64,000 nucleotides of DNA from Anthoceros angustus (taxonomy: Eukaryota; Plantae; Anthocerotophyta): assembly GCA_010909165.1 (NCBI GenBank), contig VJWM01000019.1:806001-870000 (forward strand), given 5' to 3'. Position numbers and translations under genes: made by a program. This document shows positions 1 to 64,000 of the stretch, piece after piece. The stretch's first letter is position 1. Each line of letters opens with the position of its first letter. A model generated the notes under the pieces. The model did not search any database, had not been told where the DNA came from, and saw nothing but the letters and a program-made list of their open reading frames with translations.

Positions 1-340
1 CCTCCATGGGACTCACTGCCTCGAATCTTGGTTCATTGGTGGTAGTGGTGATCTTGAATTTGATCACGATCCTTGCATTGACTGTGCGAAGGTGTGCGGT
101 TCTGCGGCATATCCGAATCTTACATTGATCGACTTCTTCTAACTCTTCGCATATCTGCCACTCATGCGTTGAGTTTACGCTGTGGGTGTTCTCTCTTGTC
201 GTCACAGTCCCTGCAGTGTTCGCCGTATTATCTCCTTTGTGTCGCTGTATTGGAAACTCGCCTTCTTCAAGCACTGATAGACGCATATCACCTCCCGCCT
301 TGCACATATCTATTTGTGTGGCCAGACCCACGTTCAACAG
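1..340 (-). CDS. pol linker / start of reverse transcriptase (partial, open to window edge)
   Basis: The frame continuing from DNMT motif X stays open to base 1: ...QWLLNVGLATQIDMCKAGG...HEWQICEELEEVDQC...KFKITTTTNEPRFEAVSPME. RT identity is inferred from position; no RT core motif is inside the window. Confidence 0.4.
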   Translation of the reverse strand, partial: MLNVGLATQIDMCKAGGDMRLSVLEEGEFPIQRHKGDNTANTAGTVTTRENTHSVNSTHEWQICEELEEVDQCKIRICRRTAHLRTVNARIVIKFKITTTTNEPRFEAVSPME

Positions 341-1155
341 CCATTGCAGGCAGGTCAGATCAAACGCTTGACCCAGCAGCTTGCATCGATATGTTTCAGA
401 AATGCCCCGCGTGATGGTCCCGTCCGCATCAAACCCCATGGCCCTTTCGCGCTCCATCACTGTGGGCTCACCTACCTCATTTCCAAGCGAGATCCACCAC
501 GGTGCCGTCCCCGCCTCTCCGAAAGGCATAAGATTGGGCAGTCCTTACGAGTGTGGGCCAGGCCCTTCTCGGCTTCCCAACCTTATTTACGGGAAATCGT
601 GGAGGTTTGTCCATCTTCCGCACCGGCTGTGAGCGTCTGCCCTTTTCTAAGATGTCATCCACATATCGTTTCTCTGGTTTGGTCAACTCACGGTGTTGCC
701 TGAGAACCTCTACACCGGTCACGTTTGTCCAAAAACTTCGCACCCGGTGGGCGTATGAGCCCGTTTGCGCAGCATCAATAATGAATTCCTCTCCTATCCA
801 ACTTCTGAGCTGCTCGTAGCCTCCTCACATGTTCACGCTTATCGAATGCTCCGCACATTCTCCGTACGTACGGCAAGTGGGATTGATTGTACTTCCTTGA
901 ATCCGATTATATGACCACTTCCACCGTCACCTTTCCACAACCGGCCGAAGCGTCACGCATTCCCATCCTGGCGGCATATCGACCGGGCACGCGCTTCGGT
1001 GTCGTTTCCCTACCAATCTGACGTCGTGGGGTAACCTGCTCTGACATCCCTTCACTGCCTCCATGCTTAGTAGTCCGGGATACGCCCTTTGCATCCTGAT
1101 AATCCTGGATTTGGCTACTGCACGTGTCTTCTCGTCCACTTCAACACACGTGTAT
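340..1155 (-). pseudogene. DNMT3-like cytosine-5 DNA methyltransferase, motifs II-X (frameshifted)
   Basis: YTCVEVDEKTRAVA (motif II), PHDVRLVGKRH (III), PVDMPPGWEC with catalytic Cys at 965-957 (IV), ENV at 862-854 (VI), IDAAQTGSYAHRVRSFWTNV at 779-721 (VIII; compare DNMT3A IDAKEVSAAHRARYFWGNL), EPTVMERERAMGF and RCKLLGQAFD (IX/X). Confidence 0.88.
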
Positions 1156-1330
1156 TGTTGAATAACGAAGGGTTATTTAATGTTTATAACCTACATTAGG
1201 GTTAAGTGTTTTAGGGTTACGAAAACACATTGTATATAAGACGCTTTGATTGCGATTAAATGTAGTAGTTGTTGTGTTCTTGCTTTCGTGTATTGTTTTA
1301 GTGTCTTGCACACATGCTCGTAAATTAGCA
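1156..1330 (+). repeat. Copia-1 5' LTR
   Basis: TGTTGAATAACG...GTAAATTAGCA, identical by eye to 17998-18172. Contains a TATATAA box (approx 1233) and TTAGGGTT motifs. Confidence 0.97.
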
Positions 1331-1341
1331 TGGTATCGAGT
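1331..1341 (+). promoter_or_regulatory. Primer-binding site (initiator tRNA-Met type, variant TGGTATCGAG)
   Basis: Starts immediately after the LTR CA; the canonical plant iMet PBS is TGGTATCAGAGC. Confidence 0.8.
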
Positions 1342-2214
1342 GTCTGTAGTCACATGGCGATTGTAGTCTAGATTCAATGCAATTGGCATTGTCTCACGCA
1401 TCCTAGCACAAGTACACTACAAGAAGGGCCGCACACCGATCATCTTTGGTGTAAGAACCGGGATGACACGGAGGAGGAGGTCTTTGGGTCCTCACGGCTT
1501 TAGGAGGAACAACAATCCTGCCCAAAGCCAAAGATCAGAAACGGGACATCAAGCTTCTTCAAGTGTCTTCCCACCACTTCGATGCACGGATGTTGAGTAC
1601 CATCGTGCTGAAGGGGCCAACCTCCCAACTCCTCGCGTGAATCCTGCACAAGAATTCAGAGAACGGGATGCAGCAATCAGATCTCGTGCTGATAGTGGCG
1701 AACTTCATCGGCAACTAATCTACATTAGAATTGCAGTATTGGAAGAACGCTGAGTCGATCAATTCTTCAGAAATCTTATACGAGTGACCGGGATGAATGT
1801 TGCTCGGCACCATTTACGATTTGCTCCAAGCCGACCAGCGTTCTAGCATCCCTGATGCCCACACTTGAGAGTTTGGGCTCCCTACCTTGCTGATGTTACC
1901 AGATCTGAAACGTCACAATCTTCAGAGGAAGGTGGTAACGAAAGGGCGCAGCTTTGCTTCCTGCCTGTTTTCTTCTTGACACGGAGGATGGTTGCAGCCC
2001 TACCAACAGACAACATCAGATAGACATGACGTTCCAAGTCTTGGGACATGTGACGGTTAGGGTAAAATTTATTTAATTAAGTTTAAGTAATCTTAAGTTT
2101 GGCATGACGGGATAGCGTTTCGTAGTAATGGGTGCATTGCTTACCTCCACGTCGTTTCGTGTGTTGTAGCAGCATGCCTATTGACAACTGCACCTGTTCA
2201 TTTCTGTATAGCAC

Positions 2215-3120
2215 ATGTCTGCTCTTGATCAACTTCTTGCTCAGTTTGCCGCACTTGATTTGACTGGTGGACCTGGAGCCATGAATACTGCAGCATCAAC
2301 CTCTTTCACAGTGGGATCTTCCTTTTCTGGTGACTTTAAGGAAAAAGATCGCTTCGATGGGAAGCCCCACCGATTTGAGAGCTGGCGTGCTCGAATGAAA
2401 GCCATTCTTGATGCCAGGGATGTTCTGGAGTATGTCGATGGCACTATTTCCAAACCAAAGATCTGACAACAAACCGACATAGATAAGTGGAAGAAGGGTA
2501 ACAAACTTGCATTTGCTATACTACTGTCAGGCCTCGATGAGGCCACAGTGACAGAAGTTGAATTTCTGCCAACAGCAGCAGAAGTCTGGACTCAATTGAT
2601 AGATACGTATCAAGTGAGGAATATTTTAACCCTTGTTGCTGCAAGGAATGATTTCTATGGACTCAGAATGAAGGATGGGGACATTATGGGTACTCACATT
2701 TCCCGCTTCCGCTACTTAAGACAACAGATAATACAGCTGGGAGGAACCGTATCTGATATAGACACTGTTGCACAGCTGTTGTCCAGTCTTCCTCAGTCCT
2801 ATCAAAATTTTGTGTCCACACAGAATGTAGCCTTACGAACGTCCATTGCCGCAGTCCAAGCTGGTGGTGTCTCCACACTCACTTTCAATGAGCTTGTGGG
2901 TGCTCTCTATCAAGAAGAGCAGTCACGCCAGCGTCCTTTGGTTCTGCAAAAGTCAGAACAGAGAAGGTTTTAGTTGCTTCTAAGAAACCTTTTGGGAAGG
3001 GGAAGGATAAGGGGAAGTCAGCCTCATCTGGAAATCCCAAAAGGCAAGGCAACTGCAATTGGTGCCAACTGCCTGGCCACTGGGAACGAGATTGTCATAA
3101 GAAGAGAGCTGATGAGGCTC
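2215..3120 (+). pseudogene. Copia gag with CCHC zinc knuckle (premature stops)
   Basis: DRFDGKPHRFESWRARMKAILDARDVLEYVDG, a stop at 2464-2466 with the frame continuing (AAEVWTQLIDTY...LLSSLPQSYQNFV), and CNWCQLPGHWERDC at approx 3055-3110. Confidence 0.9.
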
Positions 3121-3209
3121 GAAAGGAGTCAAAACCAGAAGCACATGTTGCTGAAAAAGGCAACAAGCCTTCAAGCTCTCAAAGTGTTCATAAGAGCAGC
3201 CTAACAGTT

Positions 3210-4128
3210 TTGACAGTCTGCTTGACTTCTTCGAGAGAAACATCTTCTCTCTGGTTCATTGACTCAGGGGCGACTTCACATGTGTGTAACAATCGCCATC
3301 TGTTCACTACCTTCACAAAACAGAAATCTCCACAGTCAGTGTATGTGGGAGATTCACGTGCTGTGGGAGTACATGGAAGTGGAACAGTAAAGGTACCTGT
3401 TTCTAGTGGGTTCACGTTGGAACTGCTGGATGTACTTTATGTTCCAGCTATGTCAAAGAACTTGCTGTCAATCAGAGCTCTCACTCAAACGTCAGAGTTT
3501 GCTTTTCGCTTTGAGAAGGACTCATGCTGTTTGTATAGTCTATTACAACCTAATGTGTGCTTAGCAAAAGGACTCCTGATTAATGACCTCTACCAGCTGT
3601 CTGTGGGATATCATAATCTGGCAGTAAATGTTACTACATCTAGGTCTCAAGCGAATCTATGGCATGCGAGACTTGGACATGTGAACAAGGTCAAGTTGGA
3701 CCTCATGTCCTCGGGTGACTACTACAAAGAGAAGTTACCTTCATGCTTCAAAAATCTTGCAGTATGCAAGTCATGTGTCCTCTCCAAACAGAAGGAGCTG
3801 CCCTTCAAGAACAAAACTGCTACAAGAGCGAATGATGTTCTAGGGTTGGTCCACATGGACATTGCTGGAAAGATGCAAGTGCCTTCATTAGGAGGAGCTG
3901 AGTATTACTTGTCACTTACAGATGACTTTAATAGATACACTTGGACCTTCCCACTCAAACTGAAAAATGAGGCCTTTGATAAGATAGCTTTGTGGATACC
4001 CATGGTACAAAGGCAGACAGGACGACTGGTCAAGTGCCTGCGATCAGACAATGGAGGTGAGTTTATAGGCCACAAATATGATTCACTACTTGAAGAGTAC
4101 GGGATCACAAGACAGCTGGCTGTACCTT
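3210..4128 (+). CDS. Copia protease, GAG-pre-integrase and integrase N-half (cut by the nested element)
   Basis: WFIDSGATSHVC, LWHARLGH, CKSC, VHMDIAG, DDFNRYTW, RSDNGGEF; ends at GITRQLAVP at the insertion point. Confidence 0.93.
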
Positions 4129-7100
4129 TGTGGCGCGACTTTTGCTGACGACCAGCCGGGCGCGCACAATCCCGTGTCGTTGTAGGGAGGAGTTCGTTCC
4201 CAAGGGAATGACAGACTCCGTTTGCAGCGTTTCAGGCGATTCTCGTCTTACTTTACGTCTGCTCAGTCCTAACGCACACACCCCTTAGTTCACGTCTAAC
4301 TACTCGCGACAAACACCGGGCGGTATGGCCAAGCGTTTGAGACCCGTTCGCGTCCGTTCCGTTCCCGTTCGTCTCTCACACCTCTCGTCCACTCCTCTCT
4401 CACACTACACTTATCGGTCTTAAGGGAAGACGCGCGGGTTACACAGTCCGGACCTCCTCCGTCGTTCCACCGGGCCTCTCCGTCCGGGCGCCGCACGCCC
4501 TCCCGAAGTCCCTCCGGCTCACACGTTCCGGTCCGTTCGGCGCTGGGTCGCGGCTCTGGACGAGCACGGGTCCCCAGTCACCACTCCCTGCACACACCAC
4601 AACACGTTAGGTCCGTCACCAGGACCCTGATCGATCCCTCCGGTCGTGCACCTTTCGGTGACTCGGGACTCACGTTATCGAAGACACACAAGTGCAAAGC
4701 GGCATCAACACCAAGGAAAGATGATTTATTGAGACCCTCTTATACTACGCCTAGGTCGGCGTCTTTATTACACCCCTATTACGGTGGCCATTTCGGTATG
4801 CCTAATCGGCCGCCTACCATCCTATTTCCCTCCTCCTATCTCCTTCGCGGCGGTGGGGGGAAGGTCCGGGTTCCGCCTTGGGATTGGTGGTCCAATCTCC
4901 GCCACGACAATTGCGGCGCGCAATCGGATGATCCGCGAGGCGGACCCTCCTTTCTCCGGAATCACATCGGGTTGGGCTCGGCGGTCGGCGGCCGTTACCA
5001 CAACGTCATCCTCCACAGCCTTCCGTGGGTCCCCTCGGTGGGGCCACCATGTCGCTCCCCTAGCGTAAGTCGAAGGGGCTCCTCCTTCTTCGAGTCGGAC
5101 CTCGAGGTCGGTCTCGACTCGAACTGAACTCCAAGGGTCGGTTTATTTCCCAGTCGGTGGGTCGGCCTCGTCTCGAGTTCGGACCTCGGTCCGTACTTAG
5201 TCCGAGGTCCCCAAACTCGGACCCCTTCACCATGGACCTCGTCTTGCTAGGTCCTCCTCCTTACCCAGACCCTTGTCTTGGTTGGGTTGGCTCCCCCTGC
5301 ACCCCTGCGGCCCTCACCCCCCCTCGGATCGGGTGGTGGTGAACTTACCTTGGGGTCCATTGCGTCCGCTCCTCTTGGGGCTCCCCTCCTTGTGCCGTCG
5401 TCTCCAAGCAGGGCCCCTAGGGTCCTGTCTTTGTCTCCGTGCCCTTCTTCCCCTCAAGGCCTTCCGGTCCGTTCGGGTCGCGGCTCGGGCGAGCACGGGT
5501 CCGATCACCCCTGCACACACCACAACACGTTAGGTCCGTCACGGGACCACGATCGATCCCTCCGGTCTTGTCGTGCACCTTTCGGTGACTCGGGACTCAC
5601 GTTATCGAAGACACACAGTGCCGCAGCAGCATCAACACCAAGGAAAGATGATTTATTGAGACCCTCTTATACTACGCCCGGTCGGCGTCTTTATTACACC
5701 CCTATTACGGTGGCCATTTCGGTATGTCGGCCGCCTACCATCCTATTTCCTCCTCCTATCTCCTTCGCGGCGGTGGGGGGAAGGTCCGGGTTCCGCCTTG
5801 GGATTGGTGGTCCAATCTCCGCCACGACAATTGCGGCGCACCCAATCGGATGATCCGGAGACCCTCCTTTCTCCGGAATCACATCGGGTTGGGCTCGTGG
5901 CGGTCGGCGTTACCACAACGTCATCCTCCACAGCCTTCCGTGGGTCCCCTCGGTGGGGCCACCTGTCGGCTCCCCTAGCGTAAGTCGAGGGGCTCCTCCT
6001 TCTTGCCGGGTCCGGACCTCGGTCGGTCTCGACTCGAACTGAACTCCAAGGGTCGGTTTATTTCCGTCCAGGCCTGGGTCGGCCTCGTCTCGGTTGGACC
6101 TCGAGGTCCGTACTTATTCGGTCCGATCTCAAACTCGGACCCCTTCACGGACCTCGTCTTGCTAGGTCCTCCTCCTTACCCCGACCCTTGTCTTGGTTGG
6201 GTTGGCTCCCCGGTTGCACCCCTGCGGCCCTCACCCCTGCGGATCGGGTGGTGGTGAACTTACCTTGGGGTCAGCTGCGTCCCGCTCCTCTTGGGGCTCC
6301 CCTCCTTGTTGCCGTCGTCTCAAGCAGGGCCCCTAGGGTCCACTGTCTTTGTCTCCGTGCCCTTCTTCCCCTCAGGGCCTTCCGGCCGTCTATTGGCGGT
6401 GAGAGAGGCCTCTGCCGGGAGCTCGGTGTGGTAATAGGCAAAGTCCGAATCCACTTGCTGGATTGCCTCTTCCACGTGTGCGGGCACTCCCTTAGCCATA
6501 GATGCTCGGGGCTGTTGCCCGCTTGTTGCTCCACCTCCCTTGAGTTTGATATGGGCCTGCTTCTCATGGTGCCAGTGCCTCGGTCACCTCCCATGATTTG
6601 TTGCTCCACTTGCTCCAACTCTCCGGTTCCGCCTTGGGATTGGTGGTCCAATCTCCCGCCACGACAATTGCGGCGCGCAATCGGATGATCGCGGCGGACC
6701 CTCCTTTCTCCGGAATCACATCGGGTTGGGCTCGGCGTGATCGGCGGCCGCCCGTTACCACAACGTCATCCTCCACAGCCTTCCGTGGGTCCCCTCGGTG
6801 GGGCCACGTGTCACTCCTAGCGTAAGTCGAAGGGGCTCCTCCTTCTTGCAGTCAGGACCTCGAGGTCGGTCTCGACTCGAACTGAACTCCAAGGGTCGGT
6901 TTATTTCCGTCCAGTGGGTCCGGCCTCGTCTCGGGTTCGGACCTCGGGGTCCGTACTTATTCTGGTCCGATCTCCAAACTCGGACCCCTTCACGGACCTC
7001 GTCTTGCTAGGTCCTCCTCCTTACCCAGACCCTTGTCTTGGTTGGGTTGGCTCCCCGGTTGCACCCCTGCGGGCCCTCACCCCTGGGGATCGGGTGGTGG

Positions 7101-10100
7101 TGAACTTACCTTGGGGTCCGCTGCGTCCGCTCCTCTTGGGGCTCCCTCCTTGTGCCGTCGTCTCCAAGCAGGGCCCCTAGGGTCCTGTCTTTGTCTCGTG
7201 CCCTTCTTCCCCTCAGGGCCTTCCGGGGCCGTCTGCGTATTGGTGAGAGGCCTCTGCCGGGAGCTCGGTGTGGTAATAGGCAAAGTCCGAATCCACTTGC
7301 TGGATTGCCTCTTCCACGTGTGCCGGAGCACCGTCTCCCGCCATAGATGCTCGGGGCTGTTGCCCGCTTGTTGCTCCACCTCCCGCCCGTTGGATATGGG
7401 CCGGGCTGCTTCTCGCGGTGCCGGTGCCTCGGTCACCTCCAGCGTCATTGTTGCTCCACTTGCTCCAACTCTCGTTCCGTTCATTGCCGGCTTGCACCGC
7501 CATAGCGTTCCCCTTCCGACTTCCTCGGTGGACGGCTTATACGCTTCCGGTGCCCTCGCCTCTTGTCCATTACATTAACTCCGCCATCTCCGCTCAGACG
7601 GTGGGCAACACGGCGGTGCGGGCTTCACCGGCCCTTTTCCATCTCGGCGTCACGCTCCTGTTCCATCGCCTTCGCTCGTCCCAGCAGGGCCGCTCTATTT
7701 CCGGTCGCGTTCGCGACCATATCCTGGAACTACCATTCCTCTCAATGATAGTTTGGGCTGACTCAAAGTCTCCTTGCGGTCCTCCATCTCCTGCGCTGCT
7801 CCACCTCCGGGCTGAGTGGAGATCCTCCATCTCCTTGTCGCGACTTCTTGGGCACAGGCTGGTCGCGCTTGCTCCGCCACCTCTGCTCCATCTTGAGGCG
7901 GTGGGCGCTCTATCTGCTCGAAGTCTGGATTCTCCCATTGAGAATTCCTTGCTGCTCAAGCCAGCGTCTTGGGTTGTAACTCCAAGGTGTCCTTCTTGTC
8001 CTCCAACTCCTGCCTCCTTCTACCTCTTGCAGGCGCCACAGGGTCCCGATTTCCGGGTCTTGGCCTCCGCCTCCTTGTTGCTCCACTTGCTCCACTTGCT
8101 CCAACTCCGCCTCCCTCGGCCTTGATTGGCGTGGCTCTCTCGGCCGCCTCCCTCCACGGTTCCGATCACGCCGATAGTGATCGCGATCGGCCGCCGTGGC
8201 CTCGCCTCCTTGGCCACCTTCACGAGCCTCTCCGGCTTGGCTCTGGTCGGTCATGCCTCCGCGGATCCGCGCCCGTTACGCTTGCGCCCGGGCGTCCTCC
8301 GCTTCTGCTGCGCTCGCCCCTCTGCTGCGAGGTCCTCCGCGCTTGGGCCTCCTTAGTGCCCGGTGCTCCTCCGGTGAAGGAATTTGGTCCGGTCCTTGCG
8401 GATGGACGGACCTCCCTCTCGGCCTCGGCGTTTCCCTCCTCAATCGGCCGAGGCTTGGCCTTCCTTCTCGCCTCACAGGCTCCCTCAGCTGCTCACGGAG
8501 GAGTACCATGCGCCTCGGGTGGCTTCTACCTCACAGGTCTTCTCGGCCATCCAGAGACCCCAGGCATCTGTCCATGGCGGTGGCAGGACCCCGCCGTGTT
8601 TCTTCCACGGCTGCTGATGAGGCTCCCACAAAGTCCGTGGCGGGGCCGGCATCTCCGATCGAGGACCTCCATACATTGTCAAGTAAGTCGGTGGGTTCTC
8701 GGACCTAATCGGGACCCTTAGGTCACAGTCTTGGCTCGGGCTTCACCCTCCTTGGCCCTTTTGGCGCGAGCTCCTTCTCCGCCTTTTCCTCCACAGGGCT
8801 CGGAGGAGGTGAGAGTCAGGAGCAAGCCTTTTGCCCCTTCACCAGACCTCGTCTTGCTAGGTCCTCCTCCTTACCCAGACCCTTGTCTTGGTTGGGTTGG
8901 CTCCCCGGTTGCACCCCTGCGGGCCCTCACCCCCTTGGCCGGATCGGGTGGTGGTGAACTTACCTTGGGGTCCATTGCGTCCGCTCCTCTTGGGGCTCCC
9001 TCCTTGTGCCGTCGTCTCCAAGCAGGGCCCCTAGGGTCCTGTCTTTGTCTCGTGCCCTTCTTCCCCTCAGGCCTTCCGGGTCCGTCTGGCGGCGGGGAGG
9101 CCTCAGCCAGGGCTCGGTGTGGTAATAGGCAAAGTCCGAATCCACTTGCTGGATTGCCTCTTCCACGTGTGCGGAGCACCGTCTCCCGCCATAGATGCTC
9201 GGGGCTGTTGCCCGCTTGTTGCTCCACCTCCCGAGTTTGGATAGGCTGGGCCGCTGCTTCATGGTGCCAGTGCCTCGGTCACCTCCAGCGTCATTGTTGC
9301 TCCACTTGCTCCAACTCTCGTTTCCGTTCATTTGCCGGCTTGCACCGCCATAGCGTTCCCCTTGACTTCCTCGGTGGACGGCGGCTTCTTGCCTTCGGCG
9401 CCCTCCTCCTTGTCCATTACATTAACTCCGCCATCTCCCGCTCAGACGGTGGGCAACACGGCGGTGCGGGCTTCAGCCCTTTTCCATCTCGGCGTCACGC
9501 TCCTGTTCCATCGCCTTCGCTCCGTCGCCAGCAGGCGCCGCTCTATTTCCGGTCGTTCGCGACCATGTCCTGAACTACCATTCCTCTCAATGATAGTTTG
9601 GGCTGCGGCTCAAAGTCTCCTTCGGTCCTCCATCTCCACCTTTGCTCCACCTCCGGGCTGAGTGGAGATCCTCCACCTCCTTGTTGCGACTTCTTGGGCT
9701 GGTTGGTCGCTTGCTCGCCACCTCTGCTCCATCTTGAGAGGCTGGGCGCTCTATCTCTGCAAGTCTGGATTCTCCCATTGAGAATTCCTTGCTGCTCAAG
9801 CCAGCGTCTTGGGTTGTAACTCCAAGGTGTCCTTCTTGTCCTCCAACTCCTGCCGCCTCCTTCTACCTCTTGCATTGCGCCACAGGGTCCCGATTTCCGG
9901 GTCTTGGCCTCCAGTGTTCTGCGGCTCGTCGTGCTTGCTCATGACCACTGCTCGGCCTTGATTGGCGTGGCTCTCTCGGCCGCCTCCCTCCACGGTTCGA
10001 TCACGCCGATAGTGATCGCGATCGGCCGCCGTGGCCTCGCCTCCTTGGCCACCTTCACGAGCCTCTCCGGCTTGGCTCTGGTCGGTCATGCCTCCGCGGA

Positions 10101-12671
10101 TCCGCGCCCGTTACGCTTGCGCCCGGGCGTCCTCGCTTCTGCGCTCGCCCCTCTGCTGCGAGGTCCTCCGCCGCTTGGGCCTCCTTGGCCCTTTTCCTCC
10201 ACCTCCGGTGAAGGAATTTGAAGTCCTTGCGGATGGACGGACCTCCCTCTCGCCTCCCGGCGTTTCCCTCCTCAATCCGGCCGAGGCCTTCCTTCTCGCC
10301 TCACAGGCTCCCTCAAGCTGCTCACGGAGGTACCATGCGCCTCGGGTGGCTTCTACCTCCACAGGTCTTCTCGGCCATCCCGAGACCCCGAGCATACCGT
10401 CCATGGCCAGTGGCAGGACCGCCGTGTTTCTTCCACGGCCGCCGTGAGGCTCCCACAAAGTCCGTGGCGGGGCCGGCATCTCCTGATCCGCCAAGGACCT
10501 CCATACCCTGTCCGGAGTAAGTCGGTGGGTTCTCCGGACCTAATCGGGACCCTTAGGTCACGAGTCTTTGGCTCGGGCTTCCCTCCTTGGCCCTTTTGGC
10601 GCGAGCTCCTTCTCGCCCTTTTCCTCCACAGGGCTCGGAGGAGGTGAGGTCAGGAGCAAGCCTTTTGCCCCTTTCGGCGGCAGGACCCGGCTCGTGTGTT
10701 GCAGTGTCCTCCGCTCACAGGCGCGTCCCTTTACGCCCTCCTTCTTGCCTCCGCTTCTTGCCACTCAGGTAGGCGGGGGGAAAGTCTTGGCACCGGCGAG
10801 GTGCGCGTTTAATGGTCTTGCGTCTCTTGGCTCCCTCACAGTCGGGGCTCCTCGGTAGGAGTGGTGGCGGTGGCGGGGCTGGGGTCGGTAGCTTTGCTTT
10901 CAGGTTGGGGCACCGGGGAGGAGGCGGGAATTTCTTCCATACTTCCACAGGTGGTGAGGGGTCCGTTCAGACGTATGGAGTCAATCCTCGATCGTCCTCC
11001 TCCGGTCCGTTTGGCTTTGACGATCGGCCTCCTCCCTCGGCGCCCTTGCCGCTCCACTTCCGGCGGGGCCTCAGTCCTTTCGGGCGCTCGCTCAAGCTCT
11101 CCTTCCTTGAGGAGCTCGAAATGCCCCCATACATGGATCGGTATGGGGCGGCCCAGATAAGGCTTCTCGGTCTGAGCTTGAGCCTCTGCTAAGCCGGCGA
11201 AAATAATCCTTCCCAGTCGCCCTCTTCCCATACTTCCCTGGGTGGTGAGGGGGTCCGTTCCAGACGTATGGAGTCCGGAATCCCCTCCCAGTCGTCCTCC
11301 TCCCGGGTCCGTTTGGCTTTCGACGATCGGCCTCCTCCCTCCGGCGCCCTTGCCCGCTCCACTTCCGGCAGGGCCTCCAGTCCTTTCCGGAGCGCTCGCT
11401 CAAGCTCTCCTTCCTTGAGGAGCTCGAAATGCCCCCATACATGGATCAGGTATGGGGCGGCCCAGATGTGAGGCTTCTCGGTCTGAGCTTGCGAGCCTCA
11501 CAGCTAAGCGAAAATAATCCTTCCCAGTCGCCCTCTTCCGCTGCGTAGCGTGCGGGGAATACCAGCAGTTATCACCAAGGTGATCCACCTTGGTGAGTAG
11601 GTTCGATGGACAATGATCCGGGCCACCGCCCTTACTCGGTCAGCGGTCGGATATCGACCAACCGTTGGTGGTCCGTTGCGTCGAGCCTCGGCACGCTGCT
11701 GTGGCGGCCCTATCTTCCCGCCTTGAGGGGCTCGGCACCCTCCCCTCTTCCTCCTTTGGGCGGTTGTAGGCGCCCTCGGGACCTCAAGGTCCATCGCCTT
11801 GGGTCCTCCGGAGGTTCTTGGACCGCACCTCCTTATTGACCGCCGCATCTTCGGGCGAACTCCGGACGGTGACTGTCAAATGTCGGACCATGGAACACAT
11901 CCAAATGCCACTCCTGCACCAATTCTCCGCTTCCTGGGCCGGGGCCCAAAGTCCGGATAGCGCGGGTCACAATGTTGCGCTCCACAAGGTTCCATGGCTC
12001 CCAAACTTCCATGAGCTTTTGGGTGCCATCGCCTTCTCCTCCCTTGGTTGCATGGCCGCTGGGAGGCTGGCAGCACGTTCGCCCTTCGTTGTTGCTCCAC
12101 CTCAGCGGTGAGCAGCGCGCGCGTCTGAGTGTCCACGAGATACGCGGCGGTTGCGGGCGCAAGAGATCGCGAAATTGTCTCGGTGCGCGCGAAATGACCT
12201 TCCCCTTGACGCTCCGGGAGTAACGGCGGGCGCCTCTTCCTGTCATGCGCGAGTGCATGGCAGCCGACCTTCGCCTCCGCTTACTGCGGCCTTACGCGCG
12301 CGTACTCGGCCTTCGCGCCGCGCGGTCGCGGCGTGAATACCGCTATAACGGCCTCACGGCAGTTGGTCTCAGCTGCATGCCGTTCTCCACTCGAGTTGCC
12401 GCGTGGCGTCGCTGGTCCTCCCGGCTCAACTCTGAGTTACTTTCACAGGCGTACTTATCACTGCGGTCACAGGTGGGTCCGGACTTATCCGTTCGTGGCG
12501 CCTACCATAGTAGGTCTGATGCGTTCCTCACTCCGGTCAGGAGTATACTCAGTGCCGTCAGTGCTACCATGCTTATTTCCCCTTTTTCGCCTCATTTTAT
12601 CCTTTACTCCTACAAAAAAAAAACAAAACCCTACCTATTTTCTAACCCCCCAAGGAAGTCCGTAGTCCACA
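4129..12671. mobile_element. TG..CA-ended insertion with 5-bp TSD, no LTR pair and no pol (giant solo-LTR-like or non-autonomous element)
   Basis: Starts TGTGGCGCGAC and ends GTAGTCCACA; TSD ACCTT at 4124-4128 and 12672-12676. Removing it rejoins Copia integrase as QLAVP/YTQQQNGVAERKN. A related terminus occurs at 63116. Confidence 0.85.
7200..12260 (-). pseudogene. Long frameshifted ORF of the nested element: plant-retroelement accessory-type domain plus coiled-coil region (internally duplicated)
   Basis: Fragments such as HLGDNCWYSPHATQRKRATGKDYF, KPYLGRPIPIHVWGHFELLKEGE, YNPRRWLEQQGILNGRIQ and EEAIQQVDSDFAYYHTELP recur in the duplicated blocks. Similarity to accessory ORFs of plant Gypsy elements is my impression, not a search result. 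Confidence 0.45.
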
Positions 12672-13539
12672 ACCTTATACACAGCAGCAAAACGGGGTGG
12701 CTGAACGCAAAAATCAAACACTTATGGGAATGACTCGCAGCATGCTCACATGGTCAGGTTTGTCCAAGCGTTTTTGGGCAGAAGCCATTGTTGCTGCAAC
12801 TTATATATTAAACAGGGTCTTGACAAAGTCTCTGCCAGGTTCGACTCCGTACGAGTCCTTCTGGGGTAGAAAACCTAGTCTGCTGCATCTAAGAGTTTTT
12901 GGATCTCCTGCGTATGCCTACATTCCAAGACAGAAACGTAGAAAGTTAGATGACAGGGCAAAGGCCCTGATATTCTTAGGCTACTCTGAGGAAACTAAGG
13001 CGTATAAATTATATGATCCTAAAACTTCTAAGATTACCTTGGCAAGGAGTGTAACTTTTGATGAGCTGTCCTCACCGCGTGAGGGATCCCAAGCACATGT
13101 TGAGGAGGTTACCTCAGAATTGCCACTAAAAGGTGGTGATCTTTTCACACCTGCAGAAGACAGAGCTCCTGTTCAACAGCAAAACTTTCAGAATCCTGAT
13201 AAGGTAGAAGATGATGATCTAGATATTTACCAGGCTCATGAGTTCCCAGTGTCGGATGGAGAACAAATGGATGCCGGCAATGGTAACATACATGACTTCT
13301 TCGCTGAGGACTCCAATGATGAGCGATCAGTGGGAGCAGTTGGAGACTGTTCAGAGAGTGAAGGCTCTTTTGCATCACAGCATTCTGATGACCTACTCTC
13401 TGACATTGAACCAGATGTTGTTCCACAGAACCAACCGCCTCTAGAACCTGATCCACCACGTTATCCTGCACGTGAGAGACGTACTCGTGAAAACTGGTTG
13501 GAAAAACCATATGAATCCGTTGACTTTAGGCAAATGTGA
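12672..13539 (+). CDS. Copia-1 integrase C-half and linker
   Basis: QQNGVAERKNQTLMGMTRSML, FWAEA, LRVFGSPAY, KLDDRAKALIFLGYS, YKLYD. Confidence 0.93.
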
Positions 13540-16500
13540 GTTCATGACGATGTGAGGCGACCCACAATCTTTTCTCAAAACCGAATGGACACGATGGTGA
13601 CAAGTGGAGACAATCCATTGATGACGAGTATAATTCTTTGATGAAGAATCAAACATGGGAGCTTGTGGACTGCCACTGTGACGCAAGCCTATCACCGCAA
13701 ATGGGTTTTCAAAACCAAACTCCATGCGGTATGCAGTTGCCGTTATAAGTCAAGATTAGTTGCCGGAGGGTTCACCAAATACATTGGACTATGGGGATAC
13801 CTTTTCTCCGTAGTTAAACCACCGTCATTAGGATACTTGCAATGGCGGTGAGTTTGACTTGGAAGTGCATCAAATGGATGTGCGCACGTTTCTTCACGGT
13901 GAACTTGAAGAGATCCCATACATGTTCCAACGAGGGCTTTGTTAGTAAAAAATGGCCTAAAAAGGTGTGCAAGTTGCTCAAAACCTTGTATGGCCTGAAG
14001 CAAAGCCCCAGGGCATGGTACAAACGGATTGTCAAGTTCTTGAAGAAGCTTGGTTTCATACAGTCCCCTGCAGACTCAAATGTTTTCTTCTTTGCTGATG
14101 GCAGCATGTTTGTCATCTTGGCCCTCTATGTGGATGATGCCATTCTTGTTACCAATGACACATCACTGCTCACCAGGGTCAAGAACATGCTTCGATCTGA
14201 ATTTGAAATGACAGATCAAGGTGAGCTGCATTACGCTTGGGAATTCAAATTCTTAGACAACGTGAGCTGGGCACCATAATCATGCATCAAACAAAGTATA
14301 TTAAGGAAATACTCAAGTGGTTTCATCTTGATGAAGCGCGTCCAGTAACCACACCTTCGGCAGTGGGAGAGAAACTAACCATGGGCACCTCGTAGTTCAA
14401 TTGATGTTTCGACATGGCTGTCCCTTATGCAAGCCGTTGGTTGCTTGATTTTCTAGCTAATCGACACGCCCAGACATCTCATATCTTTGTGAGTCTTGTA
14501 TCCCAATTTCTTAAGTCACCGGCGAGCTCATCGGGCAGCGGTTAAACGACATATATAGGTATTTGAAAGGAACGTTGACATGGGGATTACACTACACAGC
14601 TAGTGGGGATAAGAAGTTTGTACTTACCTCCTTTGCCGATGCAGTTGGGCATCGACACACGTAAAAGTCTCGACATTGAACCGGATGTTGTTCCACGTAA
14701 CCAACCGCCTCGAACACGATCCACCACGTTATCCCACCGTGAGAGGCGTACTAAATGGCGGTTGGAAAAACCATATGAATCCGTTGACTTTAGGCAAATG
14801 TGACGAGGGTTACATGCGATGTGAGGCGACCCACAATCTTTTTACGAAACCGAATGGACTCGATGGTGACAAGTGGAGACAATCCATTGATGAGTATAAT
14901 TCTTTGATGAAGAATCAAACATGGGAGCTTGTGGACACCGCCACAAGCCTATCACCGTACAAATGGGTTTTCAAAACCAAACTCCATGCGAGATGATGTT
15001 GCCGTTATAAGTCAAGATTAGTTGCCGGAGGGTTCACCAAATACGGATTGGACTATGGGGATACCTTTTCTCCCAGTTAAACCAAATACATTAGGATACT
15101 TGCAATGGCGGTGAGTTTGACTTAGAAGTGCATCAAATGGATGTTCCAGGCGTTTCTTCACGGTGAACTTGAAGAGATCCCATACATGTTCCAACCGAGG
15201 GCTTTGTTAGTAAAAATGGCCTAAAAGGTGTGTTGCTCAAAACCTTGTATGGCTCAAAACCCGCATGGTACAAACGGATTGTCAAGTTCTTGAAGAAGCT
15301 TGGTTTCATCTGATCCTTGAGACTCAAATGTTTTCTTCTTTCGATGGCGGATGTTTGTCATCTTGGCCTCTATGTGGATGATGCCATTCTTGTTACCAAT
15401 GACACATCACGCTCACTGTGGTCAAGAACATGATCTGAATTTGAAATGATGATCAAGGTGAGCTGCTCGCTTGGGAATTCAAATTCTTAGACAACGTGAG
15501 CTGGGCACCATAATCATGCATCAAACAAAGTATATTAAGGAAATACTCAAGAGGTTTCATCTTGATGAAGCGTCGATAACCACACCTTGGCAAGGTGGGA
15601 AACTAACCATGAGCAGTCACCTCGAGTTCAATTGATGTTTCGACATGGTCGTCCCTTATGCGAAGCCGTTGGTTGCTTGATTTTCCTAGCTAATCGACAC
15701 GCCCAGACATCTCATATCTTTGTGAGTCTTGTATCCCAATTTCTTAAGTCACCGGCGAGCTCCAGGCGTGGTTAAACGACATATAGGTATTTGAAAGGAA
15801 CGTTGACATGGGGATTACACTACAGCTAGTGGGGATAAGAAGTTTGTACTTACCTCCTTTGCCGATGCAGTTGGGCAGGATTCGACACACGTAAAAGTCA
15901 TCGACATCTTGCTTTCTCTTAGTGTCCGTGCAGAATTGAGCCGTAAGAAGCAAGCGTCGTTAGCTCATCTTCTTGGGCGGTATAAGGCATTGACGGATGC
16001 ATGTAAAGAAGCGTAATGGGAGCGCCAATTCTTGGAGTCAATCAAACAAACATGATTGGAGCCACTCAACTTAGGTGTGATAACATGTCTATTGCACTCG
16101 TCTCAATCCCGGTTCCATGCGAGGACCAAGCATATAGAATCGTACCACCATTATATAAGAGACGTTCGAGAGAGGGTGGTCAAGAACATGATCTGAATTT
16201 GAAATGATGATCAAGGTGAGCTGCTCGCTTGGGAATTCAAATTCTTAGACAACGTGAGCTGGGCACCATAATCATGCATCAAACAAAGTATATTAAGGAA
16301 ATACTCAAGAGGTTTCATCTTGATGAAGCGTCGATAACCACACCTTGGCAAGGTGGGAAACTAACCATGAGCAGTCACCTCGAGTTCAATTGATGTTTCG
16401 ACATGGCCGTCCCTTATGCGAAGCCGTTGGTTGCTTGATTTTCCTAGCTAATCGACACGCCCAGACATCTCATATCTTTGTGAGTCTTGTATCCCAATTT

Positions 16501-17030
16501 CTTAAGTCACCGGCGAGCTCCAGGCGTGGTTAAACGACATATAGGTATTTGAAAGGAACGTTGACATGGGGATTACACTACAGCTAGTGGGGATAAGAAG
16601 TTTGTACTTACCTCCTTTGCCGATGCAGTTGGGCAGGATTCGACACACGTAAAAGTCATCGACATCTTGCTTTCTCTTAGTGTATCGTGCGATAAATTGG
16701 TAGCAAAGCAAGCGTCGTTAGCTCATCTTCTCAAGGCAGTATAAGGCATTGGATGCATGTAAAGAAGCGTAATGGGAGCGCCAATTCTTGGAGTCAATCA
16801 AACAAACATGCATTGGAGCCACTCAACTTAGGTGTGACAACATGTCCGCTATTGCACTCGTCTCAATCCCGGTTCCATGCGAGGACCAAGCATATAGAAC
16901 CACCATTATATAAGAGACGTTCTTTGAGAGAGGGGGCTGGTCAAGGTGGAATACGTTAACATCAAGACAACATGCAGATCTGTTCACAAAGGGCGAAGTT
17001 CAAACATTACAAACACATGGCAGCCCTTGG
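13540..17030 (+). pseudogene. Copia-1 reverse transcriptase / RNase H, partly triplicated and frameshifted
   Basis: KWVFKTK, YKSRLVAGG, LYGLKQSPRAW, LYVDD, EAVGCLIFL and RTKHI. Segments restart at approx 14669 (repeat of approx 13400) and approx 16180 (repeat of approx 15420). Confidence 0.9.
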
Positions 17031-17300
17031 CTGCGAGTTTAAAGTCACTCCTAAACCCACCTAAATCCTACTCCAGCCCGGCGGTGGGAGCAAGAGCTAT
17101 CAAAAATGTTGGCGAAAGTGTGTGAGTCACAGGCTCACACGGATGTCCCGAGATCGGTCCTCTTGACTTTTGCCTCACCGCCAACCTGCACATGAGAGGA
17201 GTTTAGGGTTAGGGGAGTGATGAGAACAACAAATTCAAGTGAGCAGACAAGCACAGTGGATGAAGCCTGAGAGTTTAATCTAAACGTGTGCTACTCACAG

Positions 17301-17897
17301 TCACAACAAAAACAAATGTAACGAGGAAAACCAGAGAGGAGGAACTGGCCTGGTATGCTCCTGCTTGGTACCAGATGGTTTTTCTCCCTTTGCCTCCTGT
17401 TCGTCCGTCGAGCAAGGTAGAGGGATGCGCCCATCTGCAAGCAGTGCTTCCAGCTCAGCCATTCTCTCGTTTATGACCCGTATCTTCGCAACCAGGACTT
17501 CATGCGGGCAAGGGTCGTTGTCGGCGTTTGCTGTATCCTCCTTGGTCACACCAGCGGAAGGCAGTGAGCTGTTCAGCTGGGAGCCCAGAACTGTTTCTGA
17601 GCTTGTAGCTGTGTGAGAGTGAGTGGATTCCTCACTCTTCACCTTCCCAATGGTGAACATGGCCCGTGAGATTATGGTCAGAGCCGCCATGGCCTGATCG
17701 TCGAAGACAGGGAGCTCAGTCACTGCGGGTTGAGCTGCTTCAGTCCTCTTCGGCGCCGCCACCTTTCTTCGCACCACGCTTTGTTCTCTGTTGGCCTCTA
17801 CTCCCGCTGGCGTCCTCATCGTGGGGACCGTGGTGAGTGGCGGCGCAATCGAGAGGGTAGTAGCGCTTATGCAGAGTATGCTCCGCTGCTGGAGCAC
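17301..17897 (-). CDS. Antisense ORF in the Copia-1 3' UTR, unknown function
   Basis: 198-codon open frame from the ORF track with a short amphipathic or coiled-coil stretch VLVAKIRVINERMAELEALL. First ATG is internal; no recognisable domain. Confidence 0.35.
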   Translation of the reverse strand: MLQQRSILCISATTLSIAPPLTTVPTMRTPAGVEANREQSVVRRKVAAPKRTEAAQPAVTELPVFDDQAMAALTIISRAMFTIGKVKSEESTHSHTATSSETVLGSQLNSSLPSAGVTKEDTANADNDPCPHEVLVAKIRVINERMAELEALLADGRIPLPCSTDEQEAKGEKPSGTKQEHTRPVPPLWFSSLHLFLL

Positions 17898-17988
17898 AGC
17901 TGTGGTTGCGATGGCGGCGGATAGTGGAGTAACGGGGTCTAGGGTTTTCCGTTTCGTTAAGTAATGGTTTTTAACCTAAGTGTAGGTT

Positions 17989-17997
17989 AAGTGGGAG
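17989..17997 (+). promoter_or_regulatory. Polypurine tract of Copia-1
   Basis: AAGTGGGAG abutting the TG of the 3' LTR. Confidence 0.8.
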
Positions 17998-18172
17998 TGT
18001 TGAATAACGAAGGGTTATTTAATGTTTATAACCTACATTAGGGTTAAGTGTTTTAGGGTTACGAAAACACATTGTATATAAGACGCTTTGATTGCGATTA
18101 AATGTAGTAGTTGTTGTGTTCTTGCTTTCGTGTATTGTTTTAGTGTCTTGCACACATGCTCGTAAATTAGCA
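17998..18172 (+). repeat. Copia-1 3' LTR
   Basis: Identical to 1156-1330; followed by TSD TGTAT. Confidence 0.97.
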
Positions 18173-18300
18173 TGTATTTCCTCACCCGTATTCCACTCCT
18201 CAATACCGCTTCAAGCCCGCTACTGATCCCTGAACACAGCTCCATGAGGTGTATACCTCGCTCGTCAGGTTGCCACCGAATCACATCCGTATTGATCCTT
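18173..18300 (-). pseudogene. DNMT3-like methyltransferase N-terminus (motif I, SAM-binding)
   Basis: RGIHLMELCSGISSGLEAVLRSGIRVRKY (ELCSG at 18242-18228; compare DNMT3A [27 protein letters not shown]). Joins in frame to 1155 once the Copia and one TSD copy are removed. Confidence 0.88.
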
Positions 18301-18689
18301 AAAGCGGCGCTGTCTAAGGCTCCCAACCTGGGCAAGCATTTTTCCGGACACACATCGGTGGCACTGCCACACCTGCTTTGGCTTTGTCGGGTGAGCTCCG
18401 GCCAAAGCTTTCGATATGAGGGTTTTTACATACATACACCCACCGCTTTGACGCTCCTCCTGCTCCTCTTCCCGCACGAGTTCCTGAGTTTCTTCCCACA
18501 CCACTTGCCTGTGCACAACGTCAGCTGTACAGGCCGTGAATGCGATCATGCTGTCTGATCTCTCAGCATGTCGCCTCATATCAAGCGGGATCCTGGCCAC
18601 TTGTGTGAAGTCCCCATCCCGCCACTGCGGTCTATAAAATGCTTCTGAGTGCAACGGATCTACCCCCATTGCTGGGCCGTGCGTGGCAT

Positions 18690-18960
18690 CAGCCCCAAGC
18701 AGCACATCGTAATTCCTTGCGTTAGACACCAAGCAATGAACTTCGATGATAGAGGCATCTTTGTGCCTGGCTTGAACTCTATGCGTCTTGGCTCACGCAG
18801 TCATTCCCATCACCCGTTCCTTGGTTCCTGCGGATGTGGTAATGTGCACTTCACATGGCTTAAGCTTATCCCCATATAGCTGGAGAGCCTCTGTACCCGT
18901 GCCCAGCAACCGGGTCGCGCTTTGTATCTACCAACACATGTTCGGGCAAAGCCGTTGGCC
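18690..18960 (-). pseudogene. Retroviral-type aspartic protease (frameshifted)
   Basis: LPEHVLVDT (Asp at approx 18928) and downstream NYDVLLGA, located between gag and DNMT. Confidence 0.6.
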
Positions 18961-19299
18961 GTTACCTCCGACCTTGATTATTGACCATGGCAATGCCCCT
19001 TTGCCCGTGCTGGCCAGTGATCCCACGTGGTGGCGCATCCGGACACACAGTCGCGCCACCAGACTCCTTTTGTATCCGAGCCTTCATGGCACCTTAAGTT
19101 GCGTCTTGACTCCCGGATCACATAAGCTCATCACGGGCACATCCATCACCTTCTCGAGCATAAGTTCAGCACAGGGTGATTTCTCTTCAGACGTCCGTTC
19201 CTCCTGATCTTCTTCATACTGCCTAAAGGATTTGGGCATCTTGAGCTGATTCCTTTCCTCACCCTTCTTTCTTCGCACCGCTCCACCCAGGTCGACGCT

Positions 19300-20902
19300 A
19301 GTCCGTTCATCCTATGGTGACTTCGTGGCCATTAGCGCATACACCTCTGGATCCGAATCATAATCCTCAGTGATAGCTACCGAGCTTCCCCCCGTGCTTA
19401 CACTCATGGCTAGTTTTCTTGCGGCTGCACCTCAGCAGCGGCGTGTACCCTCGTTGATTTTGCCTTGGCAGGCATCCGTTCCCCAACCCCTTTGGCTTAA
19501 ATTCGGGATGAGCACGCCAACATGCGCCTATGTCCGGTTTTGGCACGTTCGGCATTGCTCCTTCTCCTTCGTCCCCAACCCGATACTCACACTCGAAGGC
19601 CTTGCGGCCCCTAAGACATTTCACCGTGGCTTTGTTGGTGGTGGCTGATGGCCGCGTGCTCTTTGGGGAATTCGCGTGTTCACTGAGTGTGCCTGCGTGG
19701 TTCTTCCTTGAAACCTTGGGTTGTTCATGGCATCTTTCTTTGTCCTCTCACAGTTGTGCTCCTCCCGATAAGCACTTGTCATTCGCCCTTCATGACCCGT
19801 TCGGCCATCTCATAGGCTTGTTCTAGCTCGTAGTCGGCACCATGCATCATGTGCAGGAAATTAGCAATCACTCTTCTTTGTCTTCCCGGCAGGGCAGCGA
19901 TGTAGATCTGGGTGGCTTCCCGCATCGTCTTCACACGCGTGTCTTTCACCAGTTGCCTCAGCCTCAAATAGGCGGATCTTAGAGGTTCGTTGGGCTTGAT
20001 GGTGAACTTCGACAACTCCTGAATCTTCTCTATAGAGGCTACCGGAAACATTTCCGCGAATTTGGAGAACATTTCGTCTACAGTGCGTGATGGCATCGGT
20101 TGTGTGGGCCGGGCGACTCCTCCTCTCCATGCTTTCAACATCTTCTTGGCCATTCTTGCCGGCGAGCCCGCGCATCACAGATCGATCCTTGCGATCCGGT
20201 AGCAAGTCGATTGCCTCTCGCAAGCGTGCTCATCTTCCTTAGTGCCATTTCGGGCGTGAATTCGGACTTGTACTTGAGCACCATCTCATCGATTGCCCAC
20301 CTGAACTTTTCCTCAAAATCAGCCAGCGACATGCTGCCATGTCTGCCGGTGAACACATCATTTTTACTAGGCGCTATCTCGTATTCCATTCCGACTTCAC
20401 TACCACTCTCTTCAAATGCTATGGATCGGACGGGACTATACACCCTCTCAATCTGACCACTTGGCTTATGGGTAGGGATATTGTAGTGTGCGAGCTTCGA
20501 GTAGGAGTAAACTCGTTTGTCCACCTGCATTTAAACACCATTACCTTACCAATCCCTTCCTCTGCGAGAAACTATGTATGGCATGTCACCAAAGTTAGTG
20601 TTGGCTCCCCCTTCCGTCCAATCAGCCAACCGTGACAGTTTGTCAATTACTTCATCCCACAACCTCTGCCACAAATATGCGGGTTCTAGTTCTGCTAGGG
20701 CAGCTAAATGCAGAATGGACCGACCCGCATAAAACAACACCGAGTAGTCTACAGCACCCTCATCACAGTTCACCATGGACTTATCTGTATGCTCCACCGT
20801 CCTTCTGTGATGTCCTTGAGTTCCCTTCACAGCACCTCGCCTGGCTAAGTCGGCCACCTTTGTTGCGTGCGAGATCCAGCTCAAGGGATTGCTGATGTGC
20901 AA
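19300..20902 (-). pseudogene. Retrotransposon gag (copy linked to PR-DNMT), two Zn knuckles
   Basis: FEEKFRWAIDEMVLKYKSEFTPEMALRKMST, FPVASIEKIQELSKF...AYEMAERVMKG, KCLR..RKAFEC and C..HPEFKPKG. Confidence 0.75.
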
Positions 20903-21235
20903 AATTTCATTTCAGCTTGGATGTAGGATCCAACTCGCTCACCCACACTTCCCAAGAGCTATCGTGCAAGGAAACTTCGTTATGCTACGCTTGGGATCCG
21001 TATGGCTCTAGAACAAACATCGCAATCCGCCTTGCTCATTGCTTGCCATCTTATCGCTAAGTGCTTGGCGCGCCTTCTCTTGCGACCACGGGTGCCCTCG
21101 GCGGCCCTTGACACCCTCCACGAAAAGGCAGGCGTGCACTCCGTGCGCGGCTCAATAGTGCGCGCAATTACGGTGATCATGATTTTGACACCCGCTACCC
21201 ACCGCGATTTGTGGCCATCTCACAACCTCTGGGGC

Positions 21236-21655
21236 GCATGTCATTGCATGCACATCCAACATGCATGCCCACCATGCATGCATGCCCATAAGCGGACATA
21301 CATACCACATTCATGCACATACATGCACCCATACCTTCACATACCATTTCATCGTGGTGGCATGACACCTCCTTTGACCGACTAGGCCTTCCCGTCATCA
21401 ACGCAAACACATCTTCGTCGAGTCATATGCTTCCGCCGACGCATGTCATTGCATGCACATCCAACATGCATGCCCACCATGCATGCATGCCCATAAGCGG
21501 ACATACATACCACATTCATGCACATACATGCACCCACATACCCCTTCACATACCATTTCATCAGGGTGGCATGACACCTCCCCTTTTGACCTGACTAGGC
21601 CTTCCCGTCATCAACGCAAACACATCTTCGTCCGAGTCATATGCTTCTGCCGACG
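21236..21655. repeat. Two tandem copies of an approx 205-bp CATG-rich unit
   Basis: GCATGTCATTGCATGCACATCC starts at 21236 and again at 21441; dense CATG/TGCA content. Confidence 0.85.
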
Positions 21656-23260
21656 CACATGTATCTTTTTTGATGCTTACATTCATAGCCAGCTGCTCTT
21701 GCAGCCGCTGCACCTCACCAAGCAGTACCTTCCGAGTGTAGCTCACACCCGATTTCTGCTTGTCTATTGCTCGATCTCCTAGGCCCTTGGGCTTGAGTTC
21801 GGGATGAGCTTGCCAGCAAGCAGCTTCCGTGTGTCCGGTTTTGCCACATGCCCTACAAACTTCTTTCTCCTTTGACCCACCAACACGATGCTCACATTCA
21901 TACGCCTTGTGCGGCCCCTTGCATCGCAAACACTTTACGGATGTTTTGGAGCTCGCAGCACTGTGGGCTACTCGATCCTTTGACGGCGAGTCCTTGCGCT
22001 GAGTGTTCACTTGCACATGCTCGCGGTAATGGGACTTCACGTGCTGCTTATGGATGTTCGAAGTACTGGTATGCCCTCTGACCACATTGTGTTCCTCCCA
22101 GTAGGCATTGGTGACAGCATCCCCTTTCATAACTCTTTCGGCCATCTCGTAGGCCTGCTCCAACTCATAATCTGCCCCATGTAACATATGCAGAAAGTTG
22201 GCGATCACCCTTCTCTGTCTCCCTGGCAAGGCTGCAATGTATATTTGCGCTGCTTCCCTCATGGTTTTCACCTTGGTGTCTTTCACCAGCTGCTGCAATC
22301 GCAGATACGCAGATCTTAGGGGCTCATTTGGCTTGATCACAAACTTTGACACCTCTTGGATTTTTTCAATGGAAGCCACTGGAAACATCTCACCAAACTT
22401 CACGAACATTTCGTCCACCAGATAAGTGATGACCTCAGACTGAGATGAATCCGATGAGCCTAGTTCTTCATCGTCAACCTTGGAGACTTTCCTTGCCCAC
22501 TTCATTCGCAGCAAAGTATGAGCATCCTGCAAAATCTTTTCCTTACAATCACGATAGCAGGTTAAAGCTTCACCGGCCAGAAATGTGCTCATCTTTCTGA
22601 GTGCCATCTCAGGCGTGAATTCAGACTTGTATTTGAGCACCATCTCATCAATCGCTCACCTGAATTTCTCTTCAAAATCAGCAAAAGACATACTACCGTG
22701 TCTTCCCGTGAACACATCATTTTTGCTGGGCGCTGGTTCATACTCCATCCTGGCGCCACCACGACTCTCTTCAAAGTCAATGGATCTGATAGGAGTGTGA
22801 CTTCACTCAAACTGACCACCTGTCCGGCGGACTGAAGAGAGTTGTGTAACGGGATTGGGGGCTTCCGATATCGGTGTACTCTCGTTCGTCCAACCTGACC
22901 GTAGCAACACCATCACTGTCAATCCCTCCCCCTGCGAGAGACTATGTAAGGCATTCCGTCAAAGTTGGTGTCAGTTCCTTCCCGCGTCCAGTCCGCCAAC
23001 CATGCCGGCAGCCGATCACCTCATTCAGGCGTTGCCACCGTCGCGGCTCGGCTCCTGGCCCACTGAATGGATGCGCACGCCAGCAGTGAATAGTCCAAAG
23101 TGCTTTCACGGCAATCCACCATGGACTTATCTGTATGGTTCACCATCTTTGGATCATTGACTTCAGCGTCCTCTTCTCCGTTTTCCGCTCGAATCTCGGG
23201 CCTCTCTCTCGAACCCTTCGAGTCATGTCGCTACCTTGTGTGGCTTCACCAGCAGTGGGA
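21561..23260 (-). CDS. Second, divergent retrotransposon gag (360-aa intact part 22643-21561) with two Zn knuckles
   Basis: CLRCKGPHKAYEC and CRACGKTGHTEAAC. Protein is near-identical to the 19300-20902 gag over long blocks, with many synonymous nucleotide changes. Not followed by a protease within the window. Confidence 0.8.
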
Positions 23261-24076
23261 TTGTTGATGTGCAAAAATCCACTCTATTTGGAATGGTTCT
23301 CCTCTTATGCACACACCACTGCTTGAATCACACACAAGATACACAAAAACCGCTTGGGATCTGTATGGCTGTTCTCTTGAATCAGACATCAACAATCCAG
23401 GCCAATAGCGGATTGTTGGATTTTTAGCCTACACCGCCGCCGATATTAATCACCGAATTAGAAGTCGAAACGCCCGCACCGGAAGATCTTCGCCGTTGAG
23501 CCTTAATTACACTTGTCCGTATTCTGAGCATATGGCTCATGCAGCCATGATACCATCCTATCTCTACACACATGCTATGCATCATGCCATCACATTCCCA
23601 GTATACGCATGCAGTCATGGTTCATGCATCACCTCTCCTCACACACTTAAATGGAACCAAACCCCTTTGAACAGATACAACGAACTGAATGGTGATTTCT
23701 ATTTTATTTTAATCTTATACTTTAACCTTTATCGTTTCATACCTTTTTAGGGTTTAACCTCATACGTTTCATTTCGGACTCCGTTCCTAATGCCGTTGTT
23801 CTGGGCGTTTGTTATTATGTGTGTTCGTTATCATAGGTGTACATGTGCTTTAAAACTTGTGGGCGTTCAGTTAAGGATGGCTTTGATGGTTGTGAAAAGC
23901 CAAAAGTTTGAGATCCGTTCTTAAACCCGGTATTGTGGGTGTTCGCTTAAGGATGACTTTGATGTTTATCAACTGCCAGAAGTTGATATCCCCACAGATG
24001 TTATACCTTCCACTCTACTGCTAGCTTCGAAGTTGAACAGCACATTGATGGACCTTGGTGAGATCATCACATTCTA

Positions 24077-24298
24077 TAATATGTTTACGGCATCGCTAGC
24101 CCAGGCTAGGAGCACCACCAGAACAGGAGAGCACACATGCACATTTGGTGCAACATAGATTAACTTCGTTTAGGGTTCAAAATACATATATACGAAAAGG
24201 TGTGAGTGAGTAACCGTTTTTCTAAACCTAATTCCTAATAAGCATTATATAATTAACAGTTATGAGTTAGCGTCTGAAAACTAAACACTACTCCAACA
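24077..24298 (-). repeat. Copia-2 3' LTR
   Basis: Similar but not identical to 30119-30332; preceded on the minus strand by a purine tract. Confidence 0.9.
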
Positions 24299-24884
24299 CG
24301 CCCCCTCAGACCTAACTCAGGATCTTATCCCATTAGAGTCTGCTCGAGCCGAGCGCGTCTTCTCGTGACTATCACCACAGTCTGCTGCGTGCTGCCATAA
24401 GCTTTCAGCTCGTGTTGTCCTACTCCTGATGACGAATCCCGGCGCGTTGCTCGTGGCTCACTTGCTAGAGCTCGCCATAACTGTGCTGCTTGCCTGCCTG
24501 ATACTTGTACCCGCCTAACCGAAGGCGCGACACCAAAGGATAAGCAGAAGTACCGGGCGAAGGATCTTGTGTGTTGTGGAGGAAGCTCAAAACTGTATCA
24601 GCCTGGCGGCGGTGCTGCCCGGAAGAAGCTCGCAGAGATGGCTAGAGCAAACGAGCTTGCTGCCTTCAAAACAGCATCCAAACAGCCGCTGCCTGACGAC
24701 GAGGAGGACCTGATCGGCAGCAGAGGTAAGCATAATCCATGTGCTATCAACCCTGATTAGCTGACCTTGAAGATTCATCCGGCGCGGCCCGATGATATGC
24801 GCATGCGGGCGGAGGCGTGCACCATGCTCAACGCTGGCTGATACGAGGGTGCCCGAACAATGCTGCCATGCCACGAGTTTAGGT

Positions 24885-27517
24885 CATATGTGGAGATGCA
24901 TGCGGAGCTGCTGCTGGCGCATGCTTCAGAAGATGAGTTGCTGCACTTGAACTTGACAGGCCTAGAGAAACACTATGCTGCTGATGTGTGGCCTTAGGAA
25001 GCTCTTTGGTCAATAGATCAGCGACATTCGCTGAAGTGTGAACATAGTGAAGTTTAATTGTTCCAAGTTATGCAGCCTGGCGGATGAAGTGAAATTGTAT
25101 TTCTATATGCTTCGATCTTGCGTGCAGTATAGGATTAGCCGTGAGGGCGATTGCTGATTGGTTGTCGCAATGTAGAAGAGTTGCTTCAGTCTGCTGCTAG
25201 TGGATGCCATCCAAAAACTGGCGAACCCATGTAATTTCTCGTGCAGCTAAGGAAAGTGCTCCATATTCGGCTTCGGTGGATGATAAGCTGACAGTAGATA
25301 ACTTCTTAGACTGCCAACTAATAGCCGAGCCTTGGAGGAGAACACAATATGCTGCAATCGATTTCCTGGAATCAACATCCCCGGCCCAGTCGGCATCTGA
25401 ATATGCTGTAAGTGTGCTGTCCCCTTCTCCAGTGTAAGTAAGATACATGTCCTGTGTTCCCTTCAAATATCGTAGTATTCGCTTAACGGCAACCCAATGC
25501 TTCGGTCCTGGGTTGTGCAGAAAACGTGATACAATGCCGACTGCAAGGGAAATGTCAGGGCGTGTCCACCCAGCAAGATAAAGCAGGCTACCTACTGCCT
25601 CTCGATATGGAACTGTCAGCATAGCTGCCTTTTCAGCATCTGTAGAAGGGCAGTCCTCAACCGACAGCTTATCACTTGTGGTCACAAAGGTGGAAACTGG
25701 GTTCATAGCCTGTAAGTTAAACTTGGTGAGCAATTGCCTAATGAAATGAGACTGATGAATACATACGCTGGCCATTGTAGGGTCGAAGATGAACTGAATG
25801 CCAAGGGCGAACTTCAAAGGGCCAACGTCTGACATATCCCACTCATGTGACAGCTCCTGTTTGATATTAGTAAGTGTCTCTAAATCACTGGCAAAAATAA
25901 AATTGTCATCCACATAAAGTGTTATGATGCAAGTCTTGTTCTTCTTTTGCCAGACGTATACACTACAGTCTGCGGCAAGTGGAACAAAACCTAACTTGCG
26001 CAACTTTTTGTCTGATCTTATATTCCAGGTTCGAGCTGATTGCTTGAGGCCGTAGAGAGACTTGAGTAAGTGACACACCTTAGTTGGGTCAGTAACATAT
26101 CCCTCTGGTTCGGTCATGTAAATGGTTTCGGTAAGATCCCCATTCAAGAAAGCAGTCTTAACGTCCATTTGATGGACTAACAGCTTGTGTTTAACAGCAT
26201 AACATAGAAGAATACGCATTGAAGTTGGCTTGACCACAGGACTAAAGGTTTCGGTGTAGTCAAGACCCTGAACTTGGGTGTAACCTCTTGCTACTAACCG
26301 TGCTTTGTAGCGTGCCACAGGGTTAAGCTTAAGTTTAAAGACCCATTTTGTAGTTATGGGCTTACGACCTGCAGGTAAGGTTACTAGTTCCCAAGTCTTA
26401 TTAGTGATTAGACTGTTGTACTCGCTGTCAATAGCCTTTTGCCATTCTGCCTTTTGTGGCCCTGACAATGCTTCCTGATAAGACAAGGGTGTGTCTGGTG
26501 GGTCAAGGATGGACGTGGCTATAGAACTGGCCAGGGCTGTAAGACTAACACGTGGATTTAAATGGGGCTGGTTTGTGCAAGATACAAGACTATCACCTGG
26601 TACATAAGGGGGATCTATCCATTCAGATCTGGGACGATGTATACGGGCAGAACGGCGAGCTGCTACTAAATCTCGTACATCATGAACATCTAAAGCAGGT
26701 ATGTGTTGCTCAGCCTGAAGTAATTCCTGATCAACAAGTAATTCAGTACCCAGATCAGGTATAACTACATCTATATCTGCATGGACAGGATCCATGGCTG
26801 CTGTTGGATAACTTGCTGAGGCTGAGGTATAATTGGTGTTACAATGCTGTCTGCGAATTCAGTAGGAAAGATTGAAACATCAGGTTCTATCTCTTCATCT
26901 AATGACACATGTTGTGGTATGTGACCATAGATTGAAGACTCCGACAACGGCTTGTGGCTAGTCATGGACTCACGATGGGAATTGAGAATAAAACTTTCAT
27001 TAAAACGTACGCTCCGTGCTACTGTAAGTTGTCGAGTCTGTGGATTGTAAAGCTTGTAACCCTTAGTGTGTTCTGAGTAACCAACAAACCCATGCTTTGT
27101 TGCCCGATTATCCATCTTACTTCGTCTCTCGGATGGTGTATATGCATAGGCTGCTGCACCGAAAATGCGGAGGTGTGCTATGAGTGGTTTATGTCCAGTC
27201 CAGCGTTCAAAGGGAGTATAAGTGAAGAGTGGTTTCACTGGTAATTTGTTGTGAACATAATTAACTGCAGCAACTGATTCTGCCCAATACCCTCGGGTAA
27301 GTGATGCAGTTGATAAATTAGCTCTGCAGCGTTCTTGTAAAGTGCGATTATATCGCTCAGCATATGAATTCTGTGCGGGGTGATATGGTACGGTCAGTTG
27401 GTGGATAATTCCGTTCTGCCTGCAATATGCCTGGAAATCATGGCTAAGGTACTCCTGTGCATTGTCACTTCTGAGTTTCTTTAACTGACAGCCTGTCTGA
27501 GTCTCAGCCATGTGCAC
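24885..27517 (-). CDS. Copia-2 integrase, reverse transcriptase and RNase H (a few frameshifts)
   Basis: [70 protein letters not shown], then [22 protein letters not shown] read beyond the ORF-track end. Confidence 0.95.
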
Positions 27518-27529
27518 ATAGTCTAAAAA

Positions 27530-29313
27530 TTTCTCATAAACTTAAGATCTGTGATGCAGGAAGTAGAGGTGGCAAAAATGGCTCCATTCGTCTAAAAATA
27601 ATAGGAAATAGAGTGCCCCACCAAAAGACGCTATTGACATTGGGCCACATATGTCGGTGTACCACATCCAACAATCCGAGTGCCTTGGTTGGTTCAGGTC
27701 ACTATAAGGCTTTTGGGCCATCTTCCCAATCGACAATCCTCGCAGGTAATCCCGAATTTTAAAATGATAGGATCCTTGTACAATTAGTTTACCGATAATC
27801 CCGATATAGCTTGTGCTTGATGGCGAGGCGCATGCAGGAGAAAAGTCGATCGACATCACTTTTTGCATCGATTTAGGCCGTATGCATAATTAGCAAACGT
27901 CGAATTGATATAAGTCATTGTGTTACTCCTTCACCAAGGATAAGCTGAATGGTTGTTAATGGAAGTTACTATACACTGTGGGAGTAAAACATACTGCAGA
28001 TCGTGGTCCATAACCAGCTTTCTCACCGACAATAACTTTTTCTTCATGCTTGGCACATGCAAGTTACCAAGTAATGTGATATGTTTCCCTCCTTTCATGG
28101 GAAAAACAACGCCACCATAGCCAAGAATGGCCAATCCACTATCGTCCCCAAGGAACACAAACGACTAGTTGGTGCTAATTCATAAGTGGAGAATTTATCT
28201 CGGGATACACAAATGTGATGTGTCGCCTGAGTCCAAAAACCACATGTTAGTGTCGACTTGAGTGAGGGAAAGACATACCGCAAGAATGGTTGGCGGTTTG
28301 TGTCTGTTTGTGTAGCAATAATCCGTCCTTTTGTCACCACATGTGTTTCTTTGGTGGTGCCTCTCGGCGTGGCTCTCACCGCTTTACGGCACTCATTCTC
28401 AAAATGTCCAGGTATGCGACACCAATGACAGGTGCCCTTCTTATTCTGTCCAGGTGCAAAGGAGGTTGATGCATGATAGGGGCGTCCCCTTCCCCGTCCT
28501 CTCCCACGCCCACTGGGTATAGAGAACATGAGAAGTATGCTGCTGCTGACCACGTCTAGTAGCAACTCTGCTGGATTCCTCCTCCAGCAAAGCACCAACA
28601 ACTTGAGAAAAGGTAACATAAGCACTTGCTTGGTTTGCAAAATTGTTTTGAGTGGTAACAAATGCTCAGCTATGTGGCGTAGATGTAAGAAGAACTGATG
28701 GCCTTCGTCTGCGACAAGACATCACCGCCCGATGCAAGCTTAGCACGAAGAGCTCGAAACTTGTGTAGGTGATTTTCAACACTATCACTCTCCTTCATAC
28801 GAAGGTCAGAGTTGTCCGTCGTTGATAAGCGACATTCCGCCTTTGTGAACATGTCCTTAAACAATCAAATGCTCGCAGACATGGTCCGCCTTGTGTGTGT
28901 TGTATCATGTTTTTGTCGAGAGCAGAGATAATAATGCAAAGATGCTCTCTTATCAAGCTTGATCCAAGCCGTGCATTTGTTCCTTTAGGGACCGACAACG
29001 CTGGATTTGTAGCTTTACCAGTCACAACATCAAGGAGATCATATTCTTCAAAGATGGCCTCCATACGAAGCTCCCAAATTGGGTAATCTGTCCCATTAAA
29101 TCTGTCTTTATCTTTAATATCAATCTTAATTGTATTATTTACAATTGTGTTGGTGGGATTGCTAGTTCCCATGAGTGAGGTTTTGGGAGGAGTGAAAATA
29201 GGGCGAAGTGTTATTGGGTACCTGTGTGGAGGTGACCACATACAGCTGTGGATAGGTGCTGTAAAACCTACCGTATTAAGACTAGAGAATGGAGGACTCA
29301 GAGTCCTGACCAA
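27530..29313 (-). pseudogene. Copia-2 gag, Zn knuckle, protease and pre-integrase (frameshifted)
   Basis: DRFNGTDYPIWELRMEAIF, CHWCRIPGHFENEC, a WFLDSG..HHIC-like protease motif and YTDICGPM. Confidence 0.85.
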
Positions 29314-30118
29314 ACATCTTTGCTAAAGACCCTAAAATTTGCTCATTTGGTTCAGGTACTAGCATCAAACCGAAAGATGGATCACAATGAGAAACATCAC
29401 GGCTGGAGATGCTTGAACTGGATTTAGGGCCCAAAGAGTGAGAGAATTTTGTGAGTTGTTCTATTAGCAAGGTGGCTGTGACAATTTTTGTTCAAAACAC
29501 CTATTTGTTTCGTAATTGTATTTGGTCCTTTTGTAAGTTTGGTGTGTGATACGTGCTTGGTCTTTAAGTATTGCTACTGAAAATTTTAAGTGCTTAATTG
29601 CTATATGGTCCACGAGGATGTGAGATGTTGTGGTGGCAAAGGGCGATGGGGAAGGAAAGGCCATTCTACTACATGCCGAGCAAAGAAATATTACAACGAG
29701 AACAGGCTGATGTTGAGAAAGTAGGTCTTGATCTCCACGTAATCTATTTCTATTTCGATTCTGCTGTGTCATGGTGCCGATCCACTTATCGCTGCGCCTT
29801 TGGTTGCGCTCCCATCTCGCCTGTCCCGGTATTGCTTGAAGGATCAAGATGAAGTCTCTTTTCCTCCTCCCGCCGGGGGAATCTTTGAAGGGTGGTACCG
29901 CCCACATCTGCACAATGCCGCAACATCCTCCATCGCAATTCTCAAGAGAAAAAAGATGTAATTGTGGCCTCCAAGGATCTAATGCGTGAGATGAGTGTCA
30001 TCAAGAAACGCCTAGGGTTAGGATTGCTGTCAATAGGAGATGATGAATTCTTCCATGTTGATGGTGCGGATCCCATGCCATAGGGAATCTGAACACGCTC
30101 CATTAGGGCTCGATACCA

Positions 30119-30332
30119 TAATGTGTTTACGGCATCGCTAGCCTGTGCTAGAGCACCACGAGCAGAGAGCACACACGCATCTAGTGCAACATAGATTAAC
30201 ATCGTTTAGGGTTCAAAATACATATATACGAAAAGGTGTGAGTGAGTAACTGCTTTTCTAAACCTAATTCCTAATAAGCGTTATATAATTAATAGTTATG
30301 AGTTAGCGATAAAACTAAACATTACTCCAACA
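30119..30332 (-). repeat. Copia-2 5' LTR (further copies at 31042-31256 and 47630-47840 arise from duplications)
   Basis: Minus strand TGTTGGAGTAATG...GTAAACACATTA followed by the PBS; every copy is flanked by the same TTCTATATTAG host sequence. Confidence 0.92.
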
Positions 30333-31479
30333 TTCTATATTAGTGAGATTGAAGAGGGATCGTTCTTCCTTTTGCTAACCAAGAGAACTTTCCTTGGCAA
30401 GCAACTTGTGAGTTCTAGGTTGTATGGAAAGCAATACTATACCCTCCATGATGAGACTGTAGGTGTGATACGTGCTTGGTCTTTAAGTATTGCTACTGAA
30501 AATTTTAAGTGCTTAATTGCTATATGGTCCACGAGGAGGTGAGATGTTGTGGTGGCAAAGGACGATGGGGAAGGAAAGGCCATTCTACTACATGCCGAGC
30601 AGAAATATTACAACGAGAAGGGCTGATGTTGAGAAAGTAGGTCTTGATCTCCACGTAATCTATTTCTATTTCGATTCTGTTTCGTGTCATGGTGCTGATC
30701 CACTTATCGTCTGCGCCTTTGGTTGCGCTCCCATCTGCTCAGGGCCTGCCGGTATTGCTTGAACAGATCAAGATGAAGTCTCTTTTCCTCCTCCTGCCAG
30801 GGAATGCTGAAGGGTGGTACTGTCCACACTGGGCACAATGCTGCAACATCCTCCATGCTGCAATTCTCAAGAGAAAAAAAAAGATGTAATTGTGGCCTCC
30901 AAGGATCTAATGCGTGAGATGAGTGTCATCAAGAAACGCCTAGGGTTAGGATTGTCCAATAGGAGATGATGAATTCTTCCATGTTGATGGTGATCCCATG
31001 CCATAGGGAATCTGAACACGCTCCATTAGGGCTCGATACCATAATGTGTTTACGGCATCGCTAGCCTGTGCTAGGAGCACCACGAGCAGGAGAGCACACA
31101 CATCTAGTGCAACATAGATTAACATCGTTTAGGGTTCAAAATACATATATACGAAAAGGTGTGAGTGAGTAACTGCTTTTCTAAACCTAATTCCTAATAA
31201 GCGTTATATAATTAATAGTTATGAGTTAGCGTCGAAAACTAAACATTACTCCAACATTCTATATTAGTGAGATTGAAGAGGGATCGTTCTTCCTTTTGCT
31301 AACCAAGAGAACTTTCCTTGGCAAGCAACCGTGAGTTCTAGGTTGTATGGAAAGCAATACTATACCCTCCATGATGAGACGAGGTGTGATAGAAGCTTTA
31401 GTAGGCGCCATAAAATTTGTAAACACAAGTTTTAGAAGAAGAGCGGTATGTAGTCATGATGATTCTTTTACGGATCATT

Positions 31480-31870
31480 CATCGCAAGATATTGTACAAG
31501 ATATGAATGCTCCTAGCGATGGTAACAACACCATAGAAAGACATAGGAAGATCCGATTTGGTTGTTGCTAGAGGTATGTTTCCTCGCACTCATTGTTGTA
31601 ATCAAGGAGTTTTGGCAAGAGTTCAAGGAGTATTGGACACCCACTTCATCTTAAGTGTCTTGAAATTCTTCCTATGGAAGCCTCTACTTCAAAACATGTC
31701 AACAAGGGCAGGCTACCTCTACTTTAAACTCGCAATCCTTCCCTGCTTGTCAACAATGTTCAAGCCTTTGCTTCCTCCAATTTAGAATCACACAATGCTA
31801 ACAATTCTTCATGTGTCCATGGAGTGGTCGCTTCACAACGCAGTCGCTTGGCTTGAGCTATGCGACTGCC
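31480..31870 (-). pseudogene. Trihelix (GT/ASR3-type Myb/SANT-like) DNA-binding domain fragment; second copy approx 48080-48470
   Basis: TPWTHEELLALCDSKLEE (Trp at 31819-31817), GFHRKNFKTLKMKW (Trp at 31643-31641), then LLDYN...LPMSF, matching the spacing of plant trihelix domains. Its 3' part appears to be the target of Copia-2. Confidence 0.55.
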
Positions 31871-32057
31871 TCAAGCACCATGGCCGAATGTGCACGAAAT
31901 GGAGATGTGGAGGAAAACAAGAGAAAAGCGGAGAGAAGGGGAGGGAAACGAATGAGATAGAAAGTAAAGGGTATTTGGTAAACAAAAAAGTAAAGTAGTA
32001 AGAAGTAAAAATATATTCACTATTTTACCTCACTGCAGCCAAATAATGGAGGATTTG

Positions 32058-32280
32058 TAGATAGTTTAGTTCACAAATCAGTTCAATCTAAACTAAAATA
32101 CACCTCGTACATCGCCAACTACATGCTATATCGGATTGTGTCTGTTCTAGTTCATGTAGTTCAAATGCGCGATAGTTTAGTTCACTAATTAGCTCGATCT
32201 AAACTAAACTACACCTCGCCACATCGAACTACATGCCACATCGGATTGTGTCTGTTCATGTAGTTCAAATCCGCCATGTG
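32058..32280. repeat. Two tandem approx 110-bp units with internal inverted repeats; second copy at approx 48650-48870
   Basis: GATAGTTTAGTTCAC..TCTAAACTAAA and AACTACATG..CATGTAGTT each occur twice. Confidence 0.75.
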
Positions 32281-33145
32281 GCAAACTAGGAGCTGAAATG
32301 CAATTCAATTACATTTGAATGGCAAGTGCGGAGAGGTCTTTAAAAAGCGTGATCATTGCATTGCACCCAATATTTTGAAACTCACACAAACACTAAATAT
32401 TACTATTCTATGAAATAATGATGAATATTACTACTCTAAGAAGCTTATAGAAATAGTAATTTCCTCATTGGATTGTTTTGTGGTATAAATAAAAGCCTAG
32501 TTGTACCGTGAAACATAATATATGAAGACACGAAACCGGCCGGGCAAAATTCTCTATCCGCTTGAACTTTTTATAGATTTAAAGTCGTGAACTTCTGTCA
32601 ACTTAGAAATTAGGTCAAAGGACTTCTTTGTAGGCTAAAACATCAAACTTAGGGAATTTCTCTATCGGCTCATAAATTTGACATATTTTCTATCTCGAGC
32701 AGATCGGAGAGATCATTCCACGTCATGTGGAAAACTTCTCTATTGGTTTAGAAATTGGGCGACGCTTCTTCTCTATCGATGATCGAGATTGATGCACGAC
32801 ATGTGGAACATAGGGTGAGACCACATCCGCATCGTTGGATAGAATATTATGAATTGATTTTTAAATCGAATTTACAAATATTAGCACATTCGACTTATTC
32901 AATTATGTTTGACTTATAAATGTTATACACATACAATATGATTTTGTGACTTGGTTTGAATTTATATTTTGATTGATATTAAACCGAACCATCATCAATT
33001 ATCACTAATATATATAAAAGAGTCTCGACGCCCATTTTGCATCGTAAATTAGGTGTTTTGAGTAAAGCGGATAAGATGCCTAAAAGAAAGAGAATCATGA
33101 AAGATTCAAGCTCAACATCTAATTTGAACCCCCTATAGGGCACAC

Positions 33146-34115
33146 ATGCGCAATATAAAAAATGCAAACGGTCACCAATATTCAAGAAGATAAAAACACG
33201 AACACCGTGCATGTACGAATGCGGCTTGATATTAGAGAACCGTTACATCGACACCACCGCAAAACGAAGGGCATCCGCCAATGATAACTTTTTCCCGCCT
33301 CACAAAGTCCTAGACATAGTTAATGAATATATTGAAGAAGTGCAAAAGATTGGATTTGAAAACAAACATCCAAGATTTGGCATTGCCTTTTTTCAAAAGC
33401 TGGTGGATTTGGAAAAGGGAAATTTTCAAGAGCGCGTGGTTACTATTTTGGGTTGCTAGCAAATGGAAAAGAACTCCCAAACCGCCACGAGATTAGTTAT
33501 GCTACGAGAAGTATGGGTATCGAAAAGAGGTTGTTGAACGGTTGGGAAAGAACTTGGAACGATTCTTCCTATTAGAGGCTAATAGACATATTAATGCAGC
33601 TGCTGAAAAATTGGAATTGAGTTCCTCGTCCAAGACTTGGCATTGCATTTTTTAGGAGATTGGTCGATTTGAAAAAGGGAACTTTGCTAGAGGGGTAGCA
33701 GCTTTGTACGTAGCCAGCAGATGGAAAGGATTCCTTACGCATCGATGAAATTAGGCATGGTACTTGTGTAGGAATACATGAGGAGGTTATTTTACGGTTG
33801 GCAAATGACTTGGAACAATTCTTACGTGAGAAAGATGCAAAGTTGAAGGCTGAGAAAGATCGAGAGGCAGCTGAAAAAAAAGTCCTAGATATGGCTTGGA
33901 AACATATCAAGGCAGCTGGTGAAAAGATGCAATTGAGGCCCACTGTCCAAGATTATGCGTTCTATTGTTTCCAGAGATCCATGGATTTGAAATTTAAGAG
34001 AGAAATAAATTTTGAAGAGCGCGTCAGCATAGCTCTTTATGTAGCTAGCAATCTGAGAGGGACTCATCGTCGTTGGGACACAATTAATTACTATGTAAGT
34101 CTGGGAATCAAATAA
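33146..34115 (+). pseudogene. TFIIB-related protein: Zn ribbon plus three cyclin-fold repeats (frameshifted); second copy approx 49738-50690
   Basis: CKR.TNIQEDK..NTVC.ECGLILENRYIDTT resembles the TFIIB Zn ribbon. The repeats read I...A.+L.L...+QD.A..FF.+..D.K.....ALYVAS (LWVASKW, ALYVASRW, ALYVASNL). A nucleotide repeat is visible at approx 33370-33420 versus approx 33630-33680. TATATAAAAG at approx 33012. Confidence 0.75.
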
Positions 34116-35759
34116 TACAGTTGGTAAACAACAATCAATTCTTCTAGATATAGAATATCAAAATTCAACATGTATTAAGTAGATAATGAGTTCAGTTGTA
34201 CCTGTGTATCCATTGCCCTCTAGTGGGCACTCACTCAGGCGATCCTTTGCAAGGCAACACTAGCGGGTGATGCATCTTCCTCTTCACCAGTAGTATGCAA
34301 GTCGTTTATTTTTCCTGTATATAAAATTGTTGGTGCAGTAGGTGACTTTACGTAGGGAGCTTAGTCGCTCCTTTTTTTTCGTGACAATAAGGGTTTCCCT
34401 TTGTTGTTCTTTGCTAGATGGGCTTCCCCTCATTTTTTTTCTCTCAATAAAGTTTCAGTAGTACCTGTGAGATACAGGGTGCAAGCATGGTTTGGTGCTC
34501 ACATTAGTGAGAAACGGATTTAAACATTGTTATTTTGTCCTCATGTAACGTTAATAATTTCAACTAATTTATTTCTTCTCTAAATTGTCTGATTTTTTTT
34601 ACAAGATATACAAATATATCACTTCTACATAAAATTAAAATACTCATGAAAATATTCAAAATGAAAGTCTAAATTTAGAGACTACTTGGGACGGCATTGT
34701 CTCACCAATGCACTTGTCACACTATATTTACGTAAGTGGGCCCGAGAACAGGTGTAGGCTGCACGCCCTTACCTAAATCATTTTGTAGCATGTTTACGAG
34801 ATGAGCAACGGATCGTCGGCTTAACTCAACAAATTTTGAGTTGTCACGCCACTTCGCCGCACTTCGATTTAGGGTTGCCCTCGTATCTCTTCTCGAGAAG
34901 AGGTCATCACACACCATGCCGTGACTGAAGCAGATCTCAAAGACTCATCGAGCAGAGTAGAACAGCATAATATTTGAAGCGGCTGAATATACATGAAGCG
35001 GTGTGGGTCTATATACGTGGATCCGGTTTAAGATGGTTATCAAAACGGCATGTTTGGGATTAGGCGTAAAACGATGTAAAATAAGGGTGAACATCACCGA
35101 CACGCAGCTAACCATGCTCGAAAACGGTGCTCTCTCGGCTTATCATGCGTTCACGAGAAAAGTACCCATGTTCTCTCCCCTCATTGCGGGGAAAAAAAGG
35201 TCGCTCGAGTTTCCGTGGCTTGTGTTGCAATCATTGTGGCCAAGAACAGAAATCATGCATTTAAAATCACATGGAGACACATGGAGACAACTATGGTATG
35301 GGTTTTGTAGAGGTTGTCATATCACCGAAAATGTACGGCGATTGTTGGGTGTGGCATGCCGCATGCCGCCTTTTGCCGTGGCTCTACGACAACAGCATGA
35401 AACGCGGATGTGTCCGTATATACGATGGCGGAAACGAACACGATGGGAGCATATGGCGTCTAGAGGGTGGAAAGTGGAGCACACCATGTCCGTCACCTAA
35501 GCATCGCCTATAACGGCAAATGTTTATGACTAGTGCAATTGTGTAATCATGAAATGTATTGCGCAAAGATGCCAAAACATGGTAGACGCTACAAGGTGAC
35601 ATTTAAGATGTACTCATCGGCAGCATGGTGGTCTGCATGTCTTAAAACAATGTATGACAAGAACATGAAACTTATGTCCGACACTGTGTCCGACTTTCAA
35701 ACCCTATGCCATGAAGAGAAATTAGGGATAAACATAAGGTTCCCTTGTTATTTGATTGC

Positions 35760-38700
35760 TTAGCACATGTCATTACTCTTCGCTGAATCGAGACCCTCGT
35801 CCCGTCCACAGGCCTCATCTCCATCTTCATCACTCTCCATTGCCTCATCCAAGTGTTTGGTTGAATGTGAGGACGAGCGCACTCAACTTTTCCTTTATAG
35901 CTTTCTTATCCACAGATGATGTTTCTGAAGTGAGTGAAACCCGTAGTATATAATAATGGTTTTCAGACAAAACCTTTTGGATGTTGGGGCCCTTTGCACT
36001 TTCCCCGACCTTTTTTGGCGGTGGTCCATTGTCTTTTCACCTTTGAAAAATTCTCCAACATACTTGCCCTCATAAGCATCCGTGGTGCTCGATTCGCCAC
36101 CGGCACAAGCAAATGCTGGCCCCAAGGTGCACACTTACAACCTTCGCTACCTGTAACGCCCTATTGTGTGTGTGTGTCACAATAAACATTCCTTTCAGAT
36201 CTCCATAATATCGCCATCCATCCTTCTTGCCACCTCTTCTTGGCGTTCAATAGTTTGGTAGGCCCCTAGATACATGTCCTGTGGTATGTCACGCAAAGAG
36301 CCTCGCCGGTCTGACTTCTTCGGTATGTGCAAAGGGGGACTCGGGCTTGGCAGCCCTATCGTACCATCTCCGTGGGTTTTGCGTAAGCCCAATGTTATGA
36401 TCCACAATATTTGCGATTTCGTGTTGATCATTCCAATCCATCCACCATTCTTCCTCCACGGTCAAATATGTTGGCGCTTCACCGTCCTTTTTCAAGTGAT
36501 CCACGCCTTCACGTGCGGTCAAACCACCATCACTAGCTTTCTTGTCCTTCGCCCGCAATGCCATCAAAGGAGCGGGCCCGATGACGTGTCCGGAACAAAA
36601 GTCAAGAACTCGAGCCCATCTTGATTCCCACAAGGGAAGTGGAGTATTGCCACGCGAATAACGGTAACCTTTCCCGCCCAACTTTGTCCTCGCGGGTGAT
36701 TTTGAACGGTGCTGAAATGAAAGGTTGTTCAACTTCCAACGAAGAAGATACTTCCTACCGCTCACTAACTGTAATGGCCATACGTATGTCCAAGTCACCA
36801 CCAACACTTTCACCTCTGGATTCGCGTGAACGAGGACTTCAATATGTCCTCCATAGTTGGCAATGTCCCGGCCTCCTTATGTTTTAAATGCTTAGAAAAC
36901 ATGAAAACATTTGATCCACTTGGTCGCGTATGCCCCACGAGGAGGAATCCAACCTTCACCTTCTCGAACGTCCCGAGTTCAACGAGCATGTTCAAGTACG
37001 CAAATAGAAGCTGGTTCTTGTTCTCTCGGCATGTATTGTCCAAATTGGTATAAGACTTTGGGAAGTATCCTTCATACGTGTGTATAACGCCCCGGATAAT
37101 AGTTATTGTTAAATTTGCATCATTCGAGATTGGCATAATGCAACGCCCGAACGTAATTATGTATCATGCATCCAACAACATGCACCGTGATCCGACTATC
37201 CTCCTTCAAGTCCTTTGGCCACCGCAAAATATGCGGCAGAAGTTTTTGGTCCATGCCGTCGATAGATAACAACATATATTTTCCTTGTACGACTTCGACC
37301 GATGCTTAACTTCTTCCGTTCCTCCATCAATCGATCCGATGCTTGTTGAGTGCCTCTTGATACATAGTATGTCATGGAACACCATTGTCGACTTGTGGGC
37401 ACCGAAATTCAATATCTTTGCATACACAGAGCTATTTGGGACCGGAGTGTCGTGCATTGAAACGAGATCGAAACTAGGACATACGATATTGCCGCCTATT
37501 ATTCCACAGTCAAATGCATAGTGAGCTTTGCATAACCGACACCTGCAGAAGTTAATGTTACGGCAAGAACCCAACCCATGCATTCCTCGACCACGAGCCG
37601 CCAACATGCCCCTTCCATCGGAGTGAACCTTATAAGTAGCTTGGAGGGCGCGGCATGCACACCTGGCAAAGAGCGCAAGCTTCCTCATGATACACAACAA
37701 AGCACCCGTAGTTCACCGCGCTTTAGGGCCTTGGGCGTCGTTCTATCGCACTCCACATTTGGGGCGCGGCATGCGCCCGGTGGAGTGCATGGCGCCATGG
37801 CCGCCTCTCCGACACAACGAGGGCGCGGCTGCCGGCCTCATTCGCCATTCCGGCCATATCTCAGCCCTCCACGGCACAAAACGGCGCGGGCGCGACATCC
37901 CTTGTCACTTGGAGGGCCGCCATGGCCGCCTCTCCGACACAGGGCGCTCACCGCGCCTCATTCGCCATTCCAAGGCCATCCCGAGCCCTCCACGGCACAA
38001 AACGGCGCGCACGGCGACATCCCTTTGTCACTTGGAGGGCGCCGCCATGCAGTACCCTTCACCACAGACAATATGGTGCCGCCATGCGGCTCCTTTTTCT
38101 CTGGCGGTGGAGGGCTCCGATCACGCATAAAGCAACGTGTCGGCGACCCTCGAGACATCACCGCCGCCGGCGATGCAGTGGCCGACATCCGCTAACTCCT
38201 CCATTACTCCACATGCTTTTATGCCATGCATACAGACTGACCACAATAGGGGAGGAGGCCTACCTTGGTCAACTCCGATTGTCTGTATGTTGAACTTCAG
38301 CCCAGCATATGGAACAAGTCGAGAATCTTTGACTTGGGTATCTTCACCCGCTTGAAATTCCCACACCGCAAGAAATATGCATACGACACAAAGCGTTCAC
38401 CTTTGACTCCATTCCACTCAGATTGTATCCAAACCTCATGCTTCGTGAAAGTGTCGTAGATTGTATACCTCCACATTCGGCGCCGGCCAAGTGAAGGAAA
38501 GTCGCATCCATCCGTGCAATTGCAGCCAAAGCATGGGAGGATTGTACACGAGGGCTGGCCTTATTAGCCCCCATGGTGCGTTGAATAACCTCCGCTTCAA
38601 CTCCTCGTACCTTGCGGACCCTATGCGATACACGTCGGAAGGCTTTCAAACAACATTGCATAGAATCGACCCATGAGGTGAGTGAAAACCACTCCCTTGT

Positions 38701-39477
38701 TGTGGCTCGCAAATCGGCCGCTGCGATGCAAATGTCTCTTGCTCGGGTCCGCCCATTCTCGAAACTGTCTGCTGCTCATGAAAAGCTTCTTTGTGAACTT
38801 GCGGATGCACAATTTGTTGCAACAAGGCTTTGAAATCCTCTCCCATGGAATCGCCTTCACTTTTCCTCAAAGACAGCCGCCTCGCACACACGGAAGCCCA
38901 CATCGCTGCTGAAAGGTATCGGCCAAAGGCTTGGATGGAAAGTGACGGCAGATCGGCCTCCAAACTTCTCAATGGTGGGGGTGTCTGAAGACATTGTCCT
39001 CATCTGCATTGGGCGTCCCGCATCTTGATCTTTGGAAATAGTAGTGAACAATCCCTCGGTCATACACTCCACCCATGCACACCTTTCCTCCTTCCAGACG
39101 GGCTTCTATCTATGGCGAGTAGAGGTTCGAGTTCACAGAAGTCGGGGAACATAGCTGGGCATACGAGACTGTGAGTGAGTTCTTCTCCACCCTGGACCTG
39201 CAACACGCACATCCTGGGATCAGAGCCACTAACACAAACCTATGCCAATGAGTATGACGGGGGCGAAGACGACAGCTCCGACGACTCAGCTATCGGCCAA
39301 AGAATACATACTTTGTGGCAGGGAGAGTGGCAAGGACTTTGCATTTGCCTGGCGAGACGGAGGGGGCCACCGCTTGCCTTCACTCTTACGGGATCGTACT
39401 CTTTGAACTGAAACATCTTGATTTTGCCCGAAATCTCCGCTTCTTGACCCTGCACATCTACATTTTGTCAATGACAT
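35760..39477 (-). pseudogene. DDD/E-type DNA transposase (copy 1), frameshifted
   Basis: KPCCNKLCIRKF (N-terminal Cys motif), LSIDGMDQK (37263-37246), LDNTCRENKNQ (approx 37043-37011) and KVGFLLVGHT..DQMFS. The superfamily (Sola/DUF7869-like) is tentative; no TIRs identified. Confidence 0.75.
37600..38200. repeat. GC-rich internal repeats inside the transposase gene
   Basis: CATGGCCGCCTCTCCGACAC and CGACATCCC(T)TTGTCACTTGGAGGGC occur twice; a single version is at approx 55280-55740. Confidence 0.7.
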
Positions 39478-39479
39478 AG

Positions 39480-40400
39480 CAATCGTTGGTATCGGTCAAG
39501 GAATGAAAGGGCACATAACACGGAAACCCACATCGCGCGTCTTGAGTGTGAACTGGAGCATTGTGTTGGACTCGTAGCTCGAAGGTTACGACGGCTATGA
39601 CAAGTGTGATAAAAGGTGGTGGTGTGTGGTACATGACTTGACCGCAGAGGAGGTGGGAAGCCGTGGAGAGACAAATCACTTGATTGCCAAATCCTAAATA
39701 GATTTCAAGTAATGGAGGGGGCCCGGTGCTATTATGCTACTATGCCGCCACCACATATGCCAGCTACCATAGAGTTAAAATGAATGGCGGTAGCCATCAA
39801 TAGCGGCTGGAAAAAAGGGTATCCGAACGTTATGAAAACGCTTTACTTACCCAATTGCATATTGGGCTTGCCCGCATGCGCGTAGATATAAACAAACACG
39901 TAGTTCACCACACTACCTTGCAAACCGATGTGCAATCGACAATGCGAAGGACATCGCGAACGCGGTGTGTGGAACTGTATGTTGGGTATGGGTTAAAAGA
40001 ACATCGAAACGCACAGACCACATATTCCAGTCCTTGTTCCTCCATACATAGCTGATAAGGACAATAACTCGGACCTCGTTACAGCGCGTTTGTTACGGAC
40101 TGGCGCGAAATTAGGGTTTGCTGCCAGCTCCTTAGAAACCCGAACCAGAATTGAAGTCCTTCTTCTACACAGTCCGAGCTGCAAACAGCGGGCGTAACGC
40201 GAGCTCTTCCAACGCGGAGCGTCTGCGATTCAAGCGAGGCCGCGTGGTTTTCCCAACAATTTGCCGTCAGCGACCCTCGCCAGCCAGCTCTCCATCCTTT
40301 CCAGAGGACGCACAGGTGAGAAATTCCTTGTCCGAAATAGAATTGGTGCTTGCCTAATCCGGATTGAGCGTGTTTGATGCCTATGCTGGGTGCTACAGAC
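39480..40400. promoter_or_regulatory. Putative bidirectional promoter between transposase and ParB-MTase genes (E2F site plus telobox, site II, 5'UTR intron); repeated at approx 40750-41620 and approx 56990-57820
   Basis: GCGCGAAA (TTTCGCGC on minus) at 40103-40110 abuts TTAGGGTTT at 40111-40119; TGGGCT at 39863. CAG/GTGAGA donor at 40316, CTAAT branch at approx 40354, TGCTACAG acceptor at 40398, then ACG-ATG. Confidence 0.5.
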
Positions 40401-41624
40401 GATGGCGAGTAGAGGTTCGAGTTCCGAAGTCGGGGAACATAGCTGGGCATACGAGGCGTGAGTGAGTTCTTCTCCACCTGGACTGCAACACGCACATCCC
40501 GGGATCGAGCCACTAACACAAACCTATGCCAATGAGTATGACGGGCGAAGACGAGACTCCGACGACTCAGCTATCGGCCAAAGAATACATACTTTGTGGG
40601 AGAGTGGCAAGGACTTTGCATTTGCTGGCGAGACGGAGGGGGCCACCGCTTGCCTTTCACTCTGTTTACGGGGATCAGGTACTCTTTGGAACTGTGAAAC
40701 ATCTTGATTTTGCCCGAAATCTTCGTCCGCTTCTTGACCCGACATCTACATTTTGTCAATGACATAGCAATCGTTGGTATCGGTCAAGGAATGAAAGGGC
40801 ACATAACACGAAACCCACATCGCCTGCGTCGGAGTGTGTGAACTGGAGCATTGTGTTGGACTCGTAGCTCAAGGTTACGACTGCGACAAGTGTGATAAAA
40901 GGTGGTGGTGTGTGGTACATGACTTGACCGCAGAGGAGGGGCCGTGGAGAGACAAATCACTTGATTGCCAAATCCTAAATAGATTTCAAGTAATGGAGGG
41001 CGGTGCTATTATGCTACTATCTGCTACCGCATATGCCGCTACCATAGAGTTAAAATGAATGGCCGGTAGCCATCAATAGCGGCCTGGAAAAAAGGGTATC
41101 CGAACGTTATGAAAACGCTTACTTACCCAATTGCATATTGGGCTTGCCCGCATGTATAAACAAACACGTAGTTACACACTACCTTGCAAATGATGTGCAA
41201 TCGACAATGCGAAGGACATCGCGAACGCGGTGTGTGGAACGTATGTTGGGTATGGGTTAAAAGAACATCGAACGCAGCACACATATTCGATCCTTGTTCC
41301 TCCATACATAGTCGATAAGGACAATAACTCGGACCTCGTTATAGCGTTGTTACGGATGGCGCGAAATTAGGGTTTCTGACTCCTTAGAAACCCGAACTAA
41401 GTCCTTCTTCTACGTCCGAGCCGCAGCGGCGTAACGCGAGCTCTTCCAACGCGGGCGTCTGCGATTCAAGCGAGGCCGCGTGGTTTTCCCAACAATTTGC
41501 CGACCGCCACCGACTCTCCATCCTTTCCAGAGGACGACAGTGAGAAATTCCTTGTCCGAAATAGAATTGGTGCTTGCCTAATCCGGATTGAGCGTGTTTG
41601 ATGCCTATCTTTGGTGCTACGACG

Positions 41625-44600
41625 ATGGCGGACGCGCAGAAGAAGGACCTCCCGGCGTGCCCTAACCGGAGACTTGTTGGAGAAGCCATGGAGGCGTAAG
41701 AAATCTAAAAGCAAGAAGGAGGCGAAATCGAGAACCACGGATCCTCCACGCGACATACCGATCTGGATATGCTTTCCAACCGCTTGAGCAAGGTGGAGGT
41801 GGAACGGAAGGGGCATAAAGTCCGGGTCACTCAATTCAAGGCAAGCACCACAAAGACGTTGGTGGTGGAGAGAAGTCCGGCTTGTCCAAAGGATTGAGGG
41901 TGGGAAATCCAGATCAATTCCTCCATACTGTATGAGGAGATCAGCTGGAGGCACATGAACCAGCTTGAGGACACTATGCTTCGCGAGAATGGTTGTTGAC
42001 ACAAACAGAGGAGCCGGATGAAGAAACATGCTATGGACGTGGCGTCAAGCTTTGGGTTTTGGGTTCAACGGTGCACCGCAAACCAGAGAGCAAGGGTGAT
42101 GGGTCCGTGGGCAACTTTGGATGGAGGCGCGAGACCCAATCATGATTCTGCACTTCAAGGCCTTATGAAGTGGACGCATTGCCGCATCGTCGATGATTAC
42201 ACTGTATCTCATGAAGTGGCATGTTTGCACAGGAAGAAATGTGAGCCAAAGGAGTTGTCCAGCACTTTTCGAGCAGCGTTCAGAGCTGAGAATGTGAGTA
42301 CACTTCTTAATTCCAGTGCATTCGCCATCATCGTTGATTGCATTGTTGCAGCCTAACGGTGTGCTTGCTGCCTGTGACGGACAGAGTGAGAGAACATTTT
42401 ACAGGTGCTTGTGTGAGGTGATTACGAGCTCCATTATCCGTCATCGCCGAGAGATGTCACTGAGGAGGACAAGACAGGGACTTTCAAAAATCGCACTGGA
42501 AGTAGAAGACAATGAGGCAGAGTTCGGACCTTCTGATGAGGAGGATGGGCCTATTCCAGAGTTGCTGGGTCATTCAGATGCGGAGGCATTTGAAGAGGAT
42601 GATGGGGAGGCCGAGGTGATGGAGGGAGGTTTGCAGCGCCACGGATTCCTTCCAAGGTCGTCGCCATCCAAGCACCATGGGAGGAGTCCACGTGCACATG
42701 GAAGAGGGGAGGCCGGGGGACGCAGATGCCGCGCCCGACTATGGTGAGGAGGAGGGGGGCGCAGATGCGGGCAGCACGTGATGGAGGAGCAGGGCGCCGC
42801 ATGCCGGCACTCAAGACGGAAGAGGCGCGCATGCCGCGCCCGACTATGGTGAGGAGCCGCGCGGGGCGCCGGCATGCCGGCGCCTCCCGAGAGGGGAGGA
42901 TGAAGGGCCGGCATGCCACGCCCTCTTGCATGTAGAGGAGGAGGGCGCCGCATGCCGCCGCCGCCACGGCGAGTGGAGGAGGTAGGCGCCGCATGCCGCG
43001 CCAGAAAACCTGTGGCTTGCTGACTAAGGCGCTGGGGCCATGAGAAGCGGAAAAGCATGCATGATGAGGAAGGTGGTGGGCACAGCAGGTCCCGGAGTGC
43101 GGAACGTTCGATAGGAACGAGCAGGAAAAAAGTTCGAAGCGTCCCAAGGGAAACTGACAACAATGAGATTCCAACATTGCATGTCTCAACAGATGGAGAA
43201 AGACTCGAAGCGTCTATGATGCATGAGGATTATTTGCAGAAAGTCAGGGAGTCTGCATATGCGAAGAAGGTGGTGCCGTAAAGCGATCAGAAGTCGAGAA
43301 TTTGAGGGCGCTTCGCTTTCTAACTCGTATGAGGAGAGGCTGCTGGAGGCACATGAACCAGAGGACACTATGCTTCGCGAGAATGGTTGTTGACACAAAG
43401 CGGAGGAGGATGAAGGCTGCTATGGGTCAAGCTTTGGGTTTTGGGTTCAACGGTGCACCGCAAACCAGAGAGCAAGGCGGGATGGGTCCTGTGGGCAACT
43501 TTGGATGGAGGGCAGCGAGACCCAGGCTGGATTCTTTGCACTTCAAGGCCTTATGAAGTGGACGCATTGCCGCATCGTCGGATGATTACACTGTGTCTGT
43601 TGAAAGTGGCATGTTTGCAGGAAGAAATGTGAGCCAAAGGAGTTGTCCAGCACTTTTCGAGCGTTGAGCTGAGAATGTGAGTACACTTCTTAATTCCGAG
43701 CATTCGCCACCGCGTTGATTGCATTGATGCGACAGCAATTAACTTCTTTTGATGGACAGTGAGAGAACATTTTACAGTGCTTGTGTGAGGTGATTACGAG
43801 CTCCATTATCCGTCATCGCCGAGAGATGTCACTGAGGAGGACAAGACAGGGACTTCCAAACTTCGCACTGGAAGTAGAAGACAATGAGGCAGAGTTCGGA
43901 CCTTCTGATGAGGAGGATGGGCCTATTCCAGAGTTGCTGGGTCATTCAGATGCGGAGGCATTTGAAGAGGATGATGGGGAGGCTGAGGGTGATGGAGGGA
44001 GGTTTGCTGCTGACGGATTCCTTCCAAGGTCGTCGCCATCCAAGCACCATGGGAGGAGTCCACATGCTACATGGAAGAGGGGAGGCCGGGGGGCGCATGC
44101 CGGCGCCCTCGATGGTGAGGAGGAAGAGGGGCGGCATGCGGAGCTGATGATGCGGAGGGGGGCGGCATGCGGCCCCTCTAAGGCGGAAGAGGCGCCGGCA
44201 TGCCGGCGCCTCCCGAGAGGGGAGGCGCCGGCATGCCGGCGCCTCCCGAGAGGATGAAGGCGCCGGCATGCCGCCCTCTTGCATGTAGAGGAGGAGGGGC
44301 GCGGCATGCCGCGCCCGACTATGGTGAGGAGGAGGTAGGCGCGTGCTGCAGCGCCAGGCCTGGGGCTTGCTTGGAGGAAGGCGTCGGGGATGAGAAGCGG
44401 AAAAGCATGCATGATGAGGAAGGTGGTGGGCAGCAGTCCCGGAGTGCGGAACGCGTTCGATAGGAGCAGCGGAAAAGTTCAAGCGTCCAAGGAACGACAA
44501 TGAGATTCCAACATTGCATGTCTCAACAGATGGAGAAAGACCGAAGCGTCTATGATGCATGAGGATTATTTGCGAAAGTCGTGAGTGCATATGCGAAGAA

Positions 44601-45065
44601 GGTGGTGCAAGCGATTCAGAAGGCGAGAATTTGAGGGCGCCGTTTCTAACTCCGGATGCTCGGGTTCGTCAAGTGGATGAGGCTTGGGCGAACTACCGCT
44701 CGGCCATCTCAAAGGGTCGTATTGAAGAAGGTGTGCCTTTGCTTTGTATGATTGACCCATCCGATCATAGGATATCAAAACATTAGACCGGAAAAGTTCC
44801 GCAAAGAAGTATATTATGGGGTACTGGAGGCAATCATACTTACGCCGCCATGGCAAATTTGCGGATATATCACCAGGGAAGGCAAGGTTCCAATGGATGG
44901 AGGCCCATGTCTATTGCGGCTAACTCTACGGGGAGATGCGAGTCGCAACCCACTACAACACAATGTCGGACAAGAGGAAAAAGATGAACTTTATCGAGCG
45001 GTCGAGCACTCGTGATGAACTTTGATTGCAAAGCGGGATGGTGTGACAATGAGCATGAACTGGAA
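41625..45065 (+). pseudogene. ParB-like/methyltransferase gene, copy 1, truncated by the duplication junction before the MTase domain
   Basis: ATG GCG GAC GCG CAG AAG AAG at 41625 after a spliced leader; GGNHTYAAM at 44826-44852 and EMRVATHYNTMSDKRKKMNFIER. Internal duplication approx 43320-44640. Confidence 0.55.
42700..43010. repeat. GC-rich minisatellite-like block (also approx 44080-44350 and approx 58890-59120)
   Basis: Repeated GCATGCCG(C)GCCC and GACTATGGTGAGGAG units. Confidence 0.7.
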
Positions 45066-48000
45066 TTTCTCATAAACTTAAGATCTGTGATGCAGGAAGT
45101 AGAGGTGGCAAAAATGGCTCCATTCGTCTAAAAATAATAGGAAATAGAGTGCCCCACCAAAAGACGCTATTGACATTGGGCCACATTATGTGTACATACC
45201 ACATCCAACAATCCGAGTGCCTTGGTTGGTTCAGGTCACTATAAGGCTTGGGCCATCTTCCCAATCGACAATCCTCGCAGAGCAGTAATCAATTTTAAAA
45301 TGATAGGATCCTTGTACAATTCGCTTATCATAATCCGTATATAGCTTGTGCTTGATGGCGAGACGTGCTGCAGAAAAGTCCGATCGACATCACTTTTTGC
45401 ATCGCTGAGAGGCCGTATGCATAATTAGTCAAACGTCAATTGATATAAGTCATTGTGTTACTCCTTCACCAAGGATAACCGAATGGTTGTTAATGGAAGT
45501 TACTATACACTGGGAGTAAAACATACCGCAGATCGTGGTCCATAACCAGCTTTCTCAACAATAACTTTTTCTTCATGCTTGGCACATGCAGTTACCAAGT
45601 AATGTGATATGTTTCCTCCTTTCATGGGAAAAACAACGCCACCATAGCCGCAATGGCCAATCCACTATCGTCCCAAGGAACACAAACCGACTAGTTGGTG
45701 CTAATTCATAAGTGGAGAATTTATCTCGGATACACAAATGTGATGTGTCGCCTTGAGTCCAAAAACCACATGTTAGTGTCGACTTGAGTGAGGGAAAGAC
45801 ATACCGCAAGAATGGTTGGCGGTTTGTGTCTTTGTTGTGTAGCAATAATCCGTCCTTTTGTCACCACATGTGTTTCTACTGGTGGTGCCTCTCTCGGTGG
45901 CTCTCAGCCCGCTTCTACGCACTCATTCTCAAAATGTCCGTGTACGACACCAATGACAGTGCCCTTCTTATTCGCCCGGTGCAAAGGAGGTTGATGCATG
46001 ATAGGGGCGTCCCTTCCCGCCCCTCTCCCACGCCCACACCGGGTATAGAGAACATGAGAAGTATGCACGACCACGTCTGTAGCAACTCACTGGATTCCTC
46101 CTCCAAAGAAAGCACCAACAACTTGAGAAAAGGTAACATAAGCACTTGCTTGGTTTGCAAAATTGTTTTGAGTGGTAACAAATGCTGTAGCTATGTGGCG
46201 TAGATGTAAGAAGAACTGTGATGGCCTTCGTCGTGACAAGACATCACCGATGCAAGCTTAGCACGAAGAGCTCGAAACTTGTGTAGGTGATTTTCAACAC
46301 TATCACTCTCCTTCATACTAAGGTCAGAGAGTTGTCAGTCGCGTTGATAAGCGACATTCCGCCTTTTGTGAACATGTCCTTAAACAATCGCTAAATGCTC
46401 GCAGACATGGTCGCCTTGTGTGTTGTATCATGTTTTTGTCGAGAGAGATAATAATGCAAAGATGCTCTCTTATCAAGCTTGATCCAAGCACAATTTCACG
46501 CATTTGTTCCTTTAGGACCGACAACGCTGGATTTGTAGCTTTACCACAACATCAAGGAGATCATATTCTTCAAAGATGGCCTCCATACGAAGCTCCCAAA
46601 TTGGGTAATCATCCCATTAAATCTGTCTTTATCTTTAATATCAATCTTAATTGTATTATTTACACTTGTGTTGGTGGGATTGCTAGTTCCATGAGTGAGG
46701 TTTTGGGAGGAGTGAAAATAGGGCTAAGTGTTATTGGGTACACTGTGTGGAGGTGACCACATACACCGTGTGGATAGGTGCCGTAAAACCCACCGACAAG
46801 ACTAGAGAATGGAGGACTCAGTCCCGACCAAACATCTTTGCTAAAGACCCTAAAATTTGCTTGGTTCAGTACTAGCATCAAACCGAAAGATGGATCACAA
46901 TGAGAAACATCACGGCTGGAGATGCTTGAACCGGATTTAGGGCCCAAAGAGTGAGAGAATTTTGTGAGTTGTTCTATTAGCAAGGTGGCTCGTGACAATT
47001 TTTGTTCAAAACACCTATTTGTTTCTCAGTAATTGTATTTGGTCCTTTTGTAAGTTTGTGTGTGATACGTGCTTGGTCTTTAAGTATTACTCGAAAATTT
47101 TAAGTGCTTAATTGCTATATGGTCCCGAGGATGTGAGATGTTGTGGTGGCAAAGGACTATGGGGAAGGAAAGGCTATTCTACTACATGCCGAGCAGAAAT
47201 ATTACAACGAGAAGGGCTGATGTTGAGAAAGTAGGTCTTGATCTCCACGTAATCTATTTCTATTTCGATTCCCTGCTTCATGGTGTCGATCCACTTATCG
47301 CCCCGCGCCTTTGGTTGCGCCTCCCATCTCCGTGGCCGGTGATTGCTTGAACAGATCAAGATGAAGTCTCTTTTCCTCCTCCTCGCTAGGGAATGTCTGG
47401 GTGGTACCGCCCACATCTGGGCACAATGCGCAACATCCTCCATGCCGCAATTCTCAAGAGAAAAAAGATGTAATTGTGGCCTCCAAGGATCTAATGCGTG
47501 AGATGAGTGTCATCAAGAAACGCCTAGGGTTAGGATTGCTGTCAATAGGAGATGATGAATTCTTCCATGTTGATGGTGCGATCCCATGCCATAGGGAATA
47601 CGAACACGCTCCATTAGGGCTCGATACCATAATGTGTTTACGATCGCTAGCCTGTGCTAGGAGCACCACGAGCAGGAGAGCACACATCTATAGTGCAACA
47701 TAGATTAACATCGCTTAGGGTTCAAAATACATATATCGAAAAGGTGTGAGTGAGTAACCGCTTTTCTAAACCTAATTCCTAATAAGCGTTATATAATTAA
47801 TAGTTATGAGTTAGCCAGAAAACTAAACATTACTCCAACATTCTATATTAGTGAGATTGAAGAGGGATCGTTTCTTCCTTTTGCTAACCAAGAGAACTTT
47901 CCTGGCAAGCAACTTCGTGAGTTCTAGGTTGTATGGAAAGCAATACTATACCCTCCATGATGAGACAGAGGTGATAGAAGCTTTAGTAGGCGCCATAAAA

Positions 48001-51000
48001 TTTGTAAACACAAGTTTTAGAAGAAGAGACGATGTAGTCATGATGTATTCTTTTACGTGATCATTCATCGCAAGATATTGTACAAGATATGAATGCTCCT
48101 AGCGATGGTAACAACACCATAGAAAGACATAGGAAGATACTGATTTGGTTGTTGCTAGAGGTATGTTTCCTCGCACTCATTGTTGTAATCAAGGAGTTTT
48201 GGCAAGAGTTCAAGGAGTATTGGACACCCACTTCATCTTAAGTGTCTTGAAATTCTTCCTATGGAAGCCTCTACTTCCAAACATGTCAACAAGGCGGGCT
48301 ACCTCTACTTTAAACTCGCAATCCTTCCCCTGCTTGTCAACAATGTTCAGCCTTTGCTTCCTCCAATTTAGAATCACACAATGCTAACAATTCTTCATGT
48401 GTCCATGGAGTGGTCGCTTCACTTAACGCGGTGCTGAGTCTTTTGCTTGAGCTATGCGACTGGCCTCAAGCCATGGCCGAATGTGCGAAATGGAGATGTG
48501 GAGGAAAACAAGAGAAAAGCGGAGAGAAGGGGAGGAAACGAATGAGATAGAAAGTAAAGGGTATTTGGTAAACAAAAAGTAAAGTAGTAAGAAGTAAAAA
48601 TATATTCACTATTTTACCTCACTGCAGTGAAATAATGGAGGATTTGTAGATAGTTTAGTTCACAAATCAGTTCAATCTAAACTAAAATACACCTCGACAT
48701 CAGCCAACTACATGCTATATCGGATTGTGTCTGTGTTCTAGTTCATGTAGTTCAAATGCGCGATAGTTTAGTTCACTAATTAGCTCGATCTAAACTAAAC
48801 TACACCTCGCCACATCAACGAACTACATGCCACATCGGATTGTGTCTGTGTTCATGTAGTTCAAATCCGCCATGTGGCAAACTAGGAGCTGAAATGCAAT
48901 TCAATTACATTTGAATGGCAAGTGCGGAGAGGTCTTTAAAAAGCGTAGCATCGCATTGCACCCAATATTTTGAAACTCACACAAACACTAAATATTACTA
49001 TTCTATGAAATAATGATGAATATTACTACTCTAAGAAGCTTATAGAAATAGTAATTTCCTCATTGGATTGTTTTGTGGTATAAATAAAAGCCTAGTTGTA
49101 CTGAAACATAATATATGAAGACACGAAACCGGGCAAAATTCTCTATCCGCTTGAACTTTTTATAGATTTAAAGTCGTGAACTTCTCATCAACTTAGAAAT
49201 TAGGTCAAAGGGACTTCTTTGTAGGCTAAAACATCAAACTTAGGGAATTTCTCTATCGGCTCATAAATTTGACATATTTTCTATCTCAGATGAGAGATCA
49301 TTCCACGTCATGTGGAAAACTTCTCTATTGGTTTAGAAATTGGGCGACGCTCTCTCTCTATCGATCGAGGAGATTGATGCACGACATGTGGAACATAGGG
49401 TGAGACCACATCCGCATCGTTGGATAGAATATTATGAATTGATTTTTAAATCGGAATTTACAAATATTAGCACATTCGACTTATTCAATTATGTTTGACT
49501 TATAAATGTTATACACATACAATATGATTTTGTGACTTGGTTTGAATTTATATTTTGATTGATATTAAACCAAGGAACCATCATCAATTATCACTAATAT
49601 ATATAAAAGAGTCTCCGACACGCCCATTTTGCATCGTAAATTTAGGTGTTTTGAGTAAAGCGGATAAGATGCCTAAAAGAAAGAGAATCATGAAAGATTC
49701 AAGCTCAACATCTAATTTGAACCCCCTATAGGGCACACATGCGGGCAATATAAAAATGCAAAAGCGGTCACCAATATTCAAGAAGATAAAACACCGAACA
49801 CCGTGTATGTAATGAATGCGGCTTGATATTAGAGAACCGTTACATCGACACCACAAGAAACTAAGGGCATCCGCCAATGATAACTTTTTTCCCTCACAAA
49901 GTCCTAGACATAGTTAATGAATATATTGAAGAAGCCAAAAGATTGGATTTGAAAACAAACATCCAAGATTTGGCATTGCCTTTTTTCAAAAGCTGGTGGA
50001 TTTGGAAAAGGGAAATTTTCAAGAGCTGGTATGCGCTTTGGGTTGCTAGCAAATGGAAAGAACTCCCAAACGCTGAGATTAGTTATGCTACGAGAAGTAT
50101 GGGTATCGAAAAAGAGGTTGTTGAACGGTTGGGAAAGAACTTGAACGATTCTTCCTATTAGAGGCTAATAGACATATTAATGCAGCTGCTGAAAAATTGG
50201 AATTGAGTTCCCTCTCCAAGACTTGGCATTGCATTTTTTAGGAGATTGGTCGATTTGAAAAGGGAACTTTGCTAGAGGGTGCAAGCGGCTTTGTAATCGT
50301 AGCAAAGATGGAAAGGATTTCAAAGACTGGAAATTAGGCATGGTACTTGTGTAGGAATACATGAGGAGGTTATTTTACGGTTGGCAAATGACTTGGAACA
50401 ATTCTTACGTGAGAAAGATGCAAAGTTGAAGGCTGAGAAAGATCGAGAGGCAGCTGAAAAAAGTCCTAGATATGGCTTGGAAACATATCAAGGCAGCTGG
50501 TGAAAAGATGCAATTGAGGCCCACTTGTCCAAGATTATCGTTCTATTGTTTCCAGAGATCCATGGATTTGAAATTTAAGAGAGAAATAAATTTTGAAGAG
50601 CCACAAAGATAGCTCACGTAGCTAGTAACTGAGAGGGACTCATCGTCGTTGGGACACAATTAATTACTATGTAAGTCCAGGAATCAAATAATACAGCTTG
50701 GTAAACAACAATCAATTCTTCTAGATATAGAATATCAAAATTCAACATGTATTAAGTAGATAATGAGTTCGCTTGTACTGTATCCATTGCCCTCTAGTGG
50801 GCACTCACTCGAGCGATCCTTCACAAGGCAACACTAGCGGTGATGCATCTTCCTCTTCACCAAGAGTATGCAAGTCGTTTATTTTTCCGATATAAAATTG
50901 TTGTGCAGGGTGACTTACGTAGGGGAGAGTCGCTCCTTTTTTCGTGAAAATAAGGGTTTCCTTTGTTGTTCTTTGCTAGATGGGCTTCCCTCATTTTTTC

Positions 51001-53384
51001 TCTCAATAAAGTTTTATGGTACCTGTGAGATATGGTGCAAGCATGGTTTGGTGCTCACATTAGTGAGAAAGCAGATAAACATTGTTATTTTGTCCTCATG
51101 TAACGTTAATAATTTCAACTAATTTATTTCTTCTCTAAATTGTCTGATTTTTTTTACAAGATATACAAATATATCACTTCTACATAAAATTAAAATACTC
51201 ATAAAAATATTCAAAATGAAAGTCTAAATTTAGAGACTACTTGGGACGGGCATTGTCTCACTCAACGGGCACTTGTCACACTATATTTACGAAGTGGGCC
51301 CGAGAACAGGCAGGTAGGCGGGCACTCAGGCCCTTACCTAAATCATTTTGTAGCATGTTTACGAGATGAGCAAACAGATCGTCGGCGTTTAACTCAACAA
51401 ATTTTGAGTTGTCACGCTACTGCCGCACTCGATTTAGGGTTGTCATCGATCTCTTCTCGGAGAAGAGGTCACGCCACACCATCACAACTGCGAGGAAGAT
51501 CTCGACTCATCGGCAGAGTAGAAAAACATAATATTTGAAGCGGCTGAATATACATGAAGCGGCTGCAGGGGTCTATATACGTGGATCCGGGTTTAAGATG
51601 GTTATCAAAACGGCATGTTTGGGATTAGGCGAAAGCGTAAAATAAGGGTGAACATCACCGTCAGTTGTGCCAACTACGCCTGAAAAACGCGGTGCTCTCC
51701 GGCTTATCATGCGCCACGAGAAAAGTACCCATGTTCTCTCCCCTCATTGCGGGAAAAAAGCTGGTCGTTCGAGTTTCCGGTGGCTTGTGTTGCAATCATT
51801 GTGGCCAAGAACAGGAAATCACTGCATTTAAAATCACATGGAGACACATGGAGACAACTATGGTATGGGTTTTGTAGAGGTTGTCATATCACCAAAATGG
51901 CGCGGCGATTGTTGGGTGTATGGCGCCGCAGATGCGCGCCTTTTGCCGTGGCTCTGACAAGCATGAAGCGGATGTGTCTCTGTTATACGATGGCGGAAAC
52001 GAACACGATGGGAGCATATGGCGCCTAGAGGGTGGAAAGTGGAGCACAAGCGCCCATGTCCGCCGTCACGGTTCGCTATAACGGCAAATGTTATGACTAG
52101 TGCAATTGTGTAATCATGAAATGTATTGCGCTAGTACATGCCAAAACATGGTAGACGCTACAAGGTGACATTTAAGATGTACTCATCGGCATGGTGGTCT
52201 GCATGTCTTAAAAACAATGTATGACAAGAACATGAAACTTATGCCGACAACTCGTGTCCGACTTTCAAACCCTATGCCATGAAGAGAAATTAGGGATAAA
52301 CATAAGGTTCCCTTGTTATTTGTTGCTTAGCACATGTCATTACTCTTACGAATCGAGACCCTCGTCCCGTCCACACAGGCCTCATCTCCATCTTCATCAC
52401 TCTCCATTGCCTCATCCAAGTGTTTGGTTGAATGTGAGGACGAGCGCACTCAACTTTTCCTTTATAGCTTTCTCCGCTGCATGATGTTTCGAAGTGAGTG
52501 AAACCCGTAGTATATAATAATGGTTTTTCGACAAAACCTTTTGGATGTTGGGGCCCTTTGCACTTTCCCCGACCTTTTTGGCGGTGGTCCATTGTCTTTC
52601 CTTTGAAAAATTCTCCAACATACTTGCCTCATAAGCATCCGTGTGCTCGATTCGCCACTGCACAAGCAACACGGTGGGCCCCAAGGTGCACACTTACAAC
52701 CTTCGCTACCAACGCCCTATTGTGTGTGTCACAATAAACATTCCTTTCTAGATCTCCATAATATCGCCATCCATCCTTCTTGCCACCTCTTCTTGGCGTT
52801 CAATAGTTTGGTAGGCCCCTAGATACATGTCCTGTGTGGTCACGCAAAGAGCCTCCAAGACTTCTTCCGGTATGTGCAAAGGGGACTCGGGCTCACAGCC
52901 CTATCGTACCATCTCCGTGGGTTTTGTAGAGGTTGTCATATCGGTGAAATGTATGCTGGCGATTGTTGGGTGTGGCATGGCGGCATCTGCGGCGTCTTTG
53001 AGGGCTCTGACGATGAAGCAGCGGATATGTATACGTATTATCTGATGGCGGAAACGAACACGATGGGAGCATATGGCGTCTAGAGGGTGGAAAGTGGAGC
53101 ACAAGCGATCCATGTCCGTCACCATTCTTATCTATAACGGCAAATGTTATGACTAGTGCAATTGTGTAATCATGAAATGTATTGCGCGTGTATTCGATGC
53201 CAAAACATGGTAGGCGCTACAAGGTGACATTTAAGATGTACTCATCGGCATGGTGGTCTGCATGTCTTAAAAACAATGTATGACAAGAACATGAAACTTA
53301 TGCACAACTCGGTGTCCGACTTTCAAACCCTATGCCATGAAGAGAAATTAGGGATAAACATAAGGTTCCCTTGTTATTTATTGC

Positions 53385-56300
53385 TTAGCACATGTCATTA
53401 CTCTTACGAATCGAGACCCTCGTCCCGTCCACCTCATCTCCATCTTCATCACTCTCCATTGCCTCATCCAAGTGTTTGGTTGAATGTGAGGACGGCGCAC
53501 TCAACTTTTCCTTTATAGCTTTCTTATCTGCTGTGATGTTTCGAAGTGAGTGAAACCCGTAGTATATAATAATGGTTTTTCGCACAAAACCTTTTGGATG
53601 TTGGGGCCCTTTGCACTTTCCGACCTTTTTGGCGGGTGGTCCATTGTCTTTATCCTTTGAAAAATTCTCCAACATACTTGCCTCATAAGCATCCGTGTGC
53701 TGGCACCGTGCACAAGCAAAACGGTTCGATGGCCCCAAGGTGCACACTTACAACCTTCGCTACCAGGCTATGTGTGTGTGTCACAATAAACATTCCTTTC
53801 TGTATCTCCATAATATCGCCATCCATCCTTCTTGCCACCTCTTCTTGGCGTTCAATAGTTTGGTAGGCCCCTAGATACATGTCCCTGTGGTATGTCACGC
53901 AAAGAGCCTCGTCGATCTGACTTCTTCCGGTATGTGCAAAGGGGGATCGGGCTTGACGCCCTATTACCATCTCCGGGGTTTTGCAGAACAAGCCCAATGT
54001 TATGATCCACAATATTTGCGATTTCGTGTTGATCATTCCAGAAATCCATCCACCATTCTTCCTCCACAGTAGTCAAATATGTTGGTAGCTTCACCAGTCC
54101 TTTTTTCAAGTGATCCACGCCTTCACGTGCGGTCAAACCCCCATCACTAGCTTTCTTGTCCTTCGCCCGCAATGCCATCAAAGGAGCGGGCCCGATGACG
54201 GTGTCTGGAACAAAAATCAAGTCGAGCCCATCTTGATTCCCACAAGGGGAAGTGGAGTATTGCTTACGAATAACGGTAACCTTTCCCGCCCAACTTTGTC
54301 CTCGCGGTGATTTTGAACTGGTGCTGAAATGAAAGGTTGTTCAACTTCAACCGCAGTGATATACTTCCCCCGCTCACTAACGTAATGGCCATACGTATGT
54401 CCGGAAGTCAGCCACCGTCAACACTTTCACCTGGATTCGGCGTGAACGAGGACTTCAATATGTCCTCCATAGTTGGCAATGTCCGCCTCCTTATGTTTTA
54501 AATGCTTAGAAAACATGAAAACATTTGATCCACTTGGTCGTGCGTATGCCCCACGAGGAGGAATCCAACCTTCACCTTCTCGAACGTCCCGAGTTCAACG
54601 AGCATGTTCAAGCACGCAAAATAGAAGCTGGTTCTTGTTCTCTCGGCATGTATTGTCCAGCTGCAGGTATAAGACTTTGGGAAGTATCCCTTCATACGTG
54701 TGTATAACGTCCTGGATAATAGTTATTGTTAAATTTGCATCATTCCTGAGATTGGCATAATGCAGATACGCCCGCGCTCTGAACGTGTAATTATGTATCA
54801 TGCATCCAACAACATGCACTGTGATCCGACTATCCTCCTTCAAGTCCTTTGGCCACCGCAAAATATGCGGCAGAAGTTTTTTCGTCCATGCCGATAGATA
54901 ACAACATATATTTCTGCGGCTCCTTGTAATGACGATGTCTTAACTTCTTCCGTTCCTCCATCAATCGTATCCGATGCTTGTTGAGTGCCTCTTGATACAT
55001 AGTCGTATGTCATGGAACACCATTGTCGACTTGTGGGCACGAAATTCAATAACTTTGCATACAGAGCTATTTGGGAAGATCGAGTGTCGTGCATTGAAAC
55101 CGAGATCGAAACTAGGACATACGATATTGCTGCCTATTATTCCACCCAAATGCATAGTGAGCATAACTGACAGCCTCTGCAGAAGTTAATGTTACGGCAA
55201 GAACCCAACCCATGCATTTCGACTAGAGGCCGCCAACATGCCCCTCCATGGAGTGAACCTTATAAGTAGCTTGGAGGGCGCGGCATGCTGCACACCGGTG
55301 CAAAGAGGCGGCGCAAGCTTCCTCATCAGCACAACAAAGCACCCGTAGTTCACCGCGCTTTAGGGCCTTGGGCGCCGCCATGCCCTATCGTGCACTCCAC
55401 ATTTGGGGCGCGGCATGCGCGCCTCGAGGAGTGCATGGCGCCGCCATGGCCGCCTCTCCGACAACGCCGCCTCATTCGCCATTCGGTGCAAGGCCATCCG
55501 AGCCCTCCACGGCAAAAACGGGCGCCGCACGACATCCCTTTGTCACTTGGAGGGCGCCGCCATGCGAGTACCCTTCACCACAGACAATATGGTGCCGCCA
55601 TGCCGGCTCCTTTTTCTGTGCGGTGGAGGGCTCCGGCACTGCGCCGTACAAAGCAACGTGTCGGGCGCCGGCACGGCGACTCCTGAGACATCACCGCCGC
55701 CGCACCGGCAGTACCCGCAGTGGCCCGTACATCCGCTGCTAACTCCCTCCATTACTCCACATGCTTTTATGCCATGCATACAGACAGACCGCAATAGCTG
55801 GGGAGGAGGCCTACCTTGGTCAACTCCGATCGGTGTCGTATGTTGAACTTCAGCCCGATATGGAACAAGTCGAGAACTGTTTGACTTGGGTATCTTCACC
55901 CGCTTGAAATTGACCCACACCGCAAGAAATATGCATACGACACAAAAGCGCTCACCTTTTGACTCCATTCCACTCTGATTGTATCCAAACCTCATGCTTC
56001 GTGAAAGTGTCGTAGATTGTATACCTCCACATTCGGCGTCGCTCGGCCAAGTGAAGGAAAGTCGCATCCATCCGTGCAATTGCAGCCAAAGCATGGGAGG
56101 ATTGTACACGAGGGCTGGCCTTATTAGCGTCCCATGGTGCGTTGAATAACCCTCCGCTTCAACTCCTCGTACCTTGCGGACCTATGATATACGCCGTCAA
56201 GGCTTTCAAACAACATTGCATAGGAATCGACCCATGAGGTGAGTGAAAACCTGTCCCTTGTTGTGGCCTCGCAAATGGCATTGAAATGTCTCTTGTCCGC

Positions 56301-56989
56301 CCATTCTCGAAACGCATCTGCTCATGAAAAGCTTCTTTTGTGAACTTGCGGATGCACAATTTGTTGCAACAAGGCTTTGAAATCCTCTCCCACGGAATCG
56401 CCTTCACTTTTCCTCAAAGACACCACCGCGCTCGCACACGGAAGCCCACATCGCTAATGAAAGGTACCAAAGGCTTGGATGGAAAGTGACGGCAGATCGG
56501 CCCGTCCAAACTTCTCAATGGGGTGTCGAAGACATTGTCCTCATCTGCATTAGGCGTCCCGCATCTTTGGAAATAGTAGTGAACAATCCCGCACTCGCCC
56601 ACCGCACCGACACCAACTTTCCTCCTTCCAGACGGGCTTCTATCTATGGCGAGTAGAGGTTCGTGTTCGAAGTCGGGGAACATAGCTGGGCACGAGGCGT
56701 GAGTGAGTTCTTCTCCACCCCGGACCCGCAACACGCATCCCGGGATCGAGCCACTAACACAAACCTATGCCAATGAGTATGACGGGCGAAGACGAGCCGA
56801 CGACTCAGCGGCCAAAGAATACATACTTTGTGGCGAGAGTGGCAAGGACTTTGCATTTGCTCGGCGAGACGGAGGGCCAGCGCGCTTGCCTTCACTCTTA
56901 CGGGATCGTGTACTCTTGAACTGAAACATCTTGATTTTGCCCGAAATCTTCGTCCGCTTCTTGCAGACATCTACATTTGTCAATGACAT
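53385..56989 (-). pseudogene. DDD/E-type DNA transposase (copy 2)
   Basis: LYLQLDNTCRENKNQLLF, VELGTFEKVKVGFLLVGHTHDQVDQMFS and CCNKLCIRKF; 3' tail duplicated at approx 52290-52910. Confidence 0.75.
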
Positions 56990-57821
56990 AGCAATCGTTG
57001 GTATCGGTCAAGGAATGAAAGGGCACATAACACGAAACCCACATCGCGTCTTGAGTGTGTGAACTGGAGCATTGTGTTGGACTCGTAGCTCAAGGTTACG
57101 ACGGCTACCGCGACAAGTGTGATAAAAGGTGGTGGTGTGTGGTACATGACTTGACCGCAGAGGGTGGGAAGCCGTGGAGAGACAAATCACTTGATTGCCA
57201 AATCCTAAATAGATTTCAAGTAATGGAGGGGCGGTGCTATTATGCTACTATGCCAGCATATGCCTACCATAGATTAAAATGAATGGCGAGCCATCAATAG
57301 CGGCTGGAAAAAGGGTATCCGAACGTTATGAAAACGCTTTACTTACCCAATTGCATATTGGGCTTGCCCGCATGCGTAGATAAACAAACACGTAGTTCAA
57401 CACTACCTTGCAATGATGCAATCGACGCGAAGGACATCGCGAACGCGGGTGTGGAACGTATGTTGGGTATGGGTTAAAAGAACATCAAAACAGATATATT
57501 CCGTCCTTGTTCCTCCATACATAGTCGATAAGGACAATAACTCGGACCTCGTTACGTTGTGGACGCGAAATTAGGGTTTCTGACTCCTTATAAACCCGAA
57601 CGAATTGAGTCCTTCTACACGTCAGCCGCAAACGGCGAACGCGAGCTCTTCCAACGCGGAGCTCGATTCAAGCGAGGCGCGTGGTTTTCCCAACAAGTCA
57701 CCCTCGCCACCCAGCTCTCCATCCTTTCGGAGGACGACAGTGAGAAATTCCTTGTCGAAATAGAATTGGTGCTTGCCTAATCCGGATTGAGCGTGTTTGA
57801 TGCCTATCTGGTGCTACAGAC

Positions 57822-60800
57822 GGCGAGCGGACGCTGAGAAGAAGGACCTCCCGGCGTGTGGCCTAACCACGGAGACTTGTTGGAGAAGCCGGAGGCGAAG
57901 AAATCTAAAAGCAAGAAGGAGGCAAATCGAGAACCAGATCCTCCACGCCAGACACTACCGCCTCGGCTGGACATGCTTTCCAACCATTGAGCAAGGTGGA
58001 GGTGGAACGGAAGCATAAAGTCTCACTCAATTCAACAAGGCAAGCACCACAAAGACGTTGGTGGTGGAGAGAAGTCCGCTTGTCCAAAGGATTGAGGGTG
58101 GGAAATCCAGATCAATTCCCTCCCATACTCGTATGAGGAGACTGTGCGGAGGCACATGAACCATTTGAGGACACTATGCTTCCAGCAGAATGGTTGTTGA
58201 CACAAAGAGGAGATGAAGAAACTGCTATGGACGCCGGCGTCAAGCTTTGGGTTTTGGGTTCAACGGTGCACCGCAAACCGAGAGGCGGGATGGGTCCTGT
58301 GGGCAACTTTGGATGGAGGGCAGCGAGACCCGTAATCATGGATTCTTTGCACTTCAAGGCCTTATGAAGTGGACGCATTGCCGATCCGATGATTACACTG
58401 TATCTCAAAAAGTGGCATGTTTGCACAGGAAGAAATGTGAGCCAAAGGAGTTGTCCAGCACTTTTCGAGCGCGGAGCTGAGAATGTGAGTACACTTCTTA
58501 ATTCCGCATTCGCCACACGTTGATTGCATTGATGCCTAACTGTGCTTGCACCGTGATGTGAGTGAGAGAACATTTTATGTGTGCTTGTGTGAGGTGATTA
58601 CGAGCTCCATTATCCGTCATCGAGAGAGATGTCACCGAGGAGGACAAGACAGGGACTTCAAACGACCGGAAGTAGAAGACAATGAGGCGAGTTCGGACCT
58701 TCCGATGAGGAGGATGGGCCTATTCCGAGTTCTGGTCATTCGGGATGCGGAGGCATTTGAAGAGGATGATGGGGAGGCCGAGGGTGATGGAGGGAGGTTT
58801 CGCTGGGGCCACGATTCCTTCCAAGGTCGCCGCCATCCAAGCACCATGGGAGGAGTCCCTGCTACATGGAAGAGGGGAGGCGAGGGGACGCGATGCCGGC
58901 GCCTCGACTATGGTGAGGAGGAGGGCGCGCCCTGTGCGGATGAGGAGGGGCGCGCCGCTCTGACGGAAGAGGGGCGCCGGCATGCCTCCGCCGAGGAGGA
59001 AGAGGGGGCGCCGCCCCGGTTTGAGCGGAGGGGCGCCGCCGCCCTCCCGAGGAGGAGGGCGCTGCCGCCCTGTGCAGAGAGGAGGCGCCATGCGCCGCCC
59101 GACGCGAGTGGAGGAGGTAGGCGCAGATGCGCCTCAGAAACCTGTGGCTTGCTGAGGAAGGCTGGGGCCATGAGAAGCGGAAAAGCATGCATGATGAGGA
59201 AGGTGGTAGCAGTCCCGAGTGCGGAACGCTCGATAGGAACGAGCAGAAAAAGTTCAAGCGCCCCAAGGGAAATCGATAACAATGAGATTCCAACATTGCA
59301 TGTCTCAACAGATGGAGAAAGACCGAAGCGTCTATGATGCATGAGGATTATTTTAAGTGAGTCGCATATGCGAAGAAGGTGGTGCGTAAAGACTAAAGTC
59401 GAGAATTTGAGGGCGTTTCTAACCCGGATGCTCGTTCCAAGTGGATGAGGCTTGGGCGAACTACCGCTCGCCATCTCAAGGGTCGTATTGAAGAAGGTGT
59501 GCTGCCTTTGCTTTGTATGATTGACCCATCCGATGCAGGATATCAAAACATTAGACCGGAAAAAGTTCCGCAAAGAAGTATATTATGGGGTACTGGAGGC
59601 AATCATACTTACGCCGCCATGAAGCGCCTTGCGATATATCACCGTGGAAGGCAAGGTTCCAATGGATGGAGGCCCATGTCTATTGGGCTAACTCTACAGA
59701 GATGCGAGTTCGCAACCCACACAACACAATGTCGGACAAGAGGAAAAAGATGAACTTTATCGAGCGAGATACCTGTGGATGAACTTGATTGCAAAGCGGG
59801 ATGGTGTGACAATGAGCATGAACTGGAAGTTCAATTTATACAAGGTGCTTAATGATAGAGGATGACGAAGGTCGGGAAGATGAGCAATACAAGCAAAACA
59901 AAGTGGACAACCGGACACATATACTATGCATAGCAAACTGGAGGGAAAGGTGTGGGAAAACGTGATGATCTTCACCAAGTGGGAGGCGATGGAACTTCCC
60001 GAAAGGTGCCAAACAGCAGTACTAGCAAGAAGAGCAAGGGCAAACGCAGTTGGAGAAGAGGTGAAGACTGGAAAGCGTTTTGTTAAGCCCAAAGAGATGC
60101 AAGGAAACCATGGCAGCTTTCCAAGGAATTCCACCGAGAGACGGTCGAAAATGCTGATTAGTGTGGAAAAGGTTTTGACAGTTTAGGACTCGAATGGTAT
60201 GTCCAAGGAGGTGATATCGGAAGAAACTTCATGTCATCCAAGTGGCGATGGCGAAACACTTAGGATGTGACTCTTCGAGATGGTTAGCGAATACCCAATG
60301 CACTCTTCGGATGATGTTATTGCACGTTTCAAACAGCGTTCGATGGAAAGGTACGTGTCATTTGTTTTAAGACTCATTGAGTAGACGCCGCGCCGCCTCT
60401 CCCACCATTTCCTTCGTTGGTTGTAACAGTAGGGAAGCATGCCGCGCCGCCCACTACCTATTGTCACTTAATCGGTTTTCGATCGACCACGGTGACGCGG
60501 CACAAGTGAAAGATGTGCGGATTTGAAAAACTACGAGGACTTCCGTGCTTTCACCGGAAGTGCACACATGGAAGGGTCCGGAGAACGAACAAAGGACCCT
60601 AGCGACATGGACATGGAAGAAGGCTGCTGCTCACTGCTCCAACCACGAGTGTATCGTGAAATACCAAGTGGTAGCGAGAGATGTGTTGGACATCCGAGGG
60701 TTTTACTAAGAGGAATTACACTTTATTGGTTATGGATGTGCCTGGGATTCAACAAGGAAAGCATGATGTAAAGATGGACCAAACACGATGGGCATGTTTC

Positions 60801-61581
60801 ACTCTTTCCATGACATGACGAGTTGTGAGGAAATGCATGATAGTTATGCATGGGGTGGAGGCCGCACATCGTGAGGGAGGCTGCATGCTGGTGCACCGTG
60901 GAGGGATGGTCTCCTCGTATGGGACAAAACTAACATGCATAATGATCAAGGTGGATATGATACCGCCGAGTACATCACGGTAGGGTGGGGGTAACTACAG
61001 AAGAAGAACAAGGTTTCAATGTTACCTAACACCGCCCTTGGCTGCTCAATAATGGTCGCATTGGGCACAACATCGTCAAGAAGCTTCTTTATATGTCATT
61101 GGACAAGCTCGTATGTGCTTATCGAGGCCATTAGGGTTGATGCGTAAGATGATCAACAACTTCTCCAAAGAAGGAGATTGGATATTAGATGCGCATGCGG
61201 TGAAGTGACGACGACCTAGCAAATACGCTATGTGGCCGCAATTGCATCGCCGTGACTTGGACAAACGATGCGGAATTCATTCCCCAAAGGATACATGGAT
61301 ATGAGGTACTTCAGCCGAGGAGGAATTGAATCATGAGCCACACCGACGAGGACCCGCCAGGCAAAGGAATTAAGCTTGTCCGAGAAGGGTCACTGCAAGC
61401 ACAGTCGTACCTTTGGGGTTCAACAGATGAAAGAGAAAACGGGCAAATCTTGATGACGGGCAGAACTCGAGCGCAGTGCCATCCAGACTACAACACCCAA
61501 AGCGCCCTCCTCGCCTCTTGGATGTGGAGAATGCCATGTGAGAACGACAACTTCGAGGACCCCGACAACGCCTCCTCGTAA
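57822..61581 (+). pseudogene. ParB/Srx-like domain fused to a beta-class N4C/N6A DNA methyltransferase (full-length copy, frameshifted in this sequence)
   Basis: GGNHTYAAMKRL (59595-59630); YQVVARDVLDI..KRNYTLLVMDVPG (60660-60746); LLVWDKTN...AEYITVGW (60911-60990); RPLGLMRKMINNFSKEGDWILDA (61125-61193); CG..TTT / LAN.LCGRNCIAV (61196-61254); acidic tail to TAA 61581. Confidence 0.72.
60660..61265 (+). other. N6_N4 amino-methyltransferase catalytic domain (motif IV before motif I, beta permutation)
   Basis: Catalytic D-V-P-[Y missing]-G precedes the SAM-binding ILD.C.G.GTT..A...GR.CIAV, with the typical W.K and KP.L...I...S..GD.+LD elements. Confidence 0.8.
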
Positions 61582-62178
61582 ACGCCGATGTTGTGTTCGA
61601 TAGCGATTCGGGCAATGCCCACCCGAGACTCAAGCCGGGCGAAGATTTTGGTAGTTAGGTTATTGGAAATTTACGCTCTGCTATGTGTCCAAATTTTAGA
61701 AATTTTTCCAGTATGACGATGCCTACGCAAACATTCCCTTTAATCTTTATATTGCTTTTAGTGCTATGTATTGCTTTCAAGTAGGTGTGAAATCACGACA
61801 AGCAACCGTCAATATCACCATGGAAGACCATTGGGGCCTTTCGGGCATACTACGACCATAACTGCAGTGCACTTGTGAAAAGTAGCCGATGTCAGAGGAA
61901 GGGAGGAATGAACCATCACCAAGAAAATTAAAACGTCAAATGGGAATTCAAAGGCTCACCATGTTTTCCAAATAGCTTGGTTTTTTCCGCAGGTTGTTTT
62001 GTATATTCACCGCCTAAATATTATGCCAGTTGTAGGCTTATCTTGAGGTCTGGCTGGACAGGGAGTATGTAGCATGAGAACTGGAACCAGATTTGTGGAG
62101 CGCAGGTTAGATTGCCTAGATCTGCGGCATGTTTGATAAACTTTTTTTTTTGGACTGAGCTCACTATGGTGGGTATAT

Positions 62179-62293
62179 GTGGCAGGGGAGTGGTGGATTG
62201 AGGTGGCAGGGACGTGTTGGGTACGGGTGGCAAGGGGTGGCAAGGGAGTGGTGGATTGAGGTGGCAGGGAAGTGGTAGGCAGAGGTGGCAGGG
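62179..62293. repeat. Short minisatellite, six GTGGCA(G/A)GGG cores
   Basis: GAGTGGTGGATTGAGGTGGCAGGGA appears twice. Confidence 0.8.
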
Positions 62294-63115
62294 TATGCAG
62301 TTGGGTTTAGGTGGTCCTTGGTTCATTGTATTTCTAATCGCTGGTTCTTGATGGCTTTCATGGAACTCCCGAGGGAACCGCTGGATATGCACGGTGGTGG
62401 AGTATCGAAGATCACCTTGTAGGATCACACGATCACAGCAGCCTGACACCTACAACCGGATCCGTGGAGGTGCGAGCTGCGACCGAGGGATCAAGCTTTA
62501 GGGTTGTGCTCGGTTCTTTGGCTCGCTGTGGCAGGTACAAAGTTGGAGTCTAACAAATAGCTATGCTTTTGTTTAGGTGGTGCATGTAGCGTATGGCTTA
62601 TTACCATCACCGCCAAATGGAGCCAAGGGCTAAGTAAACGTCGACAAAGAAGAACGCCAGCCTGTGCCCAGTACATAAGTCAAGCATCTTCTAGTGAAGC
62701 TGGTGTTCAAGAGTTGTCGGGAAGGAGACTAACAAGGAAACTTGGTATTCCTCAAGTGCAGAGGTCAAACGAGGGGACCCATGCAGCACGAGAGGAAGGT
62801 GGAGCAGAAGAGGATGCCACTACTGTGCAAGAAACTCAGGTGCCCAAACTTTAACCGTCTGCATGAAGTTTAGAGAGCGCGTAGCTATGGGTCATTGCTT
62901 CGGTGTTAAGGAATGCTTGACGTCAGCAAGGTGATGTGGCTCGCAAATTAGGTCATCGCTTTCTAGAGCTTACAAGTGGATACACAGCAGAATGTCGTCA
63001 AGACATTATGGAGAAGTTTAGTAACCTACCATTGCTGAAGATGTTTTGACCAAGAGCTCGACAGGATGCCAAAGACAGCCAATTGGGAGCATTGTTGTTG
63101 AAGAATGTGCGTGAG

Positions 63116-64000
63116 TGTGGCGCGACTTTCGCTGACGGCCAGCCGGGCGCGCACAATTCCGTGTCGTTGTAGTAAGGAGTCCGTTCCCAAGAGAATGATA
63201 AGCTCCGCTGCTTCACCGATTCTCACCTTACTTTCCCGCTCAACTTTAACACACGCAATCGCTGCTTTGCGCCTAACTACTCATAACGCTCACCGAACAG
63301 CCCGTGTGGCCAAACGCTTAAGGACCCGCTTGTCAGATCGCTCACGCACGCCACTCTCCCTTTAGTCCGCTCTCATCACCTCACTACGCCATCAACCTTG
63401 GAAAAGAACGCAAGTGGCTACGCCCCGACCTCCTCCGTTGCTCAACCGGCCTCCGTCCGGCTCAGACGCCTCCCGAGTTCCTCCGCTCACACGCCCGGCC
63501 CGCTGACGCCGCCTGACGAACACGGGTCCCCGCCGCCTTCCCCGCACACACCACCACACGTTAGGGTCCGCTACTGTGACCTTGACGCCTCTCCGAGCTG
63601 CCGGCTCGCCATGACTCAGACTCACGTTAGCATGAAGACACACAAGGTCTGCAAGAAACGCGATCAACACCAAGAGAAGATGATTTATTCAGCCCTCAGC
63701 CTCTTATACTACGCCCAAGTCGGCGCTTTATTACACTCCTATTCGAGGGTGGCTACCAAGACGCCCTAATCGGCCGCCTACCATCCTATTCCTCCTCCTA
63801 TCTCCTTCGCTTGGTGGGCCTGGAAGGTCCTCGCCTCTTGGTGGTCCAATCTCCGTCCCGATAGCTGCGACCCAATCGGATGATCCGCGAGGCGGGACCC
63901 TTCCTCTTCCCGAATCCCGTGTACACGGGCGGCCCTGACGACCGCCACACACAACGCTCCCCCGCCCCCGAGGTCCCTCCTGTGAGGGGCCACCGACCGA
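63116..64000. mobile_element. Left end of a second member of the 4129-12671 family (runs off the right edge)
   Basis: Begins TGTGGCGCGACTTTCGCTGACGGCCAGCCGGGCGCGCACAAT, colinear with 4129-approx 5050 but clearly diverged; preceded by GTGAG (candidate TSD). Confidence 0.88.

Follow-up and report, generated by a model that had tools for sequence, protein, structure and literature searches.

Genes and palindrome arrays at the locus

The window analyzed here is a stretch of 64,000 nucleotides of Anthoceros angustus DNA, in which a transposase gene on the minus strand (53690..56413) stands head-to-head with an accessory gene on the plus strand (59.45-61.32 kb). The transposase gene was delimited by using Pfam, tblastn to the transposases of the relatives L006 and L009, and a motif match to Sola1-1_Ec32, a transposon of Ectocarpus. 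Across several reading frames it consists of an N-terminal Cys-rich block with CCNKLC (56162-56413), a conserved N-terminal domain (55800-56160), a catalytic DDD core (54500-55010), and the C-terminal blocks WW..F.N and DMYLGAY (53690-54340). The Pfam family DUF7869 matched the pieces 54598-54939 (E 4.6e-19) and 54501-54722 (E 3.3e-14), in agreement with the minus-strand DDD-type transposase proposed in an earlier, sequence-only reading of this DNA. Its motifs LDNTCRENKN and GHTHDQVDQMFS were found as quoted there; IDGMDQ was intact only in a second representation of the segment within the window (at 37.2 kb), whereas the interval itself gave SIGMDEK across a frameshift. The window motifs (I)DGMDQ, LDNTCRENKN, and VGHTHDQVDQMFSCF align with MDGANQ, VDNTVAENKN, and VGHTHIQIDQIFSCF of Sola1-1_Ec32, whose core (MDGANQ; VDNTVAENKN; MVGHTHIQIDQIFSCF) is the same as that of the window transposase, the motifs being compared by eye and not by a scored alignment. 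The curated Sola1-1_Ec32 transposase has Repbase Sola1-1_PPa as its best blastp match (PMC12477816). The window gene is that of an RNase-H-like DDD transposase of the Sola1 superfamily. A GC-rich insert or intron with a cluster of GGGCGCCGCCATGC half-palindrome motifs lies inside the gene (55200..55780), at which point L009 has only ~60 nt.

The accessory gene spans ~1.87 kb, with ~530 aligned residues and ~620 codons visible in the window. Its ParB-like region (59450..59780), which reads LLCMIDPSD ... GGNHTYAAMKRL ... HVYWAN ... HNTMSDKRKKMNFIER, showed weak colinear matches to the ParB-like exons of L006, L008, and L009. The frame changes at ~59625, inside an ATATAT run and in both representations, and again near 59770. 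The linker block GTSERCADLKNYEDF (60499..60576) is colinear with and resembles GTSKTCLDIKN-PDD of the relatives (E 0.22). It is followed by the N-terminal half of the methyltransferase (60650..60790), consisting of YQVVARDVLDI, a frameshift at ~60704, and KRNYTLLVMDVPGIQ of the motif IV region, and by its C-terminal half (61101..61320) with RPLGLMRKMINNFSKEGDWILD, the motif I segment ACGEVTTT across two frame changes, and LANTLCGRNCIAV...FIPQRI. All plus-strand motifs listed in the sequence-only reading, namely GGNHTYAAM, HVY...HNT...MNFIER, DVLD, LLVMDVPG, RPLGLMRKMINNFSKEGDWILD, and GRNCIAV, were recovered, and they are ordered as expected for a ParB-like region followed by a beta-class amino-methyltransferase. 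That reading had also described the gene as spliced and the two genes as 0.9 kb apart; neither description was confirmed, as the frame changes at ~59625, 59770, 60704, 61195, and 61215 leave no space for an intron, and a distance of ~3 kb separates the conserved blocks of the two genes (56.4 to 59.45 kb).

Upstream of the ParB-like region, a GC-rich palindrome array of the type GGCGCCGGCATGCCGGCGCC was located at 58700..59150. It is degraded here and far clearer in the other representation (42795-43000 and 44091-44313). The palindrome half-site gave 17 matches, all within the element, against 0.55 expected; the full 22-mer gave 4 against 0, and the core with GC flanks 20 against 1.6. A different GC-rich palindrome array occupies the same position in L009, of which the contig is 36% GC. 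Such element-specific arrays lie between the two genes and inside their 5' parts.

Assembly quality and the state of this copy

The interval 27528..45069 represents 45064-59832 a second time, head-to-tail. In it lie the transposase, the ParB-like region, and one half of a Copia element, but no methyltransferase half. This repetition reflects either an artefact of the assembly or a segmental duplication in tandem. A reading of the part at 34.4-45.1 kb as an independent insertion, which would support the linkage of the two genes, was rejected, since this part belongs to the head-to-tail repetition of 17.5 kb, in which the half Copia is repeated as well. A tandem repeat of two copies with a period of ~1055 bp (51866..53987) covers the 3' end of the transposase gene and has no counterpart in the other representation. 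In total, 13 exact two-copy head-to-tail repeats were found in the 64 kb, each present in just one of the two representations.

The two representations are separated by 27-51 indel events per kb, mainly of 1-2 bases, with a transition fraction of ~0.45. The same transition fraction and an indel:substitution ratio of ~1:1 were obtained for every repeat pair of 85-95% identity in the window, whereas the old natural repeats in it showed far fewer indels per substitution and a transition fraction of 0.61-0.64. Nearly all differences between short-read contigs and the window are small indels, as exemplified by a contig with 8 gap letters but no substitution in 161 nt, and only 10% of the sampled 31-mers were present in the best DNA run. 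These features, together with the private repeats and the disruptions of the transposase core that differ between the two representations, argue against taking the sequence as accurate, which would make the 17.5 kb a real tandem segmental duplication that decayed heavily into a dead, frameshifted copy. We regard such a history as rather unlikely, although three observations speak for it: the RT ORF of the neighboring Copia element runs uninterrupted for 553 codons, so that the window is not noisy throughout; none of the RNA runs was listed as holding the stretch; and the ParB-like frameshift at ~59625 is common to both representations, so that some damage may be real. The nearest clusters of this Copia RT are from Streptophyta, which is a lead only. 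Since discrepancies of 1-2 bases dominate the assembly, the frameshifts cannot be relied on to call this copy either dead or intact; a reading of them as proof of a pseudogene was withdrawn after the comparisons of mutation spectrum and short reads. A practical warning follows for this assembly: given the high frequency of its small indels, copies cannot safely be called dead from their frameshifts.

Domain assignment in the accessory protein

For the window copy itself, the amino-methyltransferase assignment of the earlier reading has modest statistical support. The window piece 61053-61205 matched PF01555 (E 1.4e-3, 19.1 bits; profile positions 165-189) under the 26.7-bit cut-off; the L009 exon, at E 5.6e-8 and 33.4 bits, was over it. 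In tblastn, the window matched this L009 exon at E 7.6e-4 and 0.41, and colinear chaining against the gene of L009 ranked the window gene first among 99 segments of the window (z 3.1). The N-terminal methyltransferase half matched L006 in BLASTP (E 3e-4), and positions 45-62 and 67-81 of the family HMM A2 matched two adjacent window pieces (60650-60790). A tblastx comparison of the window with L005-L009 detected only the transposase core and one methyltransferase match of 30 residues. The L009 exon also matched 37 phage methyltransferase genes (E ~3e-3). A value of E 3.5e-6 against a 3-phage profile is circular, as those phage genes were picked by their similarity to the same window piece. A PDB sequence search with the window methyltransferase piece gave nothing relevant. 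The motif IV region (60650-60790) precedes motif I (61101-61320), colinear with L009 and in the motif order of PF01555, where a target-recognition region stands between the two. The accessory protein is thus predicted to contain a phage-type beta-class methyltransferase fold with motif IV followed by motif I.

Motif IV is D-V-P-G-I in the window, D-I-P-H-G-F in the consensus of 18 exon copies, and D-I-P-P-G-Y in L006; the canonical (D/N/S)-P-P-(Y/F/W) was found neither in the window nor in the relatives. As judged from these copies, the catalytic motif is non-canonical family-wide, of the form D-I/V-P-x-G-F/Y. The SAM-binding motif I has its canonical form D-x-F-x-G-x-G in L009, with DLFSGSG (EGDWVLDLFSGSG). 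In the window it reads ILDA..ACGEVTTT only if two frame changes in a span of 40 nt are bridged, where indels are unreliable, and has no clean FxGxG; both motifs of this copy are further degraded or mis-assembled. The deviant motif IV and the lack of a clean FxGxG in the window make catalysis doubtful. This brings in the alternative that the protein no longer methylates and works on the palindrome arrays as a ParB-like factor for DNA binding, tethering, or regulation, its degenerate methyltransferase fold serving as a scaffold or reader. In its favor are the family-wide deviation of motif IV and the Pfam results for the relatives, where the threshold is passed by the C-terminal, SAM-binding half alone. 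The canonical SAM-binding motif of L009 argues against it, as do the D, the P, and the nearby aromatic residue of motif IV, whose conservation in many copies suggests a constraint on the active site, and a hhalign comparison of the family with phage methylases that placed DIPH on DPPY (E 1e-3). We therefore consider a loss of methylation the less probable case, with perhaps a minor share of the odds.

For the ParB-like region, neither the window nor the relatives gave a match to Pfam ParB_N (PF02195), a PDB profile search with the family ParB profile found nothing, and a phmmer search with the window piece returned 0 matches among 1.84 billion protein representatives. With the family HMM, the ParB pieces of both representations ranked 2 and 3 of 2015 ORFs (E ~1). 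An AlphaFold model of the L009 ParB-like exon, built with an alignment of 15 sequences, was unusable (pLDDT 39). The structural neighbors of this exon in the ESM Atlas were ParB_N clusters at TM 0.52-0.61, which serve as a lead only, and one of them is a viral cluster combining ParB_N with N6_N4_Mtase. ParB_N domains are expected to have a conserved G-x-x-R / H-R arginine motif, and the family shows GGNH-S/T/F instead of the H-R pair. The ParB-like identity has no significant sequence support, and the predicted structural neighbors suggest it as a lead.

Recurrence of the gene pair and its possible role

The relatives L005, L006, L008, and L009 were reached through the transposase alone and come from two unrelated samples. 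In L006, L008, and L009, a ParB-like/methyltransferase gene stands head-to-head with the transposase, and the window gene is colinear with it; the L009 gene contains introns, and L005 is a deletion derivative that kept both ends. Short-read contigs of a DNA run showed multi-copy depth over the methyltransferase region (58.2-61.8 kb), which stops at ~61.64-61.8 kb. Both observations bear out the two-gene DNA transposon suggested in the sequence-only reading, and an accessory gene on the opposite strand recurs at independent loci, as in the Sola1-1_Ec32 type. For the ends, the terminal inverted repeats (TIRs) and 4-bp target-site duplications (TSDs) characteristic of Sola1 were taken from the Ectocarpus supplement (PMC12477816). 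Between the right flank (61.3-63.15 kb) and each of the left flanks (30.4-36.5, 47.9-54.0, and 1-30.4 kb), no TIR above chance was detected. Searches at several sensitivities, in either representation, in the sequence on the left side of the Copia element, and in the relatives, gave no TIR, and no TSD was found in the window or the relatives. The putative single pair of termini around both genes may be obscured by noise, by truncation, or by the Copia insertion next to the element. That no shared termini were found speaks for the two genes being chance neighbors, or for a host methyltransferase gene beside a transposon remnant. Such an arrangement is largely refuted, and in our estimate highly improbable, given the same head-to-head pair in L006, L008, L009, and a published Ectocarpus family, the multi-copy read depth over the methyltransferase region, and the palindrome motif on both gene sides. 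The interval is best explained as one copy of a Sola1-superfamily cut-and-paste transposon with a head-to-head gene for a ParB-like plus beta-class amino-methyltransferase-fold protein, to which we assign a probability of about 75%.

The combination was not recognized as a known family in the sequence-only reading, but Sola1-1_Ec32 has the same pairing, published in 2025 for a brown alga (Dinatale et al., Genome Biol 2025; PMC12477816). This Ectocarpus element of 21.5 kb carries a gene for a ParB-like plus N4C/N6A methyltransferase protein on the strand opposite to the transposase, and the authors proposed the transposon itself as the DNA that this protein binds and modifies. It shares with the present element the catalytic-core motifs of the transposase, the opposite-strand ParB-like/methyltransferase gene, and a large size, the accessory proteins being likened by description and not by sequence. 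The host is a brown alga there and a plant here. Sola1-1_Ec32 is described with 282-bp imperfect TIRs, AACCG/CGGTT termini, and 4-bp TSDs (PMC12477816), none of which were found in the window, and its accessory protein has 1104 aa against the ~620 codons visible here. Palindrome arrays, present in the window, are not mentioned for Sola1-1_Ec32 in the accessible text (PMC12477816). New in this locus are the plant host for a pairing published so far for algae, the conserved non-canonical catalytic motif, and the palindrome arrays, whose same position in two distant family members makes them a candidate binding or target site.

For the transposon with its accessory gene, we propose that the ParB-like part would bind the GC-rich palindromes as parS-like sites and thereby tether the methyltransferase to the element, whose DNA could then be marked with 4mC or 6mA. 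We hold such self-targeted marking by the putative methyltransferase to be a tentative proposal, at somewhat less than even odds. One possible effect is that host 5mC silencing would be kept off the shared CpG-rich promoter region; another is that transposition would be coupled to replication, by analogy with Dam. In IS10/Tn10 and Tn5, amino-methylation by Dam gates transposase expression and the use of the ends after replication. Dam offers a functional analogy for a timing of transposition, although this bacterial methylase belongs to the host and its sites are GATC. The evidence does not separate the two effects. A broader version, which we consider speculative and unlikely as a whole, would be a land-plant Sola1 lineage in which a ParB-tethered amino-methyltransferase with a derived D-I/V-P-x-G-F/Y site places 4mC or 6mA on lineage-specific palindrome arrays in its bidirectional promoter region, marking its own copies so as to shield them from 5mC silencing or to time transposition, and which may be a source of amino-methyltransferase genes kept by plant hosts.

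Fusions of ParB_N and N6_N4_Mtase are also found in phages and plasmids, at loci that include ParB-terminase arrangements (Iyer et al. 2015; PMC4738411). They have the same domain order as the element gene, ParB-like and then beta-class amino-methyltransferase. The element gene differs in being eukaryotic and transposon-borne, with introns in its relative L009, in having DIPHGF in the family where the fusions have DPPY at motif IV, and in a ParB-like region too divergent for Pfam. Fungal KDZ transposons are said to carry TET/JBP genes, as reportedly described by Iyer et al. in 2014 (cited in PMC12477816). They are likewise a eukaryotic DNA transposon family with a DNA-base-modifying enzyme as cargo, but belong to another transposase superfamily and are concerned with 5mC oxidation instead of amino-methylation. 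Eukaryotic transposons with their own DNA-modifying enzyme are rare. Prokaryote-type beta-class amino-methyltransferases in eukaryotic nuclei are also represented by the bdelloid N4CMT and by MpDN4MT1a/b of Marchantia, likewise a land plant, the latter being host N4C methyltransferases with demonstrated 4mC activity (bioRxiv 10.1101/2021.02.12.428880). Judged from their descriptions, both differ from the element protein in being encoded by host genes and in their shown 4mC activity; neither a ParB domain nor a transposon origin is mentioned in the Marchantia preprint (bioRxiv 10.1101/2021.02.12.428880). Transposons of the present kind could explain the origin of such host enzymes, for example the 4mC methyltransferases of Marchantia, as well as sporadic reports of 4mC and 6mA in eukaryotic DNA.

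A Sola1-type element and its relatives

Judged from its sequence, the interval is a real Sola1-type transposon copy carrying the family's putative ParB-like/methyltransferase accessory gene, whose activity and chemistry are predicted. The pairing had been proposed as an undescribed combination, which does not hold, since Sola1-1_Ec32 of Ectocarpus was described in 2025 (PMC12477816). That element is 21.5 kb long (Dinatale et al. 2025, PMC12477816) and possesses AACCG/CGGTT termini, a 282-bp imperfect TIR and a 4-bp TSD, with Repbase Sola1-1_PPa as its best blastp match (PMC12477816 supplement). Its transposase core motifs agree with those of the window transposase, and the window element is a new copy of this already known Sola1 and ParB-methyltransferase kind. 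We take "PPa" to denote Physcomitrella patens, and therefore Sola1 itself was already catalogued in a land plant. Several eukaryotic amino-methyltransferase clades have been traced to phage ParB-terminase loci, and ParB-fused methylases have been reported in chlorophytes and chytrids (Iyer et al., PMC4738411); the Marchantia 4mC paper makes no mention of ParB or a transposon origin.

Stop-to-stop translation of 53.3–62.0 kb yielded pieces of 40–265 codons in changing frames and no long ORF in either orientation. Two adjacent minus-strand pieces, 54598–54939 and 54501–54722, matched Pfam DUF7869 (E = 4.6e-19 and 3.3e-14, respectively) and carried LDNTCRENKN and GHTHDQVDQMFS. Comparison with relatives placed a Cys-rich N-terminal block at 56162–56413, a conserved domain at 55800–56160 and C-terminal blocks down to approximately 53690, all on the minus strand. 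The relatives were reached without the methyltransferase by using a DUF7869 piece, which retrieved 27 protein fragments, and the contigs of five were fetched. A multi-exon ParB-like/methyltransferase gene was located head-to-head with the transposase in 3/3 of L009 (ENA metagenome assembly, 36% GC), L006 and L008 (both JGI metagenome). One exon of this gene contains YYV(L/I)GGNH...HN.D.EYRM.MTFIQR and another QYQ.IQGDCEDI...ALVIADIPHGF, while further exons of L009 contain QKP..L...LI..FSNEGDWVLDLFSGSG and GKNCIAIE. The last-but-one exon of L009 matched PF01555 at E = 5.6e-8, exceeding the cut-off, and 37 phage methyltransferase genes at E of approximately 3e-3. In the relative L005, an internal deletion has left the transposase together with the methyltransferase gene's 3' end. 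The transposase gene of L009 opens with approximately 15 tandem 87-bp units (7378–8640) encoding an acidic repeat (PLSPNPMDYESSSDEEHDE.FQKNGVS), which has no counterpart in the window copy.

The plus-strand gene

All plus-strand motifs named in the sequence-only reading were found, in the order GGNHTYAAM, HVY..HNT..MNFIER, DVLD, LLVMDVPG, RPLGLMRKMINNFSKEGDWILD and GRNCIAV. On this side alone, only 61053–61205 matched PF01555 (E = 1.4e-3; 19.1 bits vs. a cut-off of 26.7). The window pieces matched the relatives' exons in order and strand, with E values of 0.007–1.6 for the ParB-like piece, 0.22 for the linker, 3e-4 for the motif IV region (against L006), 7.6e-4 for the motif I region and 0.41 for the C-terminal GRNCIAV block. 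The colinear-chain score against the L009 gene was the top of 99 window segments (z = 3.1), and two adjacent pieces landed on consecutive positions of the family N-terminal HMM. A tblastn search of a window piece against phages gave no individually significant match; 11 of the 15 rows listed fell within annotated methylase or methyltransferase genes and four in hypothetical proteins. A value of E = 3.5e-6 from our own three-phage profile was circular and was discounted as evidence. On the basis of the exon matches, the colinear chain, the adjacent HMM pieces and the phage annotations, the gene was accepted as a diverged member of the ParB-like/methyltransferase family.

This gene had been read as spliced, which was not borne out: its frame changes at approximately 59625, 59770, 60704, 61195 and 61215 fall between abutting or overlapping pieces, leaving no room for introns. 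Approximately 1.87 kb is visible for the ~530 residues aligned to L009, so that introns amount to ~280 nt at most; introns do occur in relatives, for example after GSG in L009. The aromatic residue reported as missing from motif IV is in part a family trait, the second proline being replaced and the aromatic shifted, and in part peculiar to the window copy, because the relatives have D-I-P-H-G-F (18 exon copies) or D-I-P-P-G-Y (L006) whereas the window has D-V-P-G-I-Q. Profile–profile alignment placed D-I-P-H on D-P-P-Y of phage methylases (E = 1e-3, probability 22%). Motif I is canonical in L009, and that of the window is readable as ILDA..ACGEVTTT..LANTLCGRNCIAV only via two frame changes within 40 nt.

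The ParB-like region and palindrome arrays

The ParB-like piece of the window had no match in Pfam or in a set of 1.84 billion representative proteins, and this part of the gene obtained no significant support from sequence methods and no usable support from our own AlphaFold model (pLDDT 39). The structural neighbours of the L009 ParB-like exon in the ESM Atlas were mostly ParB_N clusters (TM 0.52–0.61), including a viral cluster with 100% N6_N4_Mtase and 98% ParB_N. These modeled neighbours provide a lead to ParB_N that would agree with how the Ectocarpus protein has been described. By protein-language-model features, the nearest named clusters to this exon (L009 3589–4290) were fungal DUF3723 (score 0.96), which share 178/256 features with it and outrank the ParB_N clusters. 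Fungal Starship giant transposons repeatedly carry DUF3723 genes as cargo, and as a lead only, ParB-like accessory proteins may hence be a common theme of large eukaryotic transposons.

A GC-rich motif was confined to the element. Its half-site GGGCGCCGCCATGC (≤2 mismatches) gave 17 matches vs. 0.55 expected, located at 38.0, 42.9 and 44.1–44.3 kb in one version of a head-to-tail repeat and at 55.37–55.60 and 58.8–59.0 kb in the other. The full site, the 22-bp palindrome AGGCGCCGGCATGCCGGCGCCT, occurs twice without mismatch and four times at ≤3 mismatches, vs. none expected. Furthermore, GCATGC cores with GC-rich flanks numbered 20 vs. 1.6 expected and form arrays of six or seven sites at 30–43 bp spacing. 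Of the two clusters, one is upstream of the ParB-like region and the other occupies a GC-rich insert of ~580 bp within the transposase gene, a point at which L009 has just ~60 nt. In L009, a distant relative with an AT-rich genome, the stretch between the two genes contains a distinct GC-rich array made up of long imperfect palindromes. Since such lineage-specific arrays adjoin the ParB-like gene, they suggest candidate parS-like binding sites.

The head-to-tail repeat, assembly quality and surroundings

Self-comparison of the window matched 27528–45069 with 45064–59832, head-to-tail. Because this repeat runs from a Copia integrase into the ParB-like/methyltransferase gene, the transposase and ParB region at 36–45 kb is part of it and does not count as a separate insertion. 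Between the two versions there are 29–62 substitutions per kb (transition fraction 0.34–0.59) and 27–51 indel events per kb, mostly of 1–2 bases, and every other 85–95% repeat pair of the window has the same profile. Two old repeat pairs (70–72% identity) had transition fractions of 0.61–0.64, with three to nine substitutions for each indel. The transposase-core disruptions also differ between versions, IDGMDQ being intact in one and GHTHDQVDQ being intact in the other. The only gene disruption present in both is a frame change within the ParB-like region, at an ATATAT run (59615–59635), where a 2-base slip would give the relatives' spacing of 21 residues from GGNH to the HVY block; either a genuine mutation or a systematic dinucleotide-repeat error would account for it.

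Exact two-copy head-to-tail repeats number 13 in the window, and several of them occur in one version only. They comprise the long repeat and 12 smaller pairs, such as 39112–40407/40402–41630, 41930–43326/43327–44652, 51866–52930/52918–53987 and 13397–14676/14668–15907; identity is 84–95%, and the differences are indel-dominated (13–51 indel events per kb, transition fraction ~0.45). Short-read contigs of the one DNA run containing the stretch depart from the window sequence chiefly in small indels (114 indel places vs. 62 substitution places overall), one 172-nt contig aligning over 161 nt with 8 gap letters and no substitutions, and only 10% of sampled 31-mers of the window were found in that run. 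The two-copy repeats have the appearance of assembly products (un-collapsed overlaps or gaps filled with raw long reads) and not of biology, and much of the window is quite likely long-read sequence that was poorly corrected and retains un-collapsed overlaps. Its quality is uneven, as indicated by a Copia RT frame of 553 codons. Owing to this noise, frameshifts are unusable for calling the copy dead, and there is no sign of intactness either. If the indel-dominated repeats are assembly noise, all frameshift-based calls in the Anthoceros angustus genome would be affected.

Neither the window nor the relatives showed terminal inverted repeats or a target-site duplication. The right end is probably at ~61.64–61.8 kb, because the multi-copy short-read contig depth spanning 58.2–61.8 kb stops there; a different, very abundant repeat begins at 63.0 kb. 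No RNA runs were listed with the stretch, and one RNA run compared with the window gave no match.

A minus-strand Copia LTR retrotransposon at 24076–31391 encodes gag (DUF4219, zf-CCHC), an integrase containing the head-to-tail repeat junction, and a 532-aa RVT_2 ORF, with LTR pieces at 24076–24298 and 30118–30332/31041–31256. The window Copia RT resembles Streptophyta clusters, in keeping with a plant host. Copia-type Pol_BBD, gag_pre-integrs and rve domains (3210–4148) lie upstream of a GC-rich (60–63%) tandem array at 4100–11540 with units of ~0.9–1.9 kb. A 72%-identical relative of this array at 63116–63916 reached a short-read contig depth of up to ~1700; the repeat is abundant and either satellite-like or high-copy. 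At 62168–62307, immediately right of the presumed element end, lies a minisatellite with units of 24/58 bp (GGTGGCAGGGAAGTGG...).
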